From positions 1 through 56,353 of the forward strand of contig DATAES010000196.1 in NCBI GenBank assembly GCA_036257895.1: DNA of 56,353 nucleotides, in the 5' to 3' direction. The notes under the pieces were generated by a model. It was not told where the DNA came from. It worked only from the letters and a program-made list of their open reading frames with translations, and searched no databases. Below, in pieces: positions 1 through 56,353 of the stretch; position 1 is the stretch's first letter, and every line of letters begins with the position of its first letter. Made by a program: the position numbers and the translations under genes. The DNA comes from Acidimicrobiales bacterium. Lineage in GTDB: Bacteria; Actinomycetota; Acidimicrobiia; Acidimicrobiales; JACDCH01.

Positions 1-1097
1 GAGGTGGTGAAGTCGTCAGCCAGACCGGTGCCGTACGCATCGTTGAGGACGAGCAATCCCACGGTGCTGACGTTGTCTTCCGTCACGACCTCACCGAGCA
101 CCTGCCCTTGCAAGATGTCCGATGGCGCATCACGGAAGTACAGCCCCTTGTCCGGGTACGTCGACAGCTTCTTGGACGTGTTGGCGGGCGAGAACATCAC
201 GACGCCTGCGCTCGTGACTTTGTCGATGACGTTCAGCGTCACCGCAGACGATGCCGCGCCGACGATGGCATCGACGTTGCCACTGAGCTCGCGGTCGATC
301 GTCTGCGTGCCGACGGTCGGGTTCTGTGCGTCGCTGGAGTCGCCTTCTTCGACCGTGATGTTCGTGCCGAGCGGTCCTCCGGCGGCGTTGATGTCCGCGA
401 TAGCGAGGCGGACACCGGAGATCATCGGTGGGCCCAGGAACGCAAGGCTGCCGGTGACCGGAAGGAACGTGCCGACCTTCAACACACCGTCGCCGGCCCG
501 CGTGCCCTCGACCGGCACTTCTGGAACGTCGGCCGCCGTCGGTGCTTTGGCCGTCTTGAAGACGGTGTCGGCGTCGTCGATCTTGTCCTGGGCATTGAAT
601 TGCTGGACGCCGTAGCTGGCGACCGTTGGCTCACCATTGCCCGAGAACTCGAGCGAGCCGGAGACACCGTCGTAGTCGATGTCCTTCGTGCCGCCCTTGA
701 TGAGCTGATCGCATTGTTGGTACGAGGTGCACTTCGTGCCACCACGGGTGACCTGGTTGACCTGCTTCGCCATGTCGACGCCGTCGGTGCCGGCGGCTTC
801 GGCCGCGAGCGCGATCACGACGGTCGCGTCGTACGATTCGGCGCCGTAGTTGTAGGTGTTCTGCAGGTCGAGACCTTGTGCGGCCAGCTTGGTCTTGAAG
901 TCAGCCGGCAGGTCGACCAAAGGCGTCGTCCCTCGCATGCCGTCGAGGGCGCCCTTCTGTCCCGGCTTGGCAGCACCGCTGCTCGCCCCGCTCGACGCCG
1001 CAGCGGTCGATGTCTTGTTGTCGTCGCTGCATGCCGCAGCCAGCAGGGTCACCCCTACCAGCAACGCAAGAACTTGCAACCGCTTTCGATGCTGCAT
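1..1097 (-). CDS. LivJ/PBP1-type (branched-chain amino acid family) ABC substrate-binding lipoprotein; 3' end off-window; carries an extra N-terminal partial PBP1-like module
   Basis: Absent from the ORF track because the frame stays open to the window edge. Hand translation from ATG 1097 gives MQHRKRLQVLALLVGVTLLAAACSDD (signal peptide plus lipobox). It continues ...YDATVVIALAAEAAGTDG...GVSGSLEFSGNGEPTVASYGVQQF, then from about 480 LKVGTFLPVTGSLAFLGPPMISGVRLAIADINAAGG, a canonical LivJ N-terminus. Confidence 0.75.
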   Translation of the reverse strand, partial: MQHRKRLQVLALLVGVTLLAAACSDDNKTSTAAASSGASSGAAKPGQKGALDGMRGTTPLVDLPADFKTKLAAQGLDLQNTYNYGAESYDATVVIALAAEAAGTDGVDMAKQVNQVTRGGTKCTSYQQCDQLIKGGTKDIDYDGVSGSLEFSGNGEPTVASYGVQQFNAQDKIDDADTVFKTAKAPTAADVPEVPVEGTRAGDGVLKVGTFLPVTGSLAFLGPPMISGVRLAIADINAAGGPLGTNITVEEGDSSDAQNPTVGTQTIDRELSGNVDAIVGAASSAVTLNVIDKVTSAGVVMFSPANTSKKLSTYPDKGLYFRDAPSDILQGQVLGEVVTEDNVSTVGLLVLNDAYGTGLADDFTT

Positions 1098-1187
1098 GTG
1101 TTTTCCCCCAAACGGTCAGATATGGGACGGCGCGGACCTTAGTCCTCGGACTGGCGATGCTTGCGAGACCAGGCAGAATGACATGTC

Positions 1188-1892
1188 TTGGTAACGGAAC
1201 TTCTGTACCTGCGAGATGCATACCTCACTGCCGCAGCGGTAACCATCGTCGCGGTCGACGGCGATCGTGTAGCGCTCGACCGCACCGTCTTCTACCCGAC
1301 GGGCGGCGGACAACCCTTCGACACCGGGACGCTGGGTGACGCCCGCGTCGTCGGGGTGCGCAAGGAGGGGGACACGGTCTGGCACACGATCGAGGGACCG
1401 GCACCGGATGTCGGCGACACCGTCGGGATCGAGGTGGATTGGGACCGTCGCCACGCATTGATGCGCACGCACAGCGCGCTCCACGTGCTGTGTGGTGTGA
1501 TCTGGAACGAGTGGGGCACTGCGGTCACGGGCGGGAACATGGAGCCACTTTCCGCACGGATGGACTTCGAGTTCGACCCCTTGCCGGAAGGGTTCGGACC
1601 GCGGGTCGAACAGCTGGTCAACGACGAGATCGCCGCCGCACGTCCGATCGAGGTGTCGTTCCTACCGCGTGAGACGGCCGTCGAGGACGAAGATCTCATC
1701 CGCACGAAGGTGAACATGATCCCGGAGTCGGTGAAGGAGATCCGCGTCGTCGACATCGTCGGCCTCGACAAGCAGGCCGACGGTGGGACCCACGTGCGCA
1801 CCACGGATGAGATCGGCCGCGTGCGGGTGGTGAAGACCGAGTCGAAGGGCAAGGGGAACAAGCGGATCCGCATCGAGATCGTCGATGGTTGA
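1188..1892 (+). CDS. alaX: AlaX-like alanyl-tRNA editing protein (Ala/Thr-tRNA synthetase second additional domain)
   Basis: 234-aa ORF with a TTG start. Motifs: HSALHVLCG (HxxxH) and ADGGTHV, the editing-domain zinc motifs. N-terminus TELLYLRDAYL is typical of AlaX. Confidence 0.8.
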   Translation: MVTELLYLRDAYLTAAAVTIVAVDGDRVALDRTVFYPTGGGQPFDTGTLGDARVVGVRKEGDTVWHTIEGPAPDVGDTVGIEVDWDRRHALMRTHSALHVLCGVIWNEWGTAVTGGNMEPLSARMDFEFDPLPEGFGPRVEQLVNDEIAAARPIEVSFLPRETAVEDEDLIRTKVNMIPESVKEIRVVDIVGLDKQADGGTHVRTTDEIGRVRVVKTESKGKGNKRIRIEIVDG

Positions 1893-2718
1893 GCTCGACG
1901 CCTTGCGAACCGCACTGCGCGAACTCGACTCGGTCGTGGTCGCGTTCAGCGGAGGTGCGGACAGCGCGTTCCTCGCCTGGGTCGCGAACGACACCCTCGG
2001 AGGCGATCGCGTCTTGGCCGCGACCGCGGTCTCACCGTCACTTGCAGGCGAGGAACGCGACGACTGTCGCAAGCTGGCCGCCGAATGGTCGTTGCGTTGG
2101 CGTGAGGTCGAGACTTCCGAGCTCGACGACGGCGCGTACCGCGTGAACGACGGTGAGCGCTGCTACTGGTGCAAGTCCTCGCTGATGGACGCGCTCGCAC
2201 CCATCGCTGTCGATGCCGGCGCCACCGTGGCCCTCGGTGTGAACTTGGACGACCTCGGCGATCACCGCCCCGGACAGCGCGCTGCGGCAGAGCGAGGTGC
2301 GGTCTTCCCGTTGGTCGCCGCTGGCTTCACGAAAGCTGATGTGCGGGCGTGGTCGAGAACGCTCGGGCTGCGCACCTGGGACAAGCCAGCCGCAGCCTGC
2401 CTCGCGTCGCGTGTGCCTTACGGAACCGCGGTGACGGTGGAAGTGCTCGGGCGCGTCGAACGGGCCGAGCGCGGTCTGCACCTGCTCGGCTTCCGCGACG
2501 TGCGGGTGCGTCATTACGGCGATTCGGCGCGGGTCGAACTGCCGCTCGAAGACCTGGCGCGCGCGGTTGCAGTCCGAGACGACGTCGTGGCCGCGGTCAA
2601 AGGAGCCGGATACGCCTACGTGACCCTCGACCTCGAGGGCCTTCGGTCCGGCAACCTCAACGCCGTGCTAGGTGCGTCCACACGTGCCGCCGAGCTCGGG
2701 AACGTCGTGGACTCGTGA
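1885..2718 (+). CDS. PP-loop ATP pyrophosphatase of the LarE/TIGR00268 type
   Basis: VVAFSGGADSAFL PP-loop and a CYWCK motif. 277 aa. Overlaps the alaX stop by 8 nt. Confidence 0.75.
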   Translation: MVELDALRTALRELDSVVVAFSGGADSAFLAWVANDTLGGDRVLAATAVSPSLAGEERDDCRKLAAEWSLRWREVETSELDDGAYRVNDGERCYWCKSSLMDALAPIAVDAGATVALGVNLDDLGDHRPGQRAAAERGAVFPLVAAGFTKADVRAWSRTLGLRTWDKPAAACLASRVPYGTAVTVEVLGRVERAERGLHLLGFRDVRVRHYGDSARVELPLEDLARAVAVRDDVVAAVKGAGYAYVTLDLEGLRSGNLNAVLGASTRAAELGNVVDS

Positions 2719-3231
2719 CTGCTCGTCGAGCGGCTTGAGGATCTGGGACAAGCTCTTCTCCGTCCCCGCGAAGAGCCGGTCTTCCTTCACCGCTTGGAAC
2801 TCGTAGTCGCTGTCCGGATGCGACGCAGCGTCGGCCTGGTTGAGCCGCAGCGTGGTCTGGACGTCGCCCGTCGCGGCGACGAGCGCGGTTCGGATCGATT
2901 CGGCCTCCGCCACGCCGGCTGCGGGAGCGCCCTCGATGTCCTTCCGCAGATCATCGGTGATCGCCTTCTGGTCGTCGAAGGCGCGCGAGTAGCGAGCGCG
3001 TCGTCCCGAGACATCGAGTTTGGGACTGTCGGTGCTGAACGAGTTGGCCGCGCCGACCATCCGGTTCTGCCAGGTCGAGACAGCGCTGCACACCGCGCTG
3101 ACGAAGGTCGCGGGCGCCGGCGACGATTGACTCGACGCGCTGCTTGCCGGCTCCGCGGAGTCCGGCTTGTCGGAGCACGCGACCATGAGCGCGACGCACC
3201 CGGCCAGCAACGCGATGCGCGTGAGCCTCAT
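2668..3231 (-). CDS. Hypothetical lipoprotein
   Basis: Internal start at M80 of ORF 2668..3468: MRLTRIALLAGCVALMVACSDKP (signal plus lipobox). The ATGA overlap with the upstream small gene supports this start. Confidence 0.6.
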   Translation of the reverse strand: MRLTRIALLAGCVALMVACSDKPDSAEPASSASSQSSPAPATFVSAVCSAVSTWQNRMVGAANSFSTDSPKLDVSGRRARYSRAFDDQKAITDDLRKDIEGAPAAGVAEAESIRTALVAATGDVQTTLRLNQADAASHPDSDYEFQAVKEDRLFAGTEKSLSQILKPLDEQSRVHDVPELGGTCGRT

Positions 3232-3512
3232 TCGAAGGGTGTCCAGGTGGGGAACGAGATGTGATCGACGTCGAGCCGCGTCGTGATGCGGCCTTTGGCT
3301 GCCAGCTCGTGGAGGCACGGGCGAGCGATGTCGATGCCGAGCATCCGGATGTAGTCCGCGACCGGCAGCAGCAGCGGCCCCGCCGAAGCGTCGGCGTCGC
3401 CGGGCCGCAGGAGCGCATCGACCTCGAGCGTCGGCCGGCACGGGTGAGCGACGTCCAGCGGGGTGCACTGGTAGACGACGCCCTCGAACACGGACTGGGC
3501 GAGGATCCTCAT
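3228..3512 (-). CDS. Hypothetical small protein (94 aa)
   Basis: C-terminal part of ORF 3228..3743 starting MRILAQSVFEGVVYQCTPLD. The N-terminal remainder of that ORF is an Arg/Ser-rich shadow over the DUF427 gene. Stop overlaps the lipoprotein start (ATGA). Confidence 0.5.
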   Translation of the reverse strand: MRILAQSVFEGVVYQCTPLDVAHPCRPTLEVDALLRPGDADASAGPLLLPVADYIRMLGIDIARPCLHELAAKGRITTRLDVDHISFPTWTPFE

Positions 3513-3525
3513 CGGTGCGGCCGCC

Positions 3526-4020
3526 TCACCAGTCCGCTGTCCCGATGCCGCCCTTGAACGGACCCACGATCTTCGAGGTGATCCACCCCCCGTAGAACGA
3601 GCCGTCGTTGGCCTGGACGCGCTCGTCGTCGACGAAGCATGCATCCATCGGTTGGGGATAGAACGCGAGGTAGCCGACGATGGCTTCGAAAGCCGTAGTG
3701 GGCGTCTCGTACGACCACGCCGCATCGACCGCGGATCGTTCACCGACGCGCACCATGTAGTACCGCGCTCGTCCCTTCCATTCGCAGAACGTCGCGTGGG
3801 TCGACGGGAAGAGATGCTCGGTCCGCACGTCGTCCGGGGGCAGGTAGTACGCAGGAGGCTGGCTCGTCTCGAGCACGCGATAGGCCTGTGTCGTGTCCGC
3901 GATCGTCATGCCTGCGAACTCGACCCGCACTCGACTGTCGGTCGGCTCGATGGCCGGCGGCCGCGGGTAGTCCCACACCGACTCCTGGCCCGGCCCGGGC
4001 GGGATCCGCTGCGGCTCCAC
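3526..4020 (-). CDS. DUF427 domain-containing protein
   Basis: VWDYPRPPAIEP...FCEWKGRARYY...FYGGWIT are DUF427 hallmarks. Start placed at in-frame GTG 4020 (V108 of ORF 3526..4341). Confidence 0.75.
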   Translation of the reverse strand: MEPQRIPPGPGQESVWDYPRPPAIEPTDSRVRVEFAGMTIADTTQAYRVLETSQPPAYYLPPDDVRTEHLFPSTHATFCEWKGRARYYMVRVGERSAVDAAWSYETPTTAFEAIVGYLAFYPQPMDACFVDDERVQANDGSFYGGWITSKIVGPFKGGIGTADW

Positions 4021-4029
4021 GGTGGCAGC

Positions 4030-4524
4030 ATGGCCGCGATGGCGCCGCCCTCCAACCCGGACGACGAGCGCAAGCTCGACCAGTTCGCCACTGCTCTGGC
4101 GGATGCCATCGAGGACGCGCTGCCCGGCTGGGTCGTGCGCGGCGTCGAACAACGGCTGCGCGATTGGTCGGGTCGAGTCGATCCGGTCGTCCTCGAACAG
4201 GCACGCGCCGCCGGCGAACGTGCTCGTGTCGAGATCGGACCGGAGATCCGGCGCCTGCTCTCGCTCGACGTCGACGACCAGCACACCAACCCGTTGTCGG
4301 TCGTGCGGCGGGCTGTGCGCTACCCGACCGAGGTGTTGCAAGCCGCAGGTGTGCCGACCGTCAGGCGCGACGAGTTCGCCGAGCGCGCTTTCCCTGACGA
4401 CGTCTATGACCTATCACCCGCCTCGTTCGGCGATGTCGACCCGTCACTCCACGAACCCGGGCTGGTGTGGGGTGCGGCGAAGGCCCACATCCACCTAACC
4501 CGCCGGCGCTCGACCCAAGGCTGA
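4030..4524 (+). CDS. Conserved hypothetical protein
   Basis: Start at MAAMAPPSNPDDERKLDQF within ORF 3652..4524. Coding-like composition. Divergent from the DUF427 gene with a 9-bp gap. Confidence 0.55.
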   Translation: MAAMAPPSNPDDERKLDQFATALADAIEDALPGWVVRGVEQRLRDWSGRVDPVVLEQARAAGERARVEIGPEIRRLLSLDVDDQHTNPLSVVRRAVRYPTEVLQAAGVPTVRRDEFAERAFPDDVYDLSPASFGDVDPSLHEPGLVWGAAKAHIHLTRRRSTQG

Positions 4525-4532
4525 TCCGCGGG

Positions 4533-4991
4533 TCAGTGGGGTTCCCATGCTTCCGGGTCTTCGGCGAGAGCGTCGACTTCGGGTGGGAGCTTGCCGGCGA
4601 CGAGATCGGCGACCGTGACGACCTCGAGCACACTGCGCAGGCTCGCCCGGACGCACACCCACATGCGCTGCAGCGGCACGGCCCGTCCTGCGAACTCGAC
4701 GTCCTCCGGTCGCATGCCACGCACATTGGCGAGTGGTCCTTCAACGGCACGGATGAGCTCGGCGACCGTGATCTGATCGGCAGGACGCGCCAACCAGTAG
4801 CCGCCATCCGCGCCACGCTGGCTCCCGACCAGACCGGATCGCTTCAGCTCGCCGAGGATGTTCTCGAGGTACTTCATCGGGATGCGCTGCTCGCGCGCGA
4901 TCTGCTCACCTTTGATCGGGTTGTCGCGGCCGGCGTCGGCGAGCTCGATCGCGGCCCGCACCGTGTAGTCGACTTTCGCCGTCACCCGCAC
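4533..4991 (-). CDS. Rrf2 family transcriptional regulator (no three-Cys cluster motif)
   Basis: VRVTAKVDYTVRAAIELA...IPMKYLENILGELKRSGLVGSQRGADGGYWLARP is an Rrf2 winged helix. GTG start at 4991. Only one Cys in the protein. Confidence 0.85.
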   Translation of the reverse strand: MRVTAKVDYTVRAAIELADAGRDNPIKGEQIAREQRIPMKYLENILGELKRSGLVGSQRGADGGYWLARPADQITVAELIRAVEGPLANVRGMRPEDVEFAGRAVPLQRMWVCVRASLRSVLEVVTVADLVAGKLPPEVDALAEDPEAWEPH

Positions 4992-5004
4992 GTGGCGCCT
5001 GCCG

Positions 5005-5232
5005 TCATTGGTCCTGGTCGTCAGGGTCTTCCCGCTCGAACCGTTGCCACCCGGCGTCGGCGATCGACCTCGACTCGAAGAAGATGCAGCCCTCCGGGCA
5101 GGCGAAGGGCGCCGTCTCGTTGGCGTCGACGCGGCAGCGCTGGACGACTTCACCGGACGCGACGGTTCGAGTCGAGTAGTGCCTACAGTCTTCGCGGACG
5201 GCCACCGGCACAGTCTGGCAGCCACCTCCCAT
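5005..5232 (-). CDS. Small Cys-rich protein (75 aa), possible metal or Fe-S binding
   Basis: High GC3 and five Cys: CQT..CRHY..QRCRVD..FACPEGCIFFE. Lies 13 nt upstream of the Rrf2 gene on the same strand. Confidence 0.6.
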   Translation of the reverse strand: MGGGCQTVPVAVREDCRHYSTRTVASGEVVQRCRVDANETAPFACPEGCIFFESRSIADAGWQRFEREDPDDQDQ

Positions 5233-5256
5233 CGAAGCGTTGCGTAGTCTCGGGTC

Positions 5257-6594
5257 GTGGCGAGACGGCTCGCGGTGATCGGAGGCGACGCCGGCGGGAT
5301 GACTGCCGCCACACAGGCGAGACGACTCGACCCCTCACTCGAGATCGTCGCGTTCGAGAGAACGGAGTGGACGAGCTACTCTGCCTGCGGCATCCCCTAC
5401 GTCGTCAGCGGCGAGGTCGCGGGGGTCGAGCAGCTCGTTGCTCGTACAGCCCAGGAGCATCGCGACCAGTCCCACATCGATGTACGTATGCGTCACGAGG
5501 TCATGGGCATCGACCTGTCGGCCGGACGTGTCGAGGTCCGCGACCACATCCGCGGTCGCACCATCCAGGTTCCGTTCGACCTGCTCCTCCTCGGCATGGG
5601 CGCCCGCCCCATCCGGCCGGACCTCCCGGGTATCGACCTTCCGATCGTCCATGGCGTCCAGACGCTGCAGGATGCGAGCCAACTCCTCCACTACGCCGAG
5701 ACGAGCCGATGTAGCCAGGTGGTCGTCGTCGGGGGCGGCTACATCGGCCTCGAGCTGGCGGAGGCGTTCGTGGCGCGCGATGCCCATGTGACGGTCGTCG
5801 AGGGTGCGGCGCACGTCATGAGCACGCTGGATGGCGACATGGCGGCGCCGATCGAGGACGCGATGCGCAAGCTCGGCATCGACCTCAGGCTGAACACGAA
5901 GGTCATTGGCTTCGAAGACGATGCGGTTCTGACCCGGGACGGTCGGATCGCGGCCGATCTCGTCGTCCTCGGCATCGGGGTCGAACCGAACAGCGGGCTC
6001 GCGCGCGGTGCGGGAATCGAGCTCGGCGTTCGCCGGTCCGTGCACGTTGATCGGCAACAGCGAACCAGTGCGTCGAACGTGTGGGCCGCGGGCGATTGCG
6101 CGGAGTCCTTCCATCTCGTGAGCCGTCGTCCGGTGTACATCGCGCTCGGTACCGTCGCCAACCGACATGGTCGGGTCGCAGGAACGAACATCGGCGGCGG
6201 CTACGCGTCCTTCCCCGGCGTGCTCGGCACGGCGATGACCCGCCTCTGCGCCCTCGAGATCAGCCGCACAGGTTTGAACGAACGTGAGGCCCGCGAGGCT
6301 GCGTTCGACTTCGCCGTCGCCGCCATCGACAGTACGACCTCGGCCGGGTATTTCTCCGATGCGCCGAAGATCACCGTGAAGTTGCTCGCGGAGCGGAGAA
6401 GCGGCCGGATCATCGGCGCGCAGATCGTGGGGGGACGTGGCGCGGCCAAGCGCATCGACGTCGTGGCCGCCGCGATCACCGCGGGGATGGATGCGCAACA
6501 GCTCGTCGACCTCGACTTCGGCTACGCGCCGCCCATGAGTTCGCTGTGGGACCCGATCGCGAGCGCGGCTCGCGTGATTCTTTCGAGGATCTGA
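5257..6594 (+). CDS. FAD-dependent pyridine nucleotide-disulfide oxidoreductase, CoA-disulfide reductase/NADH oxidase family
   Basis: LAVIGGDAGGMTAA (FAD fold), the single active-site Cys context SYSACGIPY, and VVVVGGGYIGLE (NAD fold). 445 aa. Confidence 0.85.
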   Translation: MARRLAVIGGDAGGMTAATQARRLDPSLEIVAFERTEWTSYSACGIPYVVSGEVAGVEQLVARTAQEHRDQSHIDVRMRHEVMGIDLSAGRVEVRDHIRGRTIQVPFDLLLLGMGARPIRPDLPGIDLPIVHGVQTLQDASQLLHYAETSRCSQVVVVGGGYIGLELAEAFVARDAHVTVVEGAAHVMSTLDGDMAAPIEDAMRKLGIDLRLNTKVIGFEDDAVLTRDGRIAADLVVLGIGVEPNSGLARGAGIELGVRRSVHVDRQQRTSASNVWAAGDCAESFHLVSRRPVYIALGTVANRHGRVAGTNIGGGYASFPGVLGTAMTRLCALEISRTGLNEREAREAAFDFAVAAIDSTTSAGYFSDAPKITVKLLAERRSGRIIGAQIVGGRGAAKRIDVVAAAITAGMDAQQLVDLDFGYAPPMSSLWDPIASAARVILSRI

Positions 6595-6663
6595 TGACTC
6601 CCTGACACACCTCGATCGCGCGGCTAGGTTCCGCGCCTTCGATGCCAAAACGAGGGGGGAATC

Positions 6664-10556
<3,893 letters not shown>

Positions 10557-10566
10557 CTTGAGCGCG

Positions 10567-11268
10567 ATGCCGGCTGCCCGCGACGAGAGCGAACCCCGGC
10601 GCGCGACGGCGCAGGATCTGCATCGGTGGAGCGAAGCGCTGGCCGGCATCGCCCGCACCGGGCTCGGGTTCACCCAGAGCCTGTACGAGAAGGAGCGGTT
10701 CGAGGAGATTCTCGCCGTGGCCGCGGACATCGCCCACGCGGCCGGCGGCGGTGAGTTCGACCACGACCGGCAGGTCGAGGAGTGGCTCGGCATGGTCGGC
10801 GAAGGAGTTCCGGGTTACGTCACACCGAAGGTTGCTGTAGCGGCCATCGTCGGCAACGACGACGAACAGATACTTCTCGTGCAGCGAGCCGACTCGGGTG
10901 TGTGGCTGTATCCCACGGGCTGGGCCGACATCGGCTACTCCGCGGCAGAGGTTGCGGTGAAGGAGGTGCGCGAGGAGACGGGAATCGAGATCGAGGTCAT
11001 GCGGATGATCGGCGTGCTCGACGGTCTGCGACTCGGATTCACCCGCATCCCGATGTACCTGTTGCTGTTCCACTGCCGCGCCATCGGTGGCGATCTTCAG
11101 GCGCACCCGCTCGAGTGTTCCGACGTCGGTTGGTTCGCGCAGGATGCGCTGCCGTGGCCGTTGGCCGGCTTTCCTCGCTGGGGCGAGCTCGCCTTCGCCG
11201 CGATCCGCGGTGAGCCCATCGAGCCGTTGTTCGACGAGCCGCGCGACAAGCCCTGGCTCAGTCGTTGA
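10567..11268 (+). CDS. NUDIX hydrolase with NUDIX N-terminal domain
   Basis: Start at MPAARDE (M73 of ORF 10351..11268). Nudix box GWADIGYSAAEVAVKEVREETGIE. Confidence 0.8.
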   Translation: MPAARDESEPRRATAQDLHRWSEALAGIARTGLGFTQSLYEKERFEEILAVAADIAHAAGGGEFDHDRQVEEWLGMVGEGVPGYVTPKVAVAAIVGNDDEQILLVQRADSGVWLYPTGWADIGYSAAEVAVKEVREETGIEIEVMRMIGVLDGLRLGFTRIPMYLLLFHCRAIGGDLQAHPLECSDVGWFAQDALPWPLAGFPRWGELAFAAIRGEPIEPLFDEPRDKPWLSR

Positions 11269-11728
11269 GTTGGGCGAACAGCGCGTCGACGATCGAGGTC
11301 GCGCCGCGGGAGCGTTCCCATTCGTCGGCGATGCTCTCGTGGTCGACGAGGCCCGCACCGTCGGGCTGGAGCCCGAGCGCGGCTTCGGCCGCGTTGGCCA
11401 GCGGCGCCGGCTCGACCTCGTTGCCGTACGCGGCGAACACCTCGAGGCCGTCCCACAGCGACTCGAGCGGCGCGGGAGGCTGGGCGCCGGTCTCGAGCGC
11501 GAGCGCGACCGAGGCGAACACTTCGTAAGGGTCGAGGTCCGCGGGCTTGCGATAACCGGCAACGGGGTGGAGTCGCCACTCGAGCGTCACGCCTCCGGGA
11601 CCGTCGTCGCGCAGCCAGGTCTGTGACCCGTTCACGTAGGCGTCGACCGGTTCGCCGAAGCGTTCGTCGAGGGCGACGATCACCGCGGGCGTCGCACGCC
11701 ACACGCAGACCGACGTGCGCTGAACCAC
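11258..11728 (-). CDS. Hypothetical protein
   Basis: Coding-like C-terminal 156 aa of ORF 11258..11935. GTG 11728 chosen so the gene does not run into the divergent M1 peptidase gene. No motif recognised. Confidence 0.45.
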   Translation of the reverse strand: MVQRTSVCVWRATPAVIVALDERFGEPVDAYVNGSQTWLRDDGPGGVTLEWRLHPVAGYRKPADLDPYEVFASVALALETGAQPPAPLESLWDGLEVFAAYGNEVEPAPLANAAEAALGLQPDGAGLVDHESIADEWERSRGATSIVDALFAQLND

Positions 11729-11759
11729 CGTCGAACGGTACCTCTGCAACGATTCGCCG

Positions 11760-13187
11760 ATGATTCGTCGGGTCGCCGCGTTCGCTCTCGTCGCGTTCGC
11801 AGCCGTCGCACTAGCGGCTTGCTCCGACGACCCGCGCCCGGCCTCATCTGAGTCGTCGGCGTCATCGTCGTCGTCCCAAGCGGAGACGACGACCGTCCAG
11901 CCGACGCCCACGACCGCGAGCCCGCTGTCGTTCATCGCGGGATGTCCCGATCCGGGTCCCTTGGCACAACCGGACCAACATCGGCCGCGCTACGAGGCGT
12001 CGGTTGACGTCGACCCGCCATCGTCCACCGTGACCGGATCGATGACCGTGACCTTCACGCCCGACGTGCCCGTCGACGAGATGGTCTTCCGGATCTGGGC
12101 CAACGGGCCGGTTCCGGCAGCGAGCGGCGCGCTCCTGGCGGTCGACCAAGTCGTTGCTGTTTCGGACGGCCGTCCGCTTCCTACGAAACTCACTGACCCG
12201 ACGACGCTGCACGTCGCGATCAGTGGCCGCGCGAACGCGGCCATCGGCATGCGACTCGTGTTCACGCTCACCGTTCCGCGCAACAACGACGATCGCGTCG
12301 CGCACGCAGGTGACACGATGCGGCTTGGTTCGTTCCTTCCGTTGCTCGCGTGGGAGCCGGGCGTCGGATGGGCGACGGAACCTGCCACGGCTATCCACGG
12401 TGAGGCTGCGACTTCGCCGATCGCCGACTACGACGTCGCGCTTGCGGTACCTGCCGGGTACGACGTACTCGGCACCGGCGTGCGCGACCCGGACAACCAC
12501 TGGCGCGCTTCGGCGGTGCGCGATGTCGCATTCAGCGTCGGTCACTTCGTCATCGCCGAGCAGGACGTAGCCGGTGTGCACGTGACCGTCGGCGTCGACC
12601 GTTCGGTGGGCGAGGATCCGCATCACGATCTCGCCCTTGTCGCCGACGCGTTGCCGCACTACGAAGCTCGGTTCGGCGCATTTCCATGGCCCGTGTACAC
12701 CGTGGCGATGACGCCAGGCTTCAACGGTGGCATCGAGTTCCCGTTGCACGTCATGCAAGGTCCTGGGTCCCAGGATCGCTCGGTCGTCCACGAGCTCGCC
12801 CACCAGTGGTTCTACTCACTCGTGGGCAACGATCAAGCGCGCGATCCGTGGCTCGACGAATCGCTCGCGTCCTATGCCGAGTTCGTGCAGGTCGGATCGC
12901 TGGTACGGCATGCGAGTGACCCGATCGATCCCGCGGTGCAAGGGCGTGCGGGTGAACCGATGACGTTCTGGGAGCATCACGCGCCCGACTACTACACGGG
13001 CTTGTACGTCCAAGGAGCGGAGGCGGTTGCATCGCTCGGAACGGTCGACCAAGTCGACTGCTCGCTCCGGCAGTACGTGGCGCATAACGCGTTCCGCATC
13101 GCGACCCCGGCGGACGCCTTCGCTGCGTTCGCCGTCGTTTTCCCCGATCCGGATGCGACCCTGGCGCCGGCCGGGTTGCATCCGTGA
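11760..13187 (+). CDS. M1-family zinc metallopeptidase lipoprotein
   Basis: MIRRVAAFALVAFAAVALAACSDD (lipobox), a Ser-rich linker, and HELAHQWFYSLVGND...WLDESLASY (HExxH plus E). Confidence 0.8.
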   Translation: MIRRVAAFALVAFAAVALAACSDDPRPASSESSASSSSSQAETTTVQPTPTTASPLSFIAGCPDPGPLAQPDQHRPRYEASVDVDPPSSTVTGSMTVTFTPDVPVDEMVFRIWANGPVPAASGALLAVDQVVAVSDGRPLPTKLTDPTTLHVAISGRANAAIGMRLVFTLTVPRNNDDRVAHAGDTMRLGSFLPLLAWEPGVGWATEPATAIHGEAATSPIADYDVALAVPAGYDVLGTGVRDPDNHWRASAVRDVAFSVGHFVIAEQDVAGVHVTVGVDRSVGEDPHHDLALVADALPHYEARFGAFPWPVYTVAMTPGFNGGIEFPLHVMQGPGSQDRSVVHELAHQWFYSLVGNDQARDPWLDESLASYAEFVQVGSLVRHASDPIDPAVQGRAGEPMTFWEHHAPDYYTGLYVQGAEAVASLGTVDQVDCSLRQYVAHNAFRIATPADAFAAFAVVFPDPDATLAPAGLHP

Positions 13188-13209
13188 TCCGGTTCTAAGG
13201 TTCGCCACC

Positions 13210-14622
13210 ATGAGTGACGCCGACGAGCCCACTGTCATCGACCTGGCCGAATCCGTGCGCCGGGGCGAGCGCAAGGCGGTAGAGGTGCTGGACGACTACT
13301 TGGCTCGGATCGAGGTGGGCAACGAGCGGCTCAACGCGTTCGTGTACCTCGACGCCGACCTGGCCCGTGAAGCTGCGTCAGCGGTCGACGAGGCCGTCGC
13401 GCGTGGTGACGATCCCGGCCCGCTCGCCGGTGTGCCGTTCGGTGTGAAGGACCTCGAGCGGTGCAAGGGCATGCCGACCGACTACGGCTCGGTCCCGTTC
13501 GCAGGGCGCGATCCCGAATCCGAAGACGACATCAACGTTGCCCGCCTGAAGGCGGCGGGCGCAGTGGCCGTGGGCAAGACGTCGACGCCCGAGTTCGGAA
13601 CGCTCAACTTCACCAAGACCAAGGTCCACGGCATCACGCGCAATCCGTGGGACACGACCCGCACACCCGGTGGCTCCAGCGGCGGCACCGCGGCAGCCGT
13701 CGCCGCGGGCATCCTCCCGTTCGGAACCGCGTCGGACGGCGGCGGCTCGATCAGGATCCCGGCTGCGTTCAGCGGGCTGCTCGGCCACAAGTGCAGCCAC
13801 GGACGCATCCCGATCCCCGGCCCGACGGGAAACAACACGAGTGTGCGGGGATCGCTCACGACGACGGTGGCGGACACGGCTCGCATCCTCGATGTTCTTG
13901 CCGGTCCCGACGATCGCGACCGGTTCTCGTTGCCGCCCGCCGGCATCAACTACGAGGACTCGATCGAAACGACAGAAGTGCAAGGGCTGCGGGCGCGATG
14001 GTCGCTCGACCTCGGCTTCGCCACGGTCGATCCGGAGGTCGCGGAGATCGTGGAGGCGGCGGCGAATCGTCTCGTCGACGCAGCCGGACTGGTCGTCGAC
14101 AACGAGCCGGTTCAGTTCACCGATCCGGTCCGTGCATGGTTGACGACGGGCGCGATCACGTTGTGGCTCGAGATCGAGTCGGACATGTGGCCGGCGCGCG
14201 CCGACGACTTCACGTTGTGGACGCGGCGGTCGCTGGAACAGACCGAGAGCCAGACGTTGCAGAAGTACGCGCGGGCGATCAAGGCTCGTGAACAACTCGA
14301 GCTCGAGTGTGCGCAATTGTTTCGCGACGTCGACGTCGTGCTGTGCCCGACCACCGCGGTCCCGGCGTTCCCGGCCGAGGGCCCGCCTCCGTCGGTCATC
14401 GCCGGCGTCGACACCGGAAACGGCGCGATGGCGACACCGTTCACCATGCTCGGAAACTTGTGCTGGAACCCCGCGGTGTCGATCCCGTGCGGCCAGACGT
14501 CCGACGGGCTCCCTGTGGGACTCCAGGTCATCGCCCGTCGCCATCTCGACGAGATCCCGTTGCGCCTGGCTCGCATCTTCGAGCAGGACCAACCCTGGCC
14601 CCGCTTCGCCCCGGCGCCCTGA
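13210..14622 (+). CDS. Amidase (amidase-signature family)
   Basis: Start at MSDADEP (M62 of ORF 13027..14622). Contains GGSSGGTAAAVAAG and the SDGGGSIRIPA signature. Confidence 0.85.
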   Translation: MSDADEPTVIDLAESVRRGERKAVEVLDDYLARIEVGNERLNAFVYLDADLAREAASAVDEAVARGDDPGPLAGVPFGVKDLERCKGMPTDYGSVPFAGRDPESEDDINVARLKAAGAVAVGKTSTPEFGTLNFTKTKVHGITRNPWDTTRTPGGSSGGTAAAVAAGILPFGTASDGGGSIRIPAAFSGLLGHKCSHGRIPIPGPTGNNTSVRGSLTTTVADTARILDVLAGPDDRDRFSLPPAGINYEDSIETTEVQGLRARWSLDLGFATVDPEVAEIVEAAANRLVDAAGLVVDNEPVQFTDPVRAWLTTGAITLWLEIESDMWPARADDFTLWTRRSLEQTESQTLQKYARAIKAREQLELECAQLFRDVDVVLCPTTAVPAFPAEGPPPSVIAGVDTGNGAMATPFTMLGNLCWNPAVSIPCGQTSDGLPVGLQVIARRHLDEIPLRLARIFEQDQPWPRFAPAP

Positions 14623-14643
14623 ACCCCATACCCCCCGCCAATC

Positions 14644-14695
14644 CGAACTCCGGGTCACCGTGGCCCCTATAGGGGCCACGGTGCACCAACATTCG
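14644..14695 (+). repeat. 52-bp palindromic REP/MITE-like element, copy A
   Basis: CGAACTCCGGGTCACCGTGGCCCCTATAGGGGCCACGGTGCACCAACATTCG. The core 14656..14683 is a perfect 28-bp palindrome. Lies between the convergent amidase and PAC2 stops. Near-identical copies at 39397 and 52237. Confidence 0.9.
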
Positions 14696-14708
14696 CTTGG
14701 CGGGCTCG

Positions 14709-15572
14709 CTAGTCGCCGCCGTTGTCGCGCAGGAAGCGTTCGACTTCGGCGATGAGGTCACCCGAGCTGGCGGTGTCGGCCAGCGTGTCCTCCGCCGCCT
14801 CCTCGTCTGCGTCTTCTTCGAGACGCGCGACGTACGCGGCCGTGTCGTCGTCCTCGGCCACGAGCTCATCGATCTGGCGCTCGTACGCGGCAGTTGCGAT
14901 CTCGAGATCGGTGGTCGCCACCGGCGCCCGCAGCAGCGTCGAGAGCCGTTCGATCAGCGCGAGCGCGGCCTTGGGCGACGGTGCACTCGGCACGTACGTC
15001 GGCACGGTTGCCCACAGCGACACCGATGGGATGCCCGTGCGCCGGAACGCGTCGTGCAGGACGCCGACGATGCCGGTCGGGCCTTCGTAGGACGACTGGT
15101 GCAAGCCCAGCGAGCGCACGAGATCCGGGTCCTGCGTCGTGCCGACGACGTTGACCGGTCGGCTGTGGGGCACCTCTGCGAGCAGCGCGCCGAGCGTGAC
15201 GACGAGTCGCACGTCGTACTCACCTGCCACCACCACGATCTCCTCGCAAAATGTCCGCCAACGCAATTGCGGCTCGGTGCCGATCAGGAAGATGACATCC
15301 CGATCGCCGCCGGGCACAGCTGCCGCGGACATCGTGGTCGCCGGCCACACGATCTCGCGTTGCATGCCTTCGTCGAGATGCACCTGTGGACGGGTCGCCG
15401 TGAAGTCGAAGTAATCCTCGGGGTCGAACTCCGCGAAGACCTCGGCATCCCATCGCTCGGACAGGAACCGGGCCGCGAACGACGCGGCTTCGCCGGCGTC
15501 GTTCCAACCCTCGAAGCCGGCGACCAGCACGGGATTGCGCAGGTGAGGCTGTCCTCTGCGCACATGCGGCAT
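14709..15572 (-). CDS. PAC2 (proteasome assembly chaperone 2-like) family protein
   Basis: PVLVAGFEGWNDAGEAAS...LLAEVPHSRP...YEGPTGIVGVL, with an acidic C-terminal tail. 287 aa. Confidence 0.8.
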   Translation of the reverse strand: MPHVRRGQPHLRNPVLVAGFEGWNDAGEAASFAARFLSERWDAEVFAEFDPEDYFDFTATRPQVHLDEGMQREIVWPATTMSAAAVPGGDRDVIFLIGTEPQLRWRTFCEEIVVVAGEYDVRLVVTLGALLAEVPHSRPVNVVGTTQDPDLVRSLGLHQSSYEGPTGIVGVLHDAFRRTGIPSVSLWATVPTYVPSAPSPKAALALIERLSTLLRAPVATTDLEIATAAYERQIDELVAEDDDTAAYVARLEEDADEEAAEDTLADTASSGDLIAEVERFLRDNGGD

Positions 15573-15582
15573 CGGAACGACG

Positions 15583-16032
15583 CTATCGCCCGGACGTCGC
15601 CTCGGAACCCTCCGCGGACGCCGGGTCGAAGTCCAGCGAGAGCGAGTTGATGCAGTAGCGCAGGCCCTCGGGCCCCGGCCCGTCGGGGAACACGTGACCG
15701 AGATGCCCCCCGCACCGGGCGCACGTGACTTCGACGCGGTGCATGCCGTGGGAGTAGTCGTCCTCGGTCTTGATGTGCTCGGTGACAGCGGGTGACGTGA
15801 AGCTCGGCCAGCCCGTTCCGGAGTCGAACTTCGTGTCGGACGAGAACAGGTCGGCGCCGCACGCTGCGCACCGGTACATGCCGTCGTCGTGGTTGTACAC
15901 GTACTTTCCCGAGAACGGTGCTTCGGTGCCCTTGCGGCGGAGCACCTCGTACTGCTCGGGGGTCAGGTCGTCGCGCCATTCGTCATCGGACTTGTCGACG
16001 CGCTCGTCTGCGTTCGGGGCAGCTTCGTCCAT
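15583..16032 (-). CDS. msrB: Peptide-methionine (R)-S-oxide reductase
   Basis: [11 protein letters not shown]...GWPSF...[12 protein letters not shown]...RYCINS. Confidence 0.92.
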
Positions 16033-17140
16033 GGCCCCAGCCTACGATTCGATCGTGCTCACGACGTCTCTCGAAGTTGACGCTTCCGCGCTCGAGCGTG
16101 CCACCGGATGGGCAGTCAAGCCCGAAGGCGCCTGCCGAGGTGAGGTGTGCGTGCCGTTGCCCCCCGAGGCCCGGGTCGACGGTGGCAGGATCAGGCTCGA
16201 CGTCGTCGCCGACCGGCTGGGCGCGCCGGTGGTGCACGACGAGGACCGTCAGCTGTGGTCGATGGGGCCGGCGACGGTGGCTGGCCGCGCTCTCGCGAGC
16301 GCTGAGGCTCCCGAGCTGGAACTGCCTGACGTCGACGGCAACGTCTTCAGGTTGTCGTCGCTCCGCGGGAAGAAGGTGCTGCTCGTCGCGTGGGCGTCTT
16401 GGTGAGGGTGTCGGGCGAGCCTGCCCGGGTGGCAGGCGTTCCGGGCTGAGCAGCACGACAACGACTTCGAAGTCGTCACGGTCGGGCTCGATGCGGGCGG
16501 TGCAGCGGCGGCACGCCCGTGGATCGAAGCCGCCAACCCCGACCATCCTTCGCTCATCGACGAGCATCACATCTGCGACGAGCTGTTCGGCATCACGAAC
16601 GTTCCGATGGCGGTGTGGATCGACGAGGACGGCATGATCGTGCGTCCCGCGGAGCCGGCGAGCGTCGAGGCGAGTCCCTTGCGCGACATGGAGGTGCCCG
16701 AGGGGCTGCCGGAACGCCTTCACGACATGCTCGTGGAGGTCACGCACATCCGCGACGACAGTGCTGCGTATCGCGCCGCGTTGGTCGATTGGATCGCAAG
16801 CGGCAGCGACAGCCGCTACGCGTTGTCGCCTGACGAGGTCGTGGCGCGATCGCAACCGCGCGGACACGACGAGGCAGAAGCGGCCGCTTGTTTCGAGCTC
16901 GGCCGGCACTGTCATGTCAACGGCGACGAGGAGGGTGCGGTGCGCTGGTGGCGAGAAGCCCATCGGCTCGACCCGAACAACTGGACCTACAAGCGCCAGG
17001 CGTGGAGCATCGCCACCACGCCGGACGGCGAGCCGAGCGACCTGATGCAGGGTCCAACGGAGTTGTACGAAGGCAACTGGCTCGACGACGTGAAGGCCAT
17101 CGGCGGGGGAGAGAACTACTACCCCGCCTTCGAGCCATGA
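16031..17140 (+). CDS. ResA/TlpA-like thioredoxin-fold protein with in-frame TGA (probable selenocysteine, codon 125) and TPR-like C-terminal region
   Basis: ORFs 15770..16405 and 16607..17140 share one frame (both coordinates mod 3 = 2). My translation of 16406..16606 has no stop. The only interruption is TGA 16403..16405, within ...[11 protein letters not shown][TGA][12 protein letters not shown]...FEVVTVGLD...[15 protein letters not shown]. Confidence 0.7.
16406..16437 (+). promoter_or_regulatory. Candidate bacterial SECIS hairpin
   Basis: 13 nt after the TGA: GCCUGCC (16419..16425) / loop CGGGU / GGCAGGC (16431..16437). The loop G/U residues lie about 24 nt from the UGA. Confidence 0.45.
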
Positions 17141-17538
17141 CGGAAGAGCCGACCGGCATCCTGAACCCGGCGGCCATCGACGCGATCACGACGGGCGACG
17201 ACGGAATCGTGGAACTGCACATCGAGCAGACCGCACCGTGGGACGGCACGGATCATCTGTTGCTGCTCACCCAGGAGAAACTCTGGAACTACCTGGCGTA
17301 CATCGCCGACGGCAAGCTCGCAGGTGAATACCCGGCGGCGAGGGAAGCGCCAGCGACGAGCCGCACTCGGCGGAGGCAGGAGCGAAGCGACGCCCGGAGC
17401 CGAGCAACATGGAGGGTGGTGTTCGAAACGCACGAGGAGCCCGACCGAAGAACGGTCGAGCTCCTCCAGCGAGCCGGCGAACAGTTTCGCCGGTTGGGGG
17501 GCGCTCTTGTCACGCGGCGGATGCCGGCCGATCGCTGA
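17137..17538 (+). CDS. Hypothetical protein (133 aa), ATGA-coupled to the upstream selenoprotein candidate
   Basis: [61 protein letters not shown]. Start overlaps the upstream stop (ATGA at 17137..17140). Confidence 0.55.
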   Translation: MTEEPTGILNPAAIDAITTGDDGIVELHIEQTAPWDGTDHLLLLTQEKLWNYLAYIADGKLAGEYPAAREAPATSRTRRRQERSDARSRATWRVVFETHEEPDRRTVELLQRAGEQFRRLGGALVTRRMPADR

Positions 17539-17677
17539 CGAGCACTGCCTCGTCGAGCCGGCGCGCCATCGCGTCGACGGCCCATGACTCGGCGGCCCGC
17601 TGCTCGGTGAGCAGGCGTGCGTTGGCGACTGCGCCGTCGTTGCCGAGCTGTCGCATCCACGCGATGACCGCCGTCAT
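17510..17677 (-). CDS. Candidate small ORF (55 aa), below the ORF-track size cutoff
   Basis: Hand translation: MTAVIAWMRQLGNDGAVANARLLTEQRAAESWAVDAMARRLDEAVLVSDRPASAA. Third-codon positions are almost all G/C. No recognisable motif and weak SD spacing. Confidence 0.25.
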   Translation of the reverse strand: MTAVIAWMRQLGNDGAVANARLLTEQRAAESWAVDAMARRLDEAVLVSDRPASAA

Positions 17678-17854
17678 GCTCCGAACGGTACGAAATGCGT
17701 GTGTCGGGCGGTCGACACGACCGTGTCCAGTCCGTCACGATCGGATGAACGATCGCTTTCGCAGCTCCCGTGCGTAGGCTCACGACAACTGCAAGAACGC
17801 GATCAGCGCGCACGGACCCGGGTACAGGACCCGCGTACAGACCCAGGAGGCAGC

Positions 17855-19393
17855 ATGGCCGAGGGCACACCCACCCGCACCGTGGCCGAGGTCATGAGCG
17901 CACCACCGGTGACTGCGGTTCCATCGGAAACGTTGGCCGATGCGTCGAGCCGCATGCGTGACCGAGGCGTCGGCTCCGTCATCGTGGTGGACGGCGAACG
18001 TCCCATAGGCATCTTGACCGAGCGTGATCTCGTGCGCTTCGCGGCATCCGGTGCCGACGCGAGTGGCACGAAGGTCAGCGAGTGGATGACCGAGGACCCT
18101 GATCGCATCGGTCCTGACGTTTTCGTGCAGGAAGCGTTCGCGTCGCTGGCGTCGCACGGGTACCGGCACATACCCGTGGTCGAAGAGGGCCGTCTCGTCG
18201 GCGTCGTCTCGATGCGCGACCTCATGAAGGTGGCGCAGATCCAACCGGTCGTCCATCCGTCGACCATCGAGGCGCCACAGGGGCTCGAGGGTGTGATCGT
18301 CGCCGAGACGTCGGTCGGCGATGTACGCGGTCGGCAGGGCTTCTACCACTACAGGCAGTACAACGCCGTCGAGCTCGCCGACAAGCGACCTCTGGAAGAC
18401 GCATGGAGGCTGCTGTTCGACGGCCAGCTGCCGACACGGCAGGAGCGTGAAGCGTTCCGTCGCGAGATCGCCCCGCTGCGTCGCATCCCCGATGCGGTGC
18501 GACCGATCCTTCCCGAGATCGCGCAGGCTTCGGCTTCGGTGATGGAGGGATTGCGCACGGCGCTGTCGCTCATCGGCGCGGTGGAAGGCTTCAAACCGAC
18601 GCTCGACATTCCTGCGGAGGTGCGTCGCGCCAATGCGATGCAGCTCTGCGCTGTCACGCCGACACTGATCATGGCGTTGCATCGCCACAAGGAAGGCCTC
18701 GAGCCGATCGAGCCGCGCGACGACCTCGGCTATGGCGCCAACTACCTGTGGATGCTCACCGGTGAAGAAGCGGACCCCGACATCGCCCGCGCCGTCGAGC
18801 AGTACCAGATCACGACGATCGATCACGGCTTCAACGCGTCGACGTTCACGGCCCGAGTCATCGTGTCGACCGGCGCCGACGTGAGCGCCGCAGTGGTCGG
18901 CGGCATCGGCGCGCTGTCCGGACCGCTCCACGGTGGCGCCCCGTCGCGTGCCCTCGATCTCCTCGACGCAATCGGAACACCCGAGAACGCGCGGCCCTAC
19001 TTGGTCGACCTGGTACAGCGAGGCCAGCGGATCATGGGCTTCGGTCACCGCGTCTACAAGACCGACGATCCGCGCTCGATCTTCCTGCGCGGCGTAGCCG
19101 AGCGGATCCAGGCGCCGAAGGTCGAGTTCGCCAAGCAGGTCGAGCAGACCGTGGTCGACGTGCTCGCCGAGCTGAAGCCCGGACGCGACCTGTACGCGAA
19201 CGTCGAGTTCTACGCCGGCGTGGTGATGGACTGCGCGCTGCCCCGCGCGTTGTTCACACCGACATTCGCATCCTCCCGAGTGATCGGCTGGGCCGCCAAC
19301 CTGCTGGAGCAAGCCGCCGACAACCGCATCATCCGGCCCTCGGCGCGCTACGTGGGTCCTCGGCCTCCGGTGCCCGTACCCGACGAGGCATGA
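17855..19393 (+). CDS. CBS-pair domain fused to citrate (or 2-methylcitrate) synthase
   Basis: Start at MAEGTP, preceded by a GGAGG SD. CBS pair: VAEVMSAPPVTA...GVGSVIVVD...GILTERDL...HIPVVEEGRLVGVVSMRDL. Citrate synthase part: LEGVIVAETSVGDV...GFGHRVYKTDDPRS. Confidence 0.85.
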   Translation: MAEGTPTRTVAEVMSAPPVTAVPSETLADASSRMRDRGVGSVIVVDGERPIGILTERDLVRFAASGADASGTKVSEWMTEDPDRIGPDVFVQEAFASLASHGYRHIPVVEEGRLVGVVSMRDLMKVAQIQPVVHPSTIEAPQGLEGVIVAETSVGDVRGRQGFYHYRQYNAVELADKRPLEDAWRLLFDGQLPTRQEREAFRREIAPLRRIPDAVRPILPEIAQASASVMEGLRTALSLIGAVEGFKPTLDIPAEVRRANAMQLCAVTPTLIMALHRHKEGLEPIEPRDDLGYGANYLWMLTGEEADPDIARAVEQYQITTIDHGFNASTFTARVIVSTGADVSAAVVGGIGALSGPLHGGAPSRALDLLDAIGTPENARPYLVDLVQRGQRIMGFGHRVYKTDDPRSIFLRGVAERIQAPKVEFAKQVEQTVVDVLAELKPGRDLYANVEFYAGVVMDCALPRALFTPTFASSRVIGWAANLLEQAADNRIIRPSARYVGPRPPVPVPDEA

Positions 19394-19824
19394 AGGTCGA
19401 GATCTTCGACGGTGAGGTCGACGAACTCGCCGACGCGTTCGCGTACCTGGTGCCTCAGCTGTCGAAGTCGAACCCGCCGCCTGGGGTCGACTTCGTCCAG
19501 GCCATGCTGGGCTCGGACGCGATCACGCAGTTCGTCGCCCGGGACGACGGCGGCCGGATCGTCGGCGTCGCCACACTCGTGATCTTCCCGATCCCCACCG
19601 CGTGGCGAGCGTGGATCGAAGACGTGATCGTCGACGAGTCGACAGCCGGTCGCGGCATCGGCACCGCGCTCACCGAGGCCATGCTCGAACACGCCCGCGC
19701 CGCAGGATGCAAGACCGTCGACCTCACGTCTCGTCCCAAACGCGAGGCCGCGAACCACATGTATCGCAAGCTCGGTTTCGTGCAGCGCGACACGAACGTG
19801 TACCGGTACGACCTGAACGTGTAG
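19390..19824 (+). CDS. GNAT family N-acetyltransferase
   Basis: IEDVIVDESTAGRGIGTALTEAML...MYRKLGF. ATGA overlap with the upstream stop. Confidence 0.85.
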   Translation: MKVEIFDGEVDELADAFAYLVPQLSKSNPPPGVDFVQAMLGSDAITQFVARDDGGRIVGVATLVIFPIPTAWRAWIEDVIVDESTAGRGIGTALTEAMLEHARAAGCKTVDLTSRPKREAANHMYRKLGFVQRDTNVYRYDLNV

Positions 19825-19849
19825 GCCTCAGGGAGGACGCGAAGACTTG

Positions 19850-20623
19850 TCAGCGCGGCTTGGACCTGAGCTTGAAGAGCGCGCCTGTGGAATCCGTGCA
19901 GGTGGCGAGGCGTCCGTACGGCGTGTCCTCGGCAGGCGTTACCGTCGCACCGCCGAGATCGGCGACCTTGGCCAGCGTCCCGTCGACGTCAGCGGTGCCG
20001 AAGTAGATCGACCAGCTCGCAGGGACGCCTTCGGGCATGAAGCCGGTCGCGTCCATGATCCCGGCCAGGGCGTCGTCGCCCTCGCCGAGGGTCGTGTACC
20101 GGAACTCCGGGCTGTCGCTGACCGGGTGTGCGTCCCACTTGAACACGTCCTCGTAGAAGCGGACGGACGCGTCGTAGTCCCGGGTGTGCAGTTCGCACCA
20201 GCTCGGCGTTCCCGGCTCGTCGACGAGGCCGAAGCCCTTGTTGAGCCCCGGCTGCCAACCGCCGATGGCTGCGCCACCGGCATCGCTGACCACCACCATG
20301 CTCCCGAGGTCGCCCACTTCCATGGCGGGGACGATGACCTCGCCGCCGTGAGCGGGCGCGGCTTCGCCGACCTTCTGCGCATCGTCGGTGGCGAGATAGA
20401 CCGACCAGAGGTTCGGCATGCCGGTCGAACCGTCGTTGCGCATACAGCCGCCAACGGAAATGCCGTCCTTGAAGAAGTTGATGTAGCCGCCGTACTCCTC
20501 GCCGGTCTGCTCGGAGGTCCAGCCGAACAGCTCGCCGTAGAACGCGCGGCCCTTGTCGGTGTCGGAGGTGAACAATTCGATCCAACACGGGGCACCTGTC
20601 GGAGCTGAGTCTCGCTTGGGCAC
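19850..20623 (-). CDS. VOC (glyoxalase/bleomycin-resistance) family protein, two-domain
   Basis: Duplicated PCWIELFTSD...FYGELFGW / PSWCELHTRD...FYEDVFKW modules. Confidence 0.8.
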   Translation of the reverse strand: MPKRDSAPTGAPCWIELFTSDTDKGRAFYGELFGWTSEQTGEEYGGYINFFKDGISVGGCMRNDGSTGMPNLWSVYLATDDAQKVGEAAPAHGGEVIVPAMEVGDLGSMVVVSDAGGAAIGGWQPGLNKGFGLVDEPGTPSWCELHTRDYDASVRFYEDVFKWDAHPVSDSPEFRYTTLGEGDDALAGIMDATGFMPEGVPASWSIYFGTADVDGTLAKVADLGGATVTPAEDTPYGRLATCTDSTGALFKLRSKPR

Positions 20624-20752
20624 GGTGGCCTCCTTCTCGTCAGTGGTCGGTGAGTCGTGTCAGCACATTCGACCGCGCCCGACCCGGGAATTCATCGGGG
20701 AACTCGCGTCGAGTTTTGCGTGAAGTTCGGCCGGCCGCCTAGTCAGGTGGGG

Positions 20753-21184
20753 ATGAACCCCGCCGACCCGTTCCCGGCTCGCCGTCTTGGCGTCCTCACC
20801 TGCATGGATGCTCGGATCGACGTACTCGCGGCGCTCGGTCTCGAGCTCGGTGACGCGATCGTGCTGCGCAATGCAGGCGGGCGAGTCACGGATGACGTGC
20901 TGCGTAGTCTGGCCGTGGCGACGCACAAGCTCGATGTCGAGTCGGTGGTCGTGATGCAGCACACCCAATGCGGGGTCTTGGGCGTGACCGACGACGATCT
21001 GCAGACGCTCACTGGCGCCGACCTCGACTTCTTCCCGATCGACGATCACGCGGCCGCGCTCAGAGCGGACGTGGAGCTGCTCGCCACGAAGCCGTACCTC
21101 GAACGAGTGCAGGGAATCTCGGGATTCGTCTACGACGTCGTCAGTGGTGAAGTCGAAGATGTCGTCCGCTGGCAACGTCCCTGA
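20753..21184 (+). CDS. Beta-class carbonic anhydrase-like protein
   Basis: LGVLTCMDARID...VLRNAGGRVTDD...VMQHTQCG (Cys-Asp-Arg...His-Cys zinc ligand pattern). Start at M33 of ORF 20657..21184 preferred; 20657 is possible. Confidence 0.75.
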   Translation: MNPADPFPARRLGVLTCMDARIDVLAALGLELGDAIVLRNAGGRVTDDVLRSLAVATHKLDVESVVVMQHTQCGVLGVTDDDLQTLTGADLDFFPIDDHAAALRADVELLATKPYLERVQGISGFVYDVVSGEVEDVVRWQRP

Positions 21185-21193
21185 GGGTTCTGA

Positions 21194-21979
21194 TCAACCC
21201 GTCTTCTCTCGTCCCAGGGCCGCCATCAGGTCGATCCACGCTGGAAGATCGCTGTTCTTGAAGTCGACGTGCGCCTTCAGGTCGGCCGGCACGTAGAACT
21301 CGAACCCGTCGGTCTCGAGCGCATCGATGACGCCGGCTGCGCACACCTCAGCCGACACGAACTCCGCGCCTGCGAGCCCGGGAAGCTCGCCCGGTCGCTG
21401 GATCCAGATCTCGGTGTCGATGGCGCCCGGCTGGATGAGCTTCACCTCGATCGGCGTATCGGCCAGGTCCATCGCGGCCACTTCCGTCCACCCGGACATC
21501 GCGAACTTCGATGCGCAGTAAGCCGACTCGTGCGCGATGCCGAAGCGACCGCCTCCACTGGCGACGTTCACGATGGTGCCCGAGCCTCGCTCGAGCATCC
21601 TCGGCAGAACGGTGAGGTTCATGCGGATCGGCGAGAGGAAGTTCGTCCGCATCACCGTCTCGAGGTCGTCGGCGGTGTGATCGGACACGACCTTGCGCTT
21701 GCCGATGGCTGCGTTGTTGATCAGGCAGTCGAGCGCGCCGAAGGCGTGCCATGCGTCGTCCACCAGTCGCGTTGCCGCGTCGAGGTCCGAGAGATCGACC
21801 GTCCACATGCGCGACGCCGGCGCGTGCTCCTGGCAACGCCGCAACGTCGCGTCGAGCCGATCGGCGCGCCGCGCCGCGATGCCGACGGTCGCGCCTCGTT
21901 CGGCAAGCATCGGCGCCAGTGCTTCACCGATGCCGGACGACGCACCCGTTACCAGGATGTTCGAGCCACCGATCTCCAC
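21194..21979 (-). CDS. SDR family oxidoreductase
   Basis: ILVTGASSGIGEALA, NNAAIG, YCASKFAM. Confidence 0.88.
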   Translation of the reverse strand: MEIGGSNILVTGASSGIGEALAPMLAERGATVGIAARRADRLDATLRRCQEHAPASRMWTVDLSDLDAATRLVDDAWHAFGALDCLINNAAIGKRKVVSDHTADDLETVMRTNFLSPIRMNLTVLPRMLERGSGTIVNVASGGGRFGIAHESAYCASKFAMSGWTEVAAMDLADTPIEVKLIQPGAIDTEIWIQRPGELPGLAGAEFVSAEVCAAGVIDALETDGFEFYVPADLKAHVDFKNSDLPAWIDLMAALGREKTG

Positions 21980-21995
21980 GGTGGCATGTCTACTG

Positions 21996-22262
21996 CTAAC
22001 TACCTGCTCGTTCGTCGAGCTCGCGGGCCGGGATGGCCACTCGAGCCGTCGGTGCGAGGTGTTCGAGCAGCTTGGCGACGCGCTGGCCGCTGACCAACAG
22101 CGCAGCCTTGCTATCCGCGGCCCACACGGTCATGGAAACGATCGCTTCCCTGTCGAAGCCCACGACCGTGGGATTCGAGGCTCGCAACACCGCATCCACC
22201 GCTTGGTCCAGACCTGAAATCGGGCAATCACGCACCGCTACGTCAACGGTCCAAGACTTCAC
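21996..22262 (-). CDS. Hypothetical small protein (88 aa)
   Basis: Only plausible frame between bcp and the SDR gene on the same strand. GC3 is noticeably lower than in neighbours. No motif recognised. Confidence 0.4.
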   Translation of the reverse strand: MKSWTVDVAVRDCPISGLDQAVDAVLRASNPTVVGFDREAIVSMTVWAADSKAALLVSGQRVAKLLEHLAPTARVAIPARELDERAGS

Positions 22263-22298
22263 GCCCGCGTCTTAACCGCTTCGGCCGGTTCCTAACCG

Positions 22299-22766
22299 TC
22301 AAGGTCGCGCTTGGTCGTCCGAACCGCGACCTCGGAGGACTTCGAGGGCCTTGTCGGCGTGCTTGGCCATGCTGATCTCGCTCGAGATCACAGCCAGGAC
22401 CGTCTGATCGGTGTCGATCACGAACGTCGTCCGCTTGTTGGGACCGAAGCCGCGCTTCACACCGAACATCGTCGCCACGGTCTTGTCGGTGTCGGACAGC
22501 AAGGGGTAGTCGAAATCGTGCTTCTCGGAGAACTGGTGCTGCTTGTCGACGCTGTCAGCGCTGATTCCTACCCGCTGCGCGCCAACGGCTTCGAACTCGG
22601 CTTTCAGGTCCCGGAAGTGGCAGCTCTCCTTGGTGCAGCCGTAGGTCATGGCCGCGGGATAGAAGAACAACACCACGGGCCCGTTGGCGAGCAACTCCTT
22701 CAGGCTGCGCTTGGTGCCCGTCTCGTCGGGCAACTCGAAGTCTTCGACCTGATCCCCGACTCTCAT
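22299..22766 (-). CDS. bcp: Thioredoxin-dependent peroxiredoxin Bcp
   Basis: VVLFFYPAAMTYGCTKESCHFRD (peroxidatic and resolving Cys). Confidence 0.9.
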   Translation of the reverse strand: MRVGDQVEDFELPDETGTKRSLKELLANGPVVLFFYPAAMTYGCTKESCHFRDLKAEFEAVGAQRVGISADSVDKQHQFSEKHDFDYPLLSDTDKTVATMFGVKRGFGPNKRTTFVIDTDQTVLAVISSEISMAKHADKALEVLRGRGSDDQARP

Positions 22767-22776
22767 GGCGGGGACG

Positions 22777-24834
22777 CTACTCCTGAGGATGCGTGGCGAT
22801 GTAGTCCGCTGCCGGGATCGGCTCGGGGCTCTCGTAGCCGACCGGCAGATGCACGTCGCCGAGGGTCGTCACGTAGAAGACCTCCCACCGGTAGTAGCCC
22901 GCGAATGCGCTGGGGTCGGCGGCGAGCACGGATGCGATGTCCTTGATCGCGTTCACGTAGTGGCTGCTGCGGTTGTAGTTGAACAGCGCGCCGTCGACAT
23001 TGCCGTCGGCGAAGCCGTTGTGGGCGAGGTACCGGGCCGCGGCGACGATCGAGTCATGCGGCGAGTTGATGTCACCTTGGCCGAACGCGTCCCACGTGGA
23101 CTGGATGAACTGCATCGGGCCTTGGGCGCCGGCCGAGCTCAATCCTTGGATGCGGCCCATGGCGGACTCGATGAGGTTGATCGCGGCGAGGTAGTTCCAG
23201 CCCACCCCGAAGCGCGCCTCGGCCTCGCGATAGTCCGCGAGGAGCTCGTCGCTCGACGCCGGGACGATGATGCGCCAAGCGGGCAAGGTGTCGTGTAGCG
23301 GTGAACCGGGGATGGCCGCGAGCTCGTGGCGGGAGTCGAGGTTGGCCGCGACCGCGTCGTGCAGATCGGCGCCGGCTTTGGCGAGGACCATGCCGTCGAG
23401 CTCAGGCTGACGGCCCAGCCTGCGGTATGCGACCTGCTGCAGGTGCGCAGCGGCGTCCAGTGTCTGCGCCGATGACGCCGGGTCGCGCAGGGCTCGCTCG
23501 GCCGCGACGAGCTGGTCGGCGGCGGTCGCCGGATCGTTCGAGAGTGTCGACGGCAACGAGGAGCCCGCCGCGTCGGCGGACGTCGGGGGCGCGGCCGGAG
23601 CCTGCGGTGTCTGAGGTGTCGTCGTCGACTCGATGCGCTGCACTCCGCTCTGCGTGCTGAGCACGTACATCTCGCCGTCGTGGTCCTCGCCGAACGACGC
23701 CAGGCCGCCCGCCGCGAGACGGAGGTCGGTCACCGAGATCGTGCCGTCGTCCTTGCGCACGAGCCCGTTGATCTTTCCGTCGCAATAGTCGGCGAACAGA
23801 TACGTCCCTTCCAGTGCGGGGATGTCGTTGCCGCGGTAGACGTAACCGCCGGTGATCGAGCAGCGGCCGCCGGAGTGGTCGTATTCGTAGATCGGTGGCA
23901 CGGCCCCGGCGGGCGGTTGCGGCTGCCGGTACGGATGTGTGCCCTCGACGTCGCTCCAACCGAAGTTCTGCCCCGCAGGTGTGCCGGCGGACAGGAAGTT
24001 GATCTCCTCGATGGCGCTTTGGCCGACGTCGGCGATCCACAGGTCCCGAGTCTTGCGATCGAACGACACCCGCCACGGGTTGCGCAGCCCGTACTGCCAC
24101 ACCTCTGGAGCCCCGTTGACGCCGTCCGCGAACGGGTTGTCGGCGGGGATGGCGTAGGGACGGTCGTCGGTGCCGGGGCGGGCGGGGTCGATGCGAAGGA
24201 TGTTGCCGAGCAGGTCCTTCGGGTTCTGGCCCGAGCGGCGTTGGTCCCCGGCGCCGCCGCCATCACCCATCGTCCAGTAGACGAAGCCGTCGGGGCCGAC
24301 GACGACATCCCCGCCGTTGTGGTTCGGCGCGAAGTCGGGGATGACGAGCAGTGTGCGTCGCGTCGAGGTGTCGGTGCGGTCGCCGTCGAAGGAGATCTCG
24401 TCGAGCTGCTGATCCTGTTTGCGGTTCGTGAACGCGAAGTAGAGCGTGCGGCCGTCGTCGGCGAAGGCGAGCCCGAGCAGGCCTTGCTCGCCGCCAGCCG
24501 TGACGTCGCTCGCAATGTCGAGCACGGGCTGGTCATCCAGCGCGAAGTCGTTCCCGTCCCTGCGGATGCGACGGACGCGGCCCTCCTGCTCGGTCACGTA
24601 CAGACTCCTGTCGCCGGTTCGGACCGCGAACGCGGTCGGATTGGCGAGGGTCGCGACTGGCGCGAGCCGCAGCTGCAACTGGGCGAGGTCGGTGCTCGTC
24701 GTAGGCACCGACGACGGCGGGACGGGCCCACCGACCGGGAGGTTGTCGTCGTTCTGCTTCAGCCGTACGACGATGAAGAGAGCGACGACGAGGATGAGGA
24801 TCACGAGGATCCCGACCAGCGCGCGTTTGGTCAT
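22777..24834 (-). CDS. Membrane-anchored fusion: PQQ-type soluble sugar/sorbosone dehydrogenase beta-propeller plus C-terminal lytic transglycosylase (SLT-like) domain
   Basis: Start at MTKRALVGILVILILVVALFIVV (M91 of ORF), overlapping the tesB stop (ATGA). Propeller motifs: GLLGLAF, PNHNGGDVVVGPDG, GLRNPWRVSFD, GGRCSITGGYVYRG. C-terminus: GAQGPMQFIQSTWDAFG...AAARYL. Confidence 0.8.
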   Translation of the reverse strand: MTKRALVGILVILILVVALFIVVRLKQNDDNLPVGGPVPPSSVPTTSTDLAQLQLRLAPVATLANPTAFAVRTGDRSLYVTEQEGRVRRIRRDGNDFALDDQPVLDIASDVTAGGEQGLLGLAFADDGRTLYFAFTNRKQDQQLDEISFDGDRTDTSTRRTLLVIPDFAPNHNGGDVVVGPDGFVYWTMGDGGGAGDQRRSGQNPKDLLGNILRIDPARPGTDDRPYAIPADNPFADGVNGAPEVWQYGLRNPWRVSFDRKTRDLWIADVGQSAIEEINFLSAGTPAGQNFGWSDVEGTHPYRQPQPPAGAVPPIYEYDHSGGRCSITGGYVYRGNDIPALEGTYLFADYCDGKINGLVRKDDGTISVTDLRLAAGGLASFGEDHDGEMYVLSTQSGVQRIESTTTPQTPQAPAAPPTSADAAGSSLPSTLSNDPATAADQLVAAERALRDPASSAQTLDAAAHLQQVAYRRLGRQPELDGMVLAKAGADLHDAVAANLDSRHELAAIPGSPLHDTLPAWRIIVPASSDELLADYREAEARFGVGWNYLAAINLIESAMGRIQGLSSAGAQGPMQFIQSTWDAFGQGDINSPHDSIVAAARYLAHNGFADGNVDGALFNYNRSSHYVNAIKDIASVLAADPSAFAGYYRWEVFYVTTLGDVHLPVGYESPEPIPAADYIATHPQE

Positions 24835-25685
24835 CGGACGACTCGGATCAGTCCTTCCTGCGTGACGGACGCGACGAGGTGGCCGCTCTCGGTGTAGATG
24901 AGGCCGCGCGCAAGCCCCCGGGCGTCGGACGTCGAAGGAGTGTCCTGTACGTACAGCAGCCACTCGTCGGCGCGGACCGGCCGGTGGAACCACATGGCGT
25001 GGTCGAGGCTCGCCATCATCAGCATCTCGTCGGCGACCAGGCCGCCATGTGGGAGCAGTGTCGTGTCGAGCAAGGTCATGTCGGACGCGTACGTCAGCAC
25101 GCACGTGTGCAGCAGCGGATCGTCCGGCAGGACACCATCAGCGCGCAACCACACGCGCTGGTACGGCGGCAGCGGTTCCTTGCGATCGGACGGCGACCAG
25201 TCCACGTGGCGAGTGTCGATCGGACGAGGGCGGTCGAACCACGGGCCAAGATCGTCCTTCCATTGCTCCCAGCGCTCGCGAAAGGTCGGCAACTCGTCCG
25301 CTTTCGGGACGTCCGGCATGGGCAGCTGGTGGTCGAGACCGGGCTCGTGCCGGTGGAACGACGCCGACAGGTTGAAGATCGCTCGGCCGTGCTGGATCGC
25401 AACCACGCGGCGAGTCGTGAACGACTTGCCGTCGCGGATGCGATCGACGTCGTAGAGGATCGGGATCGTCGGGTCGCCCGGGCGCAGGAAGTACGCGTGG
25501 AGTGAGTTCACGGAACCGTGGTCGGGATCGACCGTGCGGGCCGCCGCGACCAGGGCCTGGCCCGCGACTTGGCCGCCGAAGATGCGCTGACGGTCCTCGT
25601 CCGGGCTGACGCCGCGGAAGATGTTGACTTCGATCGGCTCGAGGTCGAGCAGCGCGACGAGCTCGTCGACCCCAGCCTGGGACAT
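24831..25685 (-). CDS. tesB: Acyl-CoA thioesterase II (copy 1)
   Basis: LDLEPIEVNIFRG...FGGQVAGQAL...SLHAYFLRPGD...VDRIRDGKSFTTR. Start at M83 of ORF. Confidence 0.85.
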   Translation of the reverse strand: MSQAGVDELVALLDLEPIEVNIFRGVSPDEDRQRIFGGQVAGQALVAAARTVDPDHGSVNSLHAYFLRPGDPTIPILYDVDRIRDGKSFTTRRVVAIQHGRAIFNLSASFHRHEPGLDHQLPMPDVPKADELPTFRERWEQWKDDLGPWFDRPRPIDTRHVDWSPSDRKEPLPPYQRVWLRADGVLPDDPLLHTCVLTYASDMTLLDTTLLPHGGLVADEMLMMASLDHAMWFHRPVRADEWLLYVQDTPSTSDARGLARGLIYTESGHLVASVTQEGLIRVVR

Positions 25686-25728
25686 CCGACAAGTCTGGCT
25701 CAGCCGCGGGTCTCCTAAGGTCGCGTCC

Positions 25729-26901
25729 ATGTCGACCGCATTCCCTGCAGGGTTCCGGTGGGGCACCGCCACCGCCGCGCACCAGATCGAAGGTGGCAAC
25801 TGGAACAACGACTGGTGGCAGTGGGAACACACGCCGGGGTCGGGATGCGTCGAGTCGAGCGGCGACGGCTGCGACTCGTGGAACCGGTGGCCCGAGGATG
25901 TGGCTCTGTGCGCGGAGCTTGGCTTCGACAACTACCGGTTCTCGCTCGAGTGGAGTCGCATCGAGCCGGAGGAAGGGGAGTGGTCGATCGCGGCGGTCGA
26001 TCACTATCTGCGCCAGTGCGACGCGCTGCTCGAAGCCGGCATCGATCCGGTCGTGACGTTCCATCACTTCACGACGCCGCGCTGGCTCGCGGCCAAGGGT
26101 GGATGGACGCAACCGGCGACGGCCGACGCGTTTGCCCGCTATTGCGAGTTCGCAGCGGGACGGCTGGTCGGCTCGGTGCGCCGCGTGTGCACGATCAACG
26201 AACCGAGCGTCGTGTCGACGATGGGTCACTTGGCGGGCGTGTTCCCTCCCGGGTTGCGTGATGTCCAACTGCGACGCGACGTCAATCAGGTGTTGATCGA
26301 CGCGCACCGGAAGGCAGTGAGCGCGATCCGGTCTGCTGCGCCCGGGGTACCCGTCGGGATCACGCTGTCGATGTCGGACTACCAGGCCGTCGACGGCGGC
26401 GAGTCCAAGCGCGATCAGATTCGCCGGCGCATGGAGGACGAATTCCTCGAGGGCACATCGGGCGACGACTTCATCGGCGTACAGACCTACTCCCGGACCC
26501 GAGTCGGGCCGAACGGTGGCATCGGCAACGAGGACGGGATGACTGTGCTGCCGATGGGCTACGAGTTCTATCCGCAGTCGTTGGAGGCGACGCTGCGGCG
26601 GGCGTGGGAGGTGACGAAAGGCGAGCTCCCGCTGCTCGTGACCGAGAACGGCATCGGGACCGACGACGACGACCAGCGGATCGAGTACGTGCGCCAAGCG
26701 CTCGAAGGCGTGCAACGGGCGCTCGCCGACGGGGTCGACGTGCGCGGGTACACGTACTGGAGCCTGCTCGACAACTTCGAATGGGCGTTCGGGTACGGCC
26801 CCCGCTTCGGTCTGGTCTCCGTGGATCGCACGACGTTCGCGCGCACCCCGAAGGCGAGCGCTCGCTGGCTCGGCGGCATCGCCAAAGCCAACGCCTTATA
26901 G
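25729..26901 (+). CDS. GH1 beta-glucosidase
   Basis: FPAGFRWGTATAAHQIEG, TINEPSV (acid/base), LLVTENGIG (nucleophile). Confidence 0.9.
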   Translation: MSTAFPAGFRWGTATAAHQIEGGNWNNDWWQWEHTPGSGCVESSGDGCDSWNRWPEDVALCAELGFDNYRFSLEWSRIEPEEGEWSIAAVDHYLRQCDALLEAGIDPVVTFHHFTTPRWLAAKGGWTQPATADAFARYCEFAAGRLVGSVRRVCTINEPSVVSTMGHLAGVFPPGLRDVQLRRDVNQVLIDAHRKAVSAIRSAAPGVPVGITLSMSDYQAVDGGESKRDQIRRRMEDEFLEGTSGDDFIGVQTYSRTRVGPNGGIGNEDGMTVLPMGYEFYPQSLEATLRRAWEVTKGELPLLVTENGIGTDDDDQRIEYVRQALEGVQRALADGVDVRGYTYWSLLDNFEWAFGYGPRFGLVSVDRTTFARTPKASARWLGGIAKANAL

Positions 26902-26941
26902 GTTCTCCGGGGCTACTTCCCCCTTCATCCGTTACATCTCA

Positions 26942-26992
26942 CGTTTCGGCGTTCGTTCTGGCCTCTAGAGGGCCGCCACGTCCGCCGAAACG
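26942..26992. repeat. Variant palindromic element / hairpin upstream of the DUF559 gene
   Basis: 10-bp arms CGTTTCGGCG (26942..26951) and CGCCGAAACG (26983..26992) enclose TTCGTTCTGGC and the palindrome CCTCTAGAGG (26962..26971). This resembles the GGCCCCTATAGGGGCC core of the 52-bp element. Confidence 0.6.
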
Positions 26993-27006
26993 AGCGGGGG
27001 AAGGAC

Positions 27007-27927
27007 GTGCAAGATCTCGACAGGCGCGTCGCCGCGCTCGCGAAGACGCAACACGGCCACTTCAGTTCAGAACAACTCGACGCGATCGGTGCGACGCGCC
27101 GGACGCGTCGACATAGGCTCGACACCGGACGATGGGAAGGCGTCCACCCGAACGTGTTCCGGCTCGCCGGCGCGCCACTGACGTGGGAGTCGCGCGTGAT
27201 GGCCGGATGCTTGACGGTCGAAGGGTCACTCGCGTCGCATCTGACCGCCGGCCACCTCTGGGGACTAGACACCTTCGGGCCGGTCGGAATCGTCGACGTC
27301 TTGGTCCCGCGCCATGGACGACCGCGCCGACGACCGGGCATTCGGTATCACGAGTCACTGGCGTTCGAACTGCGCGGTGAGACGCGGCGTTACGGGATCC
27401 CGGTCACGGGTATTGCGCGGACAGTCCTCGATGTGTGCGCTTCGGTCGACGACGACTTCCGTGCACTTGCTGCGGTCGACGAGACCCGGCGCCGATCACT
27501 CGCGACCTGGGACGAACTCTGGGAATGCCTCATCCTCCACGCCCGGCGCGGCCGCAACGGCATCACCCGCTATCGACGCGTTCTCGATCGTCGCTGGGGA
27601 CGCTCCGTTCCCCACAACCAGTTCGCGCGCCTTGCAGAGAGACTGTTCGAAGACGCGGGACTGCCCGAGCTCACGCATGAGCACCAGGTCACCGTCGCGG
27701 GACATCGGTACCGGATCGATCTCGCCTATCCGGACCTCAAGATTGCCATCGAGCTCGACGGTCGCGGTCACGAGACCCTGTTCGACGAGGATCCGATCCG
27801 CACCAATCGGCTCGAAACGGCGGGCTGGCTCGTACTCCGGTTCACCTGGCGACGACTCATCGAGGACCCGGGCGGCATGGTGGCGGACGTTCATCTCGCC
27901 CGCCGCCTTCGTTCTGGCGGACGGTGA
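27007..27927 (+). CDS. DUF559 (Vsr/restriction-endonuclease-like fold) protein with AbiEi-type N-terminal domain
   Basis: N-terminus LAKTQHGHFSSEQL...RRHRLDTGRWEGVHPNVF. C-terminus DLKIAIELDGRGHE...RTNRLETAGWLVLRFTW. GTG start. Confidence 0.8.
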   Translation: MQDLDRRVAALAKTQHGHFSSEQLDAIGATRRTRRHRLDTGRWEGVHPNVFRLAGAPLTWESRVMAGCLTVEGSLASHLTAGHLWGLDTFGPVGIVDVLVPRHGRPRRRPGIRYHESLAFELRGETRRYGIPVTGIARTVLDVCASVDDDFRALAAVDETRRRSLATWDELWECLILHARRGRNGITRYRRVLDRRWGRSVPHNQFARLAERLFEDAGLPELTHEHQVTVAGHRYRIDLAYPDLKIAIELDGRGHETLFDEDPIRTNRLETAGWLVLRFTWRRLIEDPGGMVADVHLARRLRSGGR

Positions 27928-27985
27928 GGCCCTATAGGGGCCACTTCGAACGCAATTTCGGGAGGTTGAGGGGCGGGTGGAAGGA
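27908..27985. repeat. Degenerate copy of the palindromic element; direct repeat of 26952..27005
   Basis: Shares TTCGTTCTGGC (27908..27918), the GGCCCTATAGGGGCCAC core, GAACG, and GCGGGTGGAAGGA (27973..27985) with the segment upstream of the DUF559 gene. Confidence 0.6.
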
Positions 27986-27992
27986 TCACCCG

Positions 27993-28649
27993 ATGGCTGC
28001 CACCCTGAACCTGACGCCGGACGAGTTGTTGACGACCACCAGGGCGGTGCGCAAGCGGCTCGACTTCGATCGGCCGGTTCCCGTCGAGGTCGTGCGTGAA
28101 TGCATCGAAGTTGCGACGCAGGCGCCGACCGGGTCGAACCAGCAAGGCTGGCACTGGATGATCGTGACCGACCCCGACAAGCGAAACGCGATCGGTGAGA
28201 TGTACCAGAACGCGTTCAACGCCTACCGCAACATGCCCTATTACGCGGGCCGCATCTCCACCGGCGACCCGAAGCGTGACGCAACCCAACAACGGGTGGC
28301 GAGCTCGGCCGAATACCTCGCCGAGCACATGGGCGACGCCCCCGTCCTGGTCATCCCGTGCCTCGACGGTCGCATCGACGACGTGCCCGGCTGGATCAGC
28401 GCCAGCTTCTGGGGGTCGCTGCACCCTGCGGTGTGGAGCTTCTGTCTCGCTGCCCGCGCCCGTGGTCTCGGCACATCGTGGACGAGTTTGCATCTCATGT
28501 TCGAAAAGGACGCCGCCGACGTGCTCGGAATCCCGTTCGACACCATCAGCCAAGGTGCGCTGATCCCCGTCGCATACACGAACGGCACCGACTTCAAGCC
28601 TGCGCCCCGCATCGATCTGGATCCGATCGTGCACGTCGACAATTGGTGA
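27993..28649 (+). CDS. Nitroreductase family protein
   Basis: MAATLNLTPDELLTTTRAVRKRLDFDRPVP...VATQAPTGSNQQGWHWMIV. A GGAAGGA SD lies 7 nt upstream. Confidence 0.8.
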   Translation: MAATLNLTPDELLTTTRAVRKRLDFDRPVPVEVVRECIEVATQAPTGSNQQGWHWMIVTDPDKRNAIGEMYQNAFNAYRNMPYYAGRISTGDPKRDATQQRVASSAEYLAEHMGDAPVLVIPCLDGRIDDVPGWISASFWGSLHPAVWSFCLAARARGLGTSWTSLHLMFEKDAADVLGIPFDTISQGALIPVAYTNGTDFKPAPRIDLDPIVHVDNW

Positions 28650-28660
28650 TCGACTCGGCG

Positions 28661-29290
28661 ATGGACCGACGTCTGCAACAGGCCGCCGAGGCGGCCCGCG
28701 GCTTCATGCCCCCGGACGAAGGGCTCGCGATCCACGACGCAGCCGCCGCCCTCACGGTCGACGGCCCGATGCTCGAGATCGGCAGCTACTGCGGCAAGTC
28801 GGCCATCTATCTCGGCGCGGCCGCGCGCCGGCGCAACACTGTCCTGTTCTCCGTCGACCACCACCGTGGGTCCGAGGAGAACCAACCCGGCTGGGAGTGG
28901 CACGAGCCCGACCTCGTCGACCCCGACGTCGGGAAGATGGACACGTTGCCCATCTTCCGCCGCACGATCCACGATGCCGGACTCGAAGGCACCGTCATCG
29001 CTGTTGTGGCGGACTCACCGACCCTCGCCGTGACGTGGACCACGCCGCTCGCGCTCCTCTTCATCGACGGCGGTCACGGCACCGAGCCCGCCCATCGCGA
29101 CTACGACCTGTGGACCCCTCACGTGAAGGAGGGCGGGCTCCTCCTCATCCACGACGTGTTTCCCGATCCCGCCGAGGGCGGCCGGCCGCCGTTCGAGATC
29201 TACTGCCGCGCCCTCGAGTCGAAGCGTTTCGCGGACGTAAGCGCGACGGGATCGTTGCGCGTGCTGCGATCAGTCGCGGTCGAGGGCTGA
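28661..29290 (+). CDS. Class I SAM-dependent (cation-dependent O-methyltransferase-like) methyltransferase
   Basis: MLEIGSYCGKSAIYL...LLFIDGGHG...LLLIHDV. An alternative GTG start at 28646 would overlap the nitroreductase stop (GTGA). Confidence 0.75.
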   Translation: MDRRLQQAAEAARGFMPPDEGLAIHDAAAALTVDGPMLEIGSYCGKSAIYLGAAARRRNTVLFSVDHHRGSEENQPGWEWHEPDLVDPDVGKMDTLPIFRRTIHDAGLEGTVIAVVADSPTLAVTWTTPLALLFIDGGHGTEPAHRDYDLWTPHVKEGGLLLIHDVFPDPAEGGRPPFEIYCRALESKRFADVSATGSLRVLRSVAVEG

Positions 29291-30334
29291 TTCGCTGGTG
29301 TCGAGCAGCGGCGGCAGGACCGCGTCGTGGTCGACGAACAGCGACGACGCCGGCGAGCCATCGACCAGCGCGTCCGCGGCGAGCACCACCGACGCAGCGG
29401 TGTAGGTCGAGCGCTCGCCCGCAGGGAACCGGGCTTCGTCGGGGAAGACCGTGCCCGTCCAGTACCGGCCATCTTCGTGCCGGAACTGTTGCGCCCACCC
29501 GAACAACTCCTCAGCCGTCGAGCGGTCTCCGACCGCGAGATGGGCGAGCGCGCATTCGCACGTCTCGGCGACCGTGATCCACGGCCGATCGCTCACGCAG
29601 CGCACGCCTTTGTCCTCGAGGATGAACGTCGTGGCCCGGTCCGCCAAGCGGGCGCGTCCCTCTGCACCAACGACGACACCGGTCAGCACCGGGTAGTACC
29701 AGTCCATCGCCCACCGATGCTTCGGTGCGAAGGCTTCCGGCTGATGAGCGATCACGGACGCGAGCCGGCCCGCCGACAGCTCCCAGTCCGGACGTTCGTG
29801 GCCGAGGTGCTCGGCGAGCGCGATCGCGCATCGCAGCGAATGGCAGATGGACGACGAACCCGTGAGCAGCGCGAACGACCAAGGTGTGCCGTCCGCGTGT
29901 CGGGCCCAGATGATCTCGCCTCGTGGCCGCTGCAGGTCGAGCACGAAGTCCACGGCGCGCTCGACCACCGGCCACATCGTCTCGACGAAACCCTGGTCAC
30001 GCGTAAGGAGGAAGCGGTGCCACACGCCCGTGGCCACGTACGCGCAGACATTTGCGTCGAGCTTGTCGTGTTCGATGGAGTCAGCCAGGTAGTACTGGTG
30101 CCACGCCCCGTCGGGCCGCTGCATCCGCACGAGCCACTCATAGGCCCGGTCGGCCGCGTCGCGGTGTCCGCCGAGCGTGAGCGCCATCGCCGCCTCGACG
30201 TGGTTCCACGGATCGGCGTGGCCGCCCGGGAACCACGGGATCATCCCCGACGGCAGTTGCCAGTCGGCGACGCACTCGACGGTGCGCGCCAACTCCGTGG
30301 ACGTCACGATGTCGTTCACATCTTGGAGGTACAT
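29270..30334 (-). CDS. Alpha/alpha-toroid protein (prenyltransferase/squalene-oxidase-repeat-like; possibly a glycan hydrolase)
   Basis: 354 aa with repeated aromatic-rich QxxDGxW-type repeats (RMQRPDGAWHQYY, QQFRHEDGRYWTG). Its start shares 1 nt with the upstream methyltransferase stop (TGATG). Confidence 0.65.
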   Translation of the reverse strand: MYLQDVNDIVTSTELARTVECVADWQLPSGMIPWFPGGHADPWNHVEAAMALTLGGHRDAADRAYEWLVRMQRPDGAWHQYYLADSIEHDKLDANVCAYVATGVWHRFLLTRDQGFVETMWPVVERAVDFVLDLQRPRGEIIWARHADGTPWSFALLTGSSSICHSLRCAIALAEHLGHERPDWELSAGRLASVIAHQPEAFAPKHRWAMDWYYPVLTGVVVGAEGRARLADRATTFILEDKGVRCVSDRPWITVAETCECALAHLAVGDRSTAEELFGWAQQFRHEDGRYWTGTVFPDEARFPAGERSTYTAASVVLAADALVDGSPASSLFVDHDAVLPPLLDTSESALDRD

Positions 30335-31080
30335 CAGACAGCTGCTCTCTCAGGCTTGCGGGCGTAGACGACCAGGGACTTCCCGATGAAGGGGTTGGCG
30401 AGCCGGTCGGCCAGCTTGGTGAACGTGGCCATGGGCGTGCGCCCCGCAATGTCCCACAGCAGGACCTCGTGGTAGGCGCGGACCAACGGATGGTCGTTGT
30501 TCGTCGGACCCACCGCACACTTCAGCCACCAGTACGGGGCATGCAGGGCATGCGCGTGGTGCGCGGCCCCGGGACGGAGCCCCGCGGCGCGCAGCTTCGA
30601 GCGCAGCTCGGGCTCGCTGTAGATGCGTACGTGCCCGCCCTCGACGAACGGCGCGTGGTACTCGTCCGACAGGGCCCAACACACCTGCTCGGCCAGCCAG
30701 GCGGGCACCGTGACCGCCATCGTGCCACCCACCTTCAGCACCCGCGCGAGCTCGGCGATGGCCTTCGCGTCGGCCGGGATGTGCTCGAGCACCTCGGCCG
30801 CGATGACGTGGTCGAACACCGCATCCGGGAACGGCAGTCGGGTCGCGTCGCCGTTCGCGCACACACCGCAAGAGGTCGACGCCAACGTCTCGCGCTCGGC
30901 CGCGTCCAACGCGGCGAACATCGCCTTCACGTCCTTCAGCTCGGCCTCGCCGTAGTCGAGTGCCACGACCCGAGCGCCGCGGCGAAAGGCCTCGAACGCG
31001 TGTCGGCCTGCCCCGCAGCCGAGGTCGAGCACGAGGTCGCCGGCCTCGAGGCCGAGCCAGTCGTACCTGACGGTCAGCAT
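30334..31080 (-). CDS. Class I SAM-dependent methyltransferase (Methyltransf_11-like)
   Basis: VLDLGCGAGRHA...VVALDY...VIAAEVLEHI. TGATG overlaps on both sides. Confidence 0.85.
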   Translation of the reverse strand: MLTVRYDWLGLEAGDLVLDLGCGAGRHAFEAFRRGARVVALDYGEAELKDVKAMFAALDAAERETLASTSCGVCANGDATRLPFPDAVFDHVIAAEVLEHIPADAKAIAELARVLKVGGTMAVTVPAWLAEQVCWALSDEYHAPFVEGGHVRIYSEPELRSKLRAAGLRPGAAHHAHALHAPYWWLKCAVGPTNNDHPLVRAYHEVLLWDIAGRTPMATFTKLADRLANPFIGKSLVVYARKPERAAV

Positions 31081-32402
31081 CAGCGGCGCGTCCCCGCTGC
31101 GCTCGCCTGGCGGACGCGGAATGCGTCGGCGGCCTTGAGCGGACGAGCGGGCGTCTCCCGAAGCAGGGCGCGGTACTGGTCGAGCGTGCGCTCGGCCGTG
31201 TGACGCCAGCTCCAGTTGTCGATGACCCGTTGACGTCCTCGCGCACCGACGGCGGCCCGCAGCTCGGGGTTGTCCAACGACATACGGATCTTGGCCGCGA
31301 GCGCCTCGCTGTCACCCGGAGCGACCAGCAACGCTGTGTCGCCGTCGGCTCCTACGACCTCCGGCAGCGCGCCGCCGGTGGTGGACACGAGCGGGACACC
31401 GCACGACATCGCCTCGATGGCGGGCAGCGAGAACCCTTCGTACAGCGAGGGAACGATCGCCAGCTCGGCCTCGGAGTACATCTCGTAGATGCGCTGGTCG
31501 CTGACACCGGTCACGAACGAGACGACGTCCGTGAGCCCGAGGCGAGCGATGGTCTCGGCAGACCGGCCGCCTTCTTTGGGACGGCCGATCACGACCAAGC
31601 TGATGTCGCGCTCGGTCCGCAGCTTGGCGACCGCTTCGAGCAGGTACCGCAGCCCCTTCATCGTCACGTCGGCCGATGCGGTCGTGACGAGCCGGCCCGG
31701 GATGCGCTCGATGCCGGGGATCGGGCGGAACAGCGCCGGATCGACGCCCACAGGCACGACCCGCATGCGACCGGCGTCGACGCCGTGATCCTTCACGATG
31801 TCGTGCAGGCTCGACTCGGACACCGTGACGATGCGCTCGAGCCGACGCGCGACGCGCGTCTGCATCCGCGTGAACGCGTACCAGCGGCGTAGCGTCATGC
31901 GCTGGTACGCCGTCCGAGCGTGCGACAGCTCGAGCCGGCGATCGACGGTGATCGGGTGGTGGATCGTGCCGAGCAAGGGGAAGTCGCGCTGGATGGGAAG
32001 CAGGCCGTAGCCGAGGCTCTGGTTGTCGTGGACGAGGTCGAAGTCGCCCTTGCGCCTCCGCAACTGGTCCCAGGCGCGCCAGGAGAACGCCATCGGCTCG
32101 GGGAAGGTCCCCATCGAGAACGACGTGACCTCGACGAAGTCGGGCCAGTGCTTCAGCTCCCAGATGCCCGGCATCCGCATCGGGAAGTAGTCGTTGTAGA
32201 TGTCCAGGCTGGGGAGCTTGATCAGCGGGACCCGGTCGTCGAGCACCGGGAAGGGTTGGCCGCCCAGCACCTCGACGTGGTGACCGAGGTCGACCAGGGC
32301 CTTCGTCAGATGCTTGGTGTAGACGCCCTGACCGCCGACGTGGGGCTTGCCCCTGTAAGCGAGGAACGCGATGCGGAGGGGCTGGTCTTCCGCCGGGTAC
32401 AT
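31080..32402 (-). CDS. GT4-family (GT-B) glycosyltransferase
   Basis: Start at MYPAEDQPLRIAFLAYRGKPHVGGQGVYTKHL (M55 of ORF). C-terminal EGFSLPAIEAMSCGVPLV motif. Confidence 0.85.
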   Translation of the reverse strand: MYPAEDQPLRIAFLAYRGKPHVGGQGVYTKHLTKALVDLGHHVEVLGGQPFPVLDDRVPLIKLPSLDIYNDYFPMRMPGIWELKHWPDFVEVTSFSMGTFPEPMAFSWRAWDQLRRRKGDFDLVHDNQSLGYGLLPIQRDFPLLGTIHHPITVDRRLELSHARTAYQRMTLRRWYAFTRMQTRVARRLERIVTVSESSLHDIVKDHGVDAGRMRVVPVGVDPALFRPIPGIERIPGRLVTTASADVTMKGLRYLLEAVAKLRTERDISLVVIGRPKEGGRSAETIARLGLTDVVSFVTGVSDQRIYEMYSEAELAIVPSLYEGFSLPAIEAMSCGVPLVSTTGGALPEVVGADGDTALLVAPGDSEALAAKIRMSLDNPELRAAVGARGRQRVIDNWSWRHTAERTLDQYRALLRETPARPLKAADAFRVRQASAAGTRR

Positions 32403-32436
32403 GGGTGGAGAGCCTTCATGGCCATTGACCGTCCGG

Positions 32437-33204
32437 TCAAGTGCGTCCGACCGGGTCTCCGACTTCGACGGGGCCGGCGACGGCCACCGTGGCGTAGATC
32501 CCGAGGTTGTTCTCGTGGTGGTCCCGCACCGTCCGGATGATGGACAGGTCCCTGACCAGCCCATGGGCCGGCTGGGCCCGGCCGGGCATGGCGCATCGAG
32601 GGGTCGGCATGAAGACCTCGATCACCGCTCCGCCGAGGCGTACCTGGGTGCCGACCCAGCCGTCCTCCACGAATCCGGCCGCCTCGCCGGTGTCGACCAA
32701 GGCCGTCGGGCGGAAACGGTGGACGTCCCACTGGCCTTCCGGGTACTCGCCACCGATCGCCGTGAGGCTGGCTGTGGTCACGACGTGGACGGCAGCGAGG
32801 TCGACGAAACTGCCGGGGGGCGTCGCGAAGTCCCAGGGCTCGGAGTCGTCGTCGGCGGGATCCATCGTGAGCTCGTAGGGCGTCCCGGCGATCGCATCGG
32901 CGTGGGTGAGCCGAACATCGTGATCGAGCCAGGCCGACACCGCCTTGTCCGTCGCCGGGTCGCCCGAACCCCACTCGGTCGTGTCCGGCAACGTGATGAC
33001 CACGCCCTCATCGTCGAGGCGGGCTGATGCTTCGAGCAGCGCGGGCCATCGCTTCGCGGTCAGCACCTTGTCGGACGCAGCGTCGACGATGCCCCACTGC
33101 CGGTCACCCTCGACGCCACCGAGGCCCAACTCGATGCGCTCGACCGGCGAGCCCTGCATCGACTTCACCGGATAGCGCCACAACCCGCCGACGACCGCGA
33201 CCAT
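32437..33204 (-). CDS. MOSC domain-containing protein
   Basis: [11 protein letters not shown]...GVEGDRQWG...PTPRCAMP. Confidence 0.85.
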
Positions 33205-33209
33205 GCCGC

Positions 33210-33230
33210 GACCCTACGACTCGTAGGGTC
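33210..33230. promoter_or_regulatory. 21-bp palindrome (candidate operator) in the MOSC/dtd divergent gap
   Basis: GACCCTACG-ACT-CGTAGGGTC: perfect 9-bp arms and a 3-nt spacer, filling most of the 33-bp intergenic region. Confidence 0.4.
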
Positions 33231-33237
33231 CCGGTCC

Positions 33238-33675
33238 ATGCGTGCCGTGGTGCAACGGGTCGCCGAGGCTCGGGTGACCGTCGGCGACGAGGAGGTCGGC
33301 GCCATCGGCCCCGGCCTGTGCGTGCTCGTCGGTGCAACCCACGACGACACGCAGGCGAACGCGTCGGCGCTGGCCGAGAAGGTGTGGAACCTGCGGATCA
33401 TGGACGACGACGACGGCGTCATGAACCGCGCGGTCGCGGACACAACCGGCGCGGTACTCGTCGTGAGTCAGTTCACGCTGTACGGCGACACGTCACGGGG
33501 ACGGCGACCCTCGTGGATCGCCGCCGCCCGGCCCGAGCAGGCCGAGCCCCTGGTCGACGCGGTCGTCGCCCGTCTGCGAGATCTCGGCGCGCGGGTCGCG
33601 ACCGGACGTTTCCGCGCCGAGATGCACGTCGCCCTCGTCAACGACGGCCCCGTCACGATCCTCCTCGAGACCTGA
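33238..33675 (+). CDS. dtd: D-aminoacyl-tRNA deacylase
   Basis: MRAVVQRV...[10 protein letters not shown]...[11 protein letters not shown]. Confidence 0.93.
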
Positions 33676-35169
33676 CGCCGGTGTTTGTGCGGTTCTAACG
33701 CGCGGATTTCGCGCGTTAGAACCGCACAAACGAGTGGGGGAACGAAACTCGACCAGCCAGCCGAGGCCGACGAGAGCGAACGCGAGGATGAGCGCGGGCC
33801 AATCGCCGACCCGCGTGGCGATGGTCTCGCCGGTCCGTCGCTGCACCGTTCCCTCGAGGACACGGCGTTCGCTGATGCTGGTGCGTTGCTCGACGGTCCC
33901 GTCTGCATTGATGATTGCCGTGAACCCCGTCGGCGCCGCCTGCAGGACCCACCGGCCGTTGGTGATCGCCGCCAACCGCGATGCGGCGACCTGCTGTGTC
34001 TGCACGATCGACCCGTGGAACGACGCGCCGTTCGTCGGGTTCAGCAGCACCTCGCCGCCAGCTCTGATCGCGGCGCGGGTTCGATCGGGGAAGAAGACCT
34101 CCCACGACTCCGACACGCCGAACCTCCCGGCCGGCGTCTGCAGGATGGGGGGATCTGCGCCCACGAGCGCGTCTCGCTCGATCAGGGAGCTGCCGGCGAA
34201 CGGCTCGAGCAAACCGCGCAGCGGCACGTACTCGCCGAACGGCACTCGCCGTACCTTTTCGTAGCGGTCGACGAAGTTGCCTTCGGGATCGATGGCGACC
34301 TGCGCGTTGTGGAAGCGATTGCCGTCGCCCTCGACGACGCCGACGATGAGGTTCGTGTGGAGTCGTCGCGCGATCTCGGACAGCACCGCGCCTTCCTTGC
34401 TGTTGGTGACGGGTCCCTCGATGTTCACGATGTCCTCCGGCCACAGCACCATGTCGACCGGCGGATGGACTGCGTCGGTGGCGTCGACGTGGCGCTGGAA
34501 CACCACGGATGGGTCGGTCTCGAAGAATCGGGTGCCTTGCGGGCCACCGCCCTGCACGAGCGCCACCCGCCGCGACCCGATGTCGTAGCCGGTCGGCGCA
34601 AGGGCGCCCCACACGATGACGCCGGCGACGGCCACACCGGTGACCACCGCAAACCGCCACCTCCGCGCGATCGCCGCAGCGACCGCGACGCCGACTGCCA
34701 CAGTGGCCAGATCGAGCAGCAAAGAACCACCGAGGCGGACGACGTGGACGAGCGGGTTGTCGATCTGCCCCATAGCCAGCCGGGACACCGGGACGCCGCC
34801 GAACGGCCAGCGCCCACGCCATGCTTCCGCCAGCATCCACGCGCCCGGCAGCGCGATCCACCGACCCGGAGCGCTCGGCGGGCATGCCATACATGCGAGC
34901 GCGAACACGGCGGAGTAGTACGCGGCCGCGATCACATACCCGGGCGCCGTGAACGTGACGAGCCAGCTCAGCGACGGGAACAACAGCGCGGCCGCCACCA
35001 ACCAGCCCCGCCGGAACCGGGCCCAGACCGGTTGGTCGGCGATCAACCGGTCGAGCATCACGAGACCGGCGAACGCCAGAGGCCACCATCCCCACGGCGG
35101 CAACGACGCCGCCAACAGCAACCCGGCCACGACCGCGCGCGTGACGACGGAGAGCGTGGAACGCGTCAT
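33493..35169 (-). CDS. lnt: Apolipoprotein N-acyltransferase, with an 85-codon 3' extension of doubtful reality
   Basis: Start at [16 protein letters not shown] (M64 of ORF), sharing 1 nt with the hemY stop. Multi-TM N-terminus, CN-hydrolase domain (VALVQGG...MVLWPED), final [20 protein letters not shown]. No stop occurs until 33493. Confidence 0.8.
33683..33731. terminator. Perfect 22-bp-stem hairpin (5-nt loop) just after the dtd stop
   Basis: GTTTGTGCGGTTCTAACGCGCG-GATTT-CGCGCGTTAGAACCGCACAAAC. Every position pairs. It lies inside the open lnt reading frame. Confidence 0.7.
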
Positions 35170-36488
35170 CAGGCGCCGGCGCGCTCGATCAATAGGGCCG
35201 CAGCCTCCCGCCCTTGGCGGATGCACGCCGGTACGCCGAGCCCCCGGAACGCGGCGCCCGTCACGAGGATGTTCGGCGCTTCCTCGGCCAAGTGCCGTTC
35301 GATGCTCTCGACGAGGTCGATATGGCCGGGCTCGTACTGCGGGAACGAACGCATCCACCGGTTCACGCGCGCTTCAACAGGTGCGCCTTCGATGTCGCTC
35401 GTCTCCGCCAGCTCCTCGAGCAGTCGCGTGATGAGGGTGTCGTCGTCGAGCTCGGCGAAGCGCTCGTCACCGATGCGGCCGGTCGATACACGCACGATCA
35501 GGTGCTTGCCGTCGTCGAGGTGCGCCCACTTGGTCGACGCCCACGAACAGGCGCTCATCAGCAGACCGGTGCCGCGCGGGACGAGATAGCCGCTGCCGTC
35601 GAGCGCGCGGCGCGCGGCCGAACGTTCGAACGCGATCGTCACGAGCGCGACCGACGCGTAAGCGATCGTCGCGAGCTGATTCGTAGTCGTAGGCGCGACA
35701 CGACGGAGCGCATCAGTCGCAGCGGGCGCGGGCACGGCGACGATGACACCATCCGCGTCGGCATCCTCGACCCGGACAAAAGACCCGAGTCGCAGCTCGA
35801 CTCGGTGGGAGCCCAACCAGTCGACGAGGGCATCGACCAGTGTGCCCATCCCTCCGGCGGGCGCATAGAACACCGGACCAGCCGCGGCGGGCGGCGCGGC
35901 TCGCAAGCCCGAGACGAGGTCAGCGTCGCGCTCAGCAGCGGCTGCGAGTTGCGGCGCGGCGGCGCGGACGCTGAGGCGGTCGCCGTCCCCGGCGTTGATG
36001 CCGCCGAGCAACGGATCGACGAGGCGTTCGAACACGGCGTCGCCGAGTTGCGGACGCACGAGCGCGCCGACCGACACGTCGTCGTCCGGAGCGAGCGGCT
36101 TCGGCGCCGGGCGGACTACCACCGGCTCGGTCACGATGCCCGACGCGCGGAGTGCCGCGAGGTCGGTCGGCACGCCGAGTACGAGCCCGTCAGGGAGGCG
36201 TCGCAGCGCGCCGTCCCACCACACGTAGGCGGCGGACGCCGCGGGCGACACCAGCGCCTTCTCGATGCCGAGCTCGCGGCACAAGTCCAGGCCCCACGGC
36301 ACACGGGCGAGGAACGCGTCCGCGCCTTCGTCGACCGGCCGGCCGTCGAACAACGACGTGGCGACCTTGCCACCCAACCGGTCAGACGCCTCGTGGACGA
36401 CGATCGCCAGGTCCGGCAGCCGGCGGCGCAACTCGTACGCGGCGGCCAGTCCGGTGATGCCGCCGCCGACCACGGCCACCCGCTTCAT
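35169..36488 (-). CDS. hemY: Protoporphyrinogen/coproporphyrinogen III oxidase (HemY/CgoX type)
   Basis: [20 protein letters not shown] (M90 of ORF). FAD amine-oxidase-like. ATGA overlap with the hemH stop. Confidence 0.85.
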   Translation of the reverse strand: MKRVAVVGGGITGLAAAYELRRRLPDLAIVVHEASDRLGGKVATSLFDGRPVDEGADAFLARVPWGLDLCRELGIEKALVSPAASAAYVWWDGALRRLPDGLVLGVPTDLAALRASGIVTEPVVVRPAPKPLAPDDDVSVGALVRPQLGDAVFERLVDPLLGGINAGDGDRLSVRAAAPQLAAAAERDADLVSGLRAAPPAAAGPVFYAPAGGMGTLVDALVDWLGSHRVELRLGSFVRVEDADADGVIVAVPAPAATDALRRVAPTTTNQLATIAYASVALVTIAFERSAARRALDGSGYLVPRGTGLLMSACSWASTKWAHLDDGKHLIVRVSTGRIGDERFAELDDDTLITRLLEELAETSDIEGAPVEARVNRWMRSFPQYEPGHIDLVESIERHLAEEAPNILVTGAAFRGLGVPACIRQGREAAALLIERAGA

Positions 36489-37354
36489 CCCGCCAACGCT
36501 CGCACTTCGGCCGCCAGCGCGGTGAGCACCTCGGCGTCGTCGTTGAGCATCGCCGTGCGGCCGAAGCGCAGCCCCACGTCGTCCGCCCGTCGGCGAGCCA
36601 CCACGTCGATGTCGTACAGCACCTCGAGATGATCCGCCGTGAATCCCTGCGGACAGACCAGCACGCCCTCGACCCCCTCCGCGGCGAGGGCCTCGACGAT
36701 GTCGGCGATGTCGGGACCCCTCCACGGCTCGGGCGTCCGAGACGCCGACTGCCACCCGATCGACCAGGTGCCACGATCGAGTCCCGCACGCGCGGCAATG
36801 CCCTCGGCTGATGCTTGGAGCTCGTCGACGTACACGTCGCCTTCGAGCACGCGCTCAGGCAACGAGTGCGCGGTGAAGACGACGTGGGTCCGCGACGGCA
36901 TCGACGTGAGCGCGGCGCGCACGGCGTTCGCTTGGAATGCGCGCCATTCCGGAAGCGTGTGCCATGAGCGAATCGCCTTCGCGTCCGGCCCGAGTCGTTC
37001 GACGTACTCGCCGATCGAGCCGCGACTGTCGTGTGGCGCCAGGACGACGCCGACGATCTCCGTCGCGTTCTTGTCTCGCGCCATGGTCACCGCGTCTTCG
37101 ATGAACGGCGCCGTGTGCTTGTACCCGAGCGCGACCTCGAAGCCATCGCCGAGTGCGCCGGCGATGCGGTCTCGCTGCGCTTCGGTCATGCGTCGCAACG
37201 GCGACATACCGCCTATGGCGTCGTAGCGGCCGCGGAGCTCGCGGAGCTGCTCCTCGGTCGGCGGGCGTCCTCGACGGATGTGGGTGTAGTAGGCGGCGAG
37301 GTCCTCGGCGGATGCGGGCGTGCCATACGCCATCACCACGACACCGATGCTCAC
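36485..37354 (-). CDS. hemH: Ferrochelatase (coproporphyrin ferrochelatase type)
   Basis: [28 protein letters not shown]...[10 protein letters not shown]...[16 protein letters not shown] start overlaps the hemE stop (GTGA). Confidence 0.88.
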
Positions 37355-38385
37355 CTGTCGCGCACGATCCCTTCACCGTGCACGAGGGCGACGACTTTCT
37401 CGAGGATCGCCGGGTCGGTGTCGGGCAGAACACCGTGACCGAGGTTGAAGATGTGGCCGGGGTGGCCGTCGTTGTCCGCCAGCACCTCGCGCACTTCGCT
37501 CGCGACGACATCCCATGGTGCGAAGCACACCCCGGGGTCGAGGTTTCCCTGCAGGGCGCAGTCGCCACCGGTGCGAACCCGAGCAGCGGACAGCGCGGTT
37601 CGCCAGTCGACGCCCACCACATCAGCCCCGGCTCGCGCGAACGCGCCCAGCAACTCGCCGGTGTCGACGCCGAAGTGGATGCGAGGCACCTCGAGATCCG
37701 CAAGCGCGGCGAACACCTTCGTCGACGCAGGGAGCACGAATCGTTCGTAGTGCGACGGACCCAGCGCGCCCGCCCAGCTGTCGAACAGCTGGACCGCTCG
37801 CGCGCCGTGTTCGATCTGCGACCGCAACGATGTGATGGCGAGATCGGCGAGGCGGTCGAGCAATGCGTGCCACAACGGCGGATCGCCGTGCATGAGTGCC
37901 TTCGTCTTCACGTAGGTGCGCGACGGTCCTCCCTCGACGAGATACGACGCCACGGTGAACGGTGCGCCTGCGAACCCGATCAGCGGGATGTCGTCCGGCA
38001 GCTCCGCGGCCACTTTGGCCACCGTCTCGAGCACGTACGCGGTGTCCTGTTCCGCATCGAGCGGTCGCAAGCGCGCCAGATCCGCGCTCGACCGAAAGGG
38101 CTCTGCCACGACTGGCCCGGTGCCGGGAGCGACGTCGACACCGAAGCCGATGGCGGCTACGGGTACGACGATGTCCGAATAGAGGATCGCAGCGTCGACG
38201 CCGTACCGGCGGACGGGCTGCAGAGTCAGCTCTGCCGCGAGCTCGGGACGCCGGATGGCGTCGAGGATGCTTCCCTCGCCTCGCAAGGCGCGGTACTCCG
38301 GCAACGACCGTCCTGCCTGACGCATGAACCACACCGGCACCCGGTCGTGCGGCTCGGCGCGACAGGCCGCGAGGAAGTTGTTCAA
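37351..38385 (-). CDS. hemE: Uroporphyrinogen decarboxylase
   Basis: [28 protein letters not shown]. The TTG start at 38385 overlaps the patatin stop (TTGA). The longer ORF upstream is a shadow over the patatin gene. Confidence 0.88.
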
Positions 38386-39344
38386 GCGGCGAGGCGGGCG
38401 ACGAGGTCCGCCGCCGCCGGGTGAGTCAGCCGCTGGATCGTCGTGAGCCGCGCCTGCTCCGCGACCGCCGATCGTCGCGCAGGGTTCATGGCGTTGTTGC
38501 CCATCACCTCGAGATCTTCGGCCGTGGGTTCGAGCACCAGCACCGGCGTGCCGTTGGCGCGGATGCTGCGCACCTCGCGCTCGAGCACCCAGGCTGCGAG
38601 CGCTCGACTTCCGATGTTCGGCGTGGGACGGAGCGCGGTCCACGGCGCCGACATCGGCGAGACGACCACGACCAGGTCGAGACCGAGACCGCACACCACG
38701 TCCGCGTTGCTCGGCGAATGCGCGCCGCCGTCGACGTAGGTTTCGCCACCGATCTCGACCGGTTGGAGATAACCGGGGATGGCGGACGATGCTTCGACCG
38801 CCGTGCCGACGTCGGTCGTGTTCACCTCGTCGCGTCCGAACACGACGCGCGCTCCGTCACGCAAACGGAGCGCACAGATCCACAGCGCGCGGTCGGGCCA
38901 CTCGCCGTTCATCATCTGGCGGATGCGATCCCCGATCGGCGCGGTCGGCACGCTGCCCGCGGGCAAGAGGCCGGCCAACGCGGCGAGAGGACGGGCGCTC
39001 CACGGAGGAAGCAACGCGGTCGCCGCCAGCTGTGGTGATGCCGGAAGCGGCACGCCGCGCGGGAACGGCGGACGCGTCGGCAACTCGAGCACGGGCGTGA
39101 GGTGGCCGACGAGCATCTCGCCTTCCGGGGACAGCGGCGCGCCCGTCGAGCGCGCGTGTTGATCGCGCCCGGACAGCCCGGCGCGCAACGCGGCGGCGGC
39201 GATCGATCCAGCAGACGTGCCGACGATGACCTCGGCATCTCGCGCGTCCCATCCCGCCGTCTCGGCCAGCGCGGCCAGCGCGCCCGCGTGGTACGCGCCG
39301 CCGACCACGCCTCCCGCGCCGAGGACGAGCCCGACCGATGCCAT
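38382..39344 (-). CDS. Patatin-like phospholipase
   Basis: [17 protein letters not shown] (GxGxxG), VGTSAGS (GxSxG), YVDGGA (catalytic Asp). Confidence 0.85.
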
Positions 39345-39396
39345 GTCGCCATGCTCGCGGGCTGGTAGGGGAACACGGAAATCGGGCCCACCCTGA

Positions 39397-39448
39397 CGAA
39401 TGTTGGTGCGCCGTGGCCCCTATAGGGGCCACGGCTACCCGGAGTTCG
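39397..39448 (-). repeat. 52-bp palindromic REP/MITE-like element, copy B (inverted orientation)
   Basis: The reverse complement, CGAACTCCGGGTAGCCGTGGCCCCTATAGGGGCCACGGCGCACCAACATTCG, differs from copy A at 3 positions. Confidence 0.9.
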
Positions 39449-39470
39449 TTGGCGATGGCCGGCCCGGGGA

Positions 39471-40298
39471 TCAGTAGCGGAGTTCGGCGAGTACGCCGTA
39501 GTGGTCGCTCGGCTGCCGACCGTCGACGGCTTCGGTACCGACGACGGCGGAGCGCAGCACGTGACCGGCGCCTTCCTTCTTGGGCCAGCCGACGAAGACG
39601 TAATCGATGCGGCGGTTCGGCTCGAGGTCTTCCTTGGCGAACGTGTTGTCGTTCGACCACGTGAACCCCGGTCCGTCCTCACGCTCGACCGCGGCCTCCC
39701 ACGAGTCGTGGAACACGAGCTTCGGGACCGGCAACTCGGCACGGCCTGTCAGCATCCGGATCTCGTCCGAGTCCGGGACCGCGTTGAAATCGCCGCACAG
39801 CACCGGCGGATACGTCCGCAACGGCGAATCGTGCACGAACTTGGCGATGGCGGCGACCTGCTTCTGGCGGACGTGGCTCTGGTCGAACCGCCAGTTCAGG
39901 TGCGTCGAGAAGACCTGCACCGTTCCCCGCGGTCCGTCGATGTCGGCTCGGACGACGGTGCGGAGCTCGTCGGCATCCGGAGGCGCTGGCAGCGGCATGA
40001 AGTCGTGGCTTTCGATCGGCCACCGCGACAGCACGGCATTGCCCATCTGGACCCCGTTCAGGTCGAGCCGGCTGGCGTACACGTGGTGGTAGCCGAGCCG
40101 GTCCGACAGTTCGGCCGCCTGGTTCCGCGTCCCGTCCTCCCACACCTCCTGGAGGGCGAACACGTCCGCGTCCACGGCCGCCAGCGTCGCCGCGATCGCC
40201 GGGAGACGTTGCTCCCACGGCCCGAACTGCCACCACAGGTTCCAGCTCATGACCCGCAGGCGAGTCTCGATCCGCGTCATCAGGGCCTCCCTTCGCAC
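39471..40298 (-). CDS. Endonuclease/exonuclease/phosphatase (EEP) family protein
   Basis: RVMSWNLWW...DVFALQEV...CGDFNA...SDHYGVLAEL. An alternative start at 40280 (M7) is possible. Confidence 0.85.
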   Translation of the reverse strand: MRREALMTRIETRLRVMSWNLWWQFGPWEQRLPAIAATLAAVDADVFALQEVWEDGTRNQAAELSDRLGYHHVYASRLDLNGVQMGNAVLSRWPIESHDFMPLPAPPDADELRTVVRADIDGPRGTVQVFSTHLNWRFDQSHVRQKQVAAIAKFVHDSPLRTYPPVLCGDFNAVPDSDEIRMLTGRAELPVPKLVFHDSWEAAVEREDGPGFTWSNDNTFAKEDLEPNRRIDYVFVGWPKKEGAGHVLRSAVVGTEAVDGRQPSDHYGVLAELRY

Positions 40299-40306
40299 CC
40301 GGTAGC

Positions 40307-42508
40307 ATGGTCTGTTCCCCGGACAAGGACCCGCGGAGCTTGGCCCTTCATCCTGATCTCGAAGCCGAGCAGGCGTATCTGGACTACGCCTACGAGTGCC
40401 TCGAAGCTGCCCGGCGCCGGGCGGCGGGTCTCGGCTCGATGGTCGAGGTCGGCCGGGGTGGCACCGAGCAGGCCCGGTTCGAGCGCGACGTCATCTGGGA
40501 CACGATCGTGACCCGCTTGCGTGAGCTCGAGCTCGGTGACGCCAGCCTCGTGTTCGGGCGCATCGACCGCTCGCCCGACAACGCTGACAACGCCGACAAC
40601 GGCGACACTGGCGACACCGGAGAGACCTTCTACATCGGCCGCCTCGCCGTGTCCGACGAGGGCCAGGAGCCCGTGGTGGTGGACTGGCGGGCCCCGGTCG
40701 CCGAGCCCTTCTACCGCGCCACCGGTCGCGCGCCGATGGGGCTCGCTCGCCGACGGCACTTCGCCACCAAAGGCCGCAAGCTCCTCGGGATCGAAGACGA
40801 GTTGTTCGGCGACGCCCTGCGGTTCCACGAAGGAGGAACCGAAGGCGCAGACGGCATCGAACGTGACGGCGACAGCGCCGGCTCGGAGCTGACCGGACGC
40901 GGTGCGCTGCTCACGGCCATCGAGTCGGCCCGAACCGGCCGGCTCACCGACATCGTCGCCACCATCCAGGGCGAGCAGGACGAGATCATCCGCTCGGAGC
41001 TCCCAGGCCTGCTCATCGTCCAAGGCGGCCCCGGCACCGGCAAGACCGTCGTGGCGCTGCACCGCGCCGCCTACCTCCTGTACACGCACCGTTTCCCGCT
41101 CGAGGGACAGGGCGTTCTCGTCGTCGGGCCGAACCGGCTCTTCCTCGGCTACATCGAGCAGGTGTTGCCGTCGCTCGGTGAGGCCGGCGTCTCGTTGGTC
41201 GTGCTCGCGGATCTCCTCACCGAGCCGGTTCGGGTGCGTGGTTCCGATCCACCCGTCACTGGACGCATCAAGGGCGACCTGCGCATGGCAGAGCTGCTCG
41301 CGAAAGCGGTGCGCGATCGACGGCGTCCGTTACGGGAGGACTTGCGGATCGGCTTCGGCGTCGAGACCCTGCGCGTCACCACCAACCAGAGCGCGACGAT
41401 CCTCGCCGACGCGCGCCGCCGGGCGCGAACCCACAACGCCGGCCGGCGCTTCGTCGAGCAAGGGGTGTTCGACGCCCTCGCCCGCTCGAGCCATCGAGAC
41501 GATGTCACCGCCGCAGACGTGCGCGACCGGGTCCGCCGCACGGACGAGGTACGCGCCGCGCTCGACTGGATGTGGCCGGTACTCACACCGGCGCACCTGC
41601 TGCACGACTTGTTCGGATCGAGAGCGTTGCTGCGATCTGCCGCCGGCAACGACCTGAGCGACACCGAGCGTGACGCGCTGTACCGCGGGCGCTCCGAGTC
41701 CATCGACGACGTCATCTTCACGAACGATGACGCTCCGCTGCTCGACGAGGCCCGTGCATTGCTCGGGCCGCGGCCTCGCCGGCGCGGCCGCGCGGCAGAC
41801 GAAGATGAGGTCCGTACCTACGGCCACATCGTCGTGGACGAAGCACAGGACCTGTCGCCGATGCAACTGCGGATGCTCGGACGCCGGTCGCTCAACGGCT
41901 CGATGACCGTGGTCGGCGACATCGCGCAGGCCACCGGAGCATGGGCCCACGCCGATTGGGACGAGATCATCTCGCAGCTTCCCGATCGCAGGCCGGCGCG
42001 GCGCGCGGAGCTCACCATCGGCTACCGCATCCCTGCGCCGAACATGGCGTTGGCGGCACGCGTGTTGCGTATCGCGGCTCCTGATCTTGCACCACCGCGT
42101 TCCATCCGTGCGGACGGCTCGGCACCGCGCTTCCTGGCGGTGTCAGCGGACGACGATCTGGGGACGGTGGTCGCGGAGGCCGCGGCGGCCGAGCTCGAAG
42201 CCGTCGGCACGGGCAACGTGGGCGTGATCGTCCCGTCGTCCATGGTCGACGTCGTGACCGGCGGTCTCGAACGAGCCGGTGTCACGTTCGGCAGCGCGAC
42301 GCGGCACGGACTCGACGAGCGCATCACCGTCGTCCCCATCGGACTGGCGAAAGGCCTCGAGCTCGACGCGAGCGTCGTGGTCGAGCCCGCCGCGATCGTC
42401 GAGCAGGAGGCGCAAGGCCTGCGCGCGCTCTATGTCGCACTGACCCGCGCGACGAAACGCCTCACCATCGTCCACGCCCGGCCGCTCCCCGAGTACCTCC
42501 TCGAATGA
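40307..42508 (+). CDS. helD: HelD-like UvrD/Rep superfamily-1 helicase-like ATPase (RNA polymerase recycling factor family)
   Basis: N-terminus EAEQAYLDYAYECLE...FYIGRLAVSDEGQEPVVVDWRAPVAEPFY. Walker A LIVQGGPGTGKTVVALHRAAYLLY. Also IVVDEAQD and C-terminal YVALTRATKRL. Confidence 0.85.
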   Translation: MVCSPDKDPRSLALHPDLEAEQAYLDYAYECLEAARRRAAGLGSMVEVGRGGTEQARFERDVIWDTIVTRLRELELGDASLVFGRIDRSPDNADNADNGDTGDTGETFYIGRLAVSDEGQEPVVVDWRAPVAEPFYRATGRAPMGLARRRHFATKGRKLLGIEDELFGDALRFHEGGTEGADGIERDGDSAGSELTGRGALLTAIESARTGRLTDIVATIQGEQDEIIRSELPGLLIVQGGPGTGKTVVALHRAAYLLYTHRFPLEGQGVLVVGPNRLFLGYIEQVLPSLGEAGVSLVVLADLLTEPVRVRGSDPPVTGRIKGDLRMAELLAKAVRDRRRPLREDLRIGFGVETLRVTTNQSATILADARRRARTHNAGRRFVEQGVFDALARSSHRDDVTAADVRDRVRRTDEVRAALDWMWPVLTPAHLLHDLFGSRALLRSAAGNDLSDTERDALYRGRSESIDDVIFTNDDAPLLDEARALLGPRPRRRGRAADEDEVRTYGHIVVDEAQDLSPMQLRMLGRRSLNGSMTVVGDIAQATGAWAHADWDEIISQLPDRRPARRAELTIGYRIPAPNMALAARVLRIAAPDLAPPRSIRADGSAPRFLAVSADDDLGTVVAEAAAAELEAVGTGNVGVIVPSSMVDVVTGGLERAGVTFGSATRHGLDERITVVPIGLAKGLELDASVVVEPAAIVEQEAQGLRALYVALTRATKRLTIVHARPLPEYLLE
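40577..40621 (+). repeat. In-frame 9-bp tandem repeat x5 inside helD
   Basis: GACAACGCT GACAACGCC GACAACGGC GACACTGGC GACACCGGA, encoding DNA-DNA-DNG-DTG-DTG. Confidence 0.85.
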
Positions 42509-42517
42509 CCGCCGTCG

Positions 42518-42561
42518 TTCTGGCGTCAGCCACCTCGCATATGCCGTGCGTGACGCCAGAA
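42518..42561. terminator. Hairpin between the convergent helD and DtxR-family genes
   Basis: 11-bp arms TTCTGGCGTCA (42518..42528) and TGACGCCAGAA (42551..42561), with a 22-nt loop. Confidence 0.5.
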
Positions 42562-42572
42562 TGAAATGCGGC

Positions 42573-43271
42573 TCAGGTCATGACGAGGATACGGGCGCTG
42601 GCGAATGCGCCGATGCCCACGGCGCGGCCTTCGATCTCGACGGTGGTCGTCCCGTCCGGGGACGTCGCGGTGATCGTGCCGTGCCGGCCGGGCAGCACGT
42701 CGGCCTCCTCCAGGAACTCGAGGATGCCGGGCGCGAACTCGAGCTCCTCAGGGATGCGCGACACGGTGAAGGGGTGTCCGACGCCGACGTCCGACAACGG
42801 GACCGCGTCAGGTGGTGCGTACCCCATCCCCGGGATCGGGTTGCCGTGCGGGCACGTGGTGGGGTTGTCGAGCACCCGGGAGATGGCGGCGTCGACGCGG
42901 TCGGAGATGACGTGTTCCCACTTGCCCGCTTCCTTGTGCGCCTCCGCCCACGACAGCCCCAGCATGTCGGTGAGGAACCGCTCGGCCAAGCGGTGACGGC
43001 GCACCACCCGCTCGGCGAGCCGCATGCCACCGGCGGTGAGGCCGATGGACGTGCCGGACAGCTCGACCAGCTCCGCCGCCTCCATCCGCTTGATCATCTC
43101 GGACACGGCAGGGCGCGAGACCCCGAGGCGCTCCGCGATGCGGGCCTGTATGACGTCGACGTCGTCCTCCCGCAGTTCGAAGACGGCCTCGCAGTACTCC
43201 TCGAAGGCGGGATGCCACTCGGGGGACTCGTACTCGGCCACGGGCGGGATTCTACGGGGCGTCACTGTCAC
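42573..43271 (-). CDS. DtxR/IdeR/MntR family metal-dependent transcriptional repressor with SH3-like C-terminal domain
   Basis: IQARIAERLGVSRPAVSEMIKRMEAAELV (HTH), RRHRLAERFLTDMLGLSW, and EAGKWEHVIS (Gly where IdeR/DtxR carry the Cys ligand). Alternative GTG start at 43238. Confidence 0.85.
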   Translation of the reverse strand: MTVTPRRIPPVAEYESPEWHPAFEEYCEAVFELREDDVDVIQARIAERLGVSRPAVSEMIKRMEAAELVELSGTSIGLTAGGMRLAERVVRRHRLAERFLTDMLGLSWAEAHKEAGKWEHVISDRVDAAISRVLDNPTTCPHGNPIPGMGYAPPDAVPLSDVGVGHPFTVSRIPEELEFAPGILEFLEEADVLPGRHGTITATSPDGTTTVEIEGRAVGIGAFASARILVMT

Positions 43272-43287
43272 ACCTCCTGCTTATGGT
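43266..43287 (+). promoter_or_regulatory. RecA-independent DNA-damage promoter-like motif (RecA-NDp / PafBC type) upstream of lhr
   Basis: TGTCAcac-N8-TATGGT versus the recalled consensus tTGTCRgtg-N8-TAnnnT, with exact spacing. The -10 element ends 7 nt before ATG 43295. Confidence 0.35.
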
Positions 43288-46200
43288 TTTCACCATGAGC
43301 GGTGCGGAGTTCTCGCCGAGCGATGCGTCTGCCTCGGAGTTCTCGCCGCCAGTGCAGGCGTGGTTCGACACGACGTTCGCCGCCCCCACGGAGGCACAGC
43401 GCCAAGGGTGGCCGGCCATCGCCGCCGGCGACCACACCCTCGTGCTCGCCCCGACCGGGTCGGGCAAGACACTGGCGGCCTTCCTGTGGGGCATCGACCG
43501 GTTGATGAGCGAGGCGCCACCGGAGAAGGACGAGCGCACGCGCTTGCTCTACGTGTCGCCGCTGCGGGCCCTTGCCGTCGACGTCGAGAAGAACCTCCGA
43601 GCCCCGTTGGCCGGCATCAGGTTGGCGGCGGAGCGGCTGGGCGTCGAGATCCACGAGCCGACCGTCGGGATGCGAACCGGCGACACGAGCGCAGACGAAC
43701 GCCGACGGCTGGTCCGGTACCCGGCCGACATCCTCATCACCACACCCGAGTCGCTCTACCTCATGCTCACGTCGCAGGCGCGCGAGACCCTGCGCAATGT
43801 CGAAGCGGTCATCGTGGACGAGATCCATTCGGTTGCCGCGACGAAGCGGGGCGCCCATCTCGCGTTGACACTCGAGCGCCTCGACGCGATCTGCGATCGG
43901 CCGCCGCAACGTATCGGCCTGTCGGCCACGCAGCGACCGCTCGACGAGATCGCCCGCTTCCTCGGCGGGCGCGACCTCGCCGGGCAGCCCCGGAAGGTCA
44001 CGATCGTCGACGCCGGAATGCGCAAGCCGCTCGAAGTCGAGGTGATCGTTCCCGTCGACGACATGGGCGCGCTCGGCGAGATCATCGACGAGCCGGTGTC
44101 GGGGCCCGCGGCCGCCGGGCCGCTGCGCCGGAGCATCTGGCCCTCGATGCACCCGCGCCTGCTCGAGTTGGTCGAGTCGCACCGCTCGACACTCATCTTC
44201 GTCAATGCCCGGCGGCTCGCGGAACGCCTTGCGACTCGGCTCAACGAGTTGGCGTCCGAGCGTGACGGCGCCCCGGTCAACACGGGCGCCGAGCAGGTCG
44301 GTGCCCCGCCGCCCGACTTCGAACTGGTCAAGGCGCACCACGGGTCGCTGTCGCGAGAACGGCGGGTTCAGCTCGAAGACGAGCTCAAGTCGGGTCGGTT
44401 GCGAGGCCTCGTGTGCACGTCCACGCTCGAGCTCGGCATCGACATGGGCGCCGTCGATCTCGTCGTGCAAGTCGAGTCGCCCCGATCGGTTGCCGCCGGT
44501 CTGCAGCGGATCGGTCGGGCCGGCCACCAGGTCGGTGAACCGAGCAGGGGCAAGCTGTTCCCGAAGCACCGCGCCGATCTGGTCGAGGCCTCCGTCGTCG
44601 TCCGTCGTATGCAGGACGGCTTGATCGAGCACACGCACTACCCGCGCAACCCGCTCGACGTGCTCGCGCAACAGATCGTCGCCATGTGCGCGCTCGACGA
44701 ATGGAAGGTCGACGAGCTCGCTGCGCTCGTGCGTCGCGCCGCCAACTTCGCCGAGCTGTCCGACGAGGTCTTCACCTCCGTGCTCGACCTGCTGGCGGGG
44801 CGCTATCCGAGCGACGAGTTCGCCGAGCTTCGCCCTCGCATCGTGTGGGACCGTGTCAACGGCATCGTCCGTGGCCGCGCCGGGGCGCAACGACTCGCCG
44901 TGACGAGCGGCGGCACGATCCCCGACCGCGGGTTGTTCGGCGTCTTTCTTCCCGACGGCACGCGGGTGGGCGAGCTCGACGAAGAGATGGTGTACGAGTC
45001 ACGCGCCGGTGAGACGTTCCTGCTCGGCGCGTCGACCTGGCGCATCGAGGACATCACCTTCGAGCGCGTGATCGTCACCCCCGCGCCTGGCCTGCCGGGG
45101 AAGATGCCGTTCTGGCACGGCGACGGTCCCGGCCGGCCGCTCGAACTCGGACGGGCGGTCGGGTCCTTCGTGCGCGACGTCCGCTCGTGGGGCGACGGCG
45201 CGGCCCAACGGCTGCATGTCGACTACGGGCTCGACGAGCTCGCGGCCGGCAATCTCGTGCAGTACCTCGACGACCAAGCCGAAGCCACCGGAGTCGTGCC
45301 CGACGATCGCACCATCGTCGTCGAGCGGTTTCGCGACGAGATCGGCGACTGGCGGGTCTGCGTGCTCTCACCGTTCGGTGCGCAAGTGCATGCGCCGTGG
45401 GCCATGGCGTTGCAAGCGCGCCTTGCCGACCGGTGGGGCCTCGACGTCGAGTTGCTGTGGAGCGACGACGGGGTCGTGCTGCGGCTACCCGAGGCGATCG
45501 ACGAGCTTCCCGTCGACGACCTGTTGATCGATCCCGACGACATCGACGAGTTGGTGATCTCGCAACTACCGAGCTCGGCGCTGTTCGCTGCTCGCTTTCG
45601 GGAGTGCGCGGCGCGCGCGTTGCTGTTGCCGCGACGGCGGCCCGATCGGCGCACGCCCTTGTGGCAGCAACGCCAGAAGGCGGCCGACCTGCTGTCCGTC
45701 GCAGCGAGGCATCCGACGTTCCCGATCCTGCTCGAGACCACGCGCGAATGCCTGAACGACGTGTTCGACCTGCCGGCCTTGCGCGACGTGCTCACCGAGT
45801 TGCGCTCGCGTGCGATCCGGGTCGTTTCCGTCGACACGCCGAGGGCGTCGCCGTTCGCGCAGTCGCTGCTGTTCTCGTGGATCTCCGTCTACATGTACGA
45901 GGGCGACACCCCACTGGCGGAGCGTCGAGCCGCCGCGCTCGCGCTCGACCGCGATCTGCTGCGCGACCTGCTGGGCGCGGAGGAGCTGCGCGAGCTTCTC
46001 GATCCTTCCGTGCTCGCCGACCTCGAGCTCGAGCTGCAGCACCTCGTCGAGGGACGACGAGCCCGCGACGCGGATGAACTGCACGACCTGCTCCGGCTGC
46101 TCGGACCATTGACGATCACCGAGCTGGACGCGCGCGCCGAAGGCGATCCGTCAGCATGGCTCGACCTCCTCGTGCAACAACGACGAGCCATCGCGGTGAC

Positions 46201-47818
46201 CGTCGCAGGCGAGGCGCGCTTCGGCGCAGCAGAAGATGCGGCGAGGTTGCGCGACGCGCTCGGGGTCGCACTACCAGTCGGCCTTCCTGCTGCATTCACC
46301 GACCCTGTCGACGAGCCGATGCGCGATCTCGTCGCCCGCTACGCCCGAACCCACGGGCCGTTCCTGACTTTGCAGGTGGCACGGCATCTCGGCGTCGGCG
46401 CACAACGGGTGTTGCCCCCGCTCGAAGCGCTCGAACGCGACGGGCGCATCGTCCGCGGCGAGTTCCGGCCCGATGGCGTCGAGCGCGAGTGGTGCGAAGA
46501 CGATGTCTTGCGCCAGCTGCGACGGCGTTCGCTGGCCGCGCTGCGCAAGGAGGTCGAGCCGGTCGACGGCGCCGCACTCGCTCGGTTCTTGCCGGCGTGG
46601 CAATCGGTGGGCTCGAAACGCCGGGGAGTCGACGGTGTGGTCGACGTGCTCGGGATGTTGTCGGGTGCTGCGATCGCAGCGTCCGTGCTCGAGAGCGACG
46701 TGCTGGTGGCTCGCATCGCCGAGTACCGGCCCGCCGATCTCGACGCACTGTGCACATCGGGCGACGTCATCTGGGTCGGTGCCGGCGGTCTCGGCGCCAA
46801 CGATGGGCGCTTGCGTCTGGTCTTTCGTGATCAAGCACCGATGCTCGTTCCGCCACCGGCCGTCATCGAGCTGTCGCCGACCCACCTGACGCTGCTCGAA
46901 CACCTCGAACAGCGCGGCGCGTCGTTCTGGCCCGAGCTGTTGCAGGCCGTTGCCGGCGCCGGCCTTCGGTACGAAGAAGCCGACGTGCTCAGCACCCTGT
47001 GGGATCTCGTCTGGGCCGGCCACGTCACCAACGACTCGCTGGCGCCTGTGCGAGCCATGGTGGGCGGCAAGCCGGCGCGGCGAGCGCCCTCGTCCTCGTC
47101 GCCGCGTGCTCGTCCTCGGCCAGGTCGGTTGGCAAGGCTCGGCCCACCTGCGGCCGCCGGGCGGTGGTCGCTCGTCGCGCCGCTTCTCGTGCCCGAGCCC
47201 TCGCCGACCGAGGTGACGCACGCGCGTGCGATGCAGTTGCTCGAACGCTACGGCGTGCTCACCCGCGAGGCGGCGCTGGCCGAAGGCATCGAGGGCGGGT
47301 TCGCCGGCGTGTATCCGGTCCTGAAGGCACTCGAGGAGCGGGGTGCGGTGCGTCGGGGCTACTTCGTGGCCGGGTTGGGCGCGGCACAGTTCGCGCTGCC
47401 GGGTGCGGTCGATCGGCTGCGCTCGTTCCGCGATCCCCCCGACGAAGGTGGCGCGTCGGCAGTCGTGGTGCTCGCTGCCACCGACCCCGCGCAGCCGTTC
47501 GGCGCATCGCTGCCGTGGCCGGACCACGGTGAGGGCGCACGGCCGGGTCGCACCGCCGGTGCGCACGTCGTGCTGGTCGACGGCGAACTCGCCGTCCACC
47601 TCGAACGGGGAGGCCACAGCCTGGCCACCTTCGGTCTCGACGGCTGGGCGACCGCCCTGCGCGACCTCGTCGACCGCGGCCGCTATCGGTCGCTCGAGAT
47701 CCGAAAGGTCGACGGCGTGCCGGTGCGCGATGAGGCCGTCCGGCACGTGGCCGACGACCTGCGGGCAGCCGGATTCGTCGAGGGTTATCGAGGGCTCGTC
47801 TATCGGGCGCGCCGATAG
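43283..47818 (+). CDS. lhr: Lhr-family ATP-dependent (DEAH-box, superfamily 2) large helicase
   Basis: 1511 aa. Motifs: LAPTGSGKTLAAF, VIVDEIHS, CTSTLELGIDMG. A second ATG at 43295 (MSGAEF) is the likely start if the transcript is leaderless. Confidence 0.92.
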   Translation: MVFTMSGAEFSPSDASASEFSPPVQAWFDTTFAAPTEAQRQGWPAIAAGDHTLVLAPTGSGKTLAAFLWGIDRLMSEAPPEKDERTRLLYVSPLRALAVDVEKNLRAPLAGIRLAAERLGVEIHEPTVGMRTGDTSADERRRLVRYPADILITTPESLYLMLTSQARETLRNVEAVIVDEIHSVAATKRGAHLALTLERLDAICDRPPQRIGLSATQRPLDEIARFLGGRDLAGQPRKVTIVDAGMRKPLEVEVIVPVDDMGALGEIIDEPVSGPAAAGPLRRSIWPSMHPRLLELVESHRSTLIFVNARRLAERLATRLNELASERDGAPVNTGAEQVGAPPPDFELVKAHHGSLSRERRVQLEDELKSGRLRGLVCTSTLELGIDMGAVDLVVQVESPRSVAAGLQRIGRAGHQVGEPSRGKLFPKHRADLVEASVVVRRMQDGLIEHTHYPRNPLDVLAQQIVAMCALDEWKVDELAALVRRAANFAELSDEVFTSVLDLLAGRYPSDEFAELRPRIVWDRVNGIVRGRAGAQRLAVTSGGTIPDRGLFGVFLPDGTRVGELDEEMVYESRAGETFLLGASTWRIEDITFERVIVTPAPGLPGKMPFWHGDGPGRPLELGRAVGSFVRDVRSWGDGAAQRLHVDYGLDELAAGNLVQYLDDQAEATGVVPDDRTIVVERFRDEIGDWRVCVLSPFGAQVHAPWAMALQARLADRWGLDVELLWSDDGVVLRLPEAIDELPVDDLLIDPDDIDELVISQLPSSALFAARFRECAARALLLPRRRPDRRTPLWQQRQKAADLLSVAARHPTFPILLETTRECLNDVFDLPALRDVLTELRSRAIRVVSVDTPRASPFAQSLLFSWISVYMYEGDTPLAERRAAALALDRDLLRDLLGAEELRELLDPSVLADLELELQHLVEGRRARDADELHDLLRLLGPLTITELDARAEGDPSAWLDLLVQQRRAIAVTVAGEARFGAAEDAARLRDALGVALPVGLPAAFTDPVDEPMRDLVARYARTHGPFLTLQVARHLGVGAQRVLPPLEALERDGRIVRGEFRPDGVEREWCEDDVLRQLRRRSLAALRKEVEPVDGAALARFLPAWQSVGSKRRGVDGVVDVLGMLSGAAIAASVLESDVLVARIAEYRPADLDALCTSGDVIWVGAGGLGANDGRLRLVFRDQAPMLVPPPAVIELSPTHLTLLEHLEQRGASFWPELLQAVAGAGLRYEEADVLSTLWDLVWAGHVTNDSLAPVRAMVGGKPARRAPSSSSPRARPRPGRLARLGPPAAAGRWSLVAPLLVPEPSPTEVTHARAMQLLERYGVLTREAALAEGIEGGFAGVYPVLKALEERGAVRRGYFVAGLGAAQFALPGAVDRLRSFRDPPDEGGASAVVVLAATDPAQPFGASLPWPDHGEGARPGRTAGAHVVLVDGELAVHLERGGHSLATFGLDGWATALRDLVDRGRYRSLEIRKVDGVPVRDEAVRHVADDLRAAGFVEGYRGLVYRARR

Positions 47819-47828
47819 CGTCCGGAGC

Positions 47829-48638
47829 GTGCCCGAGGGCGACACGCTCCATCGCACCGCGAACCGGTTGCGACCGGCGCTGGCCGGCCGGCGTCTCGTC
47901 TGCCTGACGCTCCATCACGCGACCGGCGGAGGTCGCCGGCCAGAGGCGGGCGAGCGCATCGACGCGGTCGAAGCGGTGGGCAAGCATCTGCTGATCCGCT
48001 TCGAGCGGGGATCGACCTTGCGCACGCACTTGCGGATGGCCGGGTCGTGGCACCTGTACCGCTCGGGTGAACGATGGCGGAAGCGCCCGGAGTTGGCCCG
48101 GGCCGTCGTGGAGGTCGACGGGTGGACCGCGGTCTGTTTCGCCGCCCCGGTGGTCGAGCTGACCGACGGGGGCACCGTCGAGACGAAGCTCGCGCATCTC
48201 GGCCCGGATCTCACCCGCACCGACATCATCGACAAAGACATCGACGCTGCGGTTGTCCGGATGACCACGCTGCTCGATCCGCAGGAACAGATCGGCAACG
48301 CGATGCTCGACCAACGCGTGGCGTGCGGTGTCGGCAACGTCTACAAGAGCGAGGTGCTGTTCGTGTGCGGCGTGAATCCGTTCGTGCCGGTCGACAGCAT
48401 CGACGTGCGCACGCGCCATCGTCTCCTCGAAACGGCGTCACGGTTGTTGCGTCACAACACGGCGGAGGGGGGTTCGCGGGCCACGGTGCGCGAAGGCCTC
48501 GCGGTGTACGGCCGCGCCCGTCAGCCGTGTCGACGCTGTGGCGCGCTCATCCGAGCGCAACGCCAGGGCGCGCATTCACGGACCACCTACTGGTGTCCCA
48601 GCTGTCAACCGCAAGTCGGTCCCGGGCCGCGCTCGTGA
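47829..48638 (+). CDS. nei: Fpg/Nei family DNA glycosylase (endonuclease VIII-like)
   Basis: GTG start giving (M)PEGDTLHR. H2TH region. C-terminal zinc finger CRRCGALI...YWCPSCQ. The Lhr-Nei pairing is conserved in mycobacteria. Confidence 0.88.
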   Translation: MPEGDTLHRTANRLRPALAGRRLVCLTLHHATGGGRRPEAGERIDAVEAVGKHLLIRFERGSTLRTHLRMAGSWHLYRSGERWRKRPELARAVVEVDGWTAVCFAAPVVELTDGGTVETKLAHLGPDLTRTDIIDKDIDAAVVRMTTLLDPQEQIGNAMLDQRVACGVGNVYKSEVLFVCGVNPFVPVDSIDVRTRHRLLETASRLLRHNTAEGGSRATVREGLAVYGRARQPCRRCGALIRAQRQGAHSRTTYWCPSCQPQVGPGPRS

Positions 48639-49912
48639 GAAAGCGAGACCATGTCGCAGTGATCGGCGCGGGGTTCGGCGGGCTCGCTGCCACGAAGAGA
48701 CTCGCCGAGGCCGACGTCGACGTCACCCTCGTCGATCGGCACAACTACCACACGTTCCAGCCGTTGCTGTACGAAGTCGCCACTGCCGGACTGAATGCCG
48801 CCGATGTCGCATACGCCGTACGGGGCATCTTCCGCCGCCAGCACAACGTGACCTTTCGGCGCGCAACCGTCACCGGCGTCGATTGGACGCAGCACACCCT
48901 CGAGCTCGACCGCGGCGAGGAGCAGTCACTTGGATTCGATCATCTGGTGATCGCCGCGGGCTCGACCACGGCCTACTTCGGGATCCCCGGCGCGGCGGAG
49001 AACGCGTTCCCGCTCTATTCACTCGTCGACGCCATCGCGCTGCGCAATCACATCCTCGACCGCTTCGAAGCAGCAGATGCCGATCCGTCGCTGATCGACG
49101 ACGGCGCGCTCACGTTCGTGATCGTCGGCGGAGGGCCGACCGGCGTAGAGGTGTCGGGTGCGATGTCCGAGCTGTTCGGCATGGTGATGCGCAAGGACTT
49201 CCGCTCGCTCGACGTCGGCAAGGCGCGTGTGATCCTCATCGAGATGGCAGATGTCCTGCTGCAGCCCTTCTCCGACTCGTCGCAGCGACACGCGCGCGAA
49301 ACGCTGCAGGGTATGGGCGTCGACGTCCGCACCGGCGAAGCGGTCACGAGCGTCACGCCGACCCGCATCACGCTCGGTTTCGGTGAGGAGCTCGCCGCGC
49401 ACACGCTCGTGTGGGCCGCCGGCGTGCAGGCCAACCCGCTAGCGGCCACGCTCGAGGTTCCGACCGGCCGCGCCGGTCGCATCGAAGTCGGACGCGACCT
49501 GCGCATCGCCGGCCATCGCGAAGCATTCGCCATCGGCGATGTCGCTGCCATCCCGGACGGGCACGGCAGCGTGTTGCCTGCCGTCGCACCGGTCGCAATG
49601 CAGTCGGGCCGGCACGCGGCCGACGAGATCGTGCGAGCGATCCACGGCCGGCGCCCGCGTCCGTTCCACTACTTGGACAAGGGCATCATGGCGACGATCG
49701 GCCGGCGCGCCGCCGTCGCGGAACTGCCGTTGCGCATCCGGCTCTGGGGGACACCGGCATGGCTGGCATGGCTCGGCTTGCACCTCGTGACGCTCGTCGG
49801 CTTCCGCAACCGCTTGTCGGTGTTCCTCAACTGGGCGTGGAACTACTTGACCTGGGACCGCGGTCCTCGCCTCATCCTTCGGACTGACCGCGAGCCGGAA
49901 GCATCGCCCTGA
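48635..49912 (+). CDS. ndh: Type II NADH dehydrogenase (NDH-2)
   Basis: HVAVIGAGFGGLAATKRL...FQPLLYEVATAGL...FVIVGGGPTGVE...IGDVAAIP. GTG start overlaps the nei stop (GTGA). Confidence 0.88.
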   Translation: MRKRDHVAVIGAGFGGLAATKRLAEADVDVTLVDRHNYHTFQPLLYEVATAGLNAADVAYAVRGIFRRQHNVTFRRATVTGVDWTQHTLELDRGEEQSLGFDHLVIAAGSTTAYFGIPGAAENAFPLYSLVDAIALRNHILDRFEAADADPSLIDDGALTFVIVGGGPTGVEVSGAMSELFGMVMRKDFRSLDVGKARVILIEMADVLLQPFSDSSQRHARETLQGMGVDVRTGEAVTSVTPTRITLGFGEELAAHTLVWAAGVQANPLAATLEVPTGRAGRIEVGRDLRIAGHREAFAIGDVAAIPDGHGSVLPAVAPVAMQSGRHAADEIVRAIHGRRPRPFHYLDKGIMATIGRRAAVAELPLRIRLWGTPAWLAWLGLHLVTLVGFRNRLSVFLNWAWNYLTWDRGPRLILRTDREPEASP

Positions 49913-51389
49913 CCGCATCGATGGTGTCAGCTTCCTCCGTCGACTTGTCGTCCCGGTAGCGGCGCACTCGCGCGAAGCGCAGCGCCACCCCTCCCGCGTA
50001 CCGCGTCGAGGCTTGCACGCCGTCGAGTGCGACCTCGACGACGACTTCGGGGCGCACGTGGACCACGTGGCCGTTGTCCGAGGTCTGCAACGACTGGAAC
50101 AGATCCGTCTGCCGTCGGAGCATCTCGTCTGTCATGCCCTTGAACGTCTTGCCCACCATCACGAATCCGCCGTTCGGATCACGCGCGCCGAGGTGGATGT
50201 TCGACAGCCAACCGCGGCGTCGTCCGTGTCCCCACTCCGCAGCCAGCACGACCAGATCGAGGGTGCGAACCGGCTTCACCTTCCGCCACGCCGACCCTCG
50301 CCGTCCCGCTTCGTACGGCGACCGGATGTCCTTGACCATCACGCCCTCGTGGCCCGAAGCCAGCGACTCGGCCAGGAACGCCTCGGCCGCCGTGGGATCG
50401 TCGGTGACGATGCCGGGAATGCGCCACGGTCCTGTAACGCGCTCGAGCGCCTCCAGGCGTTCGAGCAGCGGACGGTCGACGAGATCGTCGCCGTCGAGGT
50501 GGAGGCAGTCGAAGAAGCGGATGGTGAGCGTGCTGCCTGCATCAAGGTCGAACCGGCTCATCGTGTCCTGGAACAACTCCGGACGTTCGTCGTCGCCGAG
50601 TCCGACGGCCTCGCCATCGAGCACGACCACGTCTGCGGGCAACGTCAGCGCCAGCGCGACGAGACCTGGAACGCGGTCGGTCACGTCGTTGAGATTCCGC
50701 GTGTAGATGCGGACGTCCTCGCGCACGCGGTGCAGTTGCAGACGAATGCCGTCCAGCTTCCACTCCACCGACGACGTGCCACACGCTTCGATGGCGTCGG
50801 CGACGGACGCGGAAGTCGCCGCCAGCATGGGCAACACCGGTCGCAGCGGTTGGAGGCCGATGGCGGCGAGGCCGTCGGCGCCCTCGGTCAGAGCGACGAC
50901 CGCGGCACGAGTGAGGTCGCCACCCATCATCGCGGCGCGCCGCACCGCGGTGGCCGGCACAGCCGCGGCCTTGGCCACCGCCTCGGCCATCACGCCCGCC
51001 AGCGCACCTTGTCGCAACTCGCCGGTGAACATGCGGCGTAGGAAGTCCGCCTCGTCGGCGGTGGCGCGCTCGAACACGTCGCGGAGCAGCGAGGCACGCG
51101 CCACGTTCGAGCCTGCCCCTGAGGTCGCCGCGAGTTCGTCTACTAGAGCGTCGATGTCGAGGATGGCGAGTGACGCCGACGCGGCCGGCGCGACATCGAG
51201 GTTGACCACCGTCCGCCATCCGATGCCGATGCGCCCTTGGCGCGGGGTGCCGGTGAGCATTGCGACGGCCACCTGCACCTCGTCCTCGTCGAGCCGTCCG
51301 AGCAGGTCGGCGAGCGCGGCGATCTTGGCCGAGCGCGCCGGGGTCGACGTGACGGCGGTCGATGTCGCGACGAGCTCCGCGAACAACAT
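49872..51389 (-). CDS. lig: ATP-dependent DNA ligase (LigB-like, with N-terminal DNA-binding domain)
   Basis: Start at MLFAELVATS (M32 of ORF). Adenylation motif EWKLDGIRLQLH. EGVMVK. The 3' end overlaps the ndh 3' end by 41 nt. Confidence 0.88.
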   Translation of the reverse strand: MLFAELVATSTAVTSTPARSAKIAALADLLGRLDEDEVQVAVAMLTGTPRQGRIGIGWRTVVNLDVAPAASASLAILDIDALVDELAATSGAGSNVARASLLRDVFERATADEADFLRRMFTGELRQGALAGVMAEAVAKAAAVPATAVRRAAMMGGDLTRAAVVALTEGADGLAAIGLQPLRPVLPMLAATSASVADAIEACGTSSVEWKLDGIRLQLHRVREDVRIYTRNLNDVTDRVPGLVALALTLPADVVVLDGEAVGLGDDERPELFQDTMSRFDLDAGSTLTIRFFDCLHLDGDDLVDRPLLERLEALERVTGPWRIPGIVTDDPTAAEAFLAESLASGHEGVMVKDIRSPYEAGRRGSAWRKVKPVRTLDLVVLAAEWGHGRRRGWLSNIHLGARDPNGGFVMVGKTFKGMTDEMLRRQTDLFQSLQTSDNGHVVHVRPEVVVEVALDGVQASTRYAGGVALRFARVRRYRDDKSTEEADTIDAVRAMLPARGQSEG

Positions 51390-51435
51390 GGTCGTGAGTT
51401 TGCCTCTGGGCCGGCGCTCTCGGAGACTGCGGTCG

Positions 51436-52236
51436 ATGGACTTCGCCACGATGATGACCCTCGAGCCGCACGGTCCCGACACGTACGTCGGCGTCGGCCC
51501 GAAGTACCCGTGGGGCGGGCTCTATGGCGGCCAGATCGTGGCGCAAGCCCTGCGAGCCGCTGCTGCAACAGTTGATCCCGACTTCCGGGTCCACTCGTTG
51601 CACGCGTACTTCATCCGTCGCGGCGACCACGACGAGCCGATCCGGTTCGAGGTCGATCGCATTCGCAACGGTCGTTCGTTCGTGACGAGAACGGTCGTGG
51701 CTCGTCAGTCCGTTGGCGCCATCTTCAACATGTCCGCCAGCTTCCAGATCGACGAGCCCGCGCCGGACACGCAGACCGCGCAGATGCCGGACGTGCCGCG
51801 CCCGGATGAGCTCGATCCGACGCGATGGGCGACGATGTTCGAGCGCCGGTTCGTGCCGACACGCGGCGAACCAGGTCGTGCGCTCGCATGGCTGCGCATG
51901 AACGACTCGATCATCGACGATCCCGTGCTCCACGCCTGCGCGCTCGCGTACTTGTCCGACGACTTGCCGACCGACGCGGTCGTCGCCGTCCAGCATCCCG
52001 AGCTCGCGGGTCAGTGGGGCGAGGACTTCGAGCATGCGTTCTGGAGCGCGTCGCTCGACCATGCCATCTGGTTCCATCGCGCCCTGCAGGCGGACGACTG
52101 GCAGTTGCAGGAGTTCACGTGCCACGGCCTGATGAGCTCACGGGGCCTCTCCGTCGGTCATGTCTTCGACCAGGCCGGAACGCACCTGGCCACCATCAGC
52201 CAGGAGGTCCTCCTCCGTTCGGTGCGCCCCCACTGA
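51436..52236 (+). CDS. tesB: Acyl-CoA thioesterase II (copy 2)
   Basis: MDFATMMTLEPHGPDTYVG...YGGQIVAQAL...SLHAYFIRRGD...VDRIRNGRSFVTR. Confidence 0.85.
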   Translation: MDFATMMTLEPHGPDTYVGVGPKYPWGGLYGGQIVAQALRAAAATVDPDFRVHSLHAYFIRRGDHDEPIRFEVDRIRNGRSFVTRTVVARQSVGAIFNMSASFQIDEPAPDTQTAQMPDVPRPDELDPTRWATMFERRFVPTRGEPGRALAWLRMNDSIIDDPVLHACALAYLSDDLPTDAVVAVQHPELAGQWGEDFEHAFWSASLDHAIWFHRALQADDWQLQEFTCHGLMSSRGLSVGHVFDQAGTHLATISQEVLLRSVRPH

Positions 52237-52288
52237 CGAACTCCGGGTCGCCGTGGCCGCTATAGGGGCCACGGCGCACCAACATTCG
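52237..52288 (+). repeat. 52-bp palindromic REP/MITE-like element, copy C
   Basis: CGAACTCCGGGTCGCCGTGGCCGCTATAGGGGCCACGGCGCACCAACATTCG. It starts at the base after the tesB-2 stop and ends 1 nt before the DUF3052 stop codon. Confidence 0.9.
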
Positions 52289-52289
52289 G

Positions 52290-52703
52290 TCAGGGTCGGC
52301 GGCGTTCCTTGCGCCACACGACCCGCAAGCCGGACCAGACGTCGTCGATGGCGCACACCTTGTTGTCCACCAGTCCAAGGGGCAGGAACACCTCGCGCAC
52401 CGTGTCCTCGGTGACGTCGGTCGGAACCTTGCTCGCCTTCTTCGGCCATGCGATCCACAGGCCGCCGTCGACGTCGAGCACGTCGATGAGCTTCGGCACC
52501 CGTCGTTCGAGATCGGCGCGCTCGGTGTGGAACGACACGACGACGTCCGCAGTGCCGGTGGCTCGGCCACGGACGGTGACACCCTCCGGCATTCCTTCGA
52601 GCTCGTCAACGAAGCCTTCGGGCGCTCCGAGCAACACGAGCACGTGGCCTTCCTTGACCCCGAGCTTCTTGGCGAGCGGCGTCCCGCTGTAGCCGGCCGG
52701 CAC
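52290..52703 (-). CDS. DUF3052 domain-containing protein
   Basis: GYSGTPLAKKLGVKEG...LWIAWPKKASKVPTDVTE...GLVDNKVCAIDDVWSGLR. Confidence 0.75.
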   Translation of the reverse strand: MPAGYSGTPLAKKLGVKEGHVLVLLGAPEGFVDELEGMPEGVTVRGRATGTADVVVSFHTERADLERRVPKLIDVLDVDGGLWIAWPKKASKVPTDVTEDTVREVFLPLGLVDNKVCAIDDVWSGLRVVWRKERRRP

Positions 52704-52710
52704 GGAACGC

Positions 52711-55260
52711 CTACTCGGTTGCGATCGCCTGCAGCACGTTGAGCTTGGCGGCCCGCCGCGCCGGGCGGATCCCTGCGAGGACTCCGGCCAGCGCGCCGAG
52801 CACGAGCAGGACGATCAACGAGATCACCGGAAGCGCGAACCTCGCGAATCCCGACTCACTTGCTGCCTCGACGAGGGCCCAGCCACACAGCGCGCCGAGC
52901 CCGACACCGCCGATGGTGCCGAAGAGGGCGACGATCACGGACTCCCAGCGGACCATCGATCGAAGTTGCGTTCGCGTCTCGCCCACTGCTCGTAGGAGAC
53001 CGAGTTCGCGTGTCCGTTCGTAGATCGACAGCGACAGCGTGTTGGCGATGCCCATGAGCGCGATCAGGATGGCGAGGGCCAGCATCACGTAGACAAGGGT
53101 GAGGACACGATTGATCTGCCCGAACACGGTCTCGGTGTACTGAGCGCGGTCCTGCACCTTGGCATTGGGGTATGCCGCCGCTACTTGCTCGACTGCCGTG
53201 CGGCCGTTCGCGAGCGAGACGCCAGGCTGGAGCTTGACGATCACGAGCGAGTCCAGGTTCTCGTTCGCGTGCGGTGTCCACTCTTCGGTGTTGACCATGA
53301 AATCGGTGCCGAGCACGTCGCGGTTCGCGTATGTCGCAACGATCGTGAGCTCCCCGGTTGCACCGTCGGCGTAGGCGACTGGGACGCGGTCCCCGATGTT
53401 CAAGTTGTGGTCGTCCGCGTATCGGGTCGAGACAGCGGTTGTGCCCAACCCGAGGTCGTCGAGCGAGCCCTGCTCGATGCCGAGGTCGAAGACCTGTTGA
53501 ATAGACCGGGGGTCGATGACGACAAGTTGACGATCCGACCCGTTGACCTTGGCCTGACCGGTGCGGATTCCGGCCGCGGCGTTGACGTCAGGGAGGGCAC
53601 CGATCTGGCTCGCGAGTTGTGGGTTGAAGCCACCGAAACCGCGCGTCTGCGAGTCGATCACGAGGTCGCCTGCGAACGACTTCTTGACCTGATTGTCGAT
53701 CGACGACTTGATCGACGCCGCGAACACGGTGAACAGCGCGACGACCGCGACGCCAATCATCAGTGCTGCTGCCGCGCCGCTCGTCCGGCGTGGGTTCCGT
53801 TGCGCGTTCTCCTGTGCCATCTTGCCTGTGACGCCGCGAAGCCGAGCGAGAGGTGCGCCGATGAGCCGGCTGATCGGACCGGCGACCGCTGGCCCGAGCA
53901 CCACGAACGAGACGATCATCAACAGCGCGCCGATGCCCACCCGTGCCAGACCGTCGCCTCCCTTCGTCGTGACACCTGCGACGATGCCGACCAGCCCCAG
54001 CCCCGCGGCAATGGCTCCGATCACGACCCGCAAGAGGCTCGCATGCGTCCGCTCCACCGCAACGTCGCGCATGGCCGCCAGCGGCGGTACACGAGACGCC
54101 TTCAGCGCAGGAATGATCGACGTCAGCACCGAGACCCCGATGCCGATCGCGAACGCCCACTCGACGGTGCTCGTCTTCAGCACCAAGCCACCGGCGGGAG
54201 CACCGAAACCGATGCCGGCCAGTAGCGCCTTGAGCACGATCGCAACGGCCAATCCGCCGAACAGCCCGACCACCGAAGCCACGATCCCAACGAGGAATGC
54301 CTCACCGACCACCGACAGGAGTACTTGCCGGCGCGCCGCTCCCAATGCACGGAGCAATGCCATCTCGCGGGTGCGTTGCGTGACGATGATCGAGAACGTG
54401 TTGTAGATGCTGAAGGCCGACACGAGGACGGCGACGACGGCGAACGGGCGGATCAGGAAGTTGAAGAACATCGAGATGCCTTCTTGGACGCTGTCCTGGT
54501 TCTCCTTGGTGATCTGCGCGCCGGTGATGGCCTCAGTGTTTGCCGGCAGCACAGGTTGAATGCGCTGGACGATCTCCGTCTGCGAGCTGTCGGGCGCGAC
54601 AACCGAGATCGAGTCGACCTGGCCGGGCTTGGAAACGTACTGCTGCGCTGCCTGCAGCGTCATCAAGGCGAACGACGCGCCGCCGGGGCTGTCAGCGGTA
54701 CCGAACTTGGCGACGCCGACGACGGTGAAGGAGTTCGGACCTTGCTGCGTGATCACCGTTGTGCGATCACCCACCTTGAGGTCGCCGTCGGACGCCGATT
54801 TCTTGTCGATCACGATCTCGTTGCTCTGGCTGGGTGCGCGACCGTCGACGAGGCGGAAGGGGTTCAGCTCCGGCACCGTGTTCCAGTTGCCCGCGAACGT
54901 GGGTGCTCCCATCGCAGGGTCGCCGATGGTCTTGCCGTCTTTGCCGACGATCTGGCCGTATCCGAGCACCTGCGGCTCCGCCGCCTTGACACCGTCGACG
55001 TCCTCGACAGTGCCGAGCAACGAGGTCGGGATGCGGCCGCGCACGTCGTTGCCGAAATCGCCCTCGATCTTGACCGAGCTGCGCACCACAGCATCGGTGC
55101 CCCGGTTCACGTCGGCGAACAGATCATCGAACGTCTGCGTGATCGTGTCGGTGAGCACGAGGGTGCCAGACAGGAACGCGACGCCGAGCACGACCGCGAT
55201 GAACGTGGCCGCGAGGCGTCGTTTGTGCGCGAGCAGATTCTTCCAGGTGAGCTTCAACAC
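52711..55260 (-). CDS. ABC transporter permease, duplicated FtsX/MacB-type
   Basis: GTG 55260 start giving (M)LKLTWKNLLAHKRRLAATFIAVVLGVAF. Two FtsX-like TM bundles separated by large extracytoplasmic regions. The longer ORF upstream is a shadow over the ATPase gene. Confidence 0.85.
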   Translation of the reverse strand: MLKLTWKNLLAHKRRLAATFIAVVLGVAFLSGTLVLTDTITQTFDDLFADVNRGTDAVVRSSVKIEGDFGNDVRGRIPTSLLGTVEDVDGVKAAEPQVLGYGQIVGKDGKTIGDPAMGAPTFAGNWNTVPELNPFRLVDGRAPSQSNEIVIDKKSASDGDLKVGDRTTVITQQGPNSFTVVGVAKFGTADSPGGASFALMTLQAAQQYVSKPGQVDSISVVAPDSSQTEIVQRIQPVLPANTEAITGAQITKENQDSVQEGISMFFNFLIRPFAVVAVLVSAFSIYNTFSIIVTQRTREMALLRALGAARRQVLLSVVGEAFLVGIVASVVGLFGGLAVAIVLKALLAGIGFGAPAGGLVLKTSTVEWAFAIGIGVSVLTSIIPALKASRVPPLAAMRDVAVERTHASLLRVVIGAIAAGLGLVGIVAGVTTKGGDGLARVGIGALLMIVSFVVLGPAVAGPISRLIGAPLARLRGVTGKMAQENAQRNPRRTSGAAAALMIGVAVVALFTVFAASIKSSIDNQVKKSFAGDLVIDSQTRGFGGFNPQLASQIGALPDVNAAAGIRTGQAKVNGSDRQLVVIDPRSIQQVFDLGIEQGSLDDLGLGTTAVSTRYADDHNLNIGDRVPVAYADGATGELTIVATYANRDVLGTDFMVNTEEWTPHANENLDSLVIVKLQPGVSLANGRTAVEQVAAAYPNAKVQDRAQYTETVFGQINRVLTLVYVMLALAILIALMGIANTLSLSIYERTRELGLLRAVGETRTQLRSMVRWESVIVALFGTIGGVGLGALCGWALVEAASESGFARFALPVISLIVLLVLGALAGVLAGIRPARRAAKLNVLQAIATE

Positions 55261-55262
55261 GA

Positions 55263-56027
55263 TTAGTCGCCCAAGGCCTTGAGCCGGTCCAGGACCTTCT
55301 GCGCGCTCGGCTCGGGCATCGTGTCGACGATGCGGCCGTCGACGAGGAACAGCGCGGTGTCCGCGTAGCTGGCGGCGACCGGGTCGTGCGTCACCATCAC
55401 GATCGTCTGCTCGAGATCGTCGACCGCCTTGCGCATAAACGTCAGGATCTCGGCGCCAGCGCGCGAGTCGAGGTTCCCCGTCGGTTCGTCGGCGAAGATG
55501 ATCTGCGGCCTCGATGCAAGCGCGCGTGCCACCGCGACGCGCTGCTGCTGACCACCGGACAGCTCGGACGGGCGGTGCTTGAGCCGGTCCGCGAGGCCGA
55601 CCGTTCCGATCACGGTGTCGAGCCACGCTTGATCCGGATCCTTGTTCGCGAGGTCCATTGGGAGCGTCATGTTCTCGAGCGCGGTCAACGTCGGGATGAG
55701 GTTGAACGTCTGGAACACGAAGCCGACGTTCTCGCGACGCAACAACGTCAACTCCTTGTCGGACAGTGTCGACAGCTCGACCTCCCCGATGAACACCTGA
55801 CCGGAGGTGAGCGCGTCGAGTCCGGCAACGCAATGCATCAGCGTCGACTTCCCCGAGCCCGATGGGCCCATGATCGCGGTGAAATGCGCAGGGGGGAACG
55901 ACACGCTCACTCCGTCGAGGGCGCGCACGGCGGTGTCGCCGGATCCGTAGATCTTCACGGCATCGACACTTCGCGCCGCCGCTGTGATGGTCGCCACCGA
56001 TGAGGGCTGGGTCTCTGCGGAAGCCAT
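55263..56027 (-). CDS. ABC transporter ATP-binding protein (MacB/LolD-like)
   Basis: GPSGSGKSTLMHC, LSGGQQQRVAVARAL, IIFADEPTGNLD. Start at M13 of ORF. Confidence 0.92.
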   Translation of the reverse strand: MASAETQPSSVATITAAARSVDAVKIYGSGDTAVRALDGVSVSFPPAHFTAIMGPSGSGKSTLMHCVAGLDALTSGQVFIGEVELSTLSDKELTLLRRENVGFVFQTFNLIPTLTALENMTLPMDLANKDPDQAWLDTVIGTVGLADRLKHRPSELSGGQQQRVAVARALASRPQIIFADEPTGNLDSRAGAEILTFMRKAVDDLEQTIVMVTHDPVAASYADTALFLVDGRIVDTMPEPSAQKVLDRLKALGD

Positions 56028-56131
56028 GCGCGCCAACCTACGAATGTGGGCGGACGTGTACAACGGGGGAATGCCCCGACGGTGTCAGGGTCATCCCCGA
56101 TCTCGCACAGAGTGAAGAGGAGGTCACAGCG

Positions 56132-56158
56132 ATGGGCCCCCGTAGACTTGATTTGTGA
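56132..56158 (+). other. Candidate 8-codon upstream ORF (MGPRRLDL) coupled to the cyclase gene
   Basis: GAAGAGGAGG (56114..56123) lies 8 nt upstream of ATG 56132. The uORF stop TGA (56156..56158) overlaps the GTG 56155 start of the downstream gene (GTGA). Confidence 0.3.
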
Positions 56159-56353
56159 CGTGCCCAACATGTGGGGCCCCGCTGGTGGAGGGCGCCCGAT
56201 TCTGCGCGTCCTGCGGCACTCCGGTACAGCGGCGCTCCGACGAACGGCGTGTCGTCACCGTGCTTTTCGCTGATCTGGTGGGCTTCACCAGCCTCTCGGA
56301 GACCCGTGACCCCGAGCACGTGAAGAACATCGTCGACGAGTCGTTCGAGCGTC
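56155..56353 (+). CDS. Class III adenylate/guanylate cyclase domain protein with N-terminal zinc-ribbon; 3' end off-window
   Basis: Not in the ORF track (no stop before the window edge). Hand translation: VTCPTCGAPLVEGARFCASCGTPVQRRSDERRVVTVLFADLVGFTSLSETRDPEHVKNIVDESFER. Confidence 0.75.
   Translation, partial: MTCPTCGAPLVEGARFCASCGTPVQRRSDERRVVTVLFADLVGFTSLSETRDPEHVKNIVDESFER

Follow-up and report, generated by a model that had tools for sequence, protein, structure and literature searches.

Since 2008, selenoproteins with a UGC motif in an AhpC-TSA/TlpA-like (cd02966) fold have appeared in reports on selenoproteins under the name 'Prx-like (UGC-containing)' (e.g., MDE0950781.1); they have many Cys homologues and are commoner in non-marine samples. 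Owing to this long record the family is already known, being present in databases and reviews. A literature search retrieved no paper with 'WAxxUGC', nor with 'ResA-like' in combination with 'selenoprotein'; papers on the family use other names for it. In NCBIfam, the model 'ResA-like WAxxUGC motif-containing protein' (WAxxUGC_long, NF041054) probably represents the same family, as judged from motif and domain only. Three features reported below, namely the N-terminal Cys-x4-Cys domain, the TPR-like domain at the C-terminus and the SECIS element, are not covered in the Prx-like papers.

With respect to fold, the closest described proteins are the extracytoplasmic thiol-disulfide oxidoreductases ResA (Bacillus subtilis), TlpA (Bradyrhizobium) and CcmG/DsbE, which share with the protein studied here a thioredoxin fold with the TlpA-type insertion, the W-C/U active-site position and a cis-Pro loop. 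The present protein differs from them by its U-G-C instead of CxxC, by lacking an anchor or signal peptide and by extra N- and C-terminal domains. Bacterial SECIS elements are described by the bSECIS model (PMC13188914) as having a loop of 3-9 nt with G among its first two nucleotides, a stem of 4-16 bp, a spacing of 16-37 nt and a free energy not above -7.5 kcal/mol. The present gene is located in a 56,353-nt contig of an uncultured Acidimicrobiales bacterium, analyzed at its full length and referred to as the window (Table 1).

Table 1. Features of the WAxxUGC locus and its immediate neighbours (coordinates refer to the window)
Feature	Position	Strand	Remarks
msrB (methionine-R-sulfoxide reductase)	15583..16032	-	Divergent; Pfam SelR 4.5e-52; ATG start shares CATG with that of the gene at 16031
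Predicted selenoprotein gene	16031..17140	+	369 codons + stop; NF041054 'ResA-like WAxxUGC' family
N-terminal domain, residues 1-85	16031..16285	+	Family-specific; T-G-W-x-x-K-P-E-G-x-C35-x4-C40-x-P
Thioredoxin-fold (Redoxin/AhpC-TSA, TlpA/ResA-like) domain, residues 90-205	16298..16645	+	cis-Pro loop N190-V-P192
In-frame TGA, almost certainly read as selenocysteine U125	16403..16405	+	First residue of the U-G-C redox motif
Cys127, partner residue in U-G-C	16409..16411	+	Invariant in 82/82 genes
Possible extended SECIS with lower stem	16411..16444	+	16411-16415 pairs with 16440-16444; single-sequence fold
SECIS-like hairpin GCCUGCC-CGGGU-GGCAGGC	16419..16437	+	Within the CDS; 7-bp stem, 5-nt loop CGGGU (16426-16430)
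C-terminal helical domain, residues 206-369	16646..17137	+	Conserved N-W-T-Y-K-R-Q-A-W; helical in the homologue model
TPR-like repeat, residues 284-317	16880-16981	+	TPR_2 24.5 bits, just under the Pfam cut-off of 27
DUF6572 ORF	17137..17538	+	PF20212 1.1e-10; overlaps the stop codon as ATGA

Reading frame and family membership

Translation of the gene yields one frame of 369 sense codons and a terminal stop, the sole internal stop being the TGA at codon 125 within the motif W121-A-S-W-[TGA]-G-C127. The ORF list shows the gene as two pieces in the same frame (15770..16405 and 16607..17140). This agrees with an earlier sequence-only reading, which had proposed a single frame split by one TGA. 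The true start may be the GTG at 16055, since the first residue of homologues aligns with V9. The same gene with the identical TGA (0-2 mismatches per 1110 nt) recurs in four independent metagenome assemblies (L081-L084), which excludes a sequencing error; gene callers cut these copies into products of 124 and 177 aa. A scan of the window revealed no further credible in-frame TGA with coding-like flanks, only off-frame noise. The window's other genes mostly stop at TGA, which rules out a reassigned genetic code.

When searched with U entered as C, the protein matched NF041054 with 535.9 bits (cut-off 300), residues 10-368 aligning with profile positions 2-353 of 354. The conjecture of an existing database family with a WAxxUGC name was thus borne out, and the protein is a further NF041054 member from an uncultured Acidimicrobiia lineage. 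It has the W-A-x-x-U-G-C motif and the three-domain length of the family, and does not differ from it in any tested feature.

The codon aligned with the TGA was compared across 82 homologous genes (Actinomycetota, Pseudomonadota, Chloroflexota, Myxococcota and Binataceae MAGs), as had been suggested beforehand: it is TGA in 74 and TGC in eight. Cultured carriers of the TGA form include Salinilacustrithrix flava EGI L10123 (L015, NZ_CP133888.1) and Pseudonocardia kunmingensis DSM 45301 (L073), and the protein of L004 (contig CAWDIH010000001.1) shows 88 % identity. Each Cys form is one polypeptide, 344-371 aa in length, and full-length homologues carrying WASWCGC are present in the protein database. 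Together with the NF041054 match, this Sec/Cys pairing favours the initial idea of a ResA/TlpA-like protein with selenocysteine in its redox motif. Purifying selection acts on both gene halves, dN/dS being 0.12-0.48 on either side of the TGA in eight comparisons. Single 1-nt indels in four homologous loci (L004, L005, L071 and L075) are assumed to be assembly errors, because all four belong to the 'MFD' MAG series, from which a frameshifted selD (L116) also originates.

SECIS-like hairpin and selenocysteine machinery

The hairpin begins 13 nt past the TGA, in the position and with the sequence originally read, and encodes S-L-P-G-W-Q-A. Its 6-bp core stem (16420-16425/16431-16436) is conserved family-wide: the hairpin is kept in 74/74 TGA forms, with the 6-bp stem paired in 99.5 % of cells (RNAalifold consensus, pair counts). 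Compensatory changes were found at pair 18-34 (C-G to U-A in five sequences) and at pair 21-31 (G-C to C-G in L068, with Q replaced by E in the protein), and the observed covariation score was reached by 0/500 shuffles. Synonymous codons at the hairpin are strongly constrained in the TGA forms and deviate markedly from gene-wide use, with Leu encoded by CTG in 72/74 (36 % gene-wide use), Pro by CCC in 63/69 (39 %), Gly by GGG in 26/27 (15 %) and Val by GTG in 42/47 (38 %). In the Cys forms, the hairpin is mostly absent despite the same flanking L-P and W-Q residues; Leu is encoded by CTC in 6/8 of them and the stem is broken. The proposed association of the hairpin with TGA forms is therefore found, as conservation with covariation in these and degradation in the Cys forms. 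A smaller point, better supported than the redox relay considered below, is that the SECIS loop dictates one residue of the protein, i.e., G or V in Sec forms and L in Cys forms.

Considered alone, the 19-nt hairpin has a z-score of -2.45, whereas its 76-nt GC-rich context does not fold more stably than shuffled sequence (z = +0.38). Since stability in context is not significant, the case for the hairpin rests on the comparative evidence. All four bSECIS constraints (PMC13188914) agree with the hairpin, which has a 5-nt loop, a stem of 6-7 bp, 20 nt between UGA and loop and a free energy of -12.7 kcal/mol; loop position 2 is G, followed by G or U, as the model asks. With the E. coli fdhF-type SECIS it shares the stem-loop in the coding region just past the UGA, the small apical loop and the G followed by G/U; it differs from the fdhF element in having no sequence resemblance, and no bulged U was identified in the window hairpin. 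Only the window sequence itself is predicted to form the lower stem, which the RNAalifold family consensus lacks. Across the whole window, Rfam gave no match at the gathering threshold and, near the hairpin, only noise (snoRNA models, E > 1). This was to be expected, since we know of no Rfam model for such a hairpin.

Within the window, neither selA, selB and selD nor tRNA-Sec was found (ARAGORN and Rfam for tRNA-Sec; NCBIfam scans of 30 window ORFs for sel genes). Likewise, tblastn with approximate sequences of E. coli SelA and SelD gave no match in the window or in the homologous loci (L001-L084). Other genomes were searched with a DNA pattern for the SelD motif and then with SelD and SelB profiles derived from Acidimicrobiia-type loci, and MAG accessions were matched. 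Adjacent selA-selB genes are present in at least four MAGs that also carry the TGA gene, i.e., those of L003 (a syntenic relative), L027, L070 and L075; in the L003 MAG, TIGR00474 scored 376.7 bits (NCBIfam cut-off 267.9) and TIGR00475 277 bits (cut-off 242). In at least four other MAGs (L006, L018, L020 and L078) selD was found. Among the matches listed, at least eight TGA-carrier genomes thus possess selA-selB or selD. None of the four matching MAG loci showed a tRNA-Sec gene next to selA-selB; such a gene adjoins selB in four other loci, most of them labelled Actinomycetes or Acidimicrobiaceae. Of the genes that the sequence-only reading had recommended to search for, selA-selB or selD were found in related TGA carriers and none within the 56-kb window.

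From these data, the in-frame TGA almost certainly specifies selenocysteine, its reading being aided by the conserved downstream hairpin. By analogy to E. coli fdhF, the hairpin would recruit SelB-GTP-Sec-tRNA(Sec) to the ribosome, whereupon selenocysteine would be inserted.

Three other explanations of the TGA have to be weighed. In case of a nonsense-mutated pseudogene, a change from TGC to TGA would have killed a Cys-type ResA-like gene, the remainder of which has not yet decayed. The halt of gene callers at the TGA, the window without Sec machinery and the 1-nt indels in four related loci could be taken to indicate this. However, the indels are confined to the MAG series that is also home of the frameshifted selD, a TGA at the same codon in 74/82 genes over several phyla is at odds with a pseudogene, and so are the low dN/dS on either side and the conserved hairpin with compensatory changes that follows the TGA in TGA forms only. 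The comparative data effectively refute the pseudogene, which is the least probable of the three explanations. Also highly improbable, if a little less so than the other two, is read-through of the UGA without selenocysteine, either by a near-cognate tRNA inserting Trp or Cys or by the hairpin slowing termination. It draws on the inserted residue not being identifiable from sequence alone and on the tRNA-Sec not found beside selA-selB in the four carrier MAG loci, but leaves unexplained why homologues have a redox-active Cys at this position (the classic Sec/Cys signature), why the hairpin conforms to the bacterial SECIS model and why a curated selenoprotein model fits the protein. Moreover, selA and selB occur together in at least four carrier MAGs and have no known role beyond selenocysteine insertion.

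The third explanation, true termination at the TGA, would yield a 124-residue N-terminal product and a separately initiated C-terminal protein (e.g., from the ATG at 16607), in line with the products of 124 and 177 aa in ORF lists and public calls. Some termination probably does compete with selenocysteine insertion, as in known bacterial selenoproteins. A regular cut at this position would, however, sever one thioredoxin fold within its active-site helix, and the stretch from the TGA to the first ATG (residues 126-192) is conserved at the protein level (invariant G126, C127, R128, H172, P173, D177, H180, N190 and P192); in addition, the Cys forms consist of one polypeptide. Two separate products are thus very doubtful, ranking between the pseudogene and read-through without selenocysteine. 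Reading of UGA125 as selenocysteine, in a soluble selenoprotein of three domains and about 40 kDa belonging to the 'ResA-like WAxxUGC' family, is in contrast highly probable.

Domain structure and proposed function

The N-terminal domain has no Pfam match even at E = 10, and sequences related to it belong to this family, either at full length or as fragments. Of six atypical matches to this domain that were compared with Pfam, two had no match and four were interpretable, as a member of the family, a probable fusion in gene calling or a spurious hit on a giant surface protein. Its cysteines Cys35 (codon 16133-16135) and Cys40 (codon 16148-16150) are both present in 81/82 genes. The central domain matches the Pfam families Redoxin (7e-13) and AhpC-TSA (8e-12). 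A peroxiredoxin motif (P-x-x-x-T/S-x-x-C) was considered and rejected, as L-V-A-W-A-S-W-U lacks the Pro at -7 as well as the Thr/Ser at -3; the AhpC-TSA match reflects the common fold only. For structural comparison, the Cys homologue P0024 was modelled (pLDDT 94), which shares 55 % identity with the window protein; its top Foldseek matches were ResA, DsbE and TlpA (E ~1e-10, TM-score ~0.75 on target). Compared with the CxxC of ResA/TlpA, U-G-C is short of one residue, and the HMMER alignment to 3kcm_A shows a one-residue gap versus W-C-P-P-C. The family models of ResA, TlpA and DsbE score far below their own cut-offs.

No hydrophobic segment was detected in the protein, the maximum 19-residue Kyte-Doolittle value (1.0) being located at the active-site strand, and the N-terminus is acidic and polar. 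With neither signal peptide nor membrane anchor, the protein is expected to act in the cytoplasm, unlike ResA, TlpA and CcmG. The original designation as ResA/TlpA-like accordingly holds for the thioredoxin fold; since a membrane anchor is absent, the protein is ResA-like in fold only.

Sec125 would occupy the place of the attacking cysteine in TlpA/ResA-type folds, at the N-terminus of helix alpha-1, with the resolving Cys127 one residue off. The most likely reaction would be selenol/thiol-disulfide exchange via a strained selenylsulfide. Judging from CxC peptides, such a centre would be expected to have less reducing power than thioredoxin and to be more suitable for isomerase- or oxidase-type reactions. 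A thioredoxin-like fold with a C-x-U motif is also found in Sep15 (SELENOF), a eukaryotic ER protein. In Sep15, and as predicted for the present protein, a selenylsulfide-forming pair is separated by a single residue, but the order is C-G-U in Sep15 and U-G-C here, and the two belong to unrelated sequence families, so that the comparison serves as an analogy only.

Cys35-x4-Cys40 may constitute a second redox centre exchanging with U-G-C, and the TPR-like domain at the C-terminus may serve to bind a protein substrate. One may further speculate that Cys35, Cys40, Sec125 and Cys127 form an internal redox relay or a metal/iron-sulfur site, in a new type of cytoplasmic selenoenzyme with a TPR-like substrate holder, but this is regarded as unlikely.

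Gene neighbourhood and implications

The sequence-only reading had drawn attention to the overlaps of the gene with msrB (CATG) and with the DUF6572 ORF (ATGA). Both overlaps are real, but the adjacency of these two genes is lineage-specific, being common only to five close relatives (L001-L005). A coupling with msrB and DUF6572 as a family feature was therefore dismissed, and clustering of neighbours gave no conserved partner. The largest recurrent neighbour clusters, assigned by sequence reading, are SDR-like (13 loci), flavin/F420-type oxidoreductase-like (12) and enoyl-CoA hydratase-like (10). Genes for cytochrome-c maturation or Sco/Cox were not among the recurrent neighbours in the window and 80 related genome loci.

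For annotation, the locus exemplifies a real gene that is halved by standard gene callers, as in the public calls of 124 and 177 aa, and protein databases contain hundreds of family fragments (N-terminal ~115 aa, C-terminal ~221-241 aa). The family SECIS consensus CCUGCC-CGKGU-GGCAGG, located 14 nt past the UGA, could be used for automatic rescue of such split genes. With respect to biology, the present findings point towards the use of selenocysteine by uncultured soil and freshwater Acidimicrobiia in a thioredoxin-fold protein that is probably cytoplasmic.

Reading frame and homologues of the candidate selenoprotein gene

The candidate selenoprotein gene (coordinates of all features in the table below) is represented in the mechanical ORF list by two same-frame ORFs, and its translation comprises 369 sense positions with the TGA at position 125 (U125) of a W-A-S-W-U-G-C motif as the sole internal stop, i.e., the single interruption of one frame that the sequence-only reading had described. 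Since the homologues begin at the residue aligned with V9, the true start may, judging from this alignment, be GTG 16055 instead of ATG 16031; a 22-nt gap would then separate the divergent genes, without overlap.

Features of the window
Feature	Position	Strand	Remarks
Candidate selenoprotein gene	16031..17140	+	
Upstream ORF of the pair	15770..16405	+	ends with the TGA
Downstream ORF of the pair	16607..17140	+	
Region up to residue V9	16031-16057	+	possible start GTG 16055
TGA codon (U125)	16403-16405	+	
SECIS-like hairpin	16419..16437	+	GCCUGCC-CGGGU-GGCAGGC
Codon 133 (residue x)	16427-16429	+	within hairpin loop
msrB	15583..16032	-	divergent; Pfam SelR 4.5e-52; start codon overlaps ATG 16031 in CATG
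DUF6572 ORF	17137..17538		DUF6572 match; overlaps stop of selenoprotein gene as ATGA
CBS-citrate synthase	17699-19393	+	N-terminal CBS-domain pair; NCBIfam citrate synthase and CBS-type matches
CoA-disulfide-reductase-like flavoprotein	5248-6594	+	under equivalog cut-off; no in-frame TGA
BCP/PrxQ-type peroxiredoxin	22299-22868	-	no in-frame TGA
HelD/HelR-like RNA-polymerase recycling ATPase	40253-42508	+	under cut-off
Lhr-type helicase ORF	43154-47818	+	1554 residues; NF007284 1450 bits, cut-off 1496
ATP-dependent DNA ligase	49872-51521	-	

Scanning of one genome per species yielded 80 homologue-bearing loci, mostly in Acidimicrobiia MAGs, with further carriers among MAGs of Pseudomonadota, Dehalococcoidia, Binataceae and Myxococcota as well as two isolates (Salinilacustrithrix flava and Pseudonocardia kunmingensis). 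Together with the window gene and a second tandem copy in L020, 82 genes were compared, as the sequence-only reading had suggested, for the codon aligned with U125: TGA in 74 and TGC in eight. The Sec forms display the motifs WASW-U-GC (38), WAPY-U-GC (22), WSPY-U-GC (8), WSSW-U-GC (4), WASY-U-GC (1) and WAPW-U-GC (1), and all eight Cys forms WASWCGC. The tandem paralogues (L020:6337 and L020:7412; Acidimicrobiales MAG MFD09368.bin.2.121) carry WASY-U-GC and WAPY-U-GC, both with TGA and hairpin. In the protein database, the nearest relatives share 75-90 % identity and are fragments from the C-terminus (212-241 aa), while the full-length entries, 344-373 aa long, have C-G-C and represent Cys forms. 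The N-terminal 85 residues as query mostly returned fragments of ~75-170 aa (many ~115 aa), which are the portions of Sec forms upstream of the TGA. In one public gene call (P0134, 431 aa), which is probably a mis-called fusion spanning adjacent genes, the C-terminus of an amidase runs on into the N-terminal domain of the family.

Sequencing error as source of the TGA is ruled out by four independent JGI metagenome contigs (L081-L084), which contain the identical TGA and gene with 0-2 mismatches per 1110 nt and whose gene calls list a 124-aa and a 177-aa product from this one gene. Reassignment of TGA in the organism is likewise ruled out, since TGA terminates most candidate ORFs of the window; a scan of the whole window revealed no further credible in-frame TGA with coding-like flanks. 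Pseudogene formation, for which the sequence-only reading had named additional frame-disrupting lesions in orthologues as a sign, has in its favour single 1-nt indels at L004:6828, L005:6748, L071:1333 and L075:6770-6786. All four loci come from MAGs of the "MFD" series, a fifth member of which has a frameshifted selD (L116:4221-4281), and protein identity in L004 and L005 is maintained at 86-88 % on either side of the indel; therefore, the indels look like long-read assembly errors and not gene decay. dN/dS values of the window gene versus eight relatives are 0.12-0.48 on either side of the TGA. Both the observation and its interpretation as probable Sec recoding at the redox motif of a ResA/TlpA-like protein were right.

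SECIS-like hairpin and selenocysteine machinery

The previously recognized hairpin indeed starts 13 nt past the TGA. From the ungapped 54-nt alignment of the 74 TGA forms (TGA onward), RNAalifold derived one consensus consisting of a 6-bp stem (columns 18-23 with 29-34; 99.5 % paired cells) and a 5-nt loop. At pair 18-34, C-G is replaced by U-A in five sequences and by U-G in four, at pair 21-31 L068 has C-G in place of G-C (CTG to CTC and CAG to GAG, protein Q to E), and the three remaining variable pairs show G-U wobbles only; the observed covariation score was matched by 0/500 shuffles. Since the stem is encoded by the codons for Leu-Pro-x-Trp-Gln, protein conservation could account for it, but as a full explanation this is ruled out by codon choice at the hairpin as compared to gene-wide use in the same TGA-form genes: CTG for Leu (72/74 versus 36 %), CCC for Pro (63/69 versus 39 %), GGG for Gly (26/27 versus 15 %) and GTG for Val (42/47 versus 38 %). 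The eight Cys forms retain L-P and W-Q around x, but use CTC for Leu (6/8) and CCG for Pro (7/8), and hence the stem is broken, so that the hairpin, conserved in the TGA forms, is mostly lost here. Residue x, located in the SECIS loop, is exclusively G or V in the 74 Sec forms (mostly GGG or GTG, i.e., GKG) versus mostly L in the Cys forms; the RNA element thus dictates one amino acid of the protein.

The bacterial SECIS model comprises a 3-9 nt loop on a 4-16 bp stem, a G at loop position 1 or 2 with a G or U after it, a UGA-to-loop spacing of 16-37 nt and a free energy of <= -7.5 kcal/mol (PMC13188914, 2026 review). The element conforms to the model on all four points (loop C-G-G-G-U or C-G-U-G-U; spacing 20 nt; -12.7 kcal/mol for the window hairpin). 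Hairpin stability is not significant by itself in the wider GC-rich context, and no Rfam match was obtained.

As neither tRNA nor sel genes were found within the 56-kb window, sel genes were sought instead in the genomes carrying TGA forms. Searching for the SelD motif D-[VIL]-[YF]-A-M-G-G with a DNA pattern retrieved at least 120 loci (SelD encoded by 115 of 120 among the matches listed), at least two of them sharing MAGs with L020 and L018. A profile built from a divergent SelD of Acidimicrobiia (motif EWTSCGGCAAKW; TIGR00476 317 bits, cut-off 125) added at least 80 loci, at least two in the MAGs of L006 and L078. With a SelB profile (domains II-IV) built from the actinobacterial loci L184 (Acidimicrobiales MAG) and L124, at least 80 loci were detected, at least four of them in the MAGs of L003, L027, L070 and L075; among the matches listed, selA adjoins selB in 71 of 80. 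Both genes of the L003 MAG score above cut-off (selA, TIGR00474 376.7 bits versus 267.9; selB, TIGR00475 277 bits versus 242). Thus, the proposed insertion genes are present as selA/selB or selD in at least eight carrier MAGs, whereas tRNA-Sec was not found beside selA/selB in the MAGs of L003, L027, L070 and L075; it adjoins selB in four other loci among the matches listed.

Acidimicrobiia SelD proteins are of two kinds. The canonical one is itself a selenoprotein (SHGAG-[TGA]-ACKL; L134:5241-6140 (-), L201:4457-5404 (-)), the divergent one a Cys form still above the TIGR00476 cut-off (L115:3857-4858, L205-L284). The latter adjoins selB in L285, L286 and L290 (also selA where the locus is long enough) and stands alone in the 80 listed loci of its profile scan, mostly from Ilumatobacteraceae and other Acidimicrobiia MAGs.

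Domain architecture and gene neighbourhood

Entered with U as C, the protein matches NCBIfam NF041054.1 (WAxxUGC_long, equivalog, "ResA-like WAxxUGC motif-containing protein") with 535.9 bits (curated cut-off 300; residues 10-368 versus profile positions 2-353 of 354), confirming the suggestion that the family is catalogued under this name. NCBIfam models of TlpA, ResA, StoA and DsbE reach only 20-51 bits, far under their cut-offs. Pfam assigns Redoxin and AhpC-TSA to residues 90-205 and, slightly below threshold, a TPR_2 repeat to residues 284-317; residues 1-85 have no Pfam match even at E = 10. The Cys-type homologue P0024 (55 % identical) was modelled with AlphaFold from a 79-sequence alignment (mean pLDDT 94, pTM 0.91); the model resembles ResA, DsbE and TlpA structures in its central domain (Foldseek E ~1e-10, target-normalised TM-score ~0.75), and its flanking domains had no structural match in the same search. 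In the HMMER alignment, W-A-S-W-C-G-(gap)-C-R stands opposite W-A-T-W-C-P-P-C-R of a thioredoxin-family protein of solved structure; due to this one-residue gap, the redox pair is one residue closer than in CxxC proteins. The Sec/Cys pair occupies the attacking position of the TlpA-type thioredoxin fold. The equivalent of Cys127, two positions after Sec/Cys, is invariant across the family, a second invariant pair (Cys35-x4-Cys40; 81/82 genes) resides in the family-specific N-terminal domain, and the helical, TPR-like C-terminal domain is conserved (motif NWTYKRQAW). In contrast to the membrane-anchored ResA and TlpA, no hydrophobic segment was detected (top Kyte-Doolittle score over 19 residues, 1.0), pointing to a soluble protein without membrane anchor.

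The divergent msrB and the ATGA-coupled ORF, both noted from sequence alone, were recovered with their overlaps. L003 is a close syntenic relative sharing amidase, PAC2, msrB, DUF6572 and CBS-citrate-synthase neighbours with the window. These occur near the gene mainly in L001-L005, where the CBS-citrate synthase fusion is also kept, with scattered weaker matches to some of them in few other loci. Among ORFs clustered within 5 kb (80 loci and window), no neighbour is conserved in more than 13 loci; the family gene is effectively stand-alone. Linkage to msrB/DUF6572 is thus ruled out as a family feature: the proximity of msrB stems from recent common ancestry and is uninformative on the family, while fitting an oxidative-stress setting in the L001-L005 lineage.

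Proposed function and significance

The hairpin would allow SelB to deliver Sec-tRNA(Sec) to the UGA. The selenolate would then attack a disulfide or oxidised substrate, and Cys127 would resolve the attack as selenylsulfide. Because just one residue separates Sec and Cys, a strained selenylsulfide and a centre that is less reducing than thioredoxin would be expected, by analogy to CxC peptides and to Sep15 with its C-x-U motif. Recycling of the U-G-C centre may fall to the N-terminal Cys pair, and binding of a protein substrate to the TPR-like domain.

The family is already known, being curated in NCBIfam and present in the selenoprotein literature: one Prx-like sequence with UXC motif was reported in 2005 (PMC1088965), and the 2008 GOS analysis listed 46 Sec and 855 Cys sequences as "Prx-like (UGC-containing)", more abundant in non-marine samples (PMC2398784). 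No experimental work was found in the literature on WAxxUGC/ResA-like selenoproteins. The window gene is a correctly recognized member of this known, uncharacterised selenoprotein family, to which the present analysis adds a SECIS consensus across the family, the influence of this element on which codons and amino acids are used, and the invariant Cys pair of the N-terminal domain; it also shows the msrB and DUF6572 linkage to be lineage-specific.
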